Shown: positions 1-64,000 of the stretch, in pieces
Position numbering within the stretch: position 1 is the stretch's first letter
How the letters are laid out: each line of letters starts with the position of its first letter
Assembly: GCA_963816185.1 (NCBI GenBank)
Contig: CAWFJJ010000008.1
Coordinates: 343,010 to 407,009, forward strand
Direction: 5' to 3'
DNA: 64,000 nucleotides
DNA from: Thermoanaerobaculia bacterium
Lineage (GTDB): Bacteria > Acidobacteriota > Thermoanaerobaculia > UBA5066
The notes under the pieces: model-generated
The model's input: the letters and a program-made list of their open reading frames with translations, nothing else
Database searches by the model: none
What the model was told of the DNA's origin: nothing
Made by a program: the position numbers and the translations under genes

Positions 1-53
1 TATACAGATGCTTGACAGGCGAATTGACACCCATTCTCATGTACTCCATATGT

Positions 54-68
54 AGGCACCTATGTTGC
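54..68 (+). promoter_or_regulatory. Putative sigma54 (-24/-12) promoter of the pilus operon
   Basis: AGGCACCTATGTTGC fits TGGCAC-N5-TTGC with exact GG-N10-GC spacing, about 120 nt upstream of the first pilin. Confidence 0.6.
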
Positions 69-189
69 TAACAAATGTGTCAGTGAAACAGAGATGACAC
101 ACTACCGTGGAGCAGAAGAGGCCGCCTCGGGTGTCAAACAGAAAAAGAAAAACAACAGGAAAGAGAAAAGAGAGAAGAAGGAGAATCCC

Positions 190-672
190 ATGAAAAAGAC
201 GCTCATCCCCATCGCGCTGGCCTTTGCGCTCATCGCACTAGCACCGGCGGCCTTCGCGGCCTCTACGCCCGGCACCCTCACCGTGACCGCGAGCGTGGCG
301 GCTAACTGCACGATCTCGAACGCGACCTTGGCCTTCGGCGCGTACGATCCGGTCTCGGCGAACGCCTCAACAGGGATCGACCTCGACGCGCAGACCACGA
401 TGTCCGTGCTCTGCACGAAGGGGGTCACGCCCACAATCTCGACCGCCACCGCGGGCGGGGCGATGGCCAGCACCCCGGCCGGCTTCTCGCTGAATTACCT
501 GCTCTTCTCGAACTCCGGCCGCACGACGTCCTTCGTCACGCCGTTCTCGCTGGGTGCGTCCGCCTCCAACAAGACCGCGCAGACCGTGACGATCTACGGC
601 CGGGTCGCGAAGGACCAGGACGTGGGCGTCGCGGCCTACAGCGGAACGACCACGGTCACCGTCAACTTCTAA
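190..672 (+). CDS. Csu/spore coat protein U-domain pilin (probable major subunit)
   Basis: AAGGAG RBS before ATG 190; signal peptide; TLTVTASV donor strand; C...FGAYDP...C; TIYGRV...YSGTTTVTVNF C-terminus. Confidence 0.88.
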   Translation: MKKTLIPIALAFALIALAPAAFAASTPGTLTVTASVAANCTISNATLAFGAYDPVSANASTGIDLDAQTTMSVLCTKGVTPTISTATAGGAMASTPAGFSLNYLLFSNSGRTTSFVTPFSLGASASNKTAQTVTIYGRVAKDQDVGVAAYSGTTTVTVNF

Positions 673-689
673 AGCTCTACTTCTGACCT

Positions 690-727
690 GACGCCGCCCC
701 GGGTCTGCCGATCCGTCGGGCGGCGTC
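690..727 (+). terminator. Strong intercistronic stem-loop after the first pilin (mRNA stabiliser or attenuator)
   Basis: GACGCCGCCC...GGGCGGCGTC 10-bp stem with further inner pairing; no U-tract. Confidence 0.45.
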
Positions 728-788
728 GCCTCTGAAGGGTGTACCGAAAACGCATCCAGCCAGCCGTAACTGAAGAGGAGTCCCACCC

Positions 789-1310
789 GTGAAACGACCG
801 CTCGCCATCGCCTTCGCCGCCGCCCTCCTCGGGGCCGGCCCGCTTGCCGGAGCAAGCGCCACGGCGAGCCTGAGCGTGTCGGTCACGGTCTCCAGCAACT
901 GCCGGATCTCCGCTTCCCCTATCGGGTTCGGCGCGTACGACCCCGTCGTGGCGAACCTCGCGACGCCGGTGACGGGAACCGGAGGCGTCACGATCACGTG
1001 CACGCGGGGGACGTCGGCGTCCCTCACGCTCGGCCCCGGCGCGAACCCGTCCGGCTCCACGCGGCGGATGCGGGGCGGAACCGGATTCATCTCCTACGAG
1101 CTCTACATGCCGGCTTCCGAGAGCCCGGGCGCGCCGTGCAGCTTCGCGTCCCCGAGGGTGTGGGGAACGGCTGGCGACGCCGTCTTCACGCCCTCTTCCG
1201 CCCCCAGCCGGGATCCCAGGTCGTACAATGTCTGCGGTCGCATTCCAGAAGCTCAGGACGTCCTCGCCGCCACCTACTTCGATGCGGTCGTGGCAACGGC
1301 CAACTTCTGA
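789..1310 (+). CDS. Csu/spore coat U-domain pilin subunit
   Basis: GAGGAG RBS; signal peptide; ASLSVSVTV donor strand; FGAYDP; YFDAVVATANF. Confidence 0.87.
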   Translation: MKRPLAIAFAAALLGAGPLAGASATASLSVSVTVSSNCRISASPIGFGAYDPVVANLATPVTGTGGVTITCTRGTSASLTLGPGANPSGSTRRMRGGTGFISYELYMPASESPGAPCSFASPRVWGTAGDAVFTPSSAPSRDPRSYNVCGRIPEAQDVLAATYFDAVVATANF

Positions 1311-1327
1311 GAATAGGGGGCTCGGTC

Positions 1328-2115
1328 GTGGACGCAGGTCTTTCCGTTCTGCAGTTGAAGCTCCGCGCGGCGGGGCTGGCCCTTTTTCTTCTTATCGCGG
1401 CGCTTCCGGCTCCCGCGGCCACGTTCAAGGTCTCGCCGATCCAGATCTACCTATCCACCCACAGGACCACCGAGCTTCTCTCGGTCGAGAACCAGAGCAC
1501 CGAGACCGTGCGGCTTCAGGTGACCGCATTCGGCTGGAACCAGAGCCCCAAGGGCGAGATCGAGCTCTTGCCGACGGAGGACGTCGTGTTCTTCCCGTCG
1601 CTTCTGACGCTGGAGCCGGGAAAGGAACGGAAGATCCGCATCGGCGTCTCGAAGCCACCGGGAGCGGTCGAGAGAACGTATCGCGTGTTCGTCGAGGAGC
1701 TTCCCCCCTCGAAAAGCCCTCCGAAGTCGGAAACCGTTCCGAGGTGAAGGTCCTGACGCGCTTCGGAATTCCGATCTTCGTCCAGCCGGCGAAACTTACG
1801 AAGACGGGCGCGATCGAGGGCGCGAAGCTGGAGTCCGGCACGGTGAAGTTCCAGGTGAAGAACACCGGGAACGCGGCGTTTTCGGTCCTTTCGGTACGTG
1901 CGACCGGAGCGGCCGCCGGCGGCGCCCAGACCTTCGAGAACCAGGCGGCAGGCTGGTACGTCCTCGCCGGAGGCGAACGCGCGTTCGAGATCGCAATTCC
2001 GCCGGCCGACTGCCGGCGCACGAAGACGATTTCCGTCGAGGCGAAAACCGAGCGCGACGCCTGGAAGGCCTCGCTCGCCGTGGCGCCGGAGGCGTGCGAG
2101 CCGGCGTCGCGCTGA
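1328..2115 (+). pseudogene. PapD/CsuC-like pilus chaperone split by a one-base frameshift at C6 run 1703-1708
   Basis: N-half (VSPIQI...RLQV...FFPSLLTLEPG...ERTYRVFVEELPP) is in one frame, C-half (VLTRFGIPIFVQP...VKNTGNA) in another; one added C restores a single ORF. Confidence 0.8.
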
Positions 2116-4475
2116 GAGGGGCGTCGCATGCGCTCTGCCTGCTTGTGAGAGCGCGATGGCTCCTTCTCGTTCTCGCACTCGCGTTCACGGCGCCGGGATG
2201 GGCGAGTGAGACGCCGGCGCCCCCGCAGACGCGGGCCGCGAAGGCCGTCGTTCCACTCTCCGTCAACACGGTGCCGAAGGGCGACGTGCTCGTGGTCCTC
2301 GTGGGCGAGGACGTCCTGCTTCGAGTACGCGATCTCACGGCGGCTGGCGTGACCGGCTTCGCGGGGCGGCGCGAGACACGCGACGGCGAGGAGTGGGTCT
2401 CGCTCGCCTCCCTCGCTCCGGGCGCCTCCTACCGCTTCGATCCGGAGACGGTGACTCTGTCGGTGACCGTCCCTCCAGCGTGGCTCGCGGGGCAGGTCCT
2501 CAACCTCGCCATGCCGCGGCCCGCCGGCCTCGTTTACCTCTCGAGCCCGAGCCTGTTCGCGAACTACGCCGTCAACGTCACGGACGCCAAGACCTGGAAC
2601 GCGTTCGGCGAGGCGGGACTGAGCCTCGGTGGAAACCTCTTCTACAGCGCGGTGATGCGGGCGGACGACGGAAGCGTCGTCCGGGGCCTCACGAACGTCA
2701 CGCACGACGACCGCACGCGGCTCGTGAGATGGGTCGCCGGCGACTCCTTCACCGCGGCGGGAGGCGTCGGGGGCTCGCTTTTCCTCGCCGGTCTCAGCGT
2801 CTCGCGCAGCTTCGACCTCGACCCCTACTTCGTGCGCTACCCCTCGTTCGCGCTCACGGGCGCGGCCACGACGCCGTCCACGGTCGACGTGTACGTCAAC
2901 GGCAACATCGTGAAACGGGAGGCGATCGGGCCGGGCCCGTTCCAGCTTTCGAACATCCTCCTGCCGGCCGGCAACGGGACGACGCGCGTCGTCGTGCGGG
3001 ACGTGTTCGGACAGGAGCGGGAGATCACGAGCGGCTTCTACGCGTCGACCGCCGTCCTCGCGAAGGGGCTGTCGGAGTTCACGTACAACCTCGGATTCCG
3101 GAGGGACAACCTCGCGACGGAGAGCTTCGATTACGGCTCGCTCTCGTTCCTCGGCCGCCACCGGTACGGATTCTCGGACTCGCTGACCGCCGAGCTGCGC
3201 CTCGAAGCCGACGATCAGCTCGTGAGCGGGGGTCCCGGATTCGCGTGGCGGCTTCCGGTCGGCGAGATCGAGGGATACCTCGCGGCCAGCCGCGAAGGAG
3301 GGCGGACCGGCGGCGCGGCGTCGCTTTCCTATCGCTATGTCGGCCAGCCCGTGAATTACGGCGTCTTCGCAACCGCGCTCAGCCCCCATTACGCCGCGCT
3401 CGGCCTTTCCATCGACCAGGACCGGCCGCGCTGGGACGGAAATGCCTTCGTCGGAGTCCAGATCGGCCGGCTCGCGAGCCTCACGCTCCAGTACACCGGA
3501 ACCGTTCCCCGCGACACGCCGTCCTCGCAGCGCGCAGCGCTGTCGAGCTCTTCGAGTCTCACCCGCGACCTAAGCCTCTTCCTCTCGTTCGCGCGCGTCT
3601 TCCAGGGATCCACGCAGGGAAGCGAGGCTTTCATCGGGCTCAGCTACTTCCTCGGCCGGAACACGACCGCGCTCGCCTCGTACGGTCACCAGGATGGATT
3701 GAATACGGGGTCGATCGACGTCCAGAAATCGCTGCCCGTCGGTACGGGCTACGGGTATCACTTCAACGGGACCGCCGGGGACGGGCCAGGCAGCGCGAGC
3801 GGCGACGTCCAATACAACGCGTCCTTCGGCCGGTACGAGGCCTCGGTCCTGCGCCTCGGCGGCGAGACGTCGTCGACGCTCAGCGCGTCCGGAGGAATCG
3901 TCGTGCTCGGCGGAGCGGTGCTTCCGACGCGGCCCGTCGTGGACAGCTTCGCGCTCATCCGCGTGCCCGGCGTACCGGGCGTGCACGGAACCGCAAGCAA
4001 TCAGGACGTGGGAACGACGAACGGAAGCGGCGATCTCCTGGTTCCGAGCCTCATCCCGTATTACGGCAACCGGATCGGGATCTCGGACCGGGACGTGCCC
4101 ATCGATTATGAAATCGGCTCGGTGGAACGCACCGTGGCGACGCCGTATCGCGGCGGCGCGGTCGTCGAGTTCCCCGTGAAGCGCGTCACGACCGTGACGG
4201 GACGCGTGCTGATCGCCGAGGCGGGAACCGAGAAAGTTCCGGCGTACGGGGAGCTGACCGTAACGGGCCCGGACGGGGTGCCGCAAGCCTCACCCGTGGG
4301 CGGCGACGGGGCTTTCTACCTCGAGAACCTTTCTCCCGGCCGCTACCCGGCCGCCGTCGAGCACAAGGAAGCGGTCTGCCGGTTCACGCTCGTCGTCCCG
4401 GCGTCTCCGTCGGCGTTCGTCAACCTCGGAACATTGCGCTGCGCCGCGCCCAAGGAAAGCGGGAAGAACCCATGA
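2094..4475 (+). CDS. Fimbrial outer-membrane usher (CsuD-like); start may be about 2145
   Basis: About 790 aa; PSTVDVYVNG, GPFQL, VVVRDVFGQE usher motifs; lies between chaperone and pilin. Confidence 0.9.
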   Translation: MRAGVALRGASHALCLLVRARWLLLVLALAFTAPGWASETPAPPQTRAAKAVVPLSVNTVPKGDVLVVLVGEDVLLRVRDLTAAGVTGFAGRRETRDGEEWVSLASLAPGASYRFDPETVTLSVTVPPAWLAGQVLNLAMPRPAGLVYLSSPSLFANYAVNVTDAKTWNAFGEAGLSLGGNLFYSAVMRADDGSVVRGLTNVTHDDRTRLVRWVAGDSFTAAGGVGGSLFLAGLSVSRSFDLDPYFVRYPSFALTGAATTPSTVDVYVNGNIVKREAIGPGPFQLSNILLPAGNGTTRVVVRDVFGQEREITSGFYASTAVLAKGLSEFTYNLGFRRDNLATESFDYGSLSFLGRHRYGFSDSLTAELRLEADDQLVSGGPGFAWRLPVGEIEGYLAASREGGRTGGAASLSYRYVGQPVNYGVFATALSPHYAALGLSIDQDRPRWDGNAFVGVQIGRLASLTLQYTGTVPRDTPSSQRAALSSSSSLTRDLSLFLSFARVFQGSTQGSEAFIGLSYFLGRNTTALASYGHQDGLNTGSIDVQKSLPVGTGYGYHFNGTAGDGPGSASGDVQYNASFGRYEASVLRLGGETSSTLSASGGIVVLGGAVLPTRPVVDSFALIRVPGVPGVHGTASNQDVGTTNGSGDLLVPSLIPYYGNRIGISDRDVPIDYEIGSVERTVATPYRGGAVVEFPVKRVTTVTGRVLIAEAGTEKVPAYGELTVTGPDGVPQASPVGGDGAFYLENLSPGRYPAAVEHKEAVCRFTLVVPASPSAFVNLGTLRCAAPKESGKNP

Positions 4476-4936
4476 AGAAAAACACCGTCCTCTCGTTTCT
4501 CGCGCTCCTGCCGCTCTTCGTCCTCGCGCCGCGCGCCGAGGCGCTGACCTGCACGTTCAGCTCGATCACCGGCGTGAATTTCGGGTCCTACGACGTACTG
4601 AGCGCCAGTCCCAGGACAGCCACGGGGACCATCACCTATTCGTGCAGGAACGTCAACAAAGCGGCTCTCATGACGATGGATCTTTCGGCGGGCAGTTCCA
4701 CGACGTACGCGAACCGCACTCTCCGCTTTGGCGCCAACATCCTGAACTACAACCTCTACTCCACCGCCACCAACACCCAGGTGTGGGGGAACGGCACCGG
4801 CACGACGTACCACTTCAGTGTCGACCCGACCGACAGGAACGCCCACACACTGACGGTCTACGGGACGATCCCGGCCGGCCAGAACGTCGGCGTCGGGAAC
4901 TACACCGACACGATCACCGTCACGATGAACTTCTAA
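4472..4936 (+). CDS. Csu/spore coat U-domain pilin subunit lacking an N-terminal donor strand
   Basis: Signal peptide then directly LTCTF..FGSYD; LNYNLYS; VYGTIPAGQ; YTDTITVTMNF. Confidence 0.87.
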   Translation: MKKNTVLSFLALLPLFVLAPRAEALTCTFSSITGVNFGSYDVLSASPRTATGTITYSCRNVNKAALMTMDLSAGSSTTYANRTLRFGANILNYNLYSTATNTQVWGNGTGTTYHFSVDPTDRNAHTLTVYGTIPAGQNVGVGNYTDTITVTMNF

Positions 4937-5099
4937 GCAGATTTCGTTCGGCGCGCGCCTCCGCGCGCTGCTCCAACGATGTGTCCGGCACGTTCCACCT
5001 GTGCCGTCCTCTGGAACGCGAGCCGGCTAACTCGTTGCACCGCAATGGTGGCGGAAGAAATTACCCAGGCATGACTCCCGCAATGGTCTCCGCCGGGAG

Positions 5100-5597
5100 A
5101 TGCGAGTCATGCGAGACGGAAAAACCAATTCGGCGATTTCGGGCCTCTCTGCCGGCGCCTTCGCTCTCGCGGCTCTCCTCGCGCCTGCGCTCTCGGCGCA
5201 CGCGGGAAGCGTTACCGCGTCGCTTTCCGTCTCGGTCGTCGTGCCCCCTCGGGCCGTCCTCTCGGTCGAATCCCAGCCGGAGGGCCTCGAAATCACCGAG
5301 GCGGACGTGGCGCGCGGCTGGGTGGAGGCGCCTGCGGCGTCGCTCGTCCGGGTCCGGTCGAACTCGCCGGCCGGCTGGCTCCTGGAGTTCCAGCCCCTGC
5401 AGGGTCCCTATCGCGCTCTCGAGGTGACGGGTCTCGGCGCGACGGCGCAGGTGAGCGCGGCCGGCGGCTGGCTCGCGCAGCCGTATGCGGGACGGATGCT
5501 CGTGACCGCATCGCTCGGCTATCGCTTCTTCCTCTCCAGCGACGCGCGGCCGGGGCTCTACTCGTGGCCGGTGGCTCTCAGCGCGACTCCACGCTGA
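5100..5597 (+). CDS. Exported beta-rich protein with a pilin-like N-terminal strand
   Basis: Signal peptide followed by TASLSVSVVV, nearly identical to the donor strand of pilin 789-1310; PGLYSWPV C-terminus. Confidence 0.65.
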   Translation: MRVMRDGKTNSAISGLSAGAFALAALLAPALSAHAGSVTASLSVSVVVPPRAVLSVESQPEGLEITEADVARGWVEAPAASLVRVRSNSPAGWLLEFQPLQGPYRALEVTGLGATAQVSAAGGWLAQPYAGRMLVTASLGYRFFLSSDARPGLYSWPVALSATPR

Positions 5598-5606
5598 ATC
5601 GCAGCC

Positions 5607-6956
5607 CTATTCGGCCTTTTTCCTCAGCATCCGATAGAGCGTCGAACGGCTGATGTGGAGCTGGCGCGCCGCCTCGACGCGGTTGCCTCCTGTCTTTTCG
5701 AGAGCCTCCTTGAGGCGCTCGGGCGTCACCGTGCGCGGGCCTTCGCTCACGGCTTCGAGGTCGTCCGAGCTGATCGCGTCGGCGCGGGCCATGAGCAGCG
5801 GGAAGTCGTCCGCCACGAGCTCGTCGCGGGTGGACAAGGCGCACGCCTGCTCGATGGAGTGCTTCAGCTCGCGCGCGTTGCCGGGGAACGGGTCGTGGAG
5901 GATGAGGTCCTTCGCTTCCGCCGAGAGCCGCCGCGGGTACTGGGAGGGCTTCGAGAACATCCGGAGGAAGTGGTCGGCGAGCGCCAGCTTGTCGTCTCCG
6001 CGCTCCCGGAGCGGGGGCACCCAGAGCGTGACGACCGCGAGGCGATAGTAGAGGTCGTCGCGGAAAATGTGCCGCGTGATGGCCGCTTCCATGTCGAGGT
6101 TCGTGGAGGCCAGGATGCGGACGTCGACCGCGACGTTGCGGTTGTCTCCGACGCGGCGGATCTGAAACTCCTCGAGCGCGCGCAGGACTTTCGCCTGGGC
6201 GGGCATCGGCATGGAGCCGATCTCGTCGAGGAGGAGGGTCCCGCCTTCGGCCTCCTCGAACAGCCCGCGCCGCGCGTTCGTGGCCCCGGTGAACGCGCCG
6301 CGCACGTGACCGAAGAGCTCACTTTCGATCAGGTCGTCGGGAATGGCTGCGCAGTTCAGCGTGACGAACGGCTTCCCCGCGCGCGGGCCGAAGGATGCGA
6401 TGTACTTCGCGACGACTTCCTTGCCCGTGCCCGTCTCGCCGCGGATGAGGACCGTGGACGAGAGCTCGGCGACGCGGCGGGCCTTCTCGAGCAGGCTCTT
6501 CCAGACGGGCGAGCTTCCGACCGCGAAGTTCTGCTCCTTCTCGCGCCGCCAGACACCGGATGCCGTGCGCGGCCCGATGTCCTGCGTGAGCCTCTTCACG
6601 ACGTCGAGGAGGCTCTGGATGCGGAACGGCTTGACGATGAAGTCGGTCGCGCCGGCTTTCATCGCCTCGATGGCGTCCGAGACGGCGGCCTGGCCCGAGA
6701 TGATCACGAAGGGGACGGACGGGGCCTTGCCGCGCACCTCGAAGAGGAGATCGATTCCGGACATCCCCGGGAGCATCAGATCGCAGAAAATAACGTCGTA
6801 GTCCGTGAAGATGGCGCGGTCGAGAAAGAGCTGTGAGGTGGGGTACAAGTCGACCGTTGCGCCAACCTTCTCGAGGCTGGTACGAACCAGGTCGCGAACC
6901 CCTTCGTCGTCGTCGACGACCGCGATTCGAAGCGTGCGAAGGCCGAGAGGTGGCAC
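5607..6956 (-). CDS. Sigma54-dependent response regulator (NtrC/AtoC family)
   Basis: REC domain, GETGTGKE Walker A, ELFGHVRGAFTGA, C-terminal Fis HTH. Confidence 0.93.
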   Translation of the reverse strand: MPPLGLRTLRIAVVDDDEGVRDLVRTSLEKVGATVDLYPTSQLFLDRAIFTDYDVIFCDLMLPGMSGIDLLFEVRGKAPSVPFVIISGQAAVSDAIEAMKAGATDFIVKPFRIQSLLDVVKRLTQDIGPRTASGVWRREKEQNFAVGSSPVWKSLLEKARRVAELSSTVLIRGETGTGKEVVAKYIASFGPRAGKPFVTLNCAAIPDDLIESELFGHVRGAFTGATNARRGLFEEAEGGTLLLDEIGSMPMPAQAKVLRALEEFQIRRVGDNRNVAVDVRILASTNLDMEAAITRHIFRDDLYYRLAVVTLWVPPLRERGDDKLALADHFLRMFSKPSQYPRRLSAEAKDLILHDPFPGNARELKHSIEQACALSTRDELVADDFPLLMARADAISSDDLEAVSEGPRTVTPERLKEALEKTGGNRVEAARQLHISRSTLYRMLRKKAE

Positions 6957-7296
6957 GGCCGGCCCATTCTAGCCGGGCGCGGGCGTGTGGCGACGTCGCA
7001 TGCGGGTTTGCGCCAGCTGCGTCGCGTAAGACCGGATCGGCGTTACCGGCGGGAATCGTTCGCGCCAGGCGTCAGAAACCGGAGCGACGATTGCACGATC
7101 CAGCCGTCGAACCGTCGCGCAAGAGACTTATTCTCAGTATCTTACGCGGAGGACCAAGAAACTCTTGCAATTGTGCGCTTCACGGCGGTACGTTGAACCA
7201 GTACTCGCCAAGAGATCCACCTCACTTTTCCTCCGGCCTGTCGGCCGAATGTGAACGGCAAATCATCGACGTGCGGGAATCCCGCAGGAGTACAGG

Positions 7297-9291
7297 ATGA
7301 AGCATTGGCCGAGGCGCTCTTTCCTTCTCGCGCTCCTCTTCTCGACGCCCCTCGCGGCCCAGAGCCTTCCCAAGACTCTCTTCTACCCCGTTACTCCCTG
7401 TCGAATCGCGGACACGCGTAACCCGAACGGAGCCTACGGAGGACCTGCCCTCTCGTTCGGGGCCTCACGGGCGTTCACGCTTGCGGGCACGTGCGGCATC
7501 CCGGCGACAGCGCGGTCCGTGGCCGCGAACATCGCGGTCGTCTCCCCGGGCGCGGCCGGGTCTCTCGCGATCTTTCCCGGAGGGGTGTCGACCGGGGCGG
7601 CGACGGCGATCAGCTACAAGGCCGGAAAGACGAGGGCGAACAACTTCATCGCGCGGCTCGGGACGAACGGCGACATCGTCGTCATCTGTCAGCAGCCTTC
7701 CGGCACGACGCACTTCCTCATCGACGTGGCGGGTTATTTCGAGGATCCTCCCGCGACGCCGCCCGCGGCTCTCGCCGCGTTCGCGAACACCGCAACATTC
7801 GGGTCCAATCCCGGGCTCGTGGGGCACCTTCGTGACGTCGGAACGGCCGGGTTCCTCGCCGAGCAGTTCACCGCTCCACCCTCGCTCTATCCGGCACTCC
7901 CGCTCTTCCCGAACACGCGGCAGGGTACCTGCACCGGGACGTGCCCTCGCGACAACTACACGATGTATCCGCTCCAGAACCAGTTCTTCCTGAACGCGCT
8001 TTACGGACAGGACCAGCTCAGGCAGCGCGTCGCGTGGGCGCTCCACAAGATCATCCCGATCAACGGGCAGGACATCGGCCAGCCCAGCCGCATCGTCCCG
8101 TACCTGAACATCCTCGTGAACAACGCGTTCGGGAACTACCGGGACATCCTCTACCAGATCACGCTAAACGCGGCGATGGGCCAGTACCTCAACATGGACA
8201 CGTCCACGCTGCTGAACCCGAACGAGAACTACGCGCGGGAGATCATGCAGCTGTTTTCGATCGGGCTCGTCGAGCTCAACCTCGACGGGACGCCCCAGCT
8301 CGACGGGAGCTCGAACCCGATCCCCACCTACGACCAGTCCACGATCACCGAGTTCGCCCGCGTGTTCACCGGCTGGCGCCTCGCGAACCAGATCGTCGTG
8401 GGCACCGACGATTACATCGACCCGATGGTGCTCGTGTTCGCGAACCACGACAAGGGCTCCAAAACGCTCCTGAACGGCACGGTCCTCCCGTGTTATGGCT
8501 CCGTCTCTCCATGTACCACCCTCCAGACGGGTGACAAGGATCTCAACGACGCCATCGACAACATCTTCAACCACCCGAACGTCGGGCCTTTCATCGGCGG
8601 CGCTCTGATCCGGAACCTCGTGACGTCCAACCCGTCTCCCGCGTACGTCGCGCGCGTCGCGGCGGTATTCAACGACAACGGCTCGGGCGTGCGGGGCGAC
8701 CTCGCGGCGGTCGTCAGAGCGATCGTGACGGACCCCGAGGCGCTCGCTGGCGCGGCCAGCTCCACCTTCGGGAGCTTGAGAGACCCGGCGCTTTTCACGA
8801 TCTCGTTCCTCAGGAGCCTCGGAGCGCGGTCGGCGAACGGCGCAGGTTTGTCGGACGGGGTTCTCGCGCCACAGGTCACGGCCCTTGGGCAGACCGTCTT
8901 TCAGCCCGACACCGTCTTCAGCTATTACCCGGCGGACTACCTGACTCCCGGCACGTCGCTCCTCGGCCCGGAGTTCGGGATCCTCTCGGCCTCCACCGCC
9001 ATGCGCCGCGCGAACCTCGTGAATACGCTCGTCTACTCGACGATTCCCGTCGGAACGAACAACCCGTCGGGGACGTCCCTGGACCTCGGCGGCATCCAGA
9101 CCCTTTACGGCAATCCTGCCGCGATGGTCGAGGAGCTGAACCAGCGGCTCTGCCACGGCCTGCTCTCGGCGAGCGCGAAGGCAAACATCGTCACGGCTGT
9201 GAACGCGGTCTCTCCGGCGACCCCGCGCGCGATGGCGCAGCAGGCGACGTATCTCGTCGCGACGTCCTCCCAGTTCCAGGTGGAGAGGTGA
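7297..9291 (+). CDS. DUF1800 family exported protein with N-terminal beta-sandwich domain
   Basis: [35 protein letters not shown]...[14 protein letters not shown] motifs; N-terminal [13 protein letters not shown] domain. Confidence 0.85.
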
Positions 9292-10712
9292 ACATGACAT
9301 CTCGCAGGGATTTCCTCCGCATCTCCGCGTGCAGCGCCGTCGGGATGGCAGCCTTCTCCGAGGGCCTGGAGCGCTTCGGTCTCGTCGCGCACCGGGCTGA
9401 GGCGGCGCCGAACGATTATCGGGCGCTCGTGTGCATCTTCATGTTCGGCGGGAACGATGCGAACAACATGGTCGTCCCCGTCTACGGTTCCGGGTACACC
9501 CAGTACCTGGCGTCCCGGGGCGGCAGCCTCGCGCTCGCGCAAGGGAGCCTTCTGCAGATCACGCCGGCGAGCATCGGTCTCGCGTACGGCCTTCATCCTG
9601 CGATGACCGGCCTGCAGGGCCTCTGGAACCTGGGGAAGCTCGCGGTCGTCGCGAACGTCGGGCCGCTGACCCAGCCTACGACGAAGTCGCAGTACCAGAC
9701 GAACGCGGCGTTCCGCCCGTACCAGCTCTTCTCCCACAGCGATCAGCAATCCCTCTGGATGGCGCGCCGCTCCGACCAGAAGACGAACCTCGGCTGGGGC
9801 GGTCTTTCCGCCGACAACCAGGTTTCCCTGAACGGCGGGTCGGCGTTTCCGACCGTGACATCCCTCGCGGGGAACAGCCAGTTCAACATCGGGCAGATCA
9901 CGAAGCCGCTCGGTGCGGCTCCTGCTCCGACCGCCCTCAACCAGATCCTCGTCCTGAACGGTTTCACGACTTCGGCGACGGACGTCGCCCGGAAAACCGC
10001 TATGAATTCCCTGCGCACGTACGACACGGGCGTGCCTCTCGTGAATGCGATGAGCGGTGTCACCCAGGACGCCCTGAACATCGGAGCTGCGCTCGCCGTC
10101 GATCCGACCCTCACCACGGTCTTCCCGAATACGAACCTCGGAAACCAGCTCAAGCAGGTCGCGAAGATCATGAAGCTCAATCAGTCGGCTCCGCAGCTCG
10201 GCCTCAACCGGCAGATCTTCTTCTGCTCGATCGGCGGGTTCGACACCCACCAGAACGAGCTCACGGCGCACGCGACCCTCTACGCGCAGGTCTCGGCCGC
10301 GATGTCGGCCTTCTACAACGCGACCGTCGAGCTCGGGATCCCGGGACGCGTCACGACCTTTACCCTTTCCGACTTCGGCCGCACGCTCGCCCCGTCGGGC
10401 GCGGGTGCGACCGTTGGCTCGGACCATGCCTGGGGTAATCACCACTTCGTCATGGGCGGCTCCGTGAAGGGCACGGACTTCTACGGGATCGCAGGGCCGA
10501 ACGGGAGCGTCTATCCGGACCTCACGCTCGGCGCAAGCAATCCGCTCGACGCCGATAGCCGCGGCCGGTGGATCCCGACGGTCTCGGTGGATCAGTACGG
10601 GGCGACACTCGCGCAGTGGTTCGGCGTCTCGGCGCTGGACGCCCACACGATCTTCCCGTTGCTCTCCCGCTTCGCGCCCACCGACCTCGGGTTCTTGATG
10701 CCGGCGGCCTAG
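9288..10712 (+). CDS. DUF1501 family Tat-exported protein
   Basis: SRRDFL twin-arginine signal; [12 protein letters not shown]; SHSDQQ; GGFDTH; SDFGRT; GSDHAWG. Confidence 0.87.
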
Positions 10713-11860
10713 AGGCCCTGAGCCGCTGGAAAGTCGGTGAAGCGGTCGAGCGCGGCCTTCCACTCGAGGCGCGTCGCGCGGAAGCGCCTCTCGCACTCGC
10801 GCATCTGACGGCGGATCTCCCGCATCGTCTCGGACGGCGGGCGCTGTCCCTTCCGTTTCGCGGCCTTCACCTCACAGTGGCGGGCATAGGCCTCTTTCCA
10901 GAGGTTCAACGTCTCCTCCATTCGGGCGCGCGCTTGCTCGGCACGGGCGCGCAGGTCGTCCGCGATAGCGGCGGGAACGCGCGCGAGCCGCGCTTCCGTT
11001 CCGGCGGTCGCGACCTTCAGCCTCGCGTTCTCGACGAGCGGCGGCGGTGTCACGCGCAGGTTGCGCGCGAGGTGCGTCGCCCGGAAAGACTGGATGAGCC
11101 ACTTGTTCGGATCCCAGTGGTACCAGCGGATGCCGTTCCGGAAGTCGGAAGGAAAGGCGTGGTGGAAGTTGTGGAAGCCCTCGCCGTGCGTGAAGAACGC
11201 GAGAAACCAGTTGTCGCGGGCCGTGTTCTCCGTCGAGTACGGCCGCGCGCCCCACATGTGCGCGAGGGAATTGATGAAGAACGTCGTGTGGTGGATGAGG
11301 ACGATGCGCAGGAAGCCGCCCCACAGGAGGCCGCCGAGAGGATGCCCGAAGAACGCCCCCACGAGCGTCGGAAGGCCGAGGCCGACGCCGATGCCGATCA
11401 CTTTCGAGAAGCGGTGCTGCCACATGACCCGGGGGTTGCGCTTGAGATCGGGCACGGTGTCGAAATTCCGCTCCGGCCCCTGCTTGTAGAAGATCCAGGC
11501 GATGTGCGCCCAGAGGAAGCCGCGCTTGATGTTGTAAGGGTCGCGGTCCGTGTCGACGAAACGGTGGTGCTCGCGGTGGTCGCGCGCCCACTGGAGGGCC
11601 GAGTTCTGCAGGGCCATCGCCCCGAAAAAGAGCATGACCGATTCGACCGCAGGGTGGCATTCGTAAGCGCGGTGCGCGAAATACCGGTGGTAGCCCGAGC
11701 CGATCGAAAGTCCGATCGCAAAGAAGAGCGTCAGGCAAAGCGCCGGCTCCCACCACTGCACGCCGAAGCGCGAAGCGTAGAGGATCGTTCCCCCGATCCC
11801 CACGACGGGAGAAAGCGCGAGAAAGAGAATGTTCGTCCAGTCTTTCCGGGGGTGTTCCAT
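10709..11860 (-). CDS. Membrane fatty-acid (delta-9 type) desaturase
   Basis: His boxes HRYFAH, HREHH, HNFHH; transmembrane N-terminus. Confidence 0.92.
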
Positions 11861-11927
11861 GCCGTGATCTTACCCCGCGCCTCGACGCATTCCGCAAATA
11901 AGAATCAGTCTCGTTAAGTGCGCCGGA

Positions 11928-13277
11928 TCACGTCGCGAGGCCGAACTTCTCGATCCGGTAGCGGATCTGGTCGCGGTTGAGGCCGAGCAGCTTTCCCGCC
12001 TTCGTCTGATTGCCGCCGCTCCTCTTCAGAGCCTGCGCGACGAGGTCGCGCTCGAGCTGCTCCAGATCGAGACCGCCCGCCGGGAGCCGAAAGCCCGCGG
12101 ACAGCGGCGACGGCGCGAGCGCGAGGACGTCCTCCCGCTCGAGGAGGTCGTGCTCCGCGAGGAGGACGGCGCGCTCGAGCACGTTCCGGAGCTCGCGGAC
12201 GTTGCCGGGCCACGGATACGTCTCGAGCGCGGCACGGGCGTCCGGCACGAAGCCGCGTATCGATTTCTTGAATTCGCGATTGAAGCCGTCGACGAAATGG
12301 CTCGCCAGAAGCATCACGTCCCCGTCCCGTTCCCGGAGGGGCGGGAGCTCGACGGGCAGGACCCGGAGACGATAGTAGAGGTCTTCGCGAAAGCGTCCTT
12401 CGCGGACCGCGTCTTCGAGGTTGCGATTCGTCGCGGCGATGACGCGCACGTCGACATGCAGGTCGGCGGAGCCGCCGACGCGCCGGAAAGCCTTCTCCTC
12501 GAGAAAGCGAAGGAGCTTGGCCTGCAGAACGGGTGCGAGCTCGCCGATCTCGTCGAGGAAGGCGCTCCCGCCGTCCGCCTGCTCCAGAAGGCCCTTTTTC
12601 TGCCCCTTGGCGTCCGTGAAGGCGCCCTTCTCGTGCCCGAAGAGCTCGCTTTCGAGGAGAGTCTCGGGAATGGCGGAGCACGTGATGTTGAGGAAGGGAC
12701 CGGCCGCGCGCGCGCTGCCGAAATGGACCGCCTTGGCGGCGAGATCCTTTCCCGTTCCGCTCTCACCCGTCAGGAGGACCGTCGAGGACGGGCTCGCCGC
12801 GATCTTCCGGAGCAGGGACTTCACACCTTGCATCGGGGCCGACTCGCCCACGATCCGGTCGAACCCGTACGGCGCGGACTCGCGCGCGCGCAGCGTGCGC
12901 ACCTCGCGCATCAAACGCGTCGTCTCGAGGGCCTTCTCGACGAGAAGAACCATCTCCTCGAGCTCGACCGGCTTGTTCACGTAGTGGTAGGCGCCCAGCT
13001 TGATCGCCTCGATCGCGCTCGGCACGCTCGCATACGCCGTCAGAAGGATGACGACGATGTCTTCTCTGAGCTCCTTGATCTTCGGGATCAGCGAGACGCC
13101 GTCCGTGTCGGGCAGGCGGAAGTCGAGGATCACGAGGTCGACGTCGCGGCACCGTTGAAGGGCTTCCGCGCCGTCCTCGGCCTCGAGGACCTCGTATCCG
13201 GCGGCTTCGAGTCGTTGGCGGAGCGACCAGCGGATCAGCTTCTCGTCATCGACGATGAGGATCCGGACCGGCGCCAC
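11928..13277 (-). CDS. Sigma54-dependent response regulator (NtrC/AtoC family)
   Basis: REC, GESGTGKD, ELFGHEKGAFTDA, WPGNVREL, HTH. Confidence 0.93.
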   Translation of the reverse strand: MAPVRILIVDDEKLIRWSLRQRLEAAGYEVLEAEDGAEALQRCRDVDLVILDFRLPDTDGVSLIPKIKELREDIVVILLTAYASVPSAIEAIKLGAYHYVNKPVELEEMVLLVEKALETTRLMREVRTLRARESAPYGFDRIVGESAPMQGVKSLLRKIAASPSSTVLLTGESGTGKDLAAKAVHFGSARAAGPFLNITCSAIPETLLESELFGHEKGAFTDAKGQKKGLLEQADGGSAFLDEIGELAPVLQAKLLRFLEEKAFRRVGGSADLHVDVRVIAATNRNLEDAVREGRFREDLYYRLRVLPVELPPLRERDGDVMLLASHFVDGFNREFKKSIRGFVPDARAALETYPWPGNVRELRNVLERAVLLAEHDLLEREDVLALAPSPLSAGFRLPAGGLDLEQLERDLVAQALKRSGGNQTKAGKLLGLNRDQIRYRIEKFGLAT

Positions 13278-13327
13278 GCGCGCATTCTAGACGGGGGATG
13301 AGACTGCGTATCACTCGTTCCCCGGCG

Positions 13328-14221
13328 TCAGGGCATCATGCCCTGACCCATGCCGCGCCCGCCGTTCATCATGTTCCCCATGACGACGTAGCCGTCGTTC
13401 GTGGCGTTGTCGTTGACGACCGCGTAGGACATGACCATCCCCGTCGAGCCCGGGTTCAGCCGGACCCGGACCTGGAGGCCCGTGTCTCCGGCGCCGAAAC
13501 GCGAATGGATGTTCGCGAGCACGTCATTGAACTGATGGGAGGAATAGCCGTTGATCTGGAACGGGAGGCTCGTCGCGCCCGTGCCCGATGGCGCCGACCC
13601 GTCAGAATCCAGGACCTCCACGACTCCGTTGACGGTCGAGGAGTTCGTGTTCACGACGCTCACGTTGACGCGGTTCCCGGGCTCCGGGAGCAGACCCAGC
13701 ATGTACATCGCGAAGTCGTCCATTCCGAACGAGCCGCCCATCATCGGCATCGACTGGAGCGACATCGTCGACGGCATTCCCATGAACGACAGGCCGTAGG
13801 CGCCGCCACCCCCGTTGTTGTACACACGGACGACGGCGGAAACCGGCGCTCCGGCGACGATTCGGATGTTCCCGGCGCCCGTCGAGACGCCGAACGTCGC
13901 CGAGAGGACGTCGGGCAGATACGTTACCGGTTTCGTCAGCGTGATCGGAACCGTCACGGCGGGCGAGGCGCTTGCCGCGTCCGCCGTGTGGAATTCGAGC
14001 GTTGCAGCAACCGGCACGATCTGGCAGCGGATCCAGAGATCCGTCTGGAAGAACGCGCCGTTCTTGCCTTCGACGCGGATGCCGGCGGGAACGACGATCG
14101 AAGACGACATCCCGTCGAAAGGTCCGTTCTGCATGCCGCCGGTCTGGGCCGCGGCCGGAAGGAAGGACCCCAAGAGAAGAAGCGGGAAGATGCGGCTGAT
14201 GGTGCGAGAGAGAGACGTCAT
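13328..14221 (-). CDS. Exported hypothetical protein with Met-rich segments
   Basis: Signal peptide; MGMPSTMSLQSMPMMGG and MGNMMNGGRGMGQGMMP; GGGG RBS. Confidence 0.75.
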   Translation of the reverse strand: MTSLSRTISRIFPLLLLGSFLPAAAQTGGMQNGPFDGMSSSIVVPAGIRVEGKNGAFFQTDLWIRCQIVPVAATLEFHTADAASASPAVTVPITLTKPVTYLPDVLSATFGVSTGAGNIRIVAGAPVSAVVRVYNNGGGGAYGLSFMGMPSTMSLQSMPMMGGSFGMDDFAMYMLGLLPEPGNRVNVSVVNTNSSTVNGVVEVLDSDGSAPSGTGATSLPFQINGYSSHQFNDVLANIHSRFGAGDTGLQVRVRLNPGSTGMVMSYAVVNDNATNDGYVVMGNMMNGGRGMGQGMMP

Positions 14222-14267
14222 CGGGGCCCCTTAGCGATTTCTTGAGATCGAGCGACGCGTCGAGTTC

Positions 14268-14690
14268 TCATTTTGGCGAAAGCTCTTCGCCGACGAGACG
14301 GACCATGCGGTCAAAGTCGAACGGCTTCGTCACGAAATGCGCTGCGCCGAGCGCCGCCGCTTTCTCGACCGAACCGGGCGAGTCGTAGGCCGTCATGAGG
14401 ATGACCGGGCAGGACGGGCGGTCTTTCTTCACACGCTCGAGGACCCCGAGGCCGTTCAAGCCGGGCAAGGAGAGGTCGAGGAGCACGAGGCTGACGGACT
14501 CTTTAGAGACGACGTCGAGCGCGTCGGGCCCCGACTCGGCTTCGAGGACCGCGTAACCCGCGGCCGCGAGCTTCTCGCGGAGCGACCAGCGGATGAGGCT
14601 TTCGTCGTCCACGACGAGGATCACGGGTCTGCCAGATTCCCCGTCGGTGGCCACGCCGGCCGTCGCCTGGCTTCGATCTTCGCCGCGCAT
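14268..14690 (-). CDS. Single-domain response regulator
   Basis: ILVVDDE, LLDLSLPG, ILMTAY, KPFD. Confidence 0.88.
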   Translation of the reverse strand: MRGEDRSQATAGVATDGESGRPVILVVDDESLIRWSLREKLAAAGYAVLEAESGPDALDVVSKESVSLVLLDLSLPGLNGLGVLERVKKDRPSCPVILMTAYDSPGSVEKAAALGAAHFVTKPFDFDRMVRLVGEELSPK

Positions 14691-14713
14691 CAAAGTGCCT
14701 TATCCTGCCGGCG

Positions 14714-15838
14714 ATGACGGACGAAGGGGCCGGAAGCCGCGAGCTCCGCGACATCATCTACGCCCTGGACCAGTCCGCGATCGTCGCGCGGACGGACCAG
14801 CACGGCATCATCAACTACGTCAACGACAAGTTCTGCGAGATCTCGAAGTACTCCCGCGAAGAGCTGCTCGGGCAGGACCACCGAATCATCAATTCCGGCT
14901 ACCACCCGAAGGAGTTCATCCGGGAGCTCTGGCGCACGATCGCGATGGGACGGATCTGGCGAGGCGAGCTCCGCAATCGGGCCAAGGACGGGACCATCTA
15001 CTGGGTCGACACGACGATCGTGCCGTTCCTGGGCGACGACGGGAAGCCCTTCCAGTACCTGGCGATTCGCGCGGACATCACGGACCGGAAGAGAGCCGAG
15101 GAGGAGCTCCGGCTGGCGCATGAGGCCTTGAAGGAGCAGGCGACCCTCGCGAGCCTCGGAGAGATGGCGGCGATCGTCGCCCACGAGGTCAAGAACCCTC
15201 TCGCCGGCATCGGCGGCGCGCTGCAGGTCATCCGGGACCGCCTGCCGCCGGACCACCCCGACCGGCAAATCTTCGGCGAGATCCTGGCCCGTCTCGGAGG
15301 GCTGAACGCGCTCGTCCGCGACCTCCTCGTCTTCGCACGACCGCGGGCTCCGCACCTCGAACCGATCCAGATCGCACCGTTGCTCGCGGAGATCGTGGCC
15401 GAGCTCCGCCGCGATCCGGCTTTCCGGGACCTGAAGATCGAAATCGAAGGCGACAATCCCTGGATCCGCGGGGACACGGAGCTCCTCCGTAGCGTTTTTT
15501 TCAATCTCGCCCTGAACGGCGCACAGGCCGCGGGGCGAACGGGCACGCTGCGTGTCGTCACGGCCGCGCAGAACGTGCATTGCGACGTCTCTCTGACCGA
15601 CTCTGGCCCGGGCATTTCGGAGGAGATTCGAGCCAAGGTCTTCGATCCATTTTTCACGACGAAGCATCGGGGAAGCGGGCTGGGCCTCCCGGTCGCGAAG
15701 CGCGTCGCGGAAGCTCACGGAGGCCGGATCCTCCTGACGAGCCCGCCGGAGGGCGGCACGGTTGCGATCGTCCGCCTGCCTCTGCTCGCGCAGGGCTCTG
15801 CCGGAAGGTCTCATGGATCTGGCTCCGATCGACGCTGA
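14714..15838 (+). CDS. Cytoplasmic PAS-domain histidine kinase
   Basis: PAS/PAC (INYVNDKFCEISKYS...YWVDTTI), AHEVKNPL H-box, FFTTK..GSGLGL. Confidence 0.92.
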   Translation: MTDEGAGSRELRDIIYALDQSAIVARTDQHGIINYVNDKFCEISKYSREELLGQDHRIINSGYHPKEFIRELWRTIAMGRIWRGELRNRAKDGTIYWVDTTIVPFLGDDGKPFQYLAIRADITDRKRAEEELRLAHEALKEQATLASLGEMAAIVAHEVKNPLAGIGGALQVIRDRLPPDHPDRQIFGEILARLGGLNALVRDLLVFARPRAPHLEPIQIAPLLAEIVAELRRDPAFRDLKIEIEGDNPWIRGDTELLRSVFFNLALNGAQAAGRTGTLRVVTAAQNVHCDVSLTDSGPGISEEIRAKVFDPFFTTKHRGSGLGLPVAKRVAEAHGGRILLTSPPEGGTVAIVRLPLLAQGSAGRSHGSGSDRR

Positions 15839-15848
15839 CTTCCAGAGG

Positions 15849-16403
15849 TCAGACACCCGCAGCCATCGCTTCGACGGCTGAATGAGGGCTCGCGAACGAG
15901 GCCGGGTTCCGCCGGGGTTCTTGCCGATCGACCCACCCGCGCCTGAGCGCGAGGGCCACGATCTCGACCTGACTGTGGACTTCGAGCTTCCTCAGGGCGT
16001 TCTGAATGTGATTTCGGACCGTCGCGTGCGACAGGTTCAGACGCGCCGCGATGTTGAGGGCCGCCCACCCGTCGGCGAGGAGCGCGACGATCTCGTGCTC
16101 CCGTTTCGACAGGGGACAGGAACCGGCCTTCGAAGCCGTGGGATTCAGAATGTAGACCGTCCTCTCGGCGCGTGGCACGGCGCCCGGGATCCTGAGCGCG
16201 GCCGAGTGCGCGAGCGTCTCCATGGCTTCGCCCGAGAGCACCGAGCCCAAATCGGATCCCAGCGCCTCTTTCCTGCTGACGCCGAGCAGCCGCTCGGCGG
16301 CCGGGTTCAAGAAGACGACGCGACGCTTCCCGTCGGTCGCGATCGCGGGCGGCTCGTTGAAAGACGAGGCTTCCGGAAGGCCGACGGCGTGATTCGTTTT
16401 CAT
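15849..16403 (-). CDS. PAS-like + LuxR HTH transcriptional regulator
   Basis: AAGGAG RBS before ATG 16403; VVFLNPAAERLLG; LSKREHEI...TVRNHIQNALRKL. Confidence 0.85.
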   Translation of the reverse strand: MKTNHAVGLPEASSFNEPPAIATDGKRRVVFLNPAAERLLGVSRKEALGSDLGSVLSGEAMETLAHSAALRIPGAVPRAERTVYILNPTASKAGSCPLSKREHEIVALLADGWAALNIAARLNLSHATVRNHIQNALRKLEVHSQVEIVALALRRGWVDRQEPRRNPASFASPHSAVEAMAAGV

Positions 16404-16431
16404 GTGGGCTCTCCTTGGAAACATCGAGAGC

Positions 16432-16446
16432 GCAAGGGAGATGCCA
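16432..16446 (-). promoter_or_regulatory. Sigma54 promoter for the LuxR gene
   Basis: Minus strand TGGCATCTCCCTTGC, near-consensus -24/-12. Confidence 0.7.
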
Positions 16447-16537
16447 GCGAAAAACAAGGGTTTTTCGGTTTCTTGGCGCGGACTTTTTCGCAGTGACGCG
16501 GAATCTTTCGCGTCCGGAAATGGCCCCCCATTTTCTC

Positions 16538-16552
16538 TGGCACTCGTTTCGC
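16538..16552 (+). promoter_or_regulatory. Sigma54 promoter for the disulfide reductase operon
   Basis: TGGCACTCGTTTCGC with GG-N10-GC spacing, about 30 nt before ATG 16584. Confidence 0.6.
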
Positions 16553-16583
16553 ATCATTTCCACGACCGGGGAAGGACAGGAAA

Positions 16584-17993
16584 ATGAAACCGCGTTCGGC
16601 CGGACTGCCGTCGGCGCCCGGACCTCCTCTCGACGTCGTGATCATCGGCGCGGGCCAGGCTGGCATTCCTCTCGCGCACGCGCTCGCGAAAGCGGGAAAG
16701 AGCGTGGCGATCGTGGAGCGGAAGGATCTCGGGGGCTCGTGCGTCAACTTCGGCTGCACGCCGACGAAGGCCGTGATCGCATCGGCGCGCGCCGCTCATC
16801 TCGCCCAGCGCGGAGCCGTCTTCGGCCTCAGGATCCCGAAGGTCGAGATCGACTTCCCCGCGGTCCTCGACCGCGCGCGCAGCATTCTGATGGACTCGCG
16901 GGCAAGCCTCCGGCGCGGTTTCGAGAAATCCGGTAACCCGCGGCTCGTGCGCGGCCACGCCCGGCTCGAGGGACGCGAGGACCAGCTCTTCAAGGTTCGA
17001 ATCGGGAGGGAGATCTTGCGCGGGCGCCAGGTCGTGCTCGACACCGGCACGCGGAGCGACCTCGGATCGATCGCCGGCCTCAAGAGCGTCCCGTTCCTGC
17101 ACGCGAGCAACTGGCTCGACCAGGACGAGCTGCCGCGTCACATTCTCTTCGCGGGGGGCGGCTACATCGCGCTCGAGATGGGGCAGTTCTACCGGCGCAT
17201 GGGATGCCGGGTGACGATCGTCGATGGCGGGGACCAGATCCTCAAATCGGAGGATCGGGACATCGCCGAGAGGCTCCAGCACCTTCTGGAGTCGGAGGGG
17301 ATCCAGTTCCGCCTGAACTGCCGCGTCACGCACGTGCGCGAGCGGCGGCACGACCTCGCGGCGACGGTCGAAAAAGAAGATGCCCGCGAGGTCTTCTCGG
17401 CGTCCCACCTCTTCATCTCCGCCGGGCGCCGCGCGAACACGGACGATCTCGGGCTCGAGACCGTCGACCTGAAACCCGACGAGCAGGGAGTTCTCGCGGT
17501 CGACGAAAGGCTCGCCACTCTCGTGCCGGGAATCTGGGCCGCCGGCGACATCCGGGGCGGGCCGATGTTTACGCACACCGCATGGGACGACCACCGCATC
17601 CTCCTCTCGCAGCTCGCTGGCGACGGGAAGCGCACGACCCGGCGCATCGTCCCTTATGCCGTTTACACCGATCCGGAGCTCGGCCGCGTCGGCGCGACCG
17701 AGGAGGAGCTGCGCAAGGCCGGACGCGACATCCGGGTCGGCCGCTTCGAGATGCGCGGGAACGGAAAGGCGCGCGAGCGGTCGGAAACGCGAGGCTGCAT
17801 CAAGGTCGTCACGGACGCGAAGACGGAAAAGCTTCTCGGCGCGGCCGTGCTCGCGTCGGACGGCTCCGAGCTCGTGCACGTCTACGTCGCGCTGATGAAC
17901 GCGGACGCGTCCGCGAGCGTCCTTCGCGACGCCATCCAGATCCACCCGACTCTCTCCGAAGCCCTGCAAAGCGCCGTCGAGACCCTGGCATGA
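16584..17993 (+). CDS. Class I pyridine nucleotide-disulfide oxidoreductase (MerA-like/RclA-like, no C-terminal Cys pair)
   Basis: IIGAGQAG, GGSCVNFGCTPTK redox CxxxxC, GGGYIALE, HPTLSE. Confidence 0.88.
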   Translation: MKPRSAGLPSAPGPPLDVVIIGAGQAGIPLAHALAKAGKSVAIVERKDLGGSCVNFGCTPTKAVIASARAAHLAQRGAVFGLRIPKVEIDFPAVLDRARSILMDSRASLRRGFEKSGNPRLVRGHARLEGREDQLFKVRIGREILRGRQVVLDTGTRSDLGSIAGLKSVPFLHASNWLDQDELPRHILFAGGGYIALEMGQFYRRMGCRVTIVDGGDQILKSEDRDIAERLQHLLESEGIQFRLNCRVTHVRERRHDLAATVEKEDAREVFSASHLFISAGRRANTDDLGLETVDLKPDEQGVLAVDERLATLVPGIWAAGDIRGGPMFTHTAWDDHRILLSQLAGDGKRTTRRIVPYAVYTDPELGRVGATEEELRKAGRDIRVGRFEMRGNGKARERSETRGCIKVVTDAKTEKLLGAAVLASDGSELVHVYVALMNADASASVLRDAIQIHPTLSEALQSAVETLA

Positions 17994-19299
17994 ACGCGAA
18001 GGGCGAAGCGGACGTTCTCTCCGAAGCCGAGCTCGACCGGCTCCAGAAGAACGCGTTCGCCTACTTTCTCCACGAGACCCACGTGGCGAGCGGCCTCGTG
18101 AGGGACAGCACGCACGACGGCTCCCCGTCCTCGATCGCCGCCGTCGGGCTCGCGTTGACGGCTTATCCGGTCGGGGTGGAGCGGGGATTCATGGACCGCG
18201 ACGAAGCCGCCGCCCGGACCCTCACGACACTCCGGTTCCTGACGAACGCCCGGCAAGGCGAGGAGAAAGACGCCACGGGCTGCCGCGGATTCTTCTACCA
18301 CTTCCTCGACATGGGCTCGGGGCGCCGCGCGTGGGACTGCGAGGTTTCCACGATCGACACGGCATACTGCTGGCCGGCGCGCTCGTCGCGGCGGCCTATT
18401 TCGACGGCGAGAAGAGGGAAGAGCGCGCCATCCGGGAGACCGCCGATGCGCTCTACCGCCGATGCGACTTCACGTGGGCGCTGAACGGCGGTTTCCTTCT
18501 CTCGCACGGCTGGAAGCCCGAGGGAGGGTTTCTGAAGCGCTGCTGGACCGGATACAGCGAGGCTCTCGTGCTCTACCTCCTCGCATTGGGATCTCCGACG
18601 CATCCGATCCCTCCGAAGAGCTATGCCGCGTTCACGTCGACCTACCTTTTCCGAAAGCTCTACGGAATCGACTACCTCCACGCGTCGCCGCTCTTCATCC
18701 ACCAGCTCTCCCACGTATGGGTCGATTTCCGCGGCATCCGCGACGCCCCGATGCGCGCGCGGGGCCTCGACTACTTCGAGAACAGCGCCCGCGCGACACG
18801 GGTCCAGAGGCTCTATGCGATCCGGAATCCGAAACGCTTCGCCGGCTACGGGGAGAGCTGCTGGGGAATCACGGCGAGCGAGGGGCCGGGCCCCGCGACC
18901 CTCGACATCGAGGGAGTGACGCGCCGCTTCTATGACTACGTCGCGCGCGGCGTCCCGAACGGGCCCGACGACGGCACCCTCGCGCCGTGGGCGGTCGTGG
19001 CGTCGATCCCGTTCGCTCCCGAGATCTCGATGCCGGCGATCGCCCGCATGCACGAGCTGGGCGTCGGGCAGGGACCCTACGGGTTCGAAGCCACATTCAA
19101 CCCGACGTTCCCGACCGACTCGAAAGACCCGTGCGGATGGGTGTCGCCGTACAACTTCGGTCTCAACGACGGTCCGATCCTCCTCATGATCGAGAACCAT
19201 CGGACGGGATTCGTCTGGGACCTGATGCGGCGCTGCCCGTATCTCGTGCGCGGCCTGAAGCGCGCGGGTTTCCAGGGAGGATGGCTAGGTCCGCGTTAG
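17990..19299 (+). pseudogene. Glycoamylase/DUF3131 (GH144-like) family protein with a frameshift near 18367
   Basis: SIAAVGLAL...GFFYHFLD...EVSTIDTAY continues in the next frame as LLAGALVAAAYF...PLFIHQLSH...MIENHRTG; one missing C in TAC(C)TG. Confidence 0.8.
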
Positions 19300-19374
19300 C
19301 GCACTTTGCGGAGTCGCGAGGACTCCGGTATGTTCCCGGCGGCCAAGAGTCCCACCGAAACGACAGGGACCGGC

Positions 19375-22203
19375 ATGCGGAGGAATCCCCGGATGCGTCG
19401 ACACGTGTTCGCCCTCGCTCTCCTAAGCGTTCTCGCGTTTCCCGCCGCCGCCGACGAGATCTTGCGCCTGCCGGGCATGCGCATCGGCGGCACCGTGACG
19501 CGCGACTCGCGCGGAATCCCGCACATCACCGGCTTCACGGAGTGGGACGCCCACTTCCTGACCGGCTACGTGCAGGCGCAGGACCGGCTCTTCCAGATGG
19601 ATTACTCCCGCCGCCTGGCGAGCGGCACACTGGCCGAGCTGCTCGGCCCCGCCGCGCTCTCCAGCGACGTCCAGCTCCGCGCGATCGGCCTCCGCCGCAC
19701 GGCGTCGAGCGCGATGAACATCATCTCGAAGGAGGCGCGCGAAGCGCTCCAGGCGTACGCGCTCGGCGTGAACGCGTGGGCCCTCTCGCACCCGCTGCCG
19801 CCGGAGTACTCCGCGCTCGAGATCACGAAGTTCGAGCCCTGGACGGCGCTCGACAGCCTCGCCTTCGCGAACCTCTTCCTCCTCGGCCAGTTCTTCGACG
19901 ACAGCGACGCGGGCCGGACGCAGGCGTTCCTGACGTACCAGGGGACGGGTGCGGCCGCGGGCTTCGACGGCACGAACCTCTTCTTCGAGGATCTCGCTCG
20001 CTTCGAGCCTTTCGACCACACGACGACGCTGCCCGCATCCTCCCTGCGTGCAGGCCGCACGTCGGAGCTCGCGAAGCCGCGAGCGACTCGCGCCTTCTAC
20101 GCGCAGGCCGAGGCCCGGGCGCGGCGCCTCCTCGATCTCGGTGTCGACGGCCTCATCTCGGACTGGCTCGCGAAAGTGGACGCGGCGCCCTACTTCAAGG
20201 AGGCCCTGAACCGGGGGAAGGACCGCGGCTCGAACGAGTGGGGCATCTCCGGGAAGCTCTCGGCGAGCGGCAACCCGATGATCGCGAACGACCCGCACCT
20301 CTCGCTCGGCTGGCCGTCCACGTGGTACCCGATGGCCGTGAAGGGCGGTCCGATCGACGCGACCGGGATGGGCGCGGCCGGCGTTCCGTTCGTCCTCGTC
20401 GGCCAGACTCCGCGCATCGCCTGGGGCGCCACGAACAACCCGACAGACGTCACGGACATCTACGTCGAGTCGCTCGTCCCCGATCAGGGCTCCCTTGCCG
20501 GGTTTGCGACGACATACAAGGGCAACAAGGAGAACGTCCTCCCGATCCCGGAGGTGTTCCGCCAGAACAACCCAGGCGACGGGATCAACGACGACATCAC
20601 GGTTGTCGCGGCGACCGGCGCCATCCCGCCCGCGACGCTCATCGTGCCGCGTCGCAACTTCGGCCCGATCATCTCCCTCGACCTCACGCACATGACGGCC
20701 TTGTCCCTGCAGTACGCCGGAACCGCGGCGACGCGTGAGATCGATGGATTCCGCATCTGGAACACCGCGAAGTCGGTGGACGACTTTCGCCGTGGTCTCA
20801 CCTACCTGACCGTGGGCTCGTTCAACTGGGCCGTCGCGGACGCGGACGGGAATCTCGCTTACCTCACGAGCGGCGAGCTGCCGCTCCGCGAGGACCTGCA
20901 GGCCAACGCGCCGAAGGGCCTGCCGCCGTACTTCCTGCGCGACGGGACCGGCGGCAACGAGTGGCTGCCGCGCACGAACGTCTATCCGAACCAGGCGCTC
21001 AACTTCGAGATCCTGCCGCCGTCGGAGCGGCCCCAGTCCGTGAATCCCGCTGCCGGATGGTTCGCGAACGCGAACAACGATCCGATCGGCGTCACGCTCT
21101 CCAACAACCCGCTCGGCCGGCAGCGTCCGGGCGGCGGGATCCTCTATCTGAATTACGGGTACGACGGCTTCCGGTGCGCGAAGATCACGCAGGACATCCA
21201 GAAGAAGCTCGCGTCGAGCGGGAAGATCTCGTTCGACGACATGAAGGCGATCCAGGCGGACGACCAGCTCCTCGACGCGCAGGTCTTCGTCCCGTACATC
21301 CTCGCCGCGTGGGATCGCTCCAACGGGTCGTCGGACCCAGGGCTTTCGGGAGAGGCTTCCAACACGAGCGAGGCGGTCACGAGGCTTCGCGCGTGGGACA
21401 TGTCGACGCCGACGGGCCTGACCGAAGGGTACGACGCCGGGAAGCCAGCGGGCACGGCGCCGACGCAGGCGCAGATCGACGCGAGCGTGGCCGCGACGCT
21501 TTACTCCGTTTGGCGGGGACGCTTCGCGGTGAACGTGATCGACCATACGCTCGCACCGTTCCACCTCTCACCGCCCGGGAACGACCAGAATTCGACGCTT
21601 CCCTCTCTGCGCCACATGCTCGAGAATTTCCAGGCGCAGCAGGGGATAGGCGCGTCGGGCCTGAACTTCTTCAACGATGGCGGCATTCAACAGGGTCTCA
21701 GCTACACCCCGGATCAGGCGCGGGACTACATCATTCTCGATTCCCTGAGCCGGGCGATCGCCCTGCTCCGGAGCGACGCGTTCGCGCCCGCGTTCGGGAA
21801 GTCCGCGAACCTCGCGGACTACCGTTGGGGGAAGCTCCACCGGATCACGTTCGCGCACCCGCTCGGCGGGCCGTTCAGCGTGCCGCCCGGGAACGGCGCG
21901 TTCCCGGCTCCGCTCGCGGGCCTGCCCGGCATTCCGCGCTCGGGCGGGATCGGAACGCCAGACGTCGGCAACCATCCAGTCCGCGCGAGCACCGTGAACG
22001 GGTTCATGTTTGGATCGGGACCCTCGCGCCGGTACGTCGGCGAGGTCTCGACCTCGGGGATCCACGCGGAGACGAGCCTCCCGGGAGGCGTCAGCGCGCT
22101 TCCGACTTCCCCCTATTACGTCAACTTGCTGCCCATCTGGCTCACGAACGGCACATATCCCGCCGAGCTCGCCGGCGGTCCGACGCTTCCGTGGGCGCCG
22201 TGA
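19375..22203 (+). CDS. Penicillin acylase family (Ntn hydrolase), exported
   Basis: RDSRGIPHI, GYVQAQDRLFQMD, GSNEW nucleophile, ANDPHL, NANND; start may be 19330-19393. Confidence 0.9.
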   Translation: MRRNPRMRRHVFALALLSVLAFPAAADEILRLPGMRIGGTVTRDSRGIPHITGFTEWDAHFLTGYVQAQDRLFQMDYSRRLASGTLAELLGPAALSSDVQLRAIGLRRTASSAMNIISKEAREALQAYALGVNAWALSHPLPPEYSALEITKFEPWTALDSLAFANLFLLGQFFDDSDAGRTQAFLTYQGTGAAAGFDGTNLFFEDLARFEPFDHTTTLPASSLRAGRTSELAKPRATRAFYAQAEARARRLLDLGVDGLISDWLAKVDAAPYFKEALNRGKDRGSNEWGISGKLSASGNPMIANDPHLSLGWPSTWYPMAVKGGPIDATGMGAAGVPFVLVGQTPRIAWGATNNPTDVTDIYVESLVPDQGSLAGFATTYKGNKENVLPIPEVFRQNNPGDGINDDITVVAATGAIPPATLIVPRRNFGPIISLDLTHMTALSLQYAGTAATREIDGFRIWNTAKSVDDFRRGLTYLTVGSFNWAVADADGNLAYLTSGELPLREDLQANAPKGLPPYFLRDGTGGNEWLPRTNVYPNQALNFEILPPSERPQSVNPAAGWFANANNDPIGVTLSNNPLGRQRPGGGILYLNYGYDGFRCAKITQDIQKKLASSGKISFDDMKAIQADDQLLDAQVFVPYILAAWDRSNGSSDPGLSGEASNTSEAVTRLRAWDMSTPTGLTEGYDAGKPAGTAPTQAQIDASVAATLYSVWRGRFAVNVIDHTLAPFHLSPPGNDQNSTLPSLRHMLENFQAQQGIGASGLNFFNDGGIQQGLSYTPDQARDYIILDSLSRAIALLRSDAFAPAFGKSANLADYRWGKLHRITFAHPLGGPFSVPPGNGAFPAPLAGLPGIPRSGGIGTPDVGNHPVRASTVNGFMFGSGPSRRYVGEVSTSGIHAETSLPGGVSALPTSPYYVNLLPIWLTNGTYPAELAGGPTLPWAP

Positions 22204-22214
22204 GGGAGATCGCA

Positions 22215-22847
22215 ATGAAGAGGACCATTCCCGCCACGCTCGGCCTCGTCCTCATGCTTCTCGCCGGACCCGCCGCCGCGCAGGTCCGGACGGAGATCGG
22301 GTTCGTCGGCACGTGGATCCACTCGACGACGACGACCGTCACGGACCCGACCTTCGACATCGGCGTCAAGTTCGAGAACGGCGGCGGAGGCGGCCTTCTC
22401 GTCGACGTTCGCCCGGTGCGGTTCTTGTCGTTCGAGGCGTCCGGGTTTTTCACGCGGCAGAGCGGCGCGATCACGGCGAGCGGCTCCACGCTCGTTTCCG
22501 CCGGCAGGCTCGACGCGATCCCCGTCGTCCTCGAGGCGAAGCTCCATCCGTTCGGGGACGGGGCGTTCGACTTGTACGTCGGCGGCGGCGGGACGTACGT
22601 CTTTTTCCAGAATCTCTCCGACGCCGGGTTGGACGCCGCCGGCATCGGTGTCGTGAAGGTGAAGGACAAAGCGGGTTTCGTGGGAAGCGCGGGATTCAGG
22701 ATCGCGTTCTCCCCGCACGCGGCGTTCCTCGCCGACGGGAAGTATCTCTGGGTCAAGCCCGAATCCCAGGCTGCGTCCGGCGGTCCGCAGACGGACCTCA
22801 AATGGAACCCGCTCCTCGTGTCGGCCGGGTTCGGCTTCCGGTTCTAG
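22215..22847 (+). CDS. OmpW-family outer-membrane beta-barrel
   Basis: GGGAG RBS; signal peptide; amphipathic strands; NPLLVSAGFGFRF terminus. Confidence 0.82.
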   Translation: MKRTIPATLGLVLMLLAGPAAAQVRTEIGFVGTWIHSTTTTVTDPTFDIGVKFENGGGGGLLVDVRPVRFLSFEASGFFTRQSGAITASGSTLVSAGRLDAIPVVLEAKLHPFGDGAFDLYVGGGGTYVFFQNLSDAGLDAAGIGVVKVKDKAGFVGSAGFRIAFSPHAAFLADGKYLWVKPESQAASGGPQTDLKWNPLLVSAGFGFRF

Positions 22848-22882
22848 GCGGGTCTCACGCCGGACTCAGGGAGGAATGAGGA

Positions 22883-23998
22883 ATGAGCGGGGTACGCGTA
22901 CTCGTCGGCACGAAGAAGGGCGCCTTCATCCTGACCTCGGATGGAAAGCGCGAACGGTGGGACGTCGGCGGTCCCCATTTCGCGGGCTGGGAGATGTACC
23001 ACCTCAAGGGATCGCCCGCCGATCCGAATCGGCTCTACGCGTCGCAGACGAGCGGCTGGTTCGGGCAGCAGATCCAGCGCTCGGATGACGGCGGCAGGAC
23101 GTGGGAGCCCGTGGGGAACAAGTTCGTGTACGACGGCGTCCCCGGCACGCACCAGTGGTACGACGGGACGCCGCGCCCCTGGGAGTTCAAGCGCGTCTGG
23201 CATCTCGAGCCGTCGCTGAAAGATCCCGACACCGTCTATGCCGGCGTGGAGGACGCGGCCCTGTTCCGCACGACGGACGGCGGGAAGACGTGGCAGGAGC
23301 TCCCCGGCCTGCGCGAGCACGGCTCGGGCCCCCGCTGGCAGCCGGGCGCGGGCGGGATGTGCCTTCACACGATCCTTCTGGATCCGAGCGAGAACGGCCG
23401 GATCTTCATCGCGATCTCGGCCGCGGGCGCGTTCCGGACCGACGACGCCGGCAAGACGTGGAAGCCGATCAACCGCGGACTCGTGTCCGCGCAGATCCCC
23501 GACCCGACGGCCGAGGTCGGCCACTGCGTCCATCGCATCGCGATGCACCGGTCGCGCCCCAAGGTGCTCTTCATGCAGAAGCACTGGGACGTGATGCGCA
23601 GCGACGACGCCGGCGAGTCGTGGCACGAGGTCAGCGGAAACCTGCCGACCGACTTCGGGTTCGCGATCGACGTCCACGCGCACGAGCCGGAGACCATCTA
23701 CGTCGTCCCGATCAAGAGCGACAGCGAGCACTTCCCGCTCGACGGAAAGCTGCGCGTCTACAGGAGCCGGACGGGCGGAAACGAGTGGGAGGCGCTTACG
23801 AACGGCCTGCCGCAGCGCGACTGCTACGTCAACGTCCTGCGCGACGCGATGGCCGTGGACTCGCTCGATTCGTGCGGCGTCTATTTCGGCACGACGGGCG
23901 GGCAGGTCTACGCATCCGCGAACGCGGGAGACGCCTGGGCGCCGATCGTGAGGGATCTCCCCGCCGTCCTGTCCGTCGAGGTCCAGACGCTGCCGTGA
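22883..23998 (+). CDS. BNR/Asp-box beta-propeller (sialidase-like) protein
   Basis: Repeated SxDGGxTW motifs; no signal peptide. Confidence 0.85.
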
Positions 23999-24291
23999 TC
24001 CGGGTCGTCCTCCCGGTGCATCTCAGGACGCTGGCGCGCGTCACCGGCGAGGTGACGCTCGACCTCGAGGGCCCGGTCACGCAGCGCTCGATCCTCGAGG
24101 CGCTCGAGGCGCGCTACCCGATGCTGCGCGGCGCGATCCGCGACCACGCGACGCAACGGCGCCGGCCCTTCGTGAGATTCTTCGCCTGCGCTGAAGACGT
24201 GTCTCACGAGCCGCCGGACGCTCCGCTGCCCGAAGCGGTCGCGACGGGGGCCGAGCCGTTTCTTGTCGTGGGGGCGATGGCGGGAGGGTGA
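23995..24291 (+). CDS. MoaD/ThiS-family ubiquitin-like protein
   Basis: GTGA overlap with upstream stop; 98 aa beta-grasp pattern ending AMAGG-stop. Confidence 0.85.
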
Positions 24292-24363
24292 CGGGTTCGC
24301 CACTGGTAACATTCGAAGGCAGGCTGCTTCCCTCACGCCCGGCTGCGAACGCGAGGAGGCGCG

Positions 24364-24966
24364 ATGTTCTGCGACAAATGCGGTAAGCGCGTCGCTGCGG
24401 ACGCCCAGTTTTGCGCCGGTTGTGGAGCGCCGATCCTCGGCCGTGCCGCGCCGTCGCCATCGAAGCCCCATGACGATCGATCGCCTCTGGTCCTGCGGCC
24501 GGTCTTTCTGCCCGTGCCGACTCTCTTGGCCATCCTTGCGCTCGCCGCCTTCGTCAGCACGTGGGCCGGCGGTTTCCTGGGGGTCGTCGGCTTCATGCTG
24601 ATTGCGGCTTTGAAGCTTTCTATACCGCAGTATGTGCCCTTTGTTCTGGGCAGCGGTCTCATCTTCTTGATCTTTACATCCGTTGCTTTCCCGCTCCGGA
24701 AGAAGTCCTACCGAAAGATTGAATATCGATTTTTTCCGGACCGCGTGGAGTACACCTCGGGACTCTGGACGATCAACAAAGAGACCCTTCCTTACAGCAG
24801 GGTGGCCGACGTCACGATGGTGAGCGGTCCCTTTCAGAAGCCTCGGGGGCTGGGGACGATCATACTCAAGACGATCGGCGGCTCGGGCGCCAGCGTCTCC
24901 ATCCGAAACATCCCCGAACCAGACCAAGTCTACGATCAGGTGCGCGCGATGATTCTCAATCGTTAA
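24364..24966 (+). CDS. Zinc-ribbon + membrane + bacterial PH domain protein
   Basis: MFCDKCG...FCAGCG; two hydrophobic helices; YSRVADV...GPFQKPRGLGTI. Confidence 0.8.
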   Translation: MFCDKCGKRVAADAQFCAGCGAPILGRAAPSPSKPHDDRSPLVLRPVFLPVPTLLAILALAAFVSTWAGGFLGVVGFMLIAALKLSIPQYVPFVLGSGLIFLIFTSVAFPLRKKSYRKIEYRFFPDRVEYTSGLWTINKETLPYSRVADVTMVSGPFQKPRGLGTIILKTIGGSGASVSIRNIPEPDQVYDQVRAMILNR

Positions 24967-24970
24967 TTGG

Positions 24971-25432
24971 ATGTTTTGCCACAAGTGCGGAGCGCGCGTG
25001 ACCCCCGACGGCCAATTCTGCGGCTCCTGCGGCACAACGATTGCCCGAGAGCCCGCCTCCACCTCCTCAAAGGTCAGCGAGGATCGCCCGGTCCTCGTGC
25101 TGCACCCGCTTGCGCTGCTCGTCGTGATCGCGGTCCACGCCTTCGTTCTCTGGATCGGAAAGAAAGCCTACTCATTGATGGAGTGGCGGTTTTACAAGGA
25201 CCGACTGGAGTACACCATCGGGATCTTCGGCGGAATCAGGGAGACGATCCCGTACGCAAGGGTGGCCGACGTGAGCTTGACCAGGGGAGTGATTCAGAAG
25301 CGGCGAGGGCTGGGGACGATCGTCATCACGAGTACAGGGGGCCAGAGGGACGCGGTCACCGTCAGCGATATAGAAGACTCGGAGAACGTCTATGAGCAGG
25401 TCCGCGCCCTCGCCCTCGCGCGCCAGGTGTGA
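24971..25432 (+). CDS. Tandem paralog: zinc-ribbon + bacterial PH domain protein
   Basis: MFCHKCG...FCGSCG; YARVADV...QKRRGLGTI; only one hydrophobic helix. Confidence 0.78.
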   Translation: MFCHKCGARVTPDGQFCGSCGTTIAREPASTSSKVSEDRPVLVLHPLALLVVIAVHAFVLWIGKKAYSLMEWRFYKDRLEYTIGIFGGIRETIPYARVADVSLTRGVIQKRRGLGTIVITSTGGQRDAVTVSDIEDSENVYEQVRALALARQV

Positions 25433-25468
25433 TTCCTAACAAGGTGAGAGGGTGGCAATCCTTACAAG

Positions 25469-25483
25469 TGGCCCGTTCATTGC
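25469..25483 (+). promoter_or_regulatory. Putative sigma54 promoter of sodC
   Basis: TGGCCCGTTCATTGC, GG-N10-GC, 25 nt before the start. Confidence 0.6.
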
Positions 25484-25507
25484 TCAAGAGCCGAAAAGGA
25501 GGAACTG

Positions 25508-26032
25508 ATGATGGTGACACTCAAGACGCGTCGATTTCTTCTTCTCGCCTTTTCAACCGCGCTGATCACCGGCTTGGCCGCCGCGAAGGGGAACACCAGC
25601 AGCCGGGCGGCGATCGAGCCGAAGTCCGGCAGCGCCTTGACCGGATCCGCCGTCGCGACCGAGAAGGATGGCGGCGTCGAGATCGTGGTCGACGTCTCGG
25701 GCGCGACGCCCGGGCTGCATGCCGTACACGTCCACGAGAAGGGCGACTGCTCGGCGCCCGACGCCGCGTCGGCCGGCGGGCATTTCAATCCGACGCACGC
25801 CGCCCACGGGGCTCCCGACGCGCCCGCGCATCACGCCGGCGATTTCGGAAACATGAAGGTCGCCGAGGACGGAAAGGGACACCTCGTGATCACGACGAAG
25901 ATGCTCACGGTAGGCCCGGGCCCGCACTCCGTCGTCGGGCGGAGCATCGTCGTCCACGAGAAGGAGGACGACATGAAGTCGCAGCCTGCCGGCAACTCCG
26001 GAAGCAGGGTCGGCTGCGGCGTCTTCAAGTGA
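25508..26032 (+). CDS. sodC: Periplasmic Cu/Zn superoxide dismutase
   Basis: HAVHVHEKGDC, GGHFNP, HAGDFGN, VVHEK, GSRVGCG; signal peptide; AGGAGG RBS. Confidence 0.93.
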   Translation: MMVTLKTRRFLLLAFSTALITGLAAAKGNTSSRAAIEPKSGSALTGSAVATEKDGGVEIVVDVSGATPGLHAVHVHEKGDCSAPDAASAGGHFNPTHAAHGAPDAPAHHAGDFGNMKVAEDGKGHLVITTKMLTVGPGPHSVVGRSIVVHEKEDDMKSQPAGNSGSRVGCGVFK

Positions 26033-26048
26033 GCGGCCGGCGAGGGAT

Positions 26049-26540
26049 TCACAGGGTTCGTCGCGGCGCGCAATCGCAATATTGCAGGCCCTGCTCGGGC
26101 AGCGTGGGCAGCAGCATGAGCGCGGGTGTCGGTTCTATGACCTCGGTCGCGAAAACCATCATCCACCGAAACGGCACTGGACTCTCGTTTCTCCGGGCCG
26201 GCTCGTAGACGTCAGCCTTGAGTGTCCTGGCGGCCCAGTTGCCGTACTCCTGGGCGCTCGTCGCGACGACCTCGACGTTCTCGACGCGGCCTTCGGGGTT
26301 GATCGTATACCGCACACAGGCCCAGCCCGCTCTCTCAGCTTGTGGCGCTTCTGCCTTGGATCGCGGTTCCAACGCTAAGGGTTCTCTTCGAACCAGCCTT
26401 GGAGGCGTGACATCCGGCTCGGGGGCGATTTTGTAGGGCCGACAGCGGTCCATGGCGAGCGCCGTGAAAGGGAGACGGGCCGACGTGGTGCAGCCGGAAA
26501 GGACGATGAGAACTGGGATGAGCAGGCGTTCGGCCCTCAT
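26049..26540 (-). CDS. TonB C-terminal domain lipoprotein
   Basis: LSGC lipobox; GWACVRYTINPEGRVENVEVV...YEPARRNESPV. Confidence 0.72.
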   Translation of the reverse strand: MRAERLLIPVLIVLSGCTTSARLPFTALAMDRCRPYKIAPEPDVTPPRLVRREPLALEPRSKAEAPQAERAGWACVRYTINPEGRVENVEVVATSAQEYGNWAARTLKADVYEPARRNESPVPFRWMMVFATEVIEPTPALMLLPTLPEQGLQYCDCAPRRTL

Positions 26541-26668
26541 TTCATCCCCCCGCAGCTGACAATATAGGTGCAGGCTCTATCGGGCCGCAATCGCATCTTC
26601 ACCTACCGGGGTCGTCACCCCTTTTCTAACCGAACAGCTTTGCGACTTTTCGGGCTTCGCTTCGGCGC

Positions 26669-27121
26669 CTACGGTTTCTTCGCCGACGGGCCATTTTGGG
26701 CCACCGCGGCCTTCACGAGCGCCTTGAACGCGCCCGCGTCGACCTTCTCCCCTTCGTGGATGTCGATCGCCCTTCGCGTGTTGCCTTCCAAGCTGGAATT
26801 GAAGAGGCGCGATGGGTCTGGGATCCTGGCCCCCCGGGCGAACGTGAGCTTCACGACCTTCGTGTACGCCTCCCCGGTGCAGACAATCCCGTGGTGCGAC
26901 CAGACCGGAGTGCTCCACTTCCACTCCTCGGTCATCTCGGGGTCGGCTTCCAGGATCAGTACCCGCATGCGGGCCAGGGTCTCCCCGCGCCATCCCCCCA
27001 GGTCCCGGATCCGCTGGTCGATGAGCCGGGAAGCGGGTTTCCCGGTCGCGCCTGCCTTCGGCGGGGCGATCGCGGCCTCTTTCTTCGGCGCCTTTCCGGC
27101 CTTCGTTTTCGGACTTTTCAT
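26669..27121 (-). CDS. DUF1801 domain protein
   Basis: WRGETLARMR...EEWKWSTPVW...VKLTFARGA...FNSSLEGNTRRAID. Confidence 0.85.
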   Translation of the reverse strand: MKSPKTKAGKAPKKEAAIAPPKAGATGKPASRLIDQRIRDLGGWRGETLARMRVLILEADPEMTEEWKWSTPVWSHHGIVCTGEAYTKVVKLTFARGARIPDPSRLFNSSLEGNTRRAIDIHEGEKVDAGAFKALVKAAVAQNGPSAKKP

Positions 27122-27176
27122 CTGGTCTCCCCCGAGTGCCGAAGCAGTGTACGTCTACCTCAGGAGGCTACATAAG

Positions 27177-27208
27177 GTGGTGAGCAGCTGAACGGCGATC
27201 GAACCGTC
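27177..27208 (-). repeat. Degenerate copy of the tRNA-Ala 3' end (att-like direct repeat)
   Basis: GTGGTGAGCAGCTGAACGGCGATCGAACCGTC aligns to tRNA segment GTGGTGGAGCTGAACGGGATCGAACCGTC (28154-28182) with small indels. Confidence 0.7.
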
Positions 27209-27301
27209 CGCCGGCCACGTGGTCACGATTACACAAGTCTTATGTAATAGAGCAAATCTGCCTCGTCGTTGCTTCGCCCAAGCGCTTCTAAACTTGAGCC
27301 A

Positions 27302-27688
27302 ATGGCACGGAAGCGGAAGAAGAAACCGGGCAAGACGGAGACGCTCGGGGATCGGATTCGGCGCTTTCGGATCGCGAAGGGGCTGACACAGGCCGAGCTC
27401 GCGGCGCAGATCGGCGTGCCGCAGCAGACGATCACTTACTACGAGGTGCGTGGCGTCTCGCCGCCACCGGCGCTGCTCGTCGCGATCGCCGACGCGCTCG
27501 ACGTCTCGACCGACATTCTTCTCGGCCGCAAGAAGGCGCCCGGTGACGGGGGATCCGCGCCTGCGAGCAGCGTGCAGCGGCAGAAGCACCTGAAGAAGCT
27601 CGACGCGCTGCCCCCACACGACCAGAAGGCCGTCTTCAAGATCATCGACGCGTTGGCGGAGCGACGGGCGAGAAGCCGCGGCGACTGA
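27302..27688 (+). CDS. XRE-family HTH transcriptional regulator
   Basis: LGDRIRRFRIAKGLTQAELA...IADALDVSTDILLG. Confidence 0.87.
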   Translation: MARKRKKKPGKTETLGDRIRRFRIAKGLTQAELAAQIGVPQQTITYYEVRGVSPPPALLVAIADALDVSTDILLGRKKAPGDGGSAPASSVQRQKHLKKLDALPPHDQKAVFKIIDALAERRARSRGD

Positions 27689-27756
27689 CGGCCCGCGACG
27701 TCACGCCGCGCAGGGGAGCGGGTAAGAGAGCTGGGGCTCGCGCGCTGCGCGCGGCG

Positions 27757-28107
27757 TCACCCGTGGGCCAGGCGATGTGTCGCGCTCGGCTTTTCTTTCG
27801 AGGCCGCGATCTTCTCGAGCGACCGGCCGATTTCCTGGACCGAAACCCCCGTCTTCACGAGCGCCTTCACGAGTAGGTCGATCGAGACGGTCTTGTCGGC
27901 CGCTTCCATCTTTGCGACGCGCGGCTGGCTCGATCGGACGATCTTTGCGACTTCGACCTGGCTCAGCCCAGCGCGGGTCCTTTGTGCCCGGAGCCGCTTC
28001 GCGAGAGCGACCTTCACCTCGATGATGGCCATGTCCTCGTCCGAGAGACCGAGAAAGTCCCGAACCGTGACAACCTTCCAGCCGGGGCCTGACACATTGG
28101 GGAGCAT
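27757..28107 (-). CDS. HigA-like XRE antitoxin, apparently orphan and possibly N-terminally altered
   Basis: GWKVVTVRDFLGLS...LSQVEVAKIVRSSQPRVAKMEAADKTVSIDLL; no toxin ORF upstream. Confidence 0.7.
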   Translation of the reverse strand: MLPNVSGPGWKVVTVRDFLGLSDEDMAIIEVKVALAKRLRAQRTRAGLSQVEVAKIVRSSQPRVAKMEAADKTVSIDLLVKALVKTGVSVQEIGRSLEKIAASKEKPSATHRLAHG

Positions 28108-28154
28108 ATCAGAACTGATATCGACTACTCAGGGGGATCGAGGAAGGATCAAAG

Positions 28155-28231
28155 TGGTGGAGCTGAACGGGATCGAACCGTCGACCTCCTGAGTGCGATT
28201 CAGGCGCTCTCCCAAACTGAGCTACAGCCCC
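28155..28231 (-). tRNA. tRNA-Ala (anticodon CGC)
   Basis: GGGGCTG/CAGCTCC acceptor stem with G3:U70, anticodon arm CCTGA-ATCGCAC-TCAGG, GGTTCGATCC T-loop, encoded CCA. Confidence 0.97.
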
Positions 28232-28251
28232 ACCCGTTCGAAGAGGCGGCG

Positions 28252-28280
28252 AGATTAGCGGGACGCAGACTGCCCGTCAA
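28252..28280 (-). promoter_or_regulatory. Sigma70-type promoter of tRNA-Ala
   Basis: TTGACG-17 nt-TAATCT on minus strand. Confidence 0.7.
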
Positions 28281-28297
28281 ACGGCGCGAGCGCGCGG

Positions 28298-28816
28298 TCA
28301 GCTGCCTATCGAGCGGGGCCCTTCCGTCAGCTTGCGGTTGATCGCGCGGAAGATTCCTTCGATGAGAACATCTTCGCCGAGAATGGTCCTGACGAAGAAG
28401 CGGACCACCCGTGATCTGATCGTGGCGTCCTCGACGATCGTGACACGCGTCGTGTCGCCGTTGGGCGAGAGGACGATCGTCCACGTGCCGGAATACGCGA
28501 GGCCGGGCTCGACGGTCTTCACGACGAGCTGGACGGGCGGCCGCTGGGTCGGAGCTTCGATCTTGATCGGCGAGCCGAGGACCTCCAGCGTGGCGGGCAC
28601 GCGGTTCTTCTCGGCCGGGCTCTCGATGTTGGCGAGGTCCGAGCGGTCCCACGGGAGCTGGCGGATGGAAAGCAGCGCGGTCCAGACGCGCTCGGGACGC
28701 GCGTCGTAGACGCGCGACGCCTTCGCGACGTGCTCCGCTCTCATTCCCGCACCCACGACGAGGACGATGAGTACGAGGCCGACGAGGACGGCGGTGAACG
28801 TGAGAAACCTTTTCAT
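28298..28816 (-). CDS. SRPBCC/START-like domain membrane-anchored protein
   Basis: N-terminal helix; ARPERVWTAL; YSGTWTIVLSPNGDTTRVTIVE. Confidence 0.72.
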   Translation of the reverse strand: MKRFLTFTAVLVGLVLIVLVVGAGMRAEHVAKASRVYDARPERVWTALLSIRQLPWDRSDLANIESPAEKNRVPATLEVLGSPIKIEAPTQRPPVQLVVKTVEPGLAYSGTWTIVLSPNGDTTRVTIVEDATIRSRVVRFFVRTILGEDVLIEGIFRAINRKLTEGPRSIGS

Positions 28817-30087
28817 CGGACGGTCACGAGCCCTTCTGCAAGGAGATTTTCCTCTTCCTCGGATCCACGAAGAAGATCCCGGAGGCTCGTCCCCTGCAGC
28901 ACGGCCCTCTCTTCCCGGTTCGCCTTCGCGAAGACCCGGTGCAACGTCCGGGCCGCGGCGTCGTGGCCCGAAGGCACCGCCCGGAGCGCCGACTCACCGA
29001 TCGCGCGGGCGACGGCGTAGAGGGAAATCGTCTCGGGTGCGCGGGCGAGCGCGAGATTCCCGTCCGCATCGGATGCGAGAAGGCCCTCGCCCAAGAGCTC
29101 CGCGACGAGCGGCGCAATCTCTTCCTCGGGCCGGCCGATCTCGGCCGCAAGACCCGCGCGCGTGCGCGTCGCGCGGTCGTTCTTCCAGGCCGTCGCCATG
29201 ACGAGCAGGAGGCGCACGGCGACGTACAGACGGCCGCCCTCCTCGGTGCGCTCGGGGGGCGAGTCGTGGTCGAGAAACTCGTCCCGGTACTGGATCGCAT
29301 GGGCGAGGGAAACACCCCCGAGAAAAATCGTCGTCAAGATGCCAATCGCGATCACGAAGATGACGATGGCCGAGATCGAGCCGTAGGTCTGGTTGACGGA
29401 CGTGAGGAGCAGAACGCCGCGTGCGAAGCCGATCCGCAGAAGCGTGAGTGCGACAGTCACGAGGAAGGCCGCGATCGCCGCGGGTCCCCAGCGGACGTAC
29501 GAGCCGGGCAGCTTCCGGTAGAGATACACGATCAGGCAGAACGACAGGAGCGATCCGAGGAAACGGAAATCGCCGAACGGAGCGCCGCTCTCGAGAAGAA
29601 AGGACGTCAGGACGCCGGTTGCGACGGGCCCGAGGATCATGACGGAGAGGGCCATGCCCAGGCGCCGGAGCCGCCGGCGCGGCACACCCGTGGAGCCCCA
29701 GAGCGCCTGGACTGCGCCTTCGACGAGGAAGAACGTCCGAAGCGACGTGGCGAGGAAGAAAAGCGTCGCCGTGCCCGAGACCGACGTCGCCTTGACGCTG
29801 AACGTCTGCAGGTCCGTCACGAAATCGCGCCCGGCGCCCGGGAGGATCCGCAGCAGGCGGTAGAGGCCGGTGCCCGACCCGCCGAAGAAAGTCGACGTGA
29901 GAACGGTCACGCACGCGACGAGGGGAACGAGCGTGAGCAGCGCCGAGTACGCGAGGCTCGCCGCGAGGTCGAAGCCGCGCGCGTCGAGGAAACGTCGGAC
30001 CGTCCCCACGAGGATCGCGCGAGCAAGGGGAGGAACCTCGTGAAGCTTCCGCCCGGCCAGGCGCACCGGCGCCGTCGAGGAACGCAT
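28813..30087 (-). CDS. YihY/virulence factor BrkB family membrane protein with C-terminal Rrf2-like HTH
   Basis: AASLAYSALLTLVPL; TYGSISAIVIF; LARAPETISLYAV. Confidence 0.85.
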   Translation of the reverse strand: MRSSTAPVRLAGRKLHEVPPLARAILVGTVRRFLDARGFDLAASLAYSALLTLVPLVACVTVLTSTFFGGSGTGLYRLLRILPGAGRDFVTDLQTFSVKATSVSGTATLFFLATSLRTFFLVEGAVQALWGSTGVPRRRLRRLGMALSVMILGPVATGVLTSFLLESGAPFGDFRFLGSLLSFCLIVYLYRKLPGSYVRWGPAAIAAFLVTVALTLLRIGFARGVLLLTSVNQTYGSISAIVIFVIAIGILTTIFLGGVSLAHAIQYRDEFLDHDSPPERTEEGGRLYVAVRLLLVMATAWKNDRATRTRAGLAAEIGRPEEEIAPLVAELLGEGLLASDADGNLALARAPETISLYAVARAIGESALRAVPSGHDAAARTLHRVFAKANREERAVLQGTSLRDLLRGSEEEENLLAEGLVTVR

Positions 30088-30156
30088 CGCGCGTCCATCG
30101 TACCTTCCCCTGACGCGCGGGCTGTGACAAGATCGCCGGCCCGAGGAGGTCGGACC

Positions 30157-30447
30157 ATGGCAAACAGCACGGTCGAAGACGCCGCAAGAGCCGTCGAGCA
30201 GAAGATCGACGCGACACGCGAATCGGTCGGTGAAAAGACCGGCCGCTTGCGCGAGCGCGTGGGCGAGGTCGCCGGAAACGTGAAGGCGCGCGCGGGGGCG
30301 CTCCGGGACAAGCTCGCCGATACGGATTGGGAAGACGTCCAGACGGGCGTCAAGAACTACGTGAAGGACAACCCAGGCAAGTCGGTCGCGATCGCTCTCG
30401 GCGTGGGTTTCGTGCTCGGCATGCTTCTTCGCCGGAGAGACGACTGA
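30157..30447 (+). CDS. DUF883/ElaB/YqjD-like membrane-anchored protein
   Basis: GGAGG RBS; YVKDNPGKSVAIALGVGFVLGMLLRR. Confidence 0.85.
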   Translation: MANSTVEDAARAVEQKIDATRESVGEKTGRLRERVGEVAGNVKARAGALRDKLADTDWEDVQTGVKNYVKDNPGKSVAIALGVGFVLGMLLRRRDD

Positions 30448-30734
30448 TGGACGACGCCGCGGTTCGCGAGCCGGCGCCCCACGGCGCCTCGCCCGAGGGC
30501 CCGGTGGGGCGGCCCGGAGAGCCCTTCGAATTCTTCCCGAAGGACATCGACTGGAAGAGGGCGGCTCTCGAGACCGTGCAGCGCCATCCGCTGGCGTGCC
30601 TCGCAGGCGCCGCAGCCGTGGGGTTCATCGTGGGCCGCTACCGCGGGCGCGTCATCGTGGGGGCCCTCGCCGGAGTCGCGACGAACATGGTCCTCCGCCA
30701 GCTCGGCGAATCGTTCACGGCCGGCGACCTGTAG
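30447..30734 (+). CDS. Small membrane protein, DUF883-like C-terminus
   Basis: TGATG coupling; VQRHPLACLAGAAAVGFIVG. Confidence 0.7.
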   Translation: MDDAAVREPAPHGASPEGPVGRPGEPFEFFPKDIDWKRAALETVQRHPLACLAGAAAVGFIVGRYRGRVIVGALAGVATNMVLRQLGESFTAGDL

Positions 30735-30774
30735 GCTTTTTCGGCTTCGGAATTCGGAAATCTCTGCTGATATA

Positions 30775-30798
30775 CGGCGGCTGCTGATGCAGCCGCCG
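30775..30798. terminator. Perfect 10-bp hairpin, probable terminator
   Basis: CGGCGGCTGC-TGAT-GCAGCCGCCG with AT-rich flanks. Confidence 0.5.
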
Positions 30799-30814
30799 AT
30801 AGTTGAAAATCTTC

Positions 30815-30893
30815 TCCCCGATTGGCCGATGTCAAGGGTTCGTGACCGCTGCGCGGCGCGCGAAGCGCGCCCTTGACATCGGCCATTCGGGGA
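30815..30893. repeat. 24-bp inverted repeat (23/24 match) with TTGACA in each arm
   Basis: TCCCCGATTGGCCGATGTCAAGGG (30815-30838) and CCCTTGACATCGGCCATTCGGGGA (30870-30893), 31-nt spacer. Confidence 0.85.
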
Positions 30894-30953
30894 ATACGGT
30901 CCCCATCTGTATTAGCAAGAAATTCCATCTCTCCATCTGAGTACACTCCACCC

Positions 30954-32081
30954 ATGGAGAAGGCGATCAAGCCTCATCCGTCGATCCTGACGTTCGCGTC
31001 ATCGGCGGGTTGAGCCTGCAAGCTGGGTCAGTCTGACCTGGTGAAGCTGCTGGATGCCCTGCCGCGGGCTCACGACCCGCGTGCTCTCGTCGGATACGAC
31101 TCGTCCGACGACGCGGCGGTGTTTCGCCTCGGCTCTTCCGACGACCCGGATCCCGAGACGCTGCTCGCCACGACGGATTTCTTCACGCCGGTCGTGGATT
31201 CTCCGTTCGACTTCGGGCGCGTCGCGGCGGCGAACGCACTTTCGGACATCTACGCGATGGGGGGCGAGGCGCTCTTCGCGCTCAACCTCGTCGGCTTTCC
31301 CATGAAGGTGCTTCCGCTCGAGGTGCTCGGCGAGATCCTCCGTGGCGGCGCCGAGGTGGCGCAAGATGCCGGAGTTCCCGTCCTCGGAGGGCACTCCACG
31401 GATTTCGACGTGCCCTTCTACGGCATGTCCGTCACGGGCCGCGTGCGCCTTTCCCGCCTGCGCCGGAACGTGGGTGCGAGGGCGGGAGACACGCTCGTCC
31501 TCACGAAAGCGATCGGAACGGGAATCCTGACGTCGGCGATGAGAGCCCAGGTCCTCAGGGAGAGCTCTTTCTTCTCGGCCCTCAAGAAGAGCTCGGGACC
31601 GTCGGAGGAGGAGGAGCGCGCCACCATCGCCTCGATGACGAGGCTGAACCGCTCGGCCGCGCGCGCGGCCGACGCCTTCACGATCTCGGCCTCCACGGAC
31701 GTGACGGGCTACGGGCTCCTGGGCCACCTCAGGGAGATGCTCGGCTCAGGCGGCGTCTCGGCCGAGCTCTCGGTCTCCGCCGTTCCCGTTCTGCCCGGCG
31801 CGCGCCGGCTCGCGGGGGCCGGAATCGCGCCCGACGGCAGCCGCCGCAATCTCGCCGCGGCACGGCCTTTTCTCGAGGTCGCTCCGGGCGTCTCCGAGAC
31901 CGATCTTCTTCTTCTCGCCGACGCGCAAACGTCGGGCGGTCTGCTGTTCGCGGTGCCGACCCCCTTCGCCTCTGCGCTCGTCGCGTCTCTCCACTCAAGC
32001 GGGGACAAGGCGGCGGCCGTTGTCGGGCGCTTCCTTCCGGCCGCCGACGTTCGCGCCGGAAACCTCCGCGTCGTACCCTGA
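30954..32081 (+). CDS. selD: Selenide, water dikinase SelD; selenoprotein (UGA at 31011 read as Sec)
   Basis: In-frame MEK...SSAG-U-ACKLG gives the catalytic UxxK motif; DDAAV, TTDFFTPVVD, ANALSDIYAMGG, TDVTGYGLLGH, DAQTSGGLL. Confidence 0.93.
31023..31041 (+). promoter_or_regulatory. Putative bacterial SECIS hairpin
   Basis: CTGGGTCA-GTC-TGACCTGG stem-loop with a G-containing loop about 17 nt after the UGA. Confidence 0.65.
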
Positions 32082-32105
32082 CCACCGGGAACAGAGGAGG
32101 TCGCC

Positions 32106-32441
32106 ATGACCGAGGACCCGAAGAGCGAGGAGCTCTGGGAAAATGTCGCGCCCGCCGCGAACGAGACGGAGGCGGCGCTCGTCGCGGGGTTTCTTCAGAG
32201 CCGGGGAATCCCGGCACGCGTCGTGGACCGGAGCTTTCACCAGACGCCGACGGAGAGCGAAGATCTTTCCCCGATCGAGGTCGTCGTCCCCGTGGTGCGA
32301 GCGGACGAGGCCCGGACCGCGCTCGCGAACCGCGAGCGGGCGTTCGCCAAGGACCCGGGAACCCCTTCCGATGTGCAGACGGACGAGGGGCCGCGGGACG
32401 TTCCGCCCGAAGGCGAGGGAGGGCCGGAAGACGTTGGGTAG
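32106..32441 (+). CDS. DUF2007-like small protein
   Basis: GGAGG RBS; EAALVAGFLQSRGIPA...VVVPVVRADEARTAL. Confidence 0.75.
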   Translation: MTEDPKSEELWENVAPAANETEAALVAGFLQSRGIPARVVDRSFHQTPTESEDLSPIEVVVPVVRADEARTALANRERAFAKDPGTPSDVQTDEGPRDVPPEGEGGPEDVG

Positions 32442-32465
32442 AATCCCTGAGGAGTTCGTCAGCGT

Positions 32466-34568
32466 TTGAGCCCTGAACAGATCGGCCGGTACGTCATCCT
32501 GCGCACGCTGGGACGCGGCGCCATGGGCGTCGTGTACCTGGCCCGCGACCCCCAGATCGAGCGCGAGCTCGCCCTGAAGACCATCCGGTTCGACACGGGC
32601 GAGAAGAGCTTCGGCGTCGAGGAGGCGAAAGCGCGGTTTCTGAAGGAGGCGCGCATCTCGGGGCGTCTCCAGCACCCGCACATCGTGACGGTCTTCGACG
32701 TGGGCGAGGACCAGGGCACGCTCTTCCTCGCTATGGAGCTCGTGCAGGGTGGAAGCTTCGCGCAACGGCTTTCCGACCCCGCCGGCTTTCCGTTGCGCGA
32801 CCGCATCCGCGTCGTCGCCGAGGTGGCCGAAGCGCTGGCGCATGCGCACGAGCGCGGAGTCCTTCATCGCGACGTGAAGCCCGCGAACATCCTCCTGTCG
32901 CCGACGCTCTCGGCGAAGGTGACGGACTTCGGGATCGGCAAGCTTCTGACCGGCGACACGGAGCTCACGTCGACCGGCCAGATGGTCGGCTCGCCCGCTT
33001 ACATGTCTCCGGAGCAGATCAAAGGCGAGAAGCTGGACGCGAGAACCGACATCTTTTCGCTCGGCATCGTCCTCTATCAGGCGCTCACGCTGCGCAAGCC
33101 CTTCCCCGCCGACACCCTCACGACGCTCGTCTACCAGATCCTTCACGAAGAGCCGATGGATCCGGCGTTGGTGACGAACGACGTGCCCGAGGGCATGAAG
33201 GACATCATCAAGAAGTGTCTCGCGAAGGACCGCGCGAACCGCTATTCCGACGCCGGAGAGCTCGCCGCCGATCTGCGCGAGATTCTGGGGTTCTCGGCGG
33301 TCGGCTCCACCGCCGGCCTTTCGGAAAGCAAGATCAAACGCGTGCGGTCCTCGCCGGGCGCGCCTCCGCCGATCGCGCCACTCGCCGGGTCCGCGATCCC
33401 CGCCTCGATGGCGCCCACGGCCGCCGTCCGGGTTGTGCCGCCCGTCGGGAAGCTCCCGGAGGTCGCGGGCTCCACTGTGGTTCCCGCACGGCCTCTGATG
33501 CCGGCCGCAGCACCACCCGATCCGGAATCGGAATCGCCCACGATCACGACCGGACGCCGCATGGGTGAATTGATCGCGAAAGGCGCCGGCGCCGCGGCGC
33601 CGGCGCCCCCGAAGAAGAAAGGTGCCTCGCCTTTCGTCCTGGGGGGCGGTCTTCTCGTGGTCGCAGCGGTCGTGCTCGGCGTGCTCGCACTCTCGAAGAA
33701 GAGTGAAAAAGACGTCGCGGAGCTGCCGCCCGTTCCGACTTCGGCGCCTGCGGCCTCCGTCCCGACACCCGTTCCAACCCAACCGCCGCCGGCTTCGACG
33801 GCGCCCCGCGCAATTGTTCCTGCGACCGCCGGACCGGCGGTGGCGGTCGTCGAGACGCCGGCGCGCTTCGTTTCGCCCACCGTCGCGCCCACGAAGAAAC
33901 CACGAGGCAAGCCGACGGCCACGCCCGAGGAAGCCGCAGCCGCAGCAGCGGCCGCAACCGCCGCGGTCCCCGCGGCGCCGAAGGCCCCCGCGCTGAAACC
34001 TGCAGACCTCACGGTCACGATCCGCCGGTTTCTCAAGCTCGACGTCTCGCCGAGCCAGGCGCGCGTGTATCTCGACGGGCGTTACATCGGCATCTCCGAC
34101 GACTGGGACGACTCCGGCGGCGGTTCCCTCCTCACGTTCAACCTCGAAGGCACTCACCGGATTCGCCTGTGCGCACCGGACCATCGCGACCTGCGGGTGG
34201 AGGTCATCGTGCGGGCGACTGCGACCGACGACAAGGTCACGATCGACCGCAGCCTTGAAAAGGGCTCACCCGACGGCCCCACGGGTCCCGCCTGGCTTGA
34301 CGGGGGAAAGCTCAAGCGCCCGAGCTACCGCACGGTGCGCGACGCCGTGTTCAACGTCCAGCCGCCCGACGCGATGGTCTCGGTGAACGGCCGCCAGCTC
34401 GGGCCCGCGTCGAAGTTTGCGAAGGAGGACCTTCAGTTCGCAGACATGGCGGTTTACGAGGTCCTCCTGACCGCGCCCGGGTACGAGCCCAAACCGCTGC
34501 GCGTTCTCGTGGGCCCCGCAGCCGGAGAGGCTCGCGCGAACATCAAGGAAAAGCTCAAGAAGATGTGA
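32466..34568 (+). CDS. Membrane Ser/Thr protein kinase with Pro/Ala linker and PEGA-like domains
   Basis: LGRGAMGVVY, ALK, HRDVKPAN, DFG, YMSPEQ; TM helix; VSPSQARVYLDGRYIG. Confidence 0.9.
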   Translation: MSPEQIGRYVILRTLGRGAMGVVYLARDPQIERELALKTIRFDTGEKSFGVEEAKARFLKEARISGRLQHPHIVTVFDVGEDQGTLFLAMELVQGGSFAQRLSDPAGFPLRDRIRVVAEVAEALAHAHERGVLHRDVKPANILLSPTLSAKVTDFGIGKLLTGDTELTSTGQMVGSPAYMSPEQIKGEKLDARTDIFSLGIVLYQALTLRKPFPADTLTTLVYQILHEEPMDPALVTNDVPEGMKDIIKKCLAKDRANRYSDAGELAADLREILGFSAVGSTAGLSESKIKRVRSSPGAPPPIAPLAGSAIPASMAPTAAVRVVPPVGKLPEVAGSTVVPARPLMPAAAPPDPESESPTITTGRRMGELIAKGAGAAAPAPPKKKGASPFVLGGGLLVVAAVVLGVLALSKKSEKDVAELPPVPTSAPAASVPTPVPTQPPPASTAPRAIVPATAGPAVAVVETPARFVSPTVAPTKKPRGKPTATPEEAAAAAAAATAAVPAAPKAPALKPADLTVTIRRFLKLDVSPSQARVYLDGRYIGISDDWDDSGGGSLLTFNLEGTHRIRLCAPDHRDLRVEVIVRATATDDKVTIDRSLEKGSPDGPTGPAWLDGGKLKRPSYRTVRDAVFNVQPPDAMVSVNGRQLGPASKFAKEDLQFADMAVYEVLLTAPGYEPKPLRVLVGPAAGEARANIKEKLKKM

Positions 34569-34574
34569 GCGGGG

Positions 34575-35480
34575 TCAGATCGGGCCCGCCAGGATGCGGA
34601 AGCCCGCGGCCTTCTTGATCGCCTCTTCGAGCCGGCGTGTGAGGACGAGAGCGATGCCGGCGAGAAGCGCGGCGCCGTTGGGCGCGCCCGAAGCGAGAAG
34701 CTCGCGGAAGACCGGGCGCGTCAGGACGTAGACCACGGCGGGACCTCCGTGCGCGAATACGTCGGCGGACCGCGGTGAGTCGTCCACGAGTGCCATCTCA
34801 CCCACGATCTCGCCGCGCCCGAGGATCGCGAGCGCTTCTTCTCCTCCCGCGATCTCGAGCGAGACGCGGAGCCTTCCCTCGGCGATGAGGAATGCCTCGT
34901 CCCCCCGCTCTCCCGCCGCGACGAGAGCGGCGCCCGGGAGGACGGTGCGGGCGACGAGCCCGAGCGCGGGCAGGAGCGACGGGTCGAGACCCGCCGTCTC
35001 GAAGAGGTCGCTTGCGCGTGCCGGATCGATCGGGCCGTCCTCGATCGTGCCGGTTCGCGGGGCGCGTTCCTGAGGAGGAGGCTCCGACTTTTCGTCGAAG
35101 AAGCGCCCGAGGGCGGCGTTGGTCTCGCGGAGCGCGGCCGTGAGGCTCGCGAGCGCGAGCCTGCGGAAGGCGCCGCCCGAGGGGCTCGTGTCGAAAAGAA
35201 GCGCGCGGGCTTCGTCCGCGGGAAACCACGCGGCCACGCTGCCGGGGTCGGGCGCGACGCGCGCGACTCCCGGCGATCCGCCGAACGGGACGCGCAGGTC
35301 GAGAAGCGCGGGCGCCGCGAGGTGAGCGACGGGATGCGGCCCGAACGGGGTCTCGGCGAAAAGGGTCGCACCGCCCTCGAGAAAGAGGTGAAGAGAGCCC
35401 GCCGCCGTATCGCGGAGCTCGTCTCCCGCCGTGAAACGCCTTCGCGGCCGCACACCGGCGAGAGCGGCGGCGTCGCTCAC
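34575..35480 (-). CDS. Cyclic nucleotide-binding domain protein
   Basis: GERGDEAFLIAEG...GEIVGEMALVDDSPRSADV; GTG start overlaps upstream stop. Confidence 0.78.
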   Translation of the reverse strand: MSDAAALAGVRPRRRFTAGDELRDTAAGSLHLFLEGGATLFAETPFGPHPVAHLAAPALLDLRVPFGGSPGVARVAPDPGSVAAWFPADEARALLFDTSPSGGAFRRLALASLTAALRETNAALGRFFDEKSEPPPQERAPRTGTIEDGPIDPARASDLFETAGLDPSLLPALGLVARTVLPGAALVAAGERGDEAFLIAEGRLRVSLEIAGGEEALAILGRGEIVGEMALVDDSPRSADVFAHGGPAVVYVLTRPVFRELLASGAPNGAALLAGIALVLTRRLEEAIKKAAGFRILAGPI

Positions 35481-36127
35481 TTCAACGTCAGAATGACTTC
35501 CGGGAAATCGCCTGTCGCGTCGAAGGGGCCATCGGACCTCCGGGCCACGAAACGAACCGCCTGGCCGGACTTCACCCCGAGGTTCTTGTAGCTCAGGCTG
35601 GCCGACAGGACCGCACCCTGGAACGGCACCTCGGGCGCGTCGAAGGCGCCGATCACCGGGTCCGTGTTCACGCCGTCGGTCTTGAACCGGCCGAGCGTCG
35701 CCACCGCGTAATACCCCTTCACCTTTGCACCGGTCAGAGCTCCCGAGCACGCGCTGCCGCCGTTCTCATAGCGGACACAGGCGGCGAGCTTCGCCAGGAG
35801 CTCGAAGCCCGGCTTCTTGCTCCAGAACGTCTCGGTGCCCGTCTTCGGGTTGTTGTCGGTGTCGAGGTAGACCTGCACGACATCCGAGGCGAAATCGCCG
35901 CTCATCGGGCCCTTCAGCGTCGCCGCGATCGTCAGCTTGGCCCCGTCGCTCGACAGGGCGAGCTTGACGACGTCGAATCCCGGAACCGTTCCGCTGCTTG
36001 TGTTGTGGGGCCTGACGTCGCCGGCCGGGTGGGTCCACTCGACGGCGTGCATCGCCTTCTGAACCGGTGCCGTCTTCTGCGGCCCGGCCAGCATCAAACC
36101 GAGGACGAGAATTGAGGGAGCAAGCAT
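35477..36127 (-). CDS. Exported hypothetical protein
   Basis: AAGGAGG RBS; signal peptide; VYLDTDNNPKTG motif. Confidence 0.72.
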   Translation of the reverse strand: MLAPSILVLGLMLAGPQKTAPVQKAMHAVEWTHPAGDVRPHNTSSGTVPGFDVVKLALSSDGAKLTIAATLKGPMSGDFASDVVQVYLDTDNNPKTGTETFWSKKPGFELLAKLAACVRYENGGSACSGALTGAKVKGYYAVATLGRFKTDGVNTDPVIGAFDAPEVPFQGAVLSASLSYKNLGVKSGQAVRFVARRSDGPFDATGDFPEVILTLK

Positions 36128-36326
36128 CGGGTCCTCCTTCCGAGAGGTTCGATTCGCGGGGAAGCGGTACGAACGGGCGTGCCAGCAATCGTCGATGGGT
36201 ACGGATTGTCGGAACCGGAGATTGTCTCACGCAACGTGGAAGGCCTCTTCCTCGAGAGCGCGGCCGACGTCCTGATGCATCCATTCTGTTGACGGGGCGG
36301 GGAGGGTACCGTATCGTCCCGCGGCC

Positions 36327-37439
36327 ATGACCGCTCCGCCCTCGTCGCTCAAGCGCACACCGCTGTGGGAGAGACACCGGGCTCTCGGCGGAAAGATGGT
36401 CGCGTTCGGCGGATGGGACATGCCCGTCGAGTATTCCGGTCTCGCCGACGAGCACCGCGCCGTGCGGACGCGAGCCGGCCTCTTCGACGTTTCGCACATG
36501 GGCGAGATCCGGGTGCGCGGGCCGAAGGCGTTCGAGACGGTGCAGCGCCTCACGTGCAACGACGTTGCAGCGCTCGACGACGGCAAGGCCCAGTACTCGG
36601 CCTTCCTCACCGAGAAGGGCACGTTCGTCGACGACCTTCTCACGTATCGGATCGCGCCGGACGACTACCTCCTCGTCGTGAACGCCGCGAACACGCCGAA
36701 GGACGTCGCGTGGGCGAAGCGGCAGGAGTCTCCAGGCGCGGCGATCGAGGACGAGTCGGCGATCTGGGCGCAGCTCGCGCTCCAGGGGCCGCTCGCCGAG
36801 CGTGTCCTCCAGCCGCTGACGGACGTGAAGCTCGCGGACATCGGCTACTACCGTTTCTTGACCGGGCACGTCGCCGGCGTGACCGCGCTCGTCTCGCGCA
36901 CGGGCTACACAGGAGAAGACGGCTTCGAGGTCTACGTGCATTCCGGGCGCGCGGGTGACGTCTGGGACGCGATTCTCGAGGCGGGCAAACCCTATGGCGT
37001 CATCCCCACGGGGCTCGGAGCGCGGGATACGCTGCGCCTCGAGGCCACGCTCGCCCTCTACGGCAACGACATCGACGACACCACGACGCCGTGGGAGGCG
37101 AACCTCGGCTGGATCGTGAAAATGAAGAAGGGCGACTTCACCGGTCGCGACGCGCTCGCGAAACAGAAAGAGGCGGGCATCACTCGCCGTCTCGTGGGCT
37201 TCGAGGTGACCGGGCGCGGGATCGCTCGGCACGGGTTCCCGGTCTCGATCGATCCGGTCTCGGGTCCGGTCGGCGTCGTTACGTCAGGGACGCAGACGCC
37301 CACGGTGGGCAAGCCCATCGGCCTCGCATACGTCCCGGCCGGCCGCGTCACGCCCGGCACGCCGCTGGCGATCGACGTGCGCGGGCGCTCGGTTGCGGCG
37401 CGCGTCGTGCCGACCCCGTTCTACAAGCGCAAGACCTGA
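36327..37439 (+). CDS. gcvT: Glycine cleavage system aminomethyltransferase T
   Basis: FGGWDMPVEY, GLFDVSHMGE, SRTGYTGEDGFE, GLGARDTLRLE. Confidence 0.96.
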   Translation: MTAPPSSLKRTPLWERHRALGGKMVAFGGWDMPVEYSGLADEHRAVRTRAGLFDVSHMGEIRVRGPKAFETVQRLTCNDVAALDDGKAQYSAFLTEKGTFVDDLLTYRIAPDDYLLVVNAANTPKDVAWAKRQESPGAAIEDESAIWAQLALQGPLAERVLQPLTDVKLADIGYYRFLTGHVAGVTALVSRTGYTGEDGFEVYVHSGRAGDVWDAILEAGKPYGVIPTGLGARDTLRLEATLALYGNDIDDTTTPWEANLGWIVKMKKGDFTGRDALAKQKEAGITRRLVGFEVTGRGIARHGFPVSIDPVSGPVGVVTSGTQTPTVGKPIGLAYVPAGRVTPGTPLAIDVRGRSVAARVVPTPFYKRKT

Positions 37440-37457
37440 GGGATCCAGGAGACGAAC

Positions 37458-37853
37458 ATGAGCGTTTACCCGGACGACCGCCGCTATTCCCGGAGCCACG
37501 AGTGGATCCGCGTCGATGGCGACGTGGGGACGATCGGGATCAGCGACCACGCGCAGAAAGAGCTCGGGGAGGTCGTGTTCGTCGACATGCCCGAGGTCGG
37601 CGAGATCTTCGACGCGGGCCAGGAATTCGGCACGATCGAGTCGGTGAAGGCGGTGTCCGAGCTCTTCCTCCCCGTCGCGGGCGAGATCCTCGAGCTGAAC
37701 AGAGTGCTCGTCGACGAGCCGGGGGCCGTGAACGAGGACCCGCACGGCGACGGCTGGCTCGTGAAGATCAAGCTCTCGTCGGACGCCGAGATGGACTCGC
37801 TCCTCTCCGCGGCCGATTACGAGAAGTTCGTGGAAGAGGAAGCCAAGGCCTGA
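37458..37853 (+). CDS. gcvH: Glycine cleavage system H protein
   Basis: HEWI, IESVKAVSE lipoyl-lysine, NEDPHGDGW. Confidence 0.96.
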   Translation: MSVYPDDRRYSRSHEWIRVDGDVGTIGISDHAQKELGEVVFVDMPEVGEIFDAGQEFGTIESVKAVSELFLPVAGEILELNRVLVDEPGAVNEDPHGDGWLVKIKLSSDAEMDSLLSAADYEKFVEEEAKA

Positions 37854-37914
37854 CCGGGAGCGAGCATCCGGCGCCCCGGCTCGGCGTCACGGGTGCCGGG
37901 GAGGACACGACCAG

Positions 37915-39273
37915 ATGCGCTACATCCCGAACAGCCCCGCCGAGCGCGAGTCTCTTCTCGCGGCCGTCGGCGCGGCGTCGATCGACGATCTTTTCGCGAC
38001 GGTCCCGCGCGCCGTTTACCGCACGGAGCCGCCCGGCCTTCCGCCTCCGGCCTCCGAGATCGAGGTCCGGCGGGATCTGGGCCGGGTCGCGGCGAGGAAC
38101 GCGCACCTCGGGGACTGGACGTCGTTCCTGGGCGCGGGCCTGTACAGCCACCATGCCCCCGCGTTCGTCTCGCAGCTTCTCCTGCGCGGCGAGTTCCTGA
38201 CGTCGTACACGCCGTACCAGGCCGAAGTCTCCCAGGGCACCCTCACGGCGATCTGGGAGTTCCAGACGCACATCGCGCTTCTCACGGGGCTCGACGTCGC
38301 GAACGCCTCGATGTACGAAGGTGCGTCGGCCTTCGTCGAGGCCGTGCTCATGGCCGAGCGCCTCACGAAGAAGAAGACGAAGGTCGTCGTCTCGGCCGGT
38401 GTGCATCCCGAATACCGGCAATGCCTCCGCACGTATCTCGTGAACTTCCCGTTCACGATCGTCGAGGTCGCGCTCGGAAAGGACGGCATGACGGACGTCG
38501 CGGCGCTCGCGGCGGCCGTCGACGACGAGACGTTTGCGGTCTGCGTGCAGTCTCCGAACGTGTTCGGGGTCGTCGAGGGCTGGCGGGCCGCCGCCGACGC
38601 CGCGCACGCGCACGAAGCGCTCGCGATCGGCGTCGTGAACGAGATGTTCTCGCTCGCGGTCCTGGAACCGCCCGGAGCCGCGGGGATCGACATCGCGTGC
38701 GGCGAGGCCGCCTCGTTCGGCCTCGCACCCTCGTTCGGCGGCCCGCTCGTAGGATTCCTCGCGTGCCGAGACGCCGGGAAGCGCCAGATTCCCGGCCGCC
38801 TCGCCGGACGCGCAACGGACGCGGACGGAAGGCAAGGCTTCTGCCTGACGCTCGCCACGCGCGAGCAGCACATCCGGCGCGAGAGGGCGACGTCGAACAT
38901 CTGCACGAATCAGGGCCTGTTCGCGCTCGCGGCCACGATGACCCTCTCCGTGCTCGGCAAGAAAGGGCTCAGGGAGACGGCCGTTCAATGCCTCTCGAAG
39001 GCCGAGTACCTGAAGGCCTCCGTCAAGGCGCTTCCCGGCCCGTTCTCCGTCGCCTTCTCAGGAAAGACGTTCAACGAGTTCGCTCTGCGCTGCGGCGTCC
39101 CGGTGGCCGAGGTCCTGCGCCGCGCCGAGGAGAGGAAGATCCTCGCGGGCGTCCCGTACGCGAGGCTCGAGCCCGCGGCCACGGCATATCGCGATCTCCT
39201 TCTCGTCGCGGTGACGGAGCGGACGCCGCGCAGCGGGCTAGACGCCCTCCTCGACACCCTGAGGTCCTTCTGA
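37915..39273 (+). CDS. gcvPA: Glycine dehydrogenase subunit 1
   Basis: YTPYQAEVSQG, ANASMYEG, TREQHIRRERATSNICTNQ. Confidence 0.96.
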   Translation: MRYIPNSPAERESLLAAVGAASIDDLFATVPRAVYRTEPPGLPPPASEIEVRRDLGRVAARNAHLGDWTSFLGAGLYSHHAPAFVSQLLLRGEFLTSYTPYQAEVSQGTLTAIWEFQTHIALLTGLDVANASMYEGASAFVEAVLMAERLTKKKTKVVVSAGVHPEYRQCLRTYLVNFPFTIVEVALGKDGMTDVAALAAAVDDETFAVCVQSPNVFGVVEGWRAAADAAHAHEALAIGVVNEMFSLAVLEPPGAAGIDIACGEAASFGLAPSFGGPLVGFLACRDAGKRQIPGRLAGRATDADGRQGFCLTLATREQHIRRERATSNICTNQGLFALAATMTLSVLGKKGLRETAVQCLSKAEYLKASVKALPGPFSVAFSGKTFNEFALRCGVPVAEVLRRAEERKILAGVPYARLEPAATAYRDLLLVAVTERTPRSGLDALLDTLRSF

Positions 39274-40808
39274 TGAGCGACCACGGCACCCTCACCTCCC
39301 CGGAGCCTCTCGTGCGCGCCGATTCCCGCCTCGACCGGCGGCGGCGCTTCGGCTCGCTCTTCGACGCGCCCCGCGCGGGACGCGTCGGCGTCCTCCTCCC
39401 GCCGCTCGACGTGCCCGAGGCCGATCCGGCCGCGCTCTACGGCAAGGCGCACCGCCCGGGTGTCGAGGGAGAGGTGGAAGCCTCCGAAGTCGACGTCGTG
39501 AGGCACTTCACGCGCCTCTCGCAGCTGAACTTCGCGATCGACACGGCGCTCTACTCGCTCGGCTCGTGCACGATGAAGCACAACCCGAGGCTCAACGAGG
39601 AGATCGCGCGCCTTCCCGGCTTCAACGACACGCACCCTTACGCGCCCGAGCACCTCTCGCAGGGCAACCTCGAGCTCCTCGTCCGGCTCGAGGAGGCGTT
39701 GAAGGTGCTGACCGGGTTCTCGCGCGTCACGCTTCAGCCGTCGGCCGGCGCGAACGGCGAGCTCACCGGCGCCCTCATGATCCGCGCCGCGCACGTGAAG
39801 GCGGGCAACGCGCGCAAGCACGTTCTCGTGCCCGACTCCGCGCACGGCACGAACCCCGCGACCGCGCATTTCGCGGGGTACTCGGTCGTCGAGCTCGGGT
39901 CCTCCGAGCGCGGGACCGTCGACCTTTCCGAGCTCGAGGCGAAGGTCACGGACGACGTCGCGGCCCTCATGATCACCGTGCCGAACACGCTCGGCGTCTT
40001 CGAGGACCACATCCTCGACGTCGCGAAGATCGTGCACGCCAAGGGCGCGTATCTCTACCTCGACGGCGCGAACTTCAACGCGTTCGTGGGCAAGGTGCGT
40101 CCGGCCGACATGGGCGTGGACGCCATGCACATGAACCTGCACAAGACGTTCTCGACTCCGCACGGCGGCGGAGGCCCCGGAGCGGGGCCCGTCGGCGTGG
40201 GCGCGTCTCTCGTGCCGTTCCTCCCCGTGCCCACCGTCGAGCGCGCGGGGGACGCGTTCCGGCTGGATTACGACCGTCCCGACTCGATCGGGAAGATGCG
40301 CGCGTTCTACGGGAACTTCGGGGTCCTCGTGCGCGCGCTGACGTACATCCTGTCCTACGGGAGCTCGATCCACGAGGTGGCCGAGAACGCCGTCCTGAAC
40401 GCGAACTACCTGCGCAAACGGCTCGAGCCCTTCTACCACCTGAAGTACGACGCGCCTAGCTACCACGAGATCGTCTTCTCGGACCACCGCCAGGCGGCCG
40501 CGGGCGTGCACAACATCGACATCGCCAAGCGCCTCATGGACTTCGGCTTCCATCCGCCCACGATGTCCTTTCCGCTCATCGTGCCGGGCGCGCTCATGAT
40601 CGAGCCGACCGAATCCGAGGGGAAGGACGAGCTCGACGCGTTCGCGGACGCGATGATCGCGATCGCGAAGGAATGCGAAGAGTCGCCCGAGATCGTCAAG
40701 TCCGCGCCGCACACGACGCCCGTCGGCCGGCTCGACGACGCGGCCACGGCGCGCGAGGCCTCCAAGCACGGGAACTTTGCTCCGGTCCTCAGGGCGCCGG
40801 TCAAGTAG
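39273..40808 (+). CDS. gcvPB: Glycine dehydrogenase subunit 2
   Basis: TGATG coupling; LGSCTMKHNP, HGTNPA, NLHKTFSTPHGGGGPG, MIEPTESE. Confidence 0.96.
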   Translation: MSDHGTLTSPEPLVRADSRLDRRRRFGSLFDAPRAGRVGVLLPPLDVPEADPAALYGKAHRPGVEGEVEASEVDVVRHFTRLSQLNFAIDTALYSLGSCTMKHNPRLNEEIARLPGFNDTHPYAPEHLSQGNLELLVRLEEALKVLTGFSRVTLQPSAGANGELTGALMIRAAHVKAGNARKHVLVPDSAHGTNPATAHFAGYSVVELGSSERGTVDLSELEAKVTDDVAALMITVPNTLGVFEDHILDVAKIVHAKGAYLYLDGANFNAFVGKVRPADMGVDAMHMNLHKTFSTPHGGGGPGAGPVGVGASLVPFLPVPTVERAGDAFRLDYDRPDSIGKMRAFYGNFGVLVRALTYILSYGSSIHEVAENAVLNANYLRKRLEPFYHLKYDAPSYHEIVFSDHRQAAAGVHNIDIAKRLMDFGFHPPTMSFPLIVPGALMIEPTESEGKDELDAFADAMIAIAKECEESPEIVKSAPHTTPVGRLDDAATAREASKHGNFAPVLRAPVK

Positions 40809-40922
40809 AGAGGAGAAGGAGGAAAGAGATTTCTTAGAAAGTGAATATTTGGCGCCGCAGTTTTCTAGGCCATCCGTATCTTTACCTTCTAAGAAAATCT
40901 TCTCTTCTCTTAGAATTCCCTG

Positions 40923-42737
40923 ATGCTCCGCGTCCGCGTTGCGTATCTGGACGGGCGGCGCCTCGTCCGCGCGCTCGTCGCGGGAGCCCGCGCCGTCGCC
41001 GCTCAGAGCGCGGCGTTGGACCGCATCAACGTGTTTTCGGTCGCCGACAACGACACGGGCTCGAACCTGACGGCGACCCTCGCGCGCGTTTCTGCGGCGG
41101 TCGCAGGCTCCCGCGAGAGGGACGTCGCGCGCGTCGCGCGCCTGGCGGCGGACGAAGCGCTGATGGGATCGCGGGGGAACTCCGGCGCGATCCTCGCGCA
41201 GCTCCTCGAAGGATTCGCCGCGGGCGCGGCCGGCGCGCCAAGGCTCTCGACCCGTGGATTCGGGGCCGCTGCCGCGTCGGCGGCCGCCGCGGCGCGCGAG
41301 GCCATGGCGCAGCCGCGCGAGGGCACGATCCTGAGCGTCGTCGCCGCCTTCGCGGAGGAGGCCGCCCGGCGGGCATCCGAAACCGCCGACTTCGCGGTCC
41401 TGCTTCCCCTCGCGGCACGGGAGGCGAAACGAGCGCTCCTTCGGACGAAGGATCAGCTCGAGGTCCTGCGCCGTGCCGGCGTCGTGGACGCGGGCGCGCA
41501 GGGATTCGTCTTCCTCCTCGAGGGCGCGATCGCGGCGTTCGCGCGGGGCGCGGCGTTCTGGGTGCAGCCTCCGGAGGACCGGGTCGAAGCGCGGATCCGG
41601 GAGGCGCGCGACTCGATCCTCTTTCGCTATTGCACGGAGGCCCTCGTGACAGGCGCGCGGCTCGACCGCGACGCGCTGCGCCGCGCGCTCGCGCCGCTCG
41701 GCGATTCGATCGCGGTCGTGGGCGGGGCCTCGCGGCTGCGCGTGCACGTCCACGTGAACAGCCCCGAGGACGCCTTCGCGATAGTCCGGCGGTTCGGCGA
41801 CGTCGTCGAGACGAAGATCGAGGACATGCGCGCGCAGCACCTGGGCCGGTTCGCGGCGAAGGGGCGCGTCGCGGTCGTGACGGACTCCGCGTGCGACCTC
41901 CCGGACGCGGATCTCGAGTCGGAGGAAATCACGGTGGTGCCGCTCCGGCTCCTCCTCGGCGACGAGACCTTCCTCGACAAGGTCACGATCACCCCCGCCG
42001 AGTTTCAGCGCCGGCTTTCCGAAGGGCGGCTCGTCGCGAAGACCTCGCAGCCTCCGCCCGCGGATTTTCGCGAGGTCTATGGCGCGCTCGCGGCTCACGG
42101 CGCGCCCGTTCTCGGAATCCACGTCGCCGGCGCCTTGTCAGGCACCTTCTCCGCCGCCCGCACGGCCGCGGGCTCTCTCCGCGCCGACGGAGGCCTCGCG
42201 CCCATCGCCGTCCTCGATTCGAGGAACGTGTCCGTGGCGCAGGGCCTCGTCGTGCGGGAAGCCGCGCGCGCCGCGCGGGGCGGCGCAACCCACGCCGAGA
42301 CGCTTGCCGTCGCCGCGAGAGCGGCCTCGCGGGCGCGCCTTTACGCCGCCGTGCCGTCGCTCGACACGCTCGTCAAGGGCGGCCGCGTCACGGCAGGTCA
42401 GCGTGCGCTGGCGAACGCGCTCGGCGTGGTCCCGCTCCTCACGCTCGATCCGGCGGGTCGTCCCAGGGCGGGCGGCGCCTCGCGGGGTTTCCCCCGGGCG
42501 TGCGCCAAGCTCGTGGAGAAGGCCCTCGCGAAGACGCGGGGCCTTCCGGCGCCGACGTGGGGAATCGCCCACTTCGAGGCGGCCCGGCTCGCAGCGCGCA
42601 TCGCCGACGAGCTTCTCCAACGCCGGCCGGGCTCCGATGCGTTTGTCGTGGAGGTCGCGCCCGTGCTCGCCGCGCACGCGGGCCCGGGAGCGGTCGCGGT
42701 GGGCTTCCTGGGCTCGCGCGTGCGCGGATCGTCCTGA
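40923..42737 (+). CDS. DAK2 (FakA-like) + DegV (FakB-like) fusion, putative fatty acid kinase
   Basis: INVFSVADNDTGSN, RGNSGAIL, EGTILSV, VVDAG, HVHVN; then VVTDSACDL, TSQP, KGGR, HAGPG. Confidence 0.87.
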   Translation: MLRVRVAYLDGRRLVRALVAGARAVAAQSAALDRINVFSVADNDTGSNLTATLARVSAAVAGSRERDVARVARLAADEALMGSRGNSGAILAQLLEGFAAGAAGAPRLSTRGFGAAAASAAAAAREAMAQPREGTILSVVAAFAEEAARRASETADFAVLLPLAAREAKRALLRTKDQLEVLRRAGVVDAGAQGFVFLLEGAIAAFARGAAFWVQPPEDRVEARIREARDSILFRYCTEALVTGARLDRDALRRALAPLGDSIAVVGGASRLRVHVHVNSPEDAFAIVRRFGDVVETKIEDMRAQHLGRFAAKGRVAVVTDSACDLPDADLESEEITVVPLRLLLGDETFLDKVTITPAEFQRRLSEGRLVAKTSQPPPADFREVYGALAAHGAPVLGIHVAGALSGTFSAARTAAGSLRADGGLAPIAVLDSRNVSVAQGLVVREAARAARGGATHAETLAVAARAASRARLYAAVPSLDTLVKGGRVTAGQRALANALGVVPLLTLDPAGRPRAGGASRGFPRACAKLVEKALAKTRGLPAPTWGIAHFEAARLAARIADELLQRRPGSDAFVVEVAPVLAAHAGPGAVAVGFLGSRVRGSS

Positions 42738-42857
42738 GAATGGGTCGCTTCGGAGAATAGAGCTTGACTCTCCTGCCGTCCGGCAAAAAAATCCGGAGAT
42801 CTGTCAGAATGTCCACAATCAGCTTCGTTCTATCCCTGTAACGTGAAGGAGGAACCG

Positions 42858-44159
42858 GTGTTCAAATCGATTCGCAGCCGGCTGACGGCCCTTGCGCTCG
42901 TCGGCCTCGTGACCGCAGGGTCGGCGGGCCGCCTCGATGCGGCGGGGTTCGCTCTCTTCGAGCAGGGCTCGAAAGGAAACGCGGTGGCGGGGGCGTTCGC
43001 CGCCACGGCAGACGACCCTTCGGCGATGTTCTACAACCCCGCCGGAAACGCCTTCATCGATCGGTTCACCCTGGAAGTCGGCGGCTTCGCGATCCTCAGG
43101 CCCACGGCCCGCCTCGACGGCCTGAGCCCGTACCCGGGTGACGGCTACTCGGCGAGCATGAGCAAGTCGCTGTACGGAATCGGCCACGGGTACGGCGTCC
43201 TGCCTCTGAGCAACGATGTGAAGCTTTCGGTGGGCTTCTGGACGCCGAACGGCCTCGGCGTGCCCTGGGAGAACCCCGACTCGTTCGCGGGCCGCTACAT
43301 CAGCCAGCGCGTCGACCTGCGCCAGATCGCGGTGTCGGCGCAGCTCGCCGTGAAGCTCTCGGACTCGATCGCGCTCGGAGCCGGCCCCGAGGTCCGCTTC
43401 ACGGACGTGAGGCTCGGCCAGAACATCTCCGCCGTCAACCCGTTCACGCAGCGCGTCGTGGACATCGCCCACGTGAGCGTCGTGTCCGACGGAGAGCCGG
43501 CCAAGCTCGGCTTCGCCGCGGGCCTCCTCGTCAAGCCCTGTGAGCGCGTGCGATTCGGCGTCTCCTACCACTCGCACATGGACGTCGACCTCCACGGCCC
43601 CGCGTATTTTGGACAGATTTCCACCGGGAACCCGCAGCTCGACGGCGTCGTCGCGCAGGAGCTTCCGTTCGGCAAGGGGGCGCAGGCCCGGACGACGCTC
43701 CAATTTCCTTCCGTCACGATGTTCGGCCTCGCGTACGAGGTCACGCCGAACCTGACGCTCGAGGCGGACGGGACCTACACGGCGTGGAAGGTCTTCGACC
43801 AGACCGTCCTGCAGATCGACACGCTGCCGGACACGGTCCTGGTACACAACTGGGTCAACACGTGGGCCTTCCGCGCGGGCCTGACCTACAAGATGGGCGC
43901 GAGCTGGGTCGCGGGCGGCTTCCTCTACGACCAGACGCCGCAGCCCGACGCCGACGCGGGACCGTTCCTGCCGGACAACAACCGCACGGGCGGCACGATC
44001 GGAGCCGGGATCGGCCTCTCGAATCACTTCCAGTTCCAGTTCTCGAGCCTCTTCCTCTGGTTCCACAAACGGACGATCACGACGAGCAAGGACAACTTCA
44101 GCGCCACGTACCAGACGTTCGCGATCCTGCCGAGCGTCACTCTCAAAGCGACGTTCTGA
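42858..44159 (+). CDS. OmpP1/FadL long-chain fatty acid outer-membrane transporter
   Basis: AAGGAGG RBS; AGFALFEQG...ADDPSAMFYNPAG; C-terminal Phe. Confidence 0.88.
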   Translation: MFKSIRSRLTALALVGLVTAGSAGRLDAAGFALFEQGSKGNAVAGAFAATADDPSAMFYNPAGNAFIDRFTLEVGGFAILRPTARLDGLSPYPGDGYSASMSKSLYGIGHGYGVLPLSNDVKLSVGFWTPNGLGVPWENPDSFAGRYISQRVDLRQIAVSAQLAVKLSDSIALGAGPEVRFTDVRLGQNISAVNPFTQRVVDIAHVSVVSDGEPAKLGFAAGLLVKPCERVRFGVSYHSHMDVDLHGPAYFGQISTGNPQLDGVVAQELPFGKGAQARTTLQFPSVTMFGLAYEVTPNLTLEADGTYTAWKVFDQTVLQIDTLPDTVLVHNWVNTWAFRAGLTYKMGASWVAGGFLYDQTPQPDADAGPFLPDNNRTGGTIGAGIGLSNHFQFQFSSLFLWFHKRTITTSKDNFSATYQTFAILPSVTLKATF

Positions 44160-44176
44160 GGGAGCACTAGAAGACC

Positions 44177-45664
44177 ATGAAGACCCTGAAATCCCTCCTC
44201 CGCATCTCCCTCGCTCTCGCCGCAGCGGCGGCGCTCTCGGCCGCGTCGACCGCCCGGGCCCAGGTCGACCTTTCCCGCATCGCATGGATCGGCGACTCCG
44301 AGGGCGCCGGCTTCTCTGCGGGCTGCCTCACAAAGCGCGTCCAGGTGGACTCGCCCGGCGCCGTCCTCGCGCGCACGAACGGCGTGGACTACCAGCAGCC
44401 GATCGTGAACGACCCGGGGTTGGGCGGCTGCATGGTCCTCACGTCGCTCGCGCCTTCGTTCGGCAAGGAGCCCTCGACCGGCACGCCTGCGAATCTCGCG
44501 CTCCCGCGGCCGTACAACAACCTCTCGGTCGGCGGCTGCGCGATCCACGACATGCTCGTCGCCACGACGGGAGCCCAGGTGGCTTCCGCGGGCACGTGCC
44601 GCAGCACGATCGATCTCGTCTTGAGAAACTCCGCGCTCCACCTCGGCTCGATGGTCGACCAGGCGGTCGCGCTCAGCCCGACGTTCGTCGTCCTGGAGAA
44701 CGTGGGCAACGATTACCTCGGCGCCGTCCTGAGCGGCACCTTCATCGACGGCGTGACGATCACTCCGGTCGCGTCGTTCGCGGCCGACACCAGCGCGGCG
44801 CTCGCGAAGCTGAAGGCGAAACAGCCGAACGGAATCGTCTTCGGCGTCGCCGACGTGACGAGCATCCCGTTCACGACGACGCTCCCGCCCTTCCTCACGA
44901 GCGGCGGCAAGCTCGTCCTGAATCCGGCGACCGGTCAGCCGATCCCGCTCCTCGGGCCGAGGGGATGCCCCACGGGCGTCCCGGCTTGCCCGATCCCGCC
45001 CACGACGCTCGTTACGCTGAACGCGGCCGCGTACCTGCCGCTCGGCTTCGGCATTCCGTGCGCGGTCGCCCCGACGCTGCCGAAGTGCAACAACCCGCTG
45101 CCTGCCGCGGGGGACCCGGTCACGGGAAACCCCGGCGCCCTCATCTATGCCTCCGACGTCACGCTCCTGAAGCAGCGTTTCGCCGACTACAACGCGGCGG
45201 TCAAGACCGCAGCGACCGCGAACGGATACAAGTTCTACGACACGAACGCCTTCCTTCTGAAACTGAAGGCCGGCTACGACTTCGGAGGCGTCACGATCAA
45301 CGCCGCCTTCCTGACGGGCGGAGCGTTCTCGTACGACGGCTTCCACCTGACGCCCATCGGTTACGCGATCCTCGCGGACGACCTCACAAAGTTCCTGAAC
45401 GAGAACTTCAACGCAGGCCTCCCACGCGTGAACATGTCGACGTATCTCTTCAACGGCGGGACGGCCGGCGGCCTCGCAGGGTCGTCGTCTTACGCGCCGC
45501 TCAACGGAGACGACTTCGAAAGGGCCATCCAGGCGATCTTCACGCCCGAGTTCGCCCGGCAGCTCGCGTCGATGATCCCCCCGCCCAGGCGTTCGCTCGT
45601 GCAGGGTGACAGCGGCACCGTTCAGCGCGCCGAGCCCCGCCATCGCGGCGTCGAGCAACCGTGA
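44177..45664 (+). CDS. Exported SGNH/GDSL-like lipase
   Basis: IGDSEGAG, NNLSVGG, GNDYLG, DGFHLTPIGY blocks. Confidence 0.82.
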   Translation: MKTLKSLLRISLALAAAAALSAASTARAQVDLSRIAWIGDSEGAGFSAGCLTKRVQVDSPGAVLARTNGVDYQQPIVNDPGLGGCMVLTSLAPSFGKEPSTGTPANLALPRPYNNLSVGGCAIHDMLVATTGAQVASAGTCRSTIDLVLRNSALHLGSMVDQAVALSPTFVVLENVGNDYLGAVLSGTFIDGVTITPVASFAADTSAALAKLKAKQPNGIVFGVADVTSIPFTTTLPPFLTSGGKLVLNPATGQPIPLLGPRGCPTGVPACPIPPTTLVTLNAAAYLPLGFGIPCAVAPTLPKCNNPLPAAGDPVTGNPGALIYASDVTLLKQRFADYNAAVKTAATANGYKFYDTNAFLLKLKAGYDFGGVTINAAFLTGGAFSYDGFHLTPIGYAILADDLTKFLNENFNAGLPRVNMSTYLFNGGTAGGLAGSSSYAPLNGDDFERAIQAIFTPEFARQLASMIPPPRRSLVQGDSGTVQRAEPRHRGVEQP

Positions 45665-45689
45665 CCGGCCGAAAGATCAGGAGGACGAT

Positions 45690-46523
45690 GTGATCTCTGC
45701 TTTCCTTCCGAAATCCCTGAGGCGTTGGCACGCCGGCGTGGCGGTTTTCGCCGCGCTCTTCGTCGTCGCGTGCACGTGCACGACCGGCGGCGGGTTCCGC
45801 ATCACGAAGCCGACCGCCGGCGAGCATCTGCCCCCGGGCGACGTCGTCGTCTGCATGACGGCCGTGCCGGGCGACTACTGCTACTTCCCGCCCAAGGCAT
45901 ACGAAGTCACGCTTGACGGCCACCAGAGCCGGATGGTCGTGGCCGACGCCAACCCGCTGTGCACGACTTTCAACGGTGTGGGCCCCGGGCCGCACGTAGC
46001 CGATGCCTGGGTGATGCGCAAGGACAAGCGCGCCGAGACGGCCAGCGTGAAGTTCATCGTCGACGCGCCGCCGCCCCCGCCGACGCCGGTTCCCACGCCC
46101 GAGCCCACGCCGATGGCGACTCCGCCGCCCCCGCCGCCGCCCCCGCCCGCAGAAGCGGAAGAGATGGTGAAAATTACGCAGAAAGGCGGCTATCTCGAGG
46201 ACATTTTCTTCGACTACGACAAGTTCGTCATCAAACCGGAGTACCACGAACGCCTCAAACGCGGGGCCGAGTGGATCAAGAACCATCCCGACACTCAGGT
46301 CACGATCGAGGGTCACTGCGACCAGCGTGGCTCGATCAAGTACAACCAAATCCTCGGTGAGAAGCGCGCCCGGGTGACGCGCGACCACATGGTCAAGCTC
46401 GGCGTGGATCCGGCCCGTATGACCGTCACGTCGGTCGGAAAAGAGCAGCCTTTCGATACGGGCAAGAACGAAAAGGCCTTCGCCTCGAACCGGAGGGCCC
46501 ACTTCATCATCACGAAACGCTGA
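45690..46523 (+). CDS. OmpA/Pal-family peptidoglycan-binding (lipo)protein with poly-Pro linker
   Basis: GGAGG RBS; VVAC lipobox-like; IFFDYDK, IEGHCDQRGS, NRRA. Confidence 0.85.
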   Translation: MISAFLPKSLRRWHAGVAVFAALFVVACTCTTGGGFRITKPTAGEHLPPGDVVVCMTAVPGDYCYFPPKAYEVTLDGHQSRMVVADANPLCTTFNGVGPGPHVADAWVMRKDKRAETASVKFIVDAPPPPPTPVPTPEPTPMATPPPPPPPPPAEAEEMVKITQKGGYLEDIFFDYDKFVIKPEYHERLKRGAEWIKNHPDTQVTIEGHCDQRGSIKYNQILGEKRARVTRDHMVKLGVDPARMTVTSVGKEQPFDTGKNEKAFASNRRAHFIITKR

Positions 46524-46547
46524 AAGGGGTCTCTTTCGGGCTTTTCC

Positions 46548-46584
46548 GCGGCCCGGGCCGGGCAGCCCGGGCCGCTTGTCTTTT
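46548..46584 (+). terminator. Rho-independent terminator
   Basis: GCGGCCCGGGC-6 nt-GCCCGGGCCGC then TTGTCTTTT. Confidence 0.75.
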
Positions 46585-46687
46585 CAGCGAAGGGTAGGTT
46601 AGGCTTATCGTCCGCCAGCGGATCAGGTGGGACGTCGCCCTTGTCACGTGCGCCGGAGCGGAATTCAATGGAACTTCTGGAGAATGA

Positions 46688-47248
46688 ATGATTTCCGCAA
46701 CTGAAATTCGCCCCGGAATGATCATCGTCTACAACGGTGAGCTTCACCGTACCCACAGCGTCCTCCACAAGACTCCCGGCAACCTCCGGGGATTCGTCCA
46801 GGCGAAGCTCCGGAACCTGAAGTCGGGCGCGATGAACGAGCACCGCTTCCGGTCGGAGGACAAGGTCGAAAAGGCTTCCCTCGACACACACGAGATGCAA
46901 TACCTGTATTCAGACGGCCAGGGCCATCACTTCATGAACCAGGAGACGTTCGACCAGATCCGTCTCGACGACGAGGTCGTGGGCGAATCCATGAAGTATC
47001 TCCTGCCGGAGACCGTCATCCAGGTCGACTTCTACGATGGCAATCCGGTCTCGGTCGAGCTTCCCACGACCGTGAACCTTCGGATCGTGGAGGTCGAGCC
47101 CGGCATGAAAGGCGCGACCGCCTCCGCGTCCTACAAGCCGGCGAAGCTCGAGACCGGCCTCGTCGTGCAAGTGCCGCAATTCGTCGAGGCGGGCACGGTC
47201 GTCAAGATCGACACGCGTGACGACGCTTATCTGGAGCGTGTTTCCTGA
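46688..47248 (+). CDS. efp: Translation elongation factor P
   Basis: 186 aa; MQYLY, KGATA, KPAKLETG, VPQFV, IDTR. Confidence 0.95.
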   Translation: MISATEIRPGMIIVYNGELHRTHSVLHKTPGNLRGFVQAKLRNLKSGAMNEHRFRSEDKVEKASLDTHEMQYLYSDGQGHHFMNQETFDQIRLDDEVVGESMKYLLPETVIQVDFYDGNPVSVELPTTVNLRIVEVEPGMKGATASASYKPAKLETGLVVQVPQFVEAGTVVKIDTRDDAYLERVS

Positions 47249-48153
47249 CTTTCCTGCTCGCGGCCGCCCTGAGCGGAGCGCTGGGCGCGGCGGGCGACGT
47301 GTCCTCGTCCTCGCCGGTCGCGATGCTCCTCGAGGCGCGGGCCGCCGCCGTCAGTACGGACGCCTCGAGCAGCGCGGCTGGCGCTGCGGCGGGCGCGGCT
47401 CCGCTCGCGAAGGCCTGTCCGGCGCGCGACCCGGAGGACGGGCGCTGCTACCCGTCGGCCGACGCGGCGGACCTGGCGTGGCTCGCGCGTTCCACGAATC
47501 CGAAGGTCGTCGCCAGCCATGCCGACGTCCCGGAGGAAGACCCCGACGACCCTGACGAGCCCGACGATGCCGCGGACTCGGCTCCCGCGAAACCGACGAT
47601 GAACCCGGCGCGCCTCGCCTTCTGGGAGAACCTCGCGAAGACGGTCACCGGCTTCGTCGTGCGCAAGACGAACAACAAGCCGGTCTCGGTCCCCGAGGCC
47701 GAGCTCGCGAAGCTCTTCGCGACGGATTTCCCGCTGCCGCTCGAGGCGTTCGATCGCGCGAAGTTTCGCGACACGTTTCTCTCCAGGAGGGGCCGGCACA
47801 AGAAACATCATGCGATCGACCTGCCCGCGGCGAGAGGAACACCGGTTCTCTCCGTCGCGGACGGGGTCATCGAGCGCCTCGGCCGCGACAAGAGGGGCGG
47901 CAAGGTCGTGTACCTGCGCGACACGACCGGGAAGTACACGTTCTTCTACGCGCACCTCGCGCGGCACGAGAAAGGCCTCAGGGCCGGGGATCATGTCGTG
48001 AAGGGGCAGCGCCTCGGCGAGGTCGGCGCGACGGGCCACGTCATCGGCGGGCCGCACCTGCACTTCGCGATCTTCCGCGACGAGGACGCCGCCGGGCGCG
48101 CCCTCGTCGTGAATCCTTACCTCGTCTTCAGCCCGATCCTGACGACGCCGTAG
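47245..48153 (+). CDS. M23 family metallopeptidase (start CTG 47245 or GTG 47299)
   Basis: HHAIDL, YAHL, GPHLHF; a signal-peptide-like stretch lies in frame upstream of 47299. Confidence 0.85.
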   Translation: MTFLLAAALSGALGAAGDVSSSSPVAMLLEARAAAVSTDASSSAAGAAAGAAPLAKACPARDPEDGRCYPSADAADLAWLARSTNPKVVASHADVPEEDPDDPDEPDDAADSAPAKPTMNPARLAFWENLAKTVTGFVVRKTNNKPVSVPEAELAKLFATDFPLPLEAFDRAKFRDTFLSRRGRHKKHHAIDLPAARGTPVLSVADGVIERLGRDKRGGKVVYLRDTTGKYTFFYAHLARHEKGLRAGDHVVKGQRLGEVGATGHVIGGPHLHFAIFRDEDAAGRALVVNPYLVFSPILTTP

Positions 48154-48199
48154 GCGTCGAGCAACCGCCGCCGCCCACGGCGCGTAAACTGAGTTTCCA

Positions 48200-51052
48200 G
48201 TGACTCGGGACGATCGCGGTGCCACGGACCCGGGCGTCATTCGCGACCGGTTCCTTTCGGAGTTCGCCCTCGCGCTCGTCGAGGGCGTGCAGCTCCAGGA
48301 GTTTCTCGACTGGTCCGTCGCGCAGATCGGCCGGATCCTGAACGTCGATCGCCTCGCCCTCTTCCTGTTCGGTGCCGGCGGCGCAGCCGACGCCCTCGTC
48401 GTGCGCGCCTCGTGGGCCGCGGACGGCGTCACTCCGATTCCGGTGTCCATTCCCCTCTCGGAGTCCGTGGTCTCGGCGAGACTCAAGCAATTCGAATCGG
48501 TCGTGGTCGAGGACGTGGAAGATGCGGCCGACCTGGAGGAGGGGCGCGAGGTCCTGCGGCGCCTCGGAACGAAGTCGTTGCTCGCCGTCCCGATCGGCAT
48601 CGACAGCGCGCTCCGGGGCTTCGTCGCCGCGGCGTCCGTGCGGGAGCGCCGGATCTGGACACCCGACGACGTCGCGTTTCTCGAGTCGGCGGTTCATCAC
48701 CTGTCCGCGGCCCTCAAGCAGACCGAGCTCGTCGAGGAGCTCGGAAGAGAGCGGGACCGGCTCTCGGTGCTCTTCGACCTCGCGTCGGCGGTGCAGCGGT
48801 CCACGACGGTGAACGACGTCGTCGAGACGGCGCTTTCGGGGCTCCGCGACACGCTGCTCTTTCCCATCGGTCTGTTCTCGCTCGTCGCGCCGGAAGGGGA
48901 CGCCGTCATCGGCCTCGGCGGGTATGGGGGCGTCGACGCGGGAGATTTCTCGGGGCGGACCCCCCTGACGCCGGAACGTCCGACCGTCTCCTTCCGAGTC
49001 CTCGAATCGGGTCAGCCGCTGATCGTGAACGACGTCGAGGAGGAGCCGGAAAGCACCTCGAAGGAAAGGTTCCGCCAGCTCGGGGCGCGTTCGTTCGGCG
49101 TCTTTCCGATGCGTTCGGCGGGCAAGACGATCGGCGTCATGAGCGTCGCGAGCCGGGACACGTCCCGCCGGATCGAGTTCGACGACGTCGAGACCCTTCA
49201 GTCTCTCGCCGACTTCGTGGGCGTCGCGCTCGAGCAGCGGCGCGCGGCCGACGCCGTCTCCGAGGCGATGCGCGAAGCGCGAAGCCTCGCGGACGCATCC
49301 CACGCTCTTCTCACGCGCACGGCCGACCGGCGGGTTCTCCTCGACCAGATCCTCGACGCGCTCGCGCGCCATTTCGGCCACGAGGCCTGCAGCCTCCATC
49401 TCGTGGATCAGGAGCGCCACGTTCTCGTTCCGAACGGCCGGCGCGGGTGGTTGTCTCAAGTCGATCCCGCCTCCGCAGTTTCGCTCGACGCGCCGGGACT
49501 CATTCCGCTCGCCGCGCGCTCGGGGCGCTTCGTAAACGCACCCGATGTGTCGATCGAGCCCGACTACGTCGCGGGCTGGCCCGACGCGCGTTCGGAGCTC
49601 GTCGTTCCTCTGGTCCTCGACGAGCGCGTCGTCGGCGTCTTCGACCTGCAGTCGGGGCATCCCAACGCCTTCTCGGACGCGGACGCCCGCACGATCCAGG
49701 CCTTCGCCGAGCGTGCCGCCCTGGCGCTCCGCCTCTCCGAGCTCGTCGGCACCCTGGAGAAGCGCACGCGCGTTCTCGAAGCCGTCACGCGCGCCACGCA
49801 GCTGTTGAACTTCCGCCTCCATGCGCCGGACGTGCTGACGTCGGTCGTCGAGGAGACGACGCGCGCCTTTCCCGGCGCCGACGGCTGCGTCGCATGGGTG
49901 AGCGACTCTCCCGCCACGAACCTGTCCGTCGCCGCCGCGGACGGCGTCGGAGAGATGACGCTTCGCGCGGCCGGGACCGTGCCGCATTCGGTCGGGCGCC
50001 TGAAGTGCGCGGGCCGGGCTTTTCTCGAGAACCGTCCCGTATTCCTCGAAGTGTCGGGCTTCGACGAGCTGTCCGCCGGCTGGGACCTGGGCACGCGCGC
50101 CCGCGCCCGTGCCGCCGTCGAGAATCCGGACGTGCGCTCTCTGATGGCCGTGCCGATCCGGGTCGGCGATCACCGGCTCGGCGTCCTCGAGGTGCTCGCG
50201 ATCACGCCTGACGCCTTCACGCCGGAGGACGGCGAGACGCTTGCTCTTCTCGCCGAGCAATCCGCGATCGCGCTCCGCAACGCGCGCCTCATCGAGGAGC
50301 TCCAGAGGAGCAACCGGCTGAAGGACGACTTCCTCGCGAACCTTTCCCATGAGATCCGCACGCCGCTGACCGGGATCGTGGGATGGGCCGAGGTCCTGCT
50401 CGACTCCCGGCGCGGCGACGCGGACGCGCGGCGCGCGCTGGAGGCGATCCTCGGGCAGGCCGACACGCTGACGCGCATGCTCGCGGACCTCATCGACCTG
50501 TCGCGGATCGACAATTTCGGACTGGAGCTCCGCCGGGGCCCGGTCGCGATTCCCGAGATCCTCGCGGCCGCTCTCGACGCCGTGAGCCCGGGTGCGCGGC
50601 GCCGGGGCGTCGTGATCCGCTGCTCGCTCGATCCGGAGCTGCCGTCCGTGGAAGGCGATGCCGCGCGCCTCAAACAGGTCCTCTGGAACCTCCTCGCGAA
50701 CGGCGTCAAGTTCTCGCCCTCCGGCGGAACCGTGCACGTGGCCTCTCGCCGTGTTTCGGGCGGAGGGCTGGAGATCGCCGTGGAGGACGAGGGACACGGC
50801 ATCGATCCGGAATTCCTCCCGCTCGTGTTCGACCGCTTCCGGCAGGAGGAGACGTCCTCGAACCGGCGGTTCGGCGGGCTGGGTGTCGGCCTCGCCATCG
50901 CGCGCGCGATCGTCCTCGCGCATGGCGGAACGATCGTCGCCGAGAGCGAGGGACGCGAGCGCGGCAGCCGATTCGTCGTCACCTTCCCGCCCGAGCGCGT
51001 CGTGGCCCGCCAGGAGGACGGGCGCGGAGGGAGGCGCGAGGCGGCCCGATGA
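48200..51052 (+). CDS. Multi-GAF sensor histidine kinase
   Basis: About four GAF repeats; SHEIRTPL; NLLANGVKF; DEGHGI; GGLGVGL. Confidence 0.9.
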   Translation: MTRDDRGATDPGVIRDRFLSEFALALVEGVQLQEFLDWSVAQIGRILNVDRLALFLFGAGGAADALVVRASWAADGVTPIPVSIPLSESVVSARLKQFESVVVEDVEDAADLEEGREVLRRLGTKSLLAVPIGIDSALRGFVAAASVRERRIWTPDDVAFLESAVHHLSAALKQTELVEELGRERDRLSVLFDLASAVQRSTTVNDVVETALSGLRDTLLFPIGLFSLVAPEGDAVIGLGGYGGVDAGDFSGRTPLTPERPTVSFRVLESGQPLIVNDVEEEPESTSKERFRQLGARSFGVFPMRSAGKTIGVMSVASRDTSRRIEFDDVETLQSLADFVGVALEQRRAADAVSEAMREARSLADASHALLTRTADRRVLLDQILDALARHFGHEACSLHLVDQERHVLVPNGRRGWLSQVDPASAVSLDAPGLIPLAARSGRFVNAPDVSIEPDYVAGWPDARSELVVPLVLDERVVGVFDLQSGHPNAFSDADARTIQAFAERAALALRLSELVGTLEKRTRVLEAVTRATQLLNFRLHAPDVLTSVVEETTRAFPGADGCVAWVSDSPATNLSVAAADGVGEMTLRAAGTVPHSVGRLKCAGRAFLENRPVFLEVSGFDELSAGWDLGTRARARAAVENPDVRSLMAVPIRVGDHRLGVLEVLAITPDAFTPEDGETLALLAEQSAIALRNARLIEELQRSNRLKDDFLANLSHEIRTPLTGIVGWAEVLLDSRRGDADARRALEAILGQADTLTRMLADLIDLSRIDNFGLELRRGPVAIPEILAAALDAVSPGARRRGVVIRCSLDPELPSVEGDAARLKQVLWNLLANGVKFSPSGGTVHVASRRVSGGGLEIAVEDEGHGIDPEFLPLVFDRFRQEETSSNRRFGGLGVGLAIARAIVLAHGGTIVAESEGRERGSRFVVTFPPERVVARQEDGRGGRREAAR

Positions 51053-52608
51053 TCCCGCCCGACGTCACGCTCCTGAAAGATCGCCTCCTGAAGGCCGAGG
51101 AGCGGATCGCCGCCTTGAACCGGATTGGAATCGCCCTGTCCGCCGAGCGCGATCTCGAGAAGCTCCTCGAGACAATCCTGACCGAATCGCGACGCTTCTC
51201 GGACTCCGAGGCAGGCAGCCTCTACCTCGTGGAGGATTCGCCGGAGGGCCGGCGCCTGCGCTTCAAGCTCGCCCAGAACGACGCCGTGTCGTTCGCGTTC
51301 TCGGAGCGCACGGTGAGGGTGAACGAGGAGAGCCTCGCCGGCTGGGTCGCCGTTCACGGAGAGCCTCTCGTCCTCGAGGACGCCTACGCGCTTCCGAAGG
51401 GCGCGCCTTACCGGCACAACGACGAATTCGACGTCGCGACCGGATTCCGGACACGCGCGATGCTCGTCGTGCCGATGAAGGATCACCGAGGCGAGCTCGT
51501 CGGCGTCCTTCAGCTCATGAACCGGCGTGGGCGTTCGGCGGGAGAGTACGAGCCGTACCCGGCCGACCTCGTGCCCCTACTCCTTTCGCTCGCGACGCAG
51601 GCCGCGGTCTGCCTGAAGGCGAACAACCTGACGATGTCGATCCGGAAGCTCTTCGAGGATTTCGCGCGAGCCGCGATCGTGGCGGTCGAGCAGCGCGATC
51701 CGACGACCGCGGGCCACAGCAATCGCGTCTCGACTCTTTCCGTCACGCTCGCCTCTCTCGTGGACCGCGCCGCCGACGGCCCGTATGCCGCCGTGACGTT
51801 CTCACGGGAGGAGCTCCGCGAGATCGGCACGGCCGCCCTCCTCCACGATTTCGGCAAGATCTCGATTCCCGAGCGCGTCCTCGTCAAGGCGAAGAAGCTC
51901 TCGGAGGAAGGTCTCGGGAAGATCCGCGACCGCTTCGACTTCTCGCTCGCTTCGGAGGAGGCTCGAGACGCGCGGGCGCTTCTCGAGCGGCGCGCCCGCG
52001 AAGGGACAGCGGTCACCGCCGCCGACCTCGAGGCGCTAGACGCGGCGGCGGCCGCTCGCGCCCGTGACCTCCAGGACCTTTTCGAGGAGATCGTCTCGGC
52101 GAACGAGCCGACGGTCCTGCCGAGGGACGCGCGCGGCCGCCTCGAGCCGCTTCTGACGCGGATGATCCGCGATCGCCGCGGGCGCGAGACGACTCTTCTC
52201 CTCCCCGAGGAGTTCCGGCTGTTGTCGATCACGCAGGGCAGCCTCTCGGACGACGAGCGCCGCTCCGTGGAAAGCCATGTCTCGCATACGTGGCGTTTCC
52301 TCTCGACGATTCCGTGGACGCCGGACCTCGCCCGCGTTCCCGAGATCGCGTACGCGCATCACGAGAAGCTCGACGGAACGGGCTACCCCCGCGGGCTGGA
52401 CCGTGAGGGCATTCCACCCGCCGTCCGCGCGCTCACGGTCTGCGACGTCTACGACGCCCTCACCGCCTCCGACCGGCCCTACAAGAAGGCCGTCCCGCGC
52501 GACGCGGCGCTCGGCATCCTGGAGGGCGAAGCGAAACGCGACCGGCTCGACTCCTGGATGGTCGCGGCATTCATCGAGGGAAAAGTGTGGACGTCGCTCG
52601 CGCGCTGA
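51049..52608 (+). CDS. GAF + HD-GYP phosphodiesterase
   Basis: ATGA overlap; TAGHSNRV, LHDFGK, HHEKLDGTGYP. Confidence 0.9.
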   Translation: MIPPDVTLLKDRLLKAEERIAALNRIGIALSAERDLEKLLETILTESRRFSDSEAGSLYLVEDSPEGRRLRFKLAQNDAVSFAFSERTVRVNEESLAGWVAVHGEPLVLEDAYALPKGAPYRHNDEFDVATGFRTRAMLVVPMKDHRGELVGVLQLMNRRGRSAGEYEPYPADLVPLLLSLATQAAVCLKANNLTMSIRKLFEDFARAAIVAVEQRDPTTAGHSNRVSTLSVTLASLVDRAADGPYAAVTFSREELREIGTAALLHDFGKISIPERVLVKAKKLSEEGLGKIRDRFDFSLASEEARDARALLERRAREGTAVTAADLEALDAAAAARARDLQDLFEEIVSANEPTVLPRDARGRLEPLLTRMIRDRRGRETTLLLPEEFRLLSITQGSLSDDERRSVESHVSHTWRFLSTIPWTPDLARVPEIAYAHHEKLDGTGYPRGLDREGIPPAVRALTVCDVYDALTASDRPYKKAVPRDAALGILEGEAKRDRLDSWMVAAFIEGKVWTSLAR

Positions 52609-53268
52609 AGGCCGCGTCGAGCGCGGCGGCGATCGCCGCGTGGCTGGTGCTGTCGCCCTGCTCGGCCGCGGCGGCCCCCGCGAGATGGCACTTCTCGTTC
52701 GGGAAATGGCAGATGTCGGTTTTCTTCGAAAGGGAAGAGGGGAGAGGAGATACGACGCGGCTGCTCGTGGAGGCCGGAACCGGACGATTCGACTTCGTGT
52801 CCTCGCAGGATCCCTCGGGCCGGGACTCGACGGAGAGCATCCGCCGTCTCCCGGACGGCGAGACGCTCACGCGACGCCTCGTTCTCGCGACCTTCGCAGA
52901 AATCCCAGCGTGCGCTTCGGTCCGGGAGCCGGACGCGTGCGTCGTGCTGACGGGCGCGAACGGGACGCTCTCGGCTCCGATTTCCGGCTTCGCGGGCGAG
53001 TCGGGAACCCGTCTCCGGGCGCAGGCCGCCGGCCTCGTCTCGCCCGGGATGCGCGACGCGCTCTTCGCGCTCGCGCCGATTCTTCCGGCCGTCGCGGAGT
53101 TCGGCTCCTACACGAAGGACTTCCTCGGCCTCGTCTGGCCAGAGGGCTTCGCGAAATCGCAGTCGCTGAGGCGGGGCAAACGGACGAAAGGCTGCGATTT
53201 CGACGCGACGTTCGGATATCCCTGCGACGCGGACGCGCGGCGGCGGAGAAGAGAGGAGGTTCAGATGA
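52587..53268 (+). CDS. Exported hypothetical protein, in-frame fused to helicase in this sequence (probably lost its stop through an indel)
   Basis: Signal peptide ending AAAA; CDFDATFGYPC; alternative frame ends EERRFR-TGA overlapping the helicase ATG. Confidence 0.55.
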
Positions 53269-55370
53269 GCGACGACGCCCCCGCTCCGCGCCGATACGTC
53301 CTGCGCCGCGCCGCGGCGGCGAAGAGCTACCGCGTCGACTACGCGCGCGAGCTGAACGAGGAGCAGAAGACCGTGGTGTTCGCGCCCGACGGCCCGACGG
53401 TCGTCGTCGCGGGCGCCGGCTCGGGCAAGACGCGCACGCTCGTCTATCGCGTATCGCGCCTCATCGAGGACGGCGCCGATCCGGCGTCTCTGCTTCTCCT
53501 CACGTTCACGAACCGGGCGGCGCGCGAGATGAAACGCCGCGTCGAGTCGCTCATCGGCGCCGACCTGAACCGCGCGACGGCCGGGACGTTTCATTCGGTC
53601 GCCGCGCGCCTCTTGCGCCCGCACGCAGAGCTGCTCGGCTATCGCCACAACTTCGGCATCCTCGACTCGGAGGACTCGAAGGATCTCCTCGAGTCCGCGA
53701 CGTCCGACGTCGGAGTTCCCGTGACCGAACGGCGCTTCCCGAAGGGGGACCTCCTCCGGGCGATCGTGTCGCTCTGCGTGAACACGGGGCGGCCGCTCGA
53801 CGACGTGATCACGGCCGAGCATCCGCACTTCCTTCCCCAGCTCGACGCGATCCGTGCGGTCGTCCATCGCTATCTCGAGCGAAAGGTCTCATCGAACGGC
53901 ATGGATTACGACGACCTGCTCCTGAACTGGAAAAGACTCCTCACCGAGCACCCCGCGATCCGCAAGGCCTTCGGCGCGCGCTTCCGGCACGTCCTCGTGG
54001 ACGAGTACCAGGACGTCAACCGCCTGCAGGCCGATCTCGTGGACCTCGTCCTGAAGGATGTCGAAACCCCGAGCGTCATGGTCGTCGGCGACGATGCGCA
54101 GTCCATCTACTCCTTCCGCGGGGCCGACTTCGAGGCGCTCCTCGGGTTTCCGGACCGCCATCCGGGGACGCGCGTCTTCTCGCTCGAGACGAACTACCGG
54201 TCCACGCCCGAGATCCTCCGCCTCGCGGACGCGTCCATCGCGCAGAACACGCGGCGCTTCGAGAAGTCGCTCCACGCGACGCGCCCCGCGGGCGTTCCGG
54301 TCGCCGTCGTGGGCGCCTCGGATGTCGGACAGCAGGCCGAGTTCGTGGCCCAGCGCGTCCTCGAGCTGCGCGACGAGGGGACTCCGCTCGCCGAGATCGC
54401 CGTCCTCTACCGCGCGCACCATCAGGCCCTCGAGCTCCAGATCGAGCTGACGCACCGCGGCATCCCGTACGAGATCCGCTCGGGGCTGCGCTTCTTCGAG
54501 CAGCAGCACGTGAAGGACGTCCTCGCATACCTGCGCCTCCTCGTGAACCCGAAGGAGGAGACGGCCTTCAAGCGCATTCTCAAGCTCCTTCCGAAGGTGG
54601 GAGAGCGCACGGCCGCGACGCTCTGGGCCGCGGTTTCGGACACCCCCGACCCGGTCGGGTCCTTCCTGCGCCTCGACACGCGGAAGGCACCTGCCGGCGC
54701 GCAGGCCGCTCTGTCGAGGCTCGCCAGGACGCTCGAGTCGCTGCGGCGGCCGTCGCTTTTGTCGGCGCCGGCAGAAGCGATCCGGTTCGTCGTCGACGAG
54801 GGAGGCTATGCGGACGTCGCGAAGGCGCGGTTCGAGAACCACCAGACCCGCCTCGACGACCTCGAGGCGCTCGCGCAATTCGCGCTGCCGTACGACGGCG
54901 TCGAGAGCTTCCTCGAAGAAGTCACGCTCTTCGGTGAGCCCTCCGGCGAGACCGTCATCGCGGGCGAGAAGGACGACGAGCGCCTCGTCCTCTCGTCGAT
55001 CCACCAGGCCAAGGGTCTCGAATGGCGCGCCGTGTTCGTCCTCGGACTCGTCGAGGACCGTTTTCCGAACGTGAGGGCCGCGCGGACGGCCGAAGGCCTC
55101 GAAGAGGAGCGGCGCCTGTTCTACGTCGCCGCGACGCGGGCGAAGGACGAGCTTCTCCTCGTCCACCCCCTCGCATCGTTCGACCGCTATGGCATCGTCG
55201 TCGTGACCGAGCCGAGCCGATTCCTGCGCGAGCTGCCCGAGAACGTCTATGAGCGCTGGGTGCTCGAGCCGGGTCCGCCTCTCCCGGCGGTCTCGGGCGC
55301 GAGCGCCCCGAGGCTCGGCGAAGCGGACGACCCGACCGCCGAGGCGGACGAGGACGAGCCGGTGAACTGA
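53265..55370 (+). CDS. UvrD/PcrA/Rep family ATP-dependent DNA helicase
   Basis: GGAGG RBS; AGAGSGKT, TFTNRAA, VDEYQD, GDDAQSIY, NYRS, IHQAKGLEW, EERRLFYVA. Confidence 0.93.
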   Translation: MSDDAPAPRRYVLRRAAAAKSYRVDYARELNEEQKTVVFAPDGPTVVVAGAGSGKTRTLVYRVSRLIEDGADPASLLLLTFTNRAAREMKRRVESLIGADLNRATAGTFHSVAARLLRPHAELLGYRHNFGILDSEDSKDLLESATSDVGVPVTERRFPKGDLLRAIVSLCVNTGRPLDDVITAEHPHFLPQLDAIRAVVHRYLERKVSSNGMDYDDLLLNWKRLLTEHPAIRKAFGARFRHVLVDEYQDVNRLQADLVDLVLKDVETPSVMVVGDDAQSIYSFRGADFEALLGFPDRHPGTRVFSLETNYRSTPEILRLADASIAQNTRRFEKSLHATRPAGVPVAVVGASDVGQQAEFVAQRVLELRDEGTPLAEIAVLYRAHHQALELQIELTHRGIPYEIRSGLRFFEQQHVKDVLAYLRLLVNPKEETAFKRILKLLPKVGERTAATLWAAVSDTPDPVGSFLRLDTRKAPAGAQAALSRLARTLESLRRPSLLSAPAEAIRFVVDEGGYADVAKARFENHQTRLDDLEALAQFALPYDGVESFLEEVTLFGEPSGETVIAGEKDDERLVLSSIHQAKGLEWRAVFVLGLVEDRFPNVRAARTAEGLEEERRLFYVAATRAKDELLLVHPLASFDRYGIVVVTEPSRFLRELPENVYERWVLEPGPPLPAVSGASAPRLGEADDPTAEADEDEPVN

Positions 55371-55389
55371 CTCGTCCCCGCCCTTCGGG

Positions 55390-56394
55390 CTAATGGATCG
55401 TCCGGCTGTTGTTCGTCTCGCTCGCCTCGACGACGGCATTGTCGGCGTCGACGACGACCGTGATCCCCGTGTCGTCGATGGCGACGGCGCAATAGGTGCA
55501 CACCTTGTTCGGCCCGACCTGCTCGACGCAGACGTTGGAGTTGGCCCGGTGGAACATGAACGTGGCGCTCGCGTTGGCCGCCAGATTGGGCACCGTCACG
55601 CGTTGAAGCTGGGTGCCGTCGGCCTTCTTGAGGACGACCGCGAAAGGCGTCGTGACGGCCGTGCCCGAGATGTTCCGGACGCCGAACTGGAGGTCGGGCT
55701 GCGTGAATTTCCGCTGGCCGGTGAACGCGCCGTTGCAGTCGTTCGGATTCGGGACGCACGTCCCGAAGCTCGTCGTGTTGCACGTCCGGAAGTTGACGAA
55801 GTCCGTCGGCGTGAGGTCGGGCGGAAGCGCCGGAGACGCGGGCGCAGCGCCAGCTCCGAGCTGGCGCGGGATGAAGCCGCCGGGTGCGGGTGTCGGCGCG
55901 GGCCGGGGCGTGGGCGGCGGGGCGCACGACGAGACGATCGTCAGCGGGATGATCTCGTGCCCGGTGAGCCAGTTCACCTGGACGTTGCCGTTTCCGAGGG
56001 CGGCGCCCGTGCCCGCGACGATCTTGACGGTCACGTAACCCGTCTGCACCGGCTGGCCGAACGAGACTCCGCCGCTGGGGCTGTTGTGGGAGCCGTGGCT
56101 TGTGATCGAAGAGCTGAGGCCGGAGATGTTGTCCTGAGTCCCGGTCGCGAAGTCTGCGCCGAAGCCGTCGAGCTCGACGAGGAACGTCGCGCCGCGGGGG
56201 ACCGGGATCCTGCGTCCTGACGTCAGGAAGTCGCCGCTGATCTCAGGGTTCGAGGCGAACGACGAGCAGAGGGCCGGGCCGGAAACGTGATTGATGAAGA
56301 TCGTGTCGATCTTGGCCGCGGCCGGAAGAGCGAACGAGAGAACCGCAGCAAGAACGAGAAATCCGAGTCGGGAGGACGCGAGTGGGTGGCGCAT
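55390..56394 (-). CDS. Exported protein: N-terminal Ig-like domain, Pro linker, C-terminal CARDB-like domain
   Basis: Signal peptide; VRNISG...VVVDADNAVVEASETNN; paired Cys. Confidence 0.78.
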   Translation of the reverse strand: MRHPLASSRLGFLVLAAVLSFALPAAAKIDTIFINHVSGPALCSSFASNPEISGDFLTSGRRIPVPRGATFLVELDGFGADFATGTQDNISGLSSSITSHGSHNSPSGGVSFGQPVQTGYVTVKIVAGTGAALGNGNVQVNWLTGHEIIPLTIVSSCAPPPTPRPAPTPAPGGFIPRQLGAGAAPASPALPPDLTPTDFVNFRTCNTTSFGTCVPNPNDCNGAFTGQRKFTQPDLQFGVRNISGTAVTTPFAVVLKKADGTQLQRVTVPNLAANASATFMFHRANSNVCVEQVGPNKVCTYCAVAIDDTGITVVVDADNAVVEASETNNSRTIH

Positions 56395-56406
56395 CGCAAG
56401 CCTCTC

Positions 56407-56934
56407 TCAGTGTCCGAGGCAGGACTGCACGTCCGCGTCGATCGCCGCGAGCTCGCGCTGGAGCTCCGCTTTCCGCGCGGCGAGGGGAGCGCAGCACTTC
56501 TGGAGGACCGTCTTGGCCTTGGCCAGCTCCTTGGCCGCCTGGAGGGCGCAGAATTTCGCCTGGTCCTTGACGACTCCCGCGACGCACGCGTCGAGCGTCT
56601 GGCCCGCGCACTTCTGGGCGAGCGCCACGTTGCTGAGCGCGTTGAACGCGGCGAGCGGGCTGCCCGCCGGCGGGTTGTTGACGTCGAGGCACGCCGTGTG
56701 CTCGGCCTTCGCCGCGGCGACCGCGCTGTTGAACTCGGTGGTGCAGGGGCTCGCGAGCGTCAGGTGGGGAAACTGCCTCCCGAAATCGATCACCTGAAGA
56801 TCGACGGCCTTCTTCAGGGCGCTCTTCACGTCGACCGGGTTGAACGTCTGAGATTTCGGTTGCGCCGCGGCGGGGCGGGCGAGCGCGAGGCCCGCGAGCG
56901 TGGCGAGCGTGAGGGTCGTACAGGTCTTTCTCAT
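56407..56934 (-). CDS. Exported Cys-rich helical hypothetical protein
   Basis: AAGGAG RBS; signal peptide; eight Cys in an Ala-rich mature chain. Confidence 0.75.
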   Translation of the reverse strand: MRKTCTTLTLATLAGLALARPAAAQPKSQTFNPVDVKSALKKAVDLQVIDFGRQFPHLTLASPCTTEFNSAVAAAKAEHTACLDVNNPPAGSPLAAFNALSNVALAQKCAGQTLDACVAGVVKDQAKFCALQAAKELAKAKTVLQKCCAPLAARKAELQRELAAIDADVQSCLGH

Positions 56935-56975
56935 TGTTCTCTCCTTCCCCCGTTTCGGGGCCTTCTGCGGAGAGA

Positions 56976-57002
56976 AGCGCGTTCGGGGAGAGAACCGGCT
57001 CA
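56976..57002 (-). promoter_or_regulatory. Candidate ECF promoter, copy 1
   Basis: TGAGCCGGTTC-TCTCCCCGAAC-GCGCT, same blocks and spacing as copy 2. Confidence 0.65.
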
Positions 57003-59501
57003 GCGCGGGCGAGGATCGGACGCCGGGCCGGCGGGACAAGCCGCCACCTTCGCGAGAAGCGCGTTGCGATCGGGAACGTCCTCGCCGGGGAGCTTCCCGC
57101 CTTTGGAGAGGCGGTTCCAGACCTCGGCGCTCTTCCGCCAGAAGTCGCACGGGACCGGTTGCATGGGACTCCCGCCGGCCTGCTTTCGGGACGCCTGGCC
57201 CGCGTCTCCGGCCGCCGCATAGATCTCCGCCAGCGAGGTCCAGCAGAAACCGCAGTCCGGGTCCGCTTCGACGACCTGCTCCATCACGGCGACCGCGTTG
57301 CGTTGGCTCTCGAGGGCGCGAAGGAAATCGCCGGAGCGCCGCTCGACGTCGCCCACCGTCGAGCGGTAGTTCGCGCGCGCGATCTGCAGGTACGTGCTCT
57401 TCGGGTCTCCGTCGGCGAGCTCTTCGACGATCCGCGCCGCTTCCCGGACCTTCTCGAGCGCTTCGGGGATCTCGTCGACATCCGCGAGGAATTCGCCGAC
57501 GTCGTGGAGGCTGGTCGCGAGCTCGAAGCGTATGCGGGCATTCGAGGAATCGTCCTTGAGGAGCTGGCGTCGCCACTCGAGCGCCGCCCTTCCGGTCTCG
57601 AGCGCCTCCCGCGCCTTCGCCAGCCGCGAGAGCATCGCGGCCTGGTCGTAGAGGGCCTTGCCGATTCCGGCGCGCGCCGCCTCGTCCCTGGGGTTCGCCA
57701 CGAGAGCTTCGCGAAAGACTGCTTCGGATTTTCGATACGCCGCGAGGGCGGAGCGGAAATCGCCCGTTCGCGACAACGCGTAACCGAGGAGATGCTGGGC
57801 GGCGGCGAGCCCGGCCCTTCCTTCTCCGACGGGCGCGCCGGAATCGAGACTCTCGCGAATCTCCACGGCGAGACGGGCATGTCGAAGAGCGTCGGCCGTT
57901 TCGTTCGAGCGAGACAGGAAGCTTGCAAGACGCATCTCGGCACGCGCGAGATCGTCGCGATCGAGGGCTGTCGAATCGGCCGACGCGAGGATTCGTTCGC
58001 GAAGGGCGAGAGCCTTGAGGTACGCGTCGCGTGCGCCTGCGGTGTCGCCCAGGCTCGACCACACGCCGCTTCCGAGAACGTCCCCCAGCTTCTCGTACGC
58101 TTCCGCCATCTCGCGCCGGAGCGGAAAGGACGCGCCGGCCTCCTTCTCGAGGTGCGAGAGCTGCTCGAGAGCCCGCCGGATGAGCAGCGCGCGCGCCTGC
58201 GTCGTCCCGGGCAGGTTCTGAATGGCGTCGTACTGCTCGAACAGAAACGACTTCACGAGGGCCCGGACGTCCGCGTACCGGCGTTCGGCGCGCTCCCGCT
58301 CGAGGCGCGCGGCGTGGGCCTGGACGACGGCGATCACGGTGAGAACGGCGAGGAGCGACATCGAGCCGGCCGTGATGGCGACGGCGATCCGGTGGCGGCC
58401 CGCGAACTTGCGTACGCGGTAGAGGAGCGTGTCCTTTCGCGCCGTGACGGGCAGGCCTTCGAGCACGCGGCGCAAGTCGCCCGAGAGCTGCTCGACCGTC
58501 GCGTACCGCCGCTCGGGCTCTTTTCGGAGCGCCATGGCGACGACACTCTCGAGATCGTCGGAGATCCCGCCTCCGAGACGGGCAGGCCCCTCTTCACAGA
58601 CCGTGCGCACGATCATCTCGGCCGAGCGGCCCTTGAAAGCGAAGGGCAGCCGGCCCGCGAGAAGCTCGTAAAGCACGACCCCGAGCGAGTAGATATCGCT
58701 CGCGGTCGTGATCGTGTCACCTCGCACCTGCTCGGGGCTCGCGTACTCGGGAGTCATGAGGCGCCCGAGCGCGCCCGTGGCCCCGGGCGTCAGCTCGGAT
58801 ACGGCCGGATCGAGCACTTTCGCGAGGCCGAAATCGAGCAGCTTCGGCTCGCCTTCCGCCGTCACGAGGATGTTGCCGGGCTTCAGGTCCCGGTGGACGA
58901 CGAGGTGCCGGTGGGCGTAGGCGACCGCCGCGCAGATCTTCCGGAAGAGGGCCACCTTCTCGTCGATCGAAAGCGCCAGGCGGCGGGCGTAGTCGAGAAG
59001 GTGCTCGCCCCGGACGTATTCCATGACGAAGAACGGGCGGCCGTCGGGCGTCGTTCCGCCGTCGAGAAGGCGCGCGATGTTCGGATGCTCGAGACCGGCG
59101 AGAATCTGGCGCTCGTTCCGGAAGCGCTTCCCGATCGCGGCGCCTGAGAACCCTGAAGAGATCACCTTGAGGGCCGCGTCCTGCTGAAACGCTCCGTCGG
59201 CGCGGACCGCGAGAAACACGCGACCCATGCCGCCCTGGGCGATCTCACGTTCGACGCGCCAGGCGCCCAGGACCGCACCCGGAGGAAGCGTGTCTTCGTC
59301 TTCCGAGGCATGGAGCAGGGGCCCCTCGAGGAACCCTCCCGCCGCATCGGCCGAGGCCACGAGACGCCCGACCTCCTCGCGCAGCGCAATGTCGCGGGAT
59401 CCGAGATCAGTCAGGAAGGCGTCCCGTTCCGCGCCTTCCCGCTCGAGGGCCTCCTCGAGCAGCCTGCGCACCTCGCTCCAGCGGCCCGGATCGAGACTCA
59501 C
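57000..59501 (-). CDS. Membrane Ser/Thr kinase with TPR-like sensor region, ECF-associated
   Basis: GGMGRVF, ERQILAGLEHPNIARLLDGG, HRDLKPGN, DFG, TPEYASPEQ; TM helix; TPR-like repeats. Confidence 0.92.
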   Translation of the reverse strand: MSLDPGRWSEVRRLLEEALEREGAERDAFLTDLGSRDIALREEVGRLVASADAAGGFLEGPLLHASEDEDTLPPGAVLGAWRVEREIAQGGMGRVFLAVRADGAFQQDAALKVISSGFSGAAIGKRFRNERQILAGLEHPNIARLLDGGTTPDGRPFFVMEYVRGEHLLDYARRLALSIDEKVALFRKICAAVAYAHRHLVVHRDLKPGNILVTAEGEPKLLDFGLAKVLDPAVSELTPGATGALGRLMTPEYASPEQVRGDTITTASDIYSLGVVLYELLAGRLPFAFKGRSAEMIVRTVCEEGPARLGGGISDDLESVVAMALRKEPERRYATVEQLSGDLRRVLEGLPVTARKDTLLYRVRKFAGRHRIAVAITAGSMSLLAVLTVIAVVQAHAARLERERAERRYADVRALVKSFLFEQYDAIQNLPGTTQARALLIRRALEQLSHLEKEAGASFPLRREMAEAYEKLGDVLGSGVWSSLGDTAGARDAYLKALALRERILASADSTALDRDDLARAEMRLASFLSRSNETADALRHARLAVEIRESLDSGAPVGEGRAGLAAAQHLLGYALSRTGDFRSALAAYRKSEAVFREALVANPRDEAARAGIGKALYDQAAMLSRLAKAREALETGRAALEWRRQLLKDDSSNARIRFELATSLHDVGEFLADVDEIPEALEKVREAARIVEELADGDPKSTYLQIARANYRSTVGDVERRSGDFLRALESQRNAVAVMEQVVEADPDCGFCWTSLAEIYAAAGDAGQASRKQAGGSPMQPVPCDFWRKSAEVWNRLSKGGKLPGEDVPDRNALLAKVAACPAGPASDPRPR

Positions 59502-60067
59502 GTCTGCGCCCCGCTCAGCTCTGCGAAGAGAAAGGCTCGCGCCGACGCCCAGGCGCGTTTGACCGTGGCGGGCGAGGAGCCGAGCACGTCGGCCGTCTCC
59601 TCGATCGTGAGGCCTCCGAAGTACCGGAGCTCGACGAGCCGGGCCTGCACGGGGTCGAGAACGGCGAGCTTCTCGAGTGCGGCGTCGAGAGCGACGAGGT
59701 CCGCGCTCATTTCGCCGCCCGGCGCAGGGAGGTTGGTCAACGTCACGCGCTCCGCCGCGCCGCCCCGCTTGGCCGCAGACCGTCTTCGGGCGTGATCCAC
59801 GAGGATCTGGCGCATGGCGCGCGCGGCCACGGCGAAGAAATGTGTGCGGTCACTCCAGGGAATGTCGGCGTCGCCCACGAGCTTGAGGTACGTTTCGTGG
59901 ACGAGCCCTGTCGGCACGAGCGTGTGGTTCGCGCGCTCACGCCGGAGGTAGGCGTCGGCGCGGCGTCGGAGATCGCCGTAGACGAGCTCCATCAGCTCGC
60001 GAAACGCGGCTTCGTCGCCCGCTCGCCATTTCAGGAGCAGGCGCGTCACGGCTCCGATTTCCGGCAC
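59498..60067 (-). CDS. ECF sigma factor, TIGR02999/ECF43-like
   Basis: HTLVPTGLVHETYLKL, HFFAVAARAMRQILVDHAR, VELRYFGGLT; overlaps the kinase start. Confidence 0.9.
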   Translation of the reverse strand: MPEIGAVTRLLLKWRAGDEAAFRELMELVYGDLRRRADAYLRRERANHTLVPTGLVHETYLKLVGDADIPWSDRTHFFAVAARAMRQILVDHARRRSAAKRGGAAERVTLTNLPAPGGEMSADLVALDAALEKLAVLDPVQARLVELRYFGGLTIEETADVLGSSPATVKRAWASARAFLFAELSGAQT

Positions 60068-60092
60068 GTTGCGCGGATTCTAGCCGCGGCCG

Positions 60093-60119
60093 TGAGCCGG
60101 TTCCGCACGGAAATGCGCT
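60093..60119 (+). promoter_or_regulatory. Candidate ECF promoter, copy 2
   Basis: TGAGCCGGTTC-CGCACGGAAAT-GCGCT, 10 nt before ATG 60130. Confidence 0.65.
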
Positions 60120-60129
60120 CAGTGATCAG

Positions 60130-62220
60130 ATGAGGCGGCGTTTCGAATTCGGCGAATGGTGGAGGCCCGCGATGGCTCTCGCCCTCCTCTGCGCATTCGG
60201 GTCGCCCTCGGCACGGTCCGAAGAGCTCGCCGTGACTCTGGATACCCGAGGCCGGGAATGGGTCGGCCGCCGGGACCCGGTGGAGCTCGTGCTCTCGCGC
60301 GAGGTGACGGAAAAGGAAGGGCGGATCGCGGTCTTGATCGACGGGACGGATGTCTCCGACGTTCTCGAAAGCTCGCCGCGTGGCCGCCGATACCGGCCAC
60401 GCCTTGCGCCGCTTCCTTCGGGCGAGCTGGAAGTCGTCGTGACTCTCGTCTCGGGATCCGGGTGGAAGGAGATCGCGCGTTTGAAGCTGCACGTGCTCAC
60501 GGCCGGCGGCTTCGAGAAGGCGGAAATCGCGCCGAAAATCGACCTGACGCTCAAGGGCCAGCTCTCCGAGGGCCACACGCCCGATGCGGCCGCCCCGCCC
60601 CGGCGGACTTTTCAGGATCTGACCGGCCAGGCGAACCTCGACATCGAGCTCGAGCGTTCGCGGGCGACGCTGGGTCTCCAGATGGGCCTGCAGGGCGCGG
60701 AACGCGTCGAGGATGCCCTGCGCTTCGGCGAGCGGGGAACGGAGGCGGACCGCATCGACCTCGCGAGCTGGGGCACGAAGATCGGCATCCCGGGAGCCAC
60801 GCTCGAATGGGGCAACCTGACGGTCGGCGCCTCCCGGCATCTCATCAACGGATTCAGCAGCCGGGGGGGCCGGGCGGCGTTCTCGCTGGGCCCGGTCTCG
60901 CTCTCGTTCGCGGCCTTGAACGGGTCTTCGATCGTCGGGTGGGACAACTTCTTCGGCCTCGAGACGGCGCAACATCGCGTTTATGCCGGGACGCTCGGCC
61001 TCGAGCTCGTCCCCTCTGTGCCCGGCGCTCTTCGGATCGACACGACGCTTGTCGACGGGTCCCTTCTGCCGCGCTCGAACGTCAACCGCGGCTTCGTTTC
61101 GGACGCCGAGACGAGCCGTGGCGGCGGCGTGTCTCTCGCTTCGAGCCTTTTCGCAGGCCGCGTCCGGGTCGAAGGCGACTATTCGCGCAACCGCTTCGAG
61201 GCGCCGACGGACCCGCTGCTCGAGCAGGGCGTAAAAGTCGTTCCCCTCGCCGCCACGTGGCGAGCGGCCTACTTCGTCTCGGCGAACGTCGACGTCCTGA
61301 AGGGAGTGACCCTCGGCCCCTCGACGCCCGTGACCTTCACGCTCGCCTACCACCGGGAGCGGATCGACCCGCAGTACCGGAGCGTGGCCGCCACGCTGCA
61401 ATCGGATCAACAGCAGGACGTCGTCGAGGCGAACGCGGGCCTCGGAGCCGCCGCCCTCCAGCTCTCGTACTCGTGGCTCGAGGACAACCTCGCAGACGTC
61501 GCCTCGATCCTCAAGACGAAGACACGGCGAGCGGCGGGTCAGATCGCCTTGCCGCTCGGGGCGCTGGGTGGAAATTCGGCGCCGGCCTGGTGGCTGCCGC
61601 AGGTGAGCTGGAGCGTGAACGAGACTCACCAGTTCGCGGGGAACGCTCCGCTGGGAGGAGGCTTCTCGCCCACGCAACTTCCCGACCAGGTCAGCCTCGG
61701 CCAGACGGCTGCGGTGGATTGGAATGCCGGTCCGGCCCGGTTCGGCTGGCACCTCAATTACTCGGACCAGGACAACCGCCAGGTCGGGCGCGAGACGGCG
61801 GACTTCCTCACGAACGCGAACGTCGCCTCTCTCAATCTGACCCCCTCCCCGAAAATCGACCTGGGTCTCGAGTTCGAATGGGATCGGGCGGCCGCGAAGG
61901 AGACGGGCGGCGTCGACCGCACAAAGCGTTATCAACTGACGTTCGGACTTCGGCCCGTCGCGCCGCTGTCGCTCACGACGAACGCCTCGCGAACGGACGG
62001 CGGAAACGACGCCGACACATCGTCCTCGCGAATCTGGACCGTGGACGCGCAGACCGCGTGGCGGTTCGAACCGCCCCGGCGGGGGAAACACGGGGTCACC
62101 GGACAGATCCTGCTGCGATACGCGTTTCAGCAGACGCGCGCGCGCGATGTCCTCCTCGGCGTCGCGAGCTTTCGAAAGACGTGGGTGGTCTCCTCGGGGA
62201 TCAGCCTGAGCGCCTTCTAG
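60130..62220 (+). CDS. Large putative outer-membrane beta-barrel protein of unknown family
   Basis: Signal peptide; small N-terminal beta domain; long run of amphipathic strands; ends GISLSAF. Confidence 0.72.
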   Translation: MRRRFEFGEWWRPAMALALLCAFGSPSARSEELAVTLDTRGREWVGRRDPVELVLSREVTEKEGRIAVLIDGTDVSDVLESSPRGRRYRPRLAPLPSGELEVVVTLVSGSGWKEIARLKLHVLTAGGFEKAEIAPKIDLTLKGQLSEGHTPDAAAPPRRTFQDLTGQANLDIELERSRATLGLQMGLQGAERVEDALRFGERGTEADRIDLASWGTKIGIPGATLEWGNLTVGASRHLINGFSSRGGRAAFSLGPVSLSFAALNGSSIVGWDNFFGLETAQHRVYAGTLGLELVPSVPGALRIDTTLVDGSLLPRSNVNRGFVSDAETSRGGGVSLASSLFAGRVRVEGDYSRNRFEAPTDPLLEQGVKVVPLAATWRAAYFVSANVDVLKGVTLGPSTPVTFTLAYHRERIDPQYRSVAATLQSDQQQDVVEANAGLGAAALQLSYSWLEDNLADVASILKTKTRRAAGQIALPLGALGGNSAPAWWLPQVSWSVNETHQFAGNAPLGGGFSPTQLPDQVSLGQTAAVDWNAGPARFGWHLNYSDQDNRQVGRETADFLTNANVASLNLTPSPKIDLGLEFEWDRAAAKETGGVDRTKRYQLTFGLRPVAPLSLTTNASRTDGGNDADTSSSRIWTVDAQTAWRFEPPRRGKHGVTGQILLRYAFQQTRARDVLLGVASFRKTWVVSSGISLSAF

Positions 62221-62232
62221 GACCAGAACAAG

Positions 62233-63504
62233 ATGCGACATCGACCCCTGCTCCTTCTTTCGATCCTGCCTCTGGCGGCGGCTCCCGTGCGGGCCGCGAT
62301 TCAGCGGAGCCCCACGGGCGTGAACGTGAGCAGTCAGGGCGCAACGACCGTCTTCATCACGTTCGCGGGCCTCGTGAACCAGACACCGGTCGAAGCGACG
62401 TGGTGCGGCGAGGTCATCCCGGCGGCGCCCGACCTCGGTTTTCGGTGCGACCCGAACACGATCTACGGTCGGCTTCCCCTGCGTTACGACCAGTCCCGGC
62501 TCGCGGGCGGTCTCTACACCGACATCATGACGATCCCCGCGAACGTGGCGCGGCGCGCCTATCAGGCCGCCGAGCGGGGGGCGCTCTCGCCGTTCTTCTA
62601 CGTGCGCCGGTTCGTCTCCGGCTCTGGCGGTCCGGACGAGTACGTCTTCGTCACGTGCCGTCCGTCGGCCGGCGGTGCGGGAACGCCGCTCTCGCTCACG
62701 GACGTCGCGCTGTCGTTCGACATCGACCGCCCGGTTCTCTCGGTCCAGCGCGGGGAGATTCCGCCGAAGGTCAAGGCCGACATCCGCTACACGGGCACGG
62801 GCCGCCTCAAAGGCAGGTGGGAAGTCGTCTTCCCGCAGGATGAGCCGCCTTCGGATCGCGACCTTCTGACGGAGGCGACGCTGCCGCCGGCCGAACGTCC
62901 GCTCCAGCGTCGCTACACCGAGCTCGATCGCTTCGACGTGTTTCTCCCGCCGACGGGCAGAGTCACGCTGCCGGGCCCGGACCCGAAGAGGATTCCCACG
63001 GCGTCCGAAGGACTCCATCAGATCCTGCTCCGCATCGAGGCGTCCGACGACAAGGAAGGGGACTCGAGCCTCGTGGCGCTCGACGCCGGCGCCGCCGTGA
63101 TCCACTCGGGTGGAGTGGCCGGATTCCCCCTCCCGACTCTCCGCTACTTCGTGGGAACCGCCCCCGCCCAGCTTCTCCCCGGGGCCACGGGCGGGCTGAT
63201 CCTTCTCGCGCCCGCTCATCGGTCGTTGCTCAAGGCCGGCGACCCTGTGATCTTCCGCTTCACCCGGGTCGGATCGGCTGCCGGCTACCGCCTCGTCGTC
63301 CGGCGCGCGGACGGAGCCGTTCTCGTCGAGGCCTTCCTCGGTTCCGGCACAGACACCTATACGGCGCCGCCCTTTCTCGCGGAACGTGCCAAGGATGCGG
63401 TCCTCCGCTGGACGGTGGAGGCCCTCGGAACGGACGGCCAGACGCTGGCCTCGAGCGGAGCGGCCGAGCTGCGCTTCATCACGCCCCCGAAGGAAACGCC
63501 GTGA
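62233..63504 (+). CDS. Exported multi-domain beta-rich hypothetical protein
   Basis: Signal peptide; co-oriented 12 nt after the barrel gene; strong coding bias. Confidence 0.75.
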   Translation: MRHRPLLLLSILPLAAAPVRAAIQRSPTGVNVSSQGATTVFITFAGLVNQTPVEATWCGEVIPAAPDLGFRCDPNTIYGRLPLRYDQSRLAGGLYTDIMTIPANVARRAYQAAERGALSPFFYVRRFVSGSGGPDEYVFVTCRPSAGGAGTPLSLTDVALSFDIDRPVLSVQRGEIPPKVKADIRYTGTGRLKGRWEVVFPQDEPPSDRDLLTEATLPPAERPLQRRYTELDRFDVFLPPTGRVTLPGPDPKRIPTASEGLHQILLRIEASDDKEGDSSLVALDAGAAVIHSGGVAGFPLPTLRYFVGTAPAQLLPGATGGLILLAPAHRSLLKAGDPVIFRFTRVGSAAGYRLVVRRADGAVLVEAFLGSGTDTYTAPPFLAERAKDAVLRWTVEALGTDGQTLASSGAAELRFITPPKETP

Positions 63505-63941
63505 AACGTGCCCTCGCAACCGCCGTCCGTCTGATCTTGTTTCTCGTCCTCGCAGCGCCCGTGACGGGCTCGGTGCAATCCTTCGGGGCGGCCTCGCTGT
63601 GCGGAGGGCGCCGTTTCGAGCCCGGCCAGACGCTCCCGCTCGTGCGCGGGACGTCGCTCGAGCTCGTCGTCACCGGTTTTGGCGTGGACAACGCGGACCG
63701 GATCGAGGCGATCGCGCTTCCGGGCGTCAAGGTCCGCCTCGCCGGTCGGCGCGCCTTTCCGGTGCCGCAGCTGACGCTCGCGCTGAAGATCGATGCGAAC
63801 GCGGCCGTGGGCAAGGGCGAGCTCCGGCTCAGGTATCCCGTTGAGGTCGCGGGCTACGACCGCATTCTCGCCGAGGTGCTCGCGCCTGCCGCCGCGCCCT
63901 GTTCGACGCCAGGCCCGTCGCGTACGCCGCCTCGCCGATGA
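63501..63941 (+). CDS. Exported Ig-like domain protein, paralog of the N-domain of 55390-56394
   Basis: AAGGA RBS, GTGA overlap; LC...LPLVRGTSLELVVTGFGVD...AAVGKGEL. Confidence 0.7.
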   Translation: MKRALATAVRLILFLVLAAPVTGSVQSFGAASLCGGRRFEPGQTLPLVRGTSLELVVTGFGVDNADRIEAIALPGVKVRLAGRRAFPVPQLTLALKIDANAAVGKGELRLRYPVEVAGYDRILAEVLAPAAAPCSTPGPSRTPPRR

Positions 63942-64000
63942 AGGGCGGGCCGCGATTCCCTGCTCTTCCGCCGGGCAGTTTCGCGTCTCGGTAGCGCCGT

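Follow-up and report, generated by a model that had tools for sequence, protein, structure and literature searches.

A linked pair of genes for a predicted 26-strand barrel and its β-sandwich partner: a candidate surface anchor or export pore for variable secreted proteins

The locus at the end of the window (the whole 64,000-nucleotide stretch of Thermoanaerobaculia bacterium contig CAWFJJ010000008.1 that was analysed) raises the question of which of its genes form a working unit, and what that unit does with the secreted proteins encoded around it. An ECF sigma factor/kinase pair lies here between two operons of signal-peptide proteins, as described in an initial annotation that took the pair for the centre of a new surface-assembly or export system. 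All seven ORFs of the cassette were verified in place (Table 1), with signal peptides called by eye and by hydropathy, that of C being the least clear. The promoter-like motif common to both operons was found again, and the paralogous domain said to tie the left and right sides together was traced to the N-terminal domain of A, which resembles E (24% identity over 152 columns, E 3e-6 in a seven-sequence database); both were captured by one iterated profile. The window ends with the contig on the downstream side of the cassette, so the sequence past E is unreadable.

Table 1. Features of the cassette, with positions counted from the first nucleotide of the window.
Feature	Position	Strand	Description
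A	55390..56394	-	334 aa, secreted; E-type Ig-like domain, Pro-rich linker, CARDB variant; candidate cargo
B	56407..56934	-	175 aa, secreted, Ala/Cys-rich, probably helical; candidate cargo
Promoter-like site TGAGCC-N16-GCGCT 5' of B-A	56976..57002	-	overlaps the kinase stop codon; kept in L002
K, membrane Hanks-type Ser/Thr kinase, C-terminal TPRs, PknS-like	57000..59501	-	Pfam
S, ECF43-type sigma factor	59498..60067	-	PF07638 and TIGR02999 above cut-off
Promoter-like site TGAGCC-N16-GCGCT 5' of C-D-E	60093..60119	+	equivalents in L002, L005, L101, L103
C, predicted outer-membrane barrel	60130..62220	+	696 aa, last residue Phe; AlphaFold2
D, secreted three-domain β-sandwich protein	62233..63504	+	423 aa; predicted plug and anchor of C
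E, secreted single E-type Ig-like domain, Pro-rich tail	63501..63941	+	146 aa; candidate cargo

The conserved core consists of C and D, not of the sigma factor/kinase pair. Eighty loci were read out of 113 confirmed D matches in GTDB. In all 79 loci that could be evaluated, which come from several phyla, C lies immediately upstream of D; tblastn places it directly 5' of D in 77 of 80, the remaining three being two with a C fragment at a contig edge and one that starts inside D. The same order occurs in four of four loci of a distant subfamily (one a weak partial match at a contig end), and the linkage of barrel and D is kept in L095, the one readable locus of the fusion type. Dispersal of these homologues in other genomes, which the initial annotation had named as fatal to its proposal, is thus not what is seen, and the variable exported cargo that it proposed to look for beside C and D homologues is borne out by an obligately linked C-D module whose secreted neighbours vary. 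The pair on which it had centred the system fares otherwise, as an S homologue occurs in only 15 of 80 C-D loci, and this genome has seven further ECF43-like sigma factors, most of them paired with kinases, with neither C nor D near any of them. Other types of regulator occupy the S/K position in other C-D loci; the ECF43-type pair is a known, interchangeable switch. Carriers include soil and sediment bacteria from several phyla; the module occurs in Acidobacteriota, Gemmatimonadota, Proteobacteria, Cyanobacteria and other lineages, among them cultured cyanobacteria (L052, L067, L077), and the presence of the module is patchy (6 of 24 same-genus genomes). Pairwise identities of C and of D are correlated (Spearman 0.69, with the nearest neighbour shared in 37 of 65), which is not counted as evidence because kinship alone produces such a correlation.

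The AlphaFold2 model of C (pLDDT 91) comprises a 26-strand β-barrel preceded by an N-terminal Ig-like domain at about residues 35-122. The barrel continues unbroken to the C-terminal residue, its lumen contains no plug of its own, and long conserved loops project from one face. The earlier description of C as barrel-like with a terminal Phe agrees with this model and with the end of the protein as read; among 99 homologues the last residue is Phe in 74 and Tyr in 8. Profile searches placed C in no Pfam or NCBIfam family and gave no PDB sequence match, and the ESM Atlas returned nothing usable. A characterised family with an unrelated role, the other outcome held to count against the annotation, was thus not found in Pfam, NCBIfam or the PDB. 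Weak matches to seven Pfam families, each on one or two of the 65 C sequences searched, are of a generic barrel or repeat kind. Fold searches likewise retrieved only generic barrels, the best being the MtrB barrel complex 6r2q (Z 17.5, rmsd 6.3 Å, 453 aligned, 7% identity).

D is modelled (AlphaFold2, pLDDT 89.9) as three β-sandwich domains, D1 with an invariant Cys pair, the highly conserved D2 and the FN3-like D3, with a mean column identity of 55% over 78 sequences. It has a Sec-type signal and no evident lipobox. No Pfam family was found on the 78 sequences, nor an NCBIfam family or, by profile search, a PDB sequence match; fold searches gave generic Ig/FN3 chains only, and the folds of D1 and D2, queried solely as parts of D, are not claimed as new. 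In distant relatives, D makes up the C-terminus of a long protein of Ig repeats; one such protein adjoins its own barrel (L095). Among the best 150 profile matches, D is extended by more than 100 residues C-terminally in one and N-terminally in 18, some of the latter perhaps being wrong start calls. Seven extended proteins carry ASH/HYDIN Ig arrays, and two extended proteins were verified with NCBIfam as having choice-of-anchor D domains. In four proteins D2-D3 follows other repeats with no match to D1. A second, N-terminal copy of D1 is visible by eye in fusion proteins, reaching the profile threshold only in P0215.

A complex was predicted for C with the D1-D2 part of D. The three C-D runs scored 0.89, 0.87 and 0.89, while the best of three controls scored 0.00; at least 95% of contacts agree between runs, and partner pLDDT is at least 84. 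The score mark is passed by 116 of 157 solved pairs and 2 of 215 mismatched pairs, and is only roughly applicable because own alignments were used. D is placed inside the barrel and clasped by the long loops, touching 11 of the 13 on the long side and neither the short-side turns nor the N-terminal domain of C. Its contacts on C alternate along strands 16-26 at polar positions, with a mean hydropathy of -1.3 versus +0.5 for the other face. Loop 317-323, for which pLDDT is below 50 when C is modelled alone, gives the best contacts. The pose may partly reflect predictor memory, since barrels with an inserted partner exist among solved structures. D had been annotated as an accessory of the barrel; the partnership with C stands, but a loose accessory does not fit a protein modelled as the barrel plug.

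We estimate a probability of roughly 0.6 that C and D act as two partners in a surface anchor or a gated export pore, the proteins served being secreted, variable and rich in disulfides. Judging by their signal peptides, both proteins would cross the inner membrane by Sec. In the model C would form a 26-strand barrel whose Ig-like domain and C-terminal Phe face the periplasm, D2 would fill the lumen as a separately encoded plug, and the long loops would grip D1 in the outer opening, leaving its N-terminus and Cys hairpin unbound. D3, which lay outside the model, presumably stays in the periplasm as a stopper. Long Ig arrays fused ahead of the D module in some bacteria would be displayed outside, in which case D2-D3 would serve as their surface anchor, recognised by the cognate barrel. 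With a short D, as at this locus, the co-regulated, variable, disulfide-rich neighbours A, B and E are the likely clients, which may leave through the barrel once the plug has moved aside or else dock on D1; this is the weakest step of the scheme. As the barrel is tightly plugged and no energy source lies nearby, a static anchor fits better than a repeatedly used pore.

To our knowledge, few routes are known for moving folded proteins across the outer membrane or fixing them in it. If the anchor or export reading is correct, the two-gene module would add such a route, would account for a set of secreted proteins, annotated as 'hypothetical' or choice-of-anchor D, for which no sorting signal is known, and would provide a portable D anchor usable for surface display. 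Two genes are enough and cultured cyanobacterial carriers exist, which makes the module directly testable. We advance a more far-reaching version only tentatively: C-D may represent an undescribed secretion/display class of diderms, in which a 26-strand pore exports folded, disulfide-bonded periplasmic proteins and is gated, and finally occupied, by a separate plug. D2-D3 would then be a portable C-terminal surface anchor, and the clients (lectins, Ig/CARDB, small Cys-knot-like and helical proteins) would be exchanged among strains and induced by regulators that sense contact.

The left operon encodes, as annotated, a Cys-rich helical protein and an Ig/CARDB protein. The C-terminal CARDB match of A (E 7.7e-6) is a variant with extra Cys pairs, and B has eight Cys past the signal region. 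B has no Pfam or NCBIfam family, and of its 13 homologues, itself included, the one that is named is called only 'hypothetical'; B homologues adjoin C-D in L002 and L045. A and E have no NCBIfam family, E has no Pfam family, and the E-type domain profile gave no PDB sequence match. Counting the present locus, E-type domains occur in 13 of 87 loci and A-type CARDB in 12 of 87, with longer E homologues (about 270-310 aa) in L102 and L105. More generally, a signal-peptide heuristic is positive in 56 of 91 immediate co-oriented genes versus 37 of 155 genes at least six genes away, near-duplicate loci being included in these counts. Neighbours contain 1.75 Cys per 100 residues compared with 0.67 in distant genes, and the Cys count is even in 65 of the 69 neighbours with two or more. 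Hand-picked neighbours are structurally mixed, with lectin-like, Ig-like and helical proteins among them; 58 of 84 belong to no Pfam family, and CARDB occurs in 13. No common sorting motif was seen by eye at either end of 108 candidate neighbours.

These neighbours need not be clients. A reading that we regard as rather unlikely, although with a real chance of being right, is that C-D is a self-contained structural or adhesive envelope complex and that the neighbours are secreted proteins that have simply gathered under the same regulation. Several cyanobacterial C-D loci indeed look truly bare of secreted neighbours, and overall 22 of 72 loci have no heuristic-positive co-oriented neighbour within two genes, some of them through heuristic misses. 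In G079 the A-like gene and C-D are on different contigs. Because ECF43-kinase pairs without C-D face secreted proteins in this genome, which also encodes two secretins, the neighbours have other possible exits. On the other hand, C-D is repeatedly accompanied by the same unnamed families of domains, across several phyla and behind different regulators, and genomes lacking D seldom have them. A single draw of 300 phylum genomes, taken in addition to the present one, contained E-type domains in five genomes, three of which are among the 13 with D, and A-type CARDB in three, two of them with D; two genomes behind this co-occurrence belong to one family and, as kin, are not independent. A, B and E are candidate clients of the anchor or pore, which may pass through the C barrel.

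The switch itself is readily classified. K contains a Pkinase domain (E 1e-44), TPRs and a single hydrophobic segment at 372-390, and 9eed_A (E 1e-48) is its only PDB sequence match below E 1e-45. S matches PF07638 (E 2e-53) and TIGR02999 (216 bits, cut-off 126), adjoins a Ser/Thr kinase gene and has no anti-sigma gene beside it. Its sigma-2.2 region is uncharged, without the acidic DAED, and carries V-P-T53-G ahead of LVHE, Thr53 having been matched by eye to the motif definition rather than by alignment to EcfK. ECF43 sigma factors with a QTTA/STTA motif are described for Xanthomonas (PknS/EcfK) and Vibrio (PknT/EcfP) in PMC13147305 and PMC8999054. These pairs share with S and K an uncharged sigma-2.2, a conserved Thr and an overlap with the membrane Ser/Thr kinase gene, whereas their targets are a type VI system or polymyxin resistance genes and the target here would be the C-D cassette. 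From homology and motif conservation, the kinase would phosphorylate Thr53 of S, and this PknS/EcfK-like pair, as one of several interchangeable regulators, would turn on both operons via TGAGCC-N16-GCG(C/T) promoters.

The motif TGAGCC-GGTTC-N11-GCGCT has only two exact copies in the 5.09-Mb genome, the two from which the pattern was derived, and the looser TGAGCC-N16-GCGCT has 12. The spaced motif stands at the cassette head in L002 (both sides), L005, L101 and L103 and is absent from L102, in whose 19.9 kb of sequence no ECF gene was found; this conservation and loss provide independent support for it. When the 12 other ECF43-linked loci were scanned with a weight matrix built from seven sites, only four of them, two being near-identical, showed a TGATCC-N16-GCG variant; it also turned up in one locus without an ECF43 match, and L095 had no clean site. 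The putative promoter motif is therefore firm only within a close group of loci. Sigma-70 promoter and terminator scans remained at chance level.

The regulators near C-D would fit another role for it, namely trans-envelope signalling, in which D1, sometimes stalked, binds an outside ligand and D3 or the Ig domain of C signals to the periplasmic TPRs of a neighbouring membrane regulator, inducing the secreted genes and the device itself. A regulatory or signalling gene lies within seven genes in 43 of the 50 loci with at least 6 kb upstream, a count without background control from genomes in which kinases are very abundant. In many of 36 sampled regulators, TPRs follow a kinase, winged-helix or BTAD domain or precede a CHAT domain, and the invariant residues of D1 lie partly outside the modelled interface with C. 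However, the regulators beside C-D are unrelated in type, the seven other ECF43-like sigma factors of this genome work without a linked C-D, and cyanobacterial loci mostly have no such regulators. Signalling is therefore an unlikely explanation.

Relative to known systems, C-D is set apart as new because the comparisons given below returned no match and limited literature searches found none; a full-text search of open-licence PMC and bioRxiv, where matching by sequence is impossible, gave no paper on the pair. It probably keeps proteins at the cell surface, or conveys them there, in a way that fits no described family. By analogy, its working principle resembles two-partner anchoring as described for type Vb HMW1/HMW1B in PMC3297439. 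In both cases the barrel gene precedes that of a separately encoded partner; the HMW1 partner is threaded through its own barrel with the N-terminus out and the C-terminus periplasmic, and D would take up a similar arrangement, which is partly modelled and partly presumed. In contrast, TpsB belongs to the Omp85 barrels, with 16 strands and two POTRA domains, and TpsA is a β-helix with an N-terminal TPS domain, whereas C has 26 strands and one Ig-like domain, and D is a β-sandwich with disulfides whose conserved part is C-terminal. Omp85, ShlB and POTRA were unmatched on 65 C sequences at E 0.05, and no TpsA passenger family was found on 78 D sequences.

The closest fold match, MtrAB, also has its barrel filled by a separate protein, with MtrA inside the MtrB lumen, as modelled for D in C. 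The 65 C sequences do not match the MtrB family, no ORF of 81 loci has more than two CxxCH motifs, and D has no haem motif. LptD has a separately encoded plug protein, LptE, a feature predicted for C-D as well. The modelled strand number of C is also that of LptD, a 26-stranded barrel (PMC13721041). LptDE, however, has a lipoprotein plug and a core distribution, whereas D has three domains and no evident lipobox, and C-D is a patchy accessory. LptD appeared only from rank 32 downwards in the Foldseek search with C (TM 0.2-0.3) and was unmatched on the 65 sequences.

Gated uptake, with C as a large pore, D as plug and lid, and the neighbours as substrate-binding proteins by analogy to TonB-dependent/SusCD systems, would suit a plug modelled in the lumen and lectin-like or Ig-like neighbours. 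It is very improbable, as C has 26 strands rather than 22, the lumen is untouched by its N-terminal domain in the model, none of the TonB-receptor or plug families matched the 65 C sequences, TonB/ExbBD, ABC-transporter or hydrolase genes do not recur among clusters present in at least four loci, and long Ig stalks on D are unneeded for an uptake plug. We give equally little credence to a remote chaperone-usher system, with C as usher, D as periplasmic chaperone and the Ig-like neighbours as fibre-forming pilins: C, like FimD/PapC, would be a large barrel through which folded Ig domains could in principle pass, the gene order (first a barrel, then a multi-Ig protein, then paralogous Ig proteins in tandem, with Cys pairs) and the operon with variable Ig-like secreted proteins are similar, and ushers appear at Z 13-14 in the C fold search, but C has 26 strands, no internal plug, no C-terminal periplasmic domains, no usher Pfam match on 65 sequences and only 0.4% by hhalign against the genome's own usher-like protein, D is modelled in the lumen away from the N-terminal domain of C, and many neighbours are helical or lectin-like. 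PapD was unmatched on 78 D sequences, and D profiles reached at most 3.4% against two PapD-like chaperone alignments by hhalign, where a positive control gave 98.8%; D and PapD chaperones may nevertheless share a very remote common fold.

The seven open reading frames of the locus (secreted proteins A, B and E, Ser/Thr kinase K, ECF sigma factor S, predicted outer-membrane barrel C and its three-domain partner D) lie where the initial annotation had placed them, within the final 64 kb of contig C8 of a 5.09 Mb genome; the advised inspection past the window end yields no further sequence, as the contig stops there. The first domain of A and the protein E are paralogues, as had been proposed. 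Among homologues that bear a taxon name, the nearest come from Thermoanaerobaculia.

Coordinates of the locus genes and of related features elsewhere
Feature	Location	Strand	Description
A	55390-56394	-	C-terminal CARDB domain
B	56407-56934	-	no significant Pfam or NCBIfam family
K	57000-59501	-	Pkinase-TPR protein, one hydrophobic segment
S	59498-60067	-	ECF sigma, PF07638/TIGR02999 type
C	60130-62220	+	no significant Pfam or NCBIfam family
D	62233-63504	+	no significant Pfam or NCBIfam family
E	63501-63941	+	no significant Pfam or NCBIfam family
Other ECF43-like sigmas of this genome	G000 C24, C25, C28, C30		outside the window
Distant C-D subfamily	L106:5747-8901; L107:7095-10285; L108:1-2919; L109:8187-10144		
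Neighbours with 8-16-Cys end domains	L057:6362-6922; L079:5515-7536; L051:4448-4852; L008:6913-7842		

GTDB was scanned with D, and the best 80 loci out of 113 confirmed matches were analysed; going by record title, these belong to Acidobacteriota, Gemmatimonadota, Gamma- and Betaproteobacteria, Cyanobacteria, KSB1, Rhodothermales and others. In 77 of the 80, tblastn places C immediately upstream of D; two loci (L048, L070) show a fragment of C at a contig edge and one (L013) starts inside D. The expected co-localisation of C and D homologues is thus seen in 79 of 79 evaluable loci, and on this comparison the linkage is shown to be obligate. Four weak matches of a phylum search constitute a distant subfamily, with a distant C directly upstream in each; its D proteins lack the Cys hairpin and the D2 helical insert. 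Homologues of the other genes are rarer among the 80 loci (K 23, S 15, E 4, A 3, B 2), and the regulators are interchangeable: winged-helix-TPR, BTAD-TPR or TPR-CHAT proteins, FHA/sigma-54 proteins with a kinase, or two-component systems occupy the same place. This contrast with the C-D linkage, distant loci included, identifies C-D as the core of the system. The genome itself, with one C and one D, encodes seven other ECF43-like sigmas, mostly with a kinase opposite secreted genes (repeat or Ig proteins), and neither C nor D is found near them. The initial proposal is thus supported in part: a system built around the ECF-kinase pair is not supported, whereas its pairing of the barrel with the 423-residue protein stands, and the centre moves to this barrel-plug pair.

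D is patchily distributed, in 6 of 24 same-genus genomes and 14 of 301 genomes of the phylum, a tally that, like the domain co-occurrence counts below, includes the own genome where stated and the unpublished genome G025, on which no other result depends. An ISL3-family transposase splits the barrel gene of a Chamaesiphon locus (L044:8087-9243), which shows that loss of the module is possible. Three assemblies have a frameshifted D or C (L103:8969-10172; L005:7983-9938; L068:7888-9911), through either sequencing error or decay. Two loci labelled Bifidobacteriaceae (L034, L050) carry the outer-membrane module next to genes that resemble the neighbours at Vicinamibacterales loci, and are probably mislabelled or mixed bins.

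AlphaFold2 (99-sequence alignment) predicts C as an Ig-like domain at about residues 35-122 and 26 strands from 130 to 695 (pLDDT 91). One face of the model bears long conserved loops, and the C-terminal aromatic residue is found with the Ig domain and short turns on the opposite face, the topology usual for outer-membrane proteins. In agreement with the absence of a characterised family for the barrel, fold searches returned generic barrels only, the best being MtrB (Z 17.5, rmsd 6.3 Å, 7% identity), and the 30 best ESM Atlas clusters are all hypothetical. D is predicted to comprise three domains, all beta-sandwiches (pLDDT 89.9), of which the third resembles FN3 (Z 11); its conservation across phyla is 55% per column, and D1 contains a Cys pair that is invariant. 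The profiles of C and D gave no match to PapD-like chaperones or to the usher-like protein of this genome.

Complexes of C (residues 33-696) with D1-D2 scored 0.89, 0.87 and 0.89 versus 0.00 for the best control, against a mark that 116 of 157 solved pairs and 2 of 215 mismatched ones attain and that is a rough guide, the alignments being user-supplied. At least 95% of contacts were common to the runs, with partner pLDDT of at least 84. The modelling supports C-D binding, and C-D is considered a real, unnamed complex with a probability of about 0.9; no description of the pair was found in open-licence full text (PMC, bioRxiv) matched by words, not sequence. In the model, D contacts 11 of the 13 long-side loops of C. 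It also touches strands 16-26 at alternating polar positions as far as the C-terminal end, and makes zero contacts with the short-side turns or Ig domain. The best contacts link the first strand of D2 to C loop 5, which is disordered when C is modelled alone, and D1 to loops 6-7. This contact map supports a modelled orientation of the barrel and its plug that places D1 at the outer mouth, its N-terminus free, and D2 as a plug in the lumen. D3, which comes after a linker region spanning 14-28 residues (78 sequences), is presumably periplasmic and would act as a stopper.

When 1.84 billion representatives were searched with a profile, 2,485 proteins were retrieved at E 0.001, a large share of them through the generic D3. 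Among the best 150 of the 2,485, the D module lies at the C-terminal end of long secreted proteins: ASH/HYDIN Ig arrays precede it in seven, D2-D3 alone follows other repeats in four, and an extension of more than 100 residues sits at the N-terminus in 18 and at the C-terminus in 1, showing N-terminal fusion at the sequence level. One cluster has Casimicrobium members named as choice-of-anchor D proteins. The single readable fusion locus, L095, has the order C, D-fusion, lectin-domain secreted protein, ECF43-like sigma, kinase. This is the pattern predicted if D2-D3 anchors and the preceding part is displayed outside. In the L095 neighbour (10355-12646), two ricin-B-type lectin domains enclose a Pro-rich tract and short repeats rich in Gly/Ala.

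Variable secreted neighbours had also been anticipated, and a crude signal-peptide rule was positive for 56 of 91 immediate co-oriented neighbours versus 37 of 155 distant genes. The neighbours are richer in Cys than distant genes, with an even count in 65 of the 69 having two or more; they are often tandem paralogues and differ even inside the genus. Pfam, run on 84 neighbours hand-picked from 171, found CARDB in 13 and no family in 58. The Ig-like domain shared by E and the N-terminus of A occurs in 13 of 87 loci and the CARDB variant of A in 12 of 87. Among 300 other phylum genomes, the former is present in 5 (3 of them among the 13 with D) and the latter in 3 (2 among the 13), small numbers with two genomes from one family. 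Some neighbours end in small 8-16-Cys domains reminiscent of disulfide-knotted peptides, the Cys-rich part having no Pfam family in those scanned.

The secreted neighbours may be exported by C-D or docked on it, and C-D may serve surface display. Against a client role of the neighbours count the lack of a common terminal motif (by eye), the 22 of 72 loci where the rule marks no co-oriented neighbour, cyanobacterial loci that look bare, and the presence of two secretins in the own genome. That C-D displays or exports proteins is somewhat favoured; that it provides the full secretion pathway for its neighbours is a more doubtful proposition. Membership of C-D in the HMW1/HMW1B type, LptDE or MtrAB was rejected on the defining tests of each. 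MtrAB resembles the modelled C-D in its separately encoded plug. LptDE shares this likeness, and its barrel has 26 strands (PMC13721041). The working principle of C-D would be most like the two-partner anchoring of HMW1/HMW1B as outlined in PMC3297439.

S carries an uncharged sigma-2.2 motif with Thr53, and such a motif with Thr is described for ECF43 in PMC13147305 and PMC8999054 (PMC7826278 serves as source for ECF grouping only). The solved sequence nearest to K is 9eed. The S-K pair is thus, by sequence, a new member of an already known kind of regulator, and control via phosphorylation would be expected. TGAGCC-GGTTC-N11-GCGCT occurs at 56976-57002(-) and 60093-60119(+) with no other copy in the genome, a circular count as the pattern derives from these two sites; a looser form has 12 copies. 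The idea of a shared promoter-like motif gains independent support from TGAGCC-N16-GCG(C/T): within the close group it also stands in front of the cassette at four loci that carry the ECF, L002 (both sides), L005, L101 and L103, and it is absent from L102, which has no ECF. A TGATCC variant is found in only 4 of 12 ECF43-linked loci of other phyla. At loci headed by a kinase and FHA/sigma-54 protein (L011:7591; L025:7688; L027:1351; L050:7672), a TGAGA...TCTCA-like inverted motif seen by eye upstream of the barrel gene is a candidate activator site.

The window also holds a conventional chaperone-usher-like cluster at about 94-4475 (+), used purely for comparison. Besides two small pilin-like ORFs it includes a 793-aa usher-like ORF at 2094-4475 and a chaperone recognised by PapD_N at 1427-1720 (E 6e-9), whose second half is apparently in another frame. 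In the 927-aa ORF at 52587-55370 (+), UvrD domains start only at residue 256 and the first 225 residues resemble a separate signal-peptide protein, possibly indicating two genes or a fusion.
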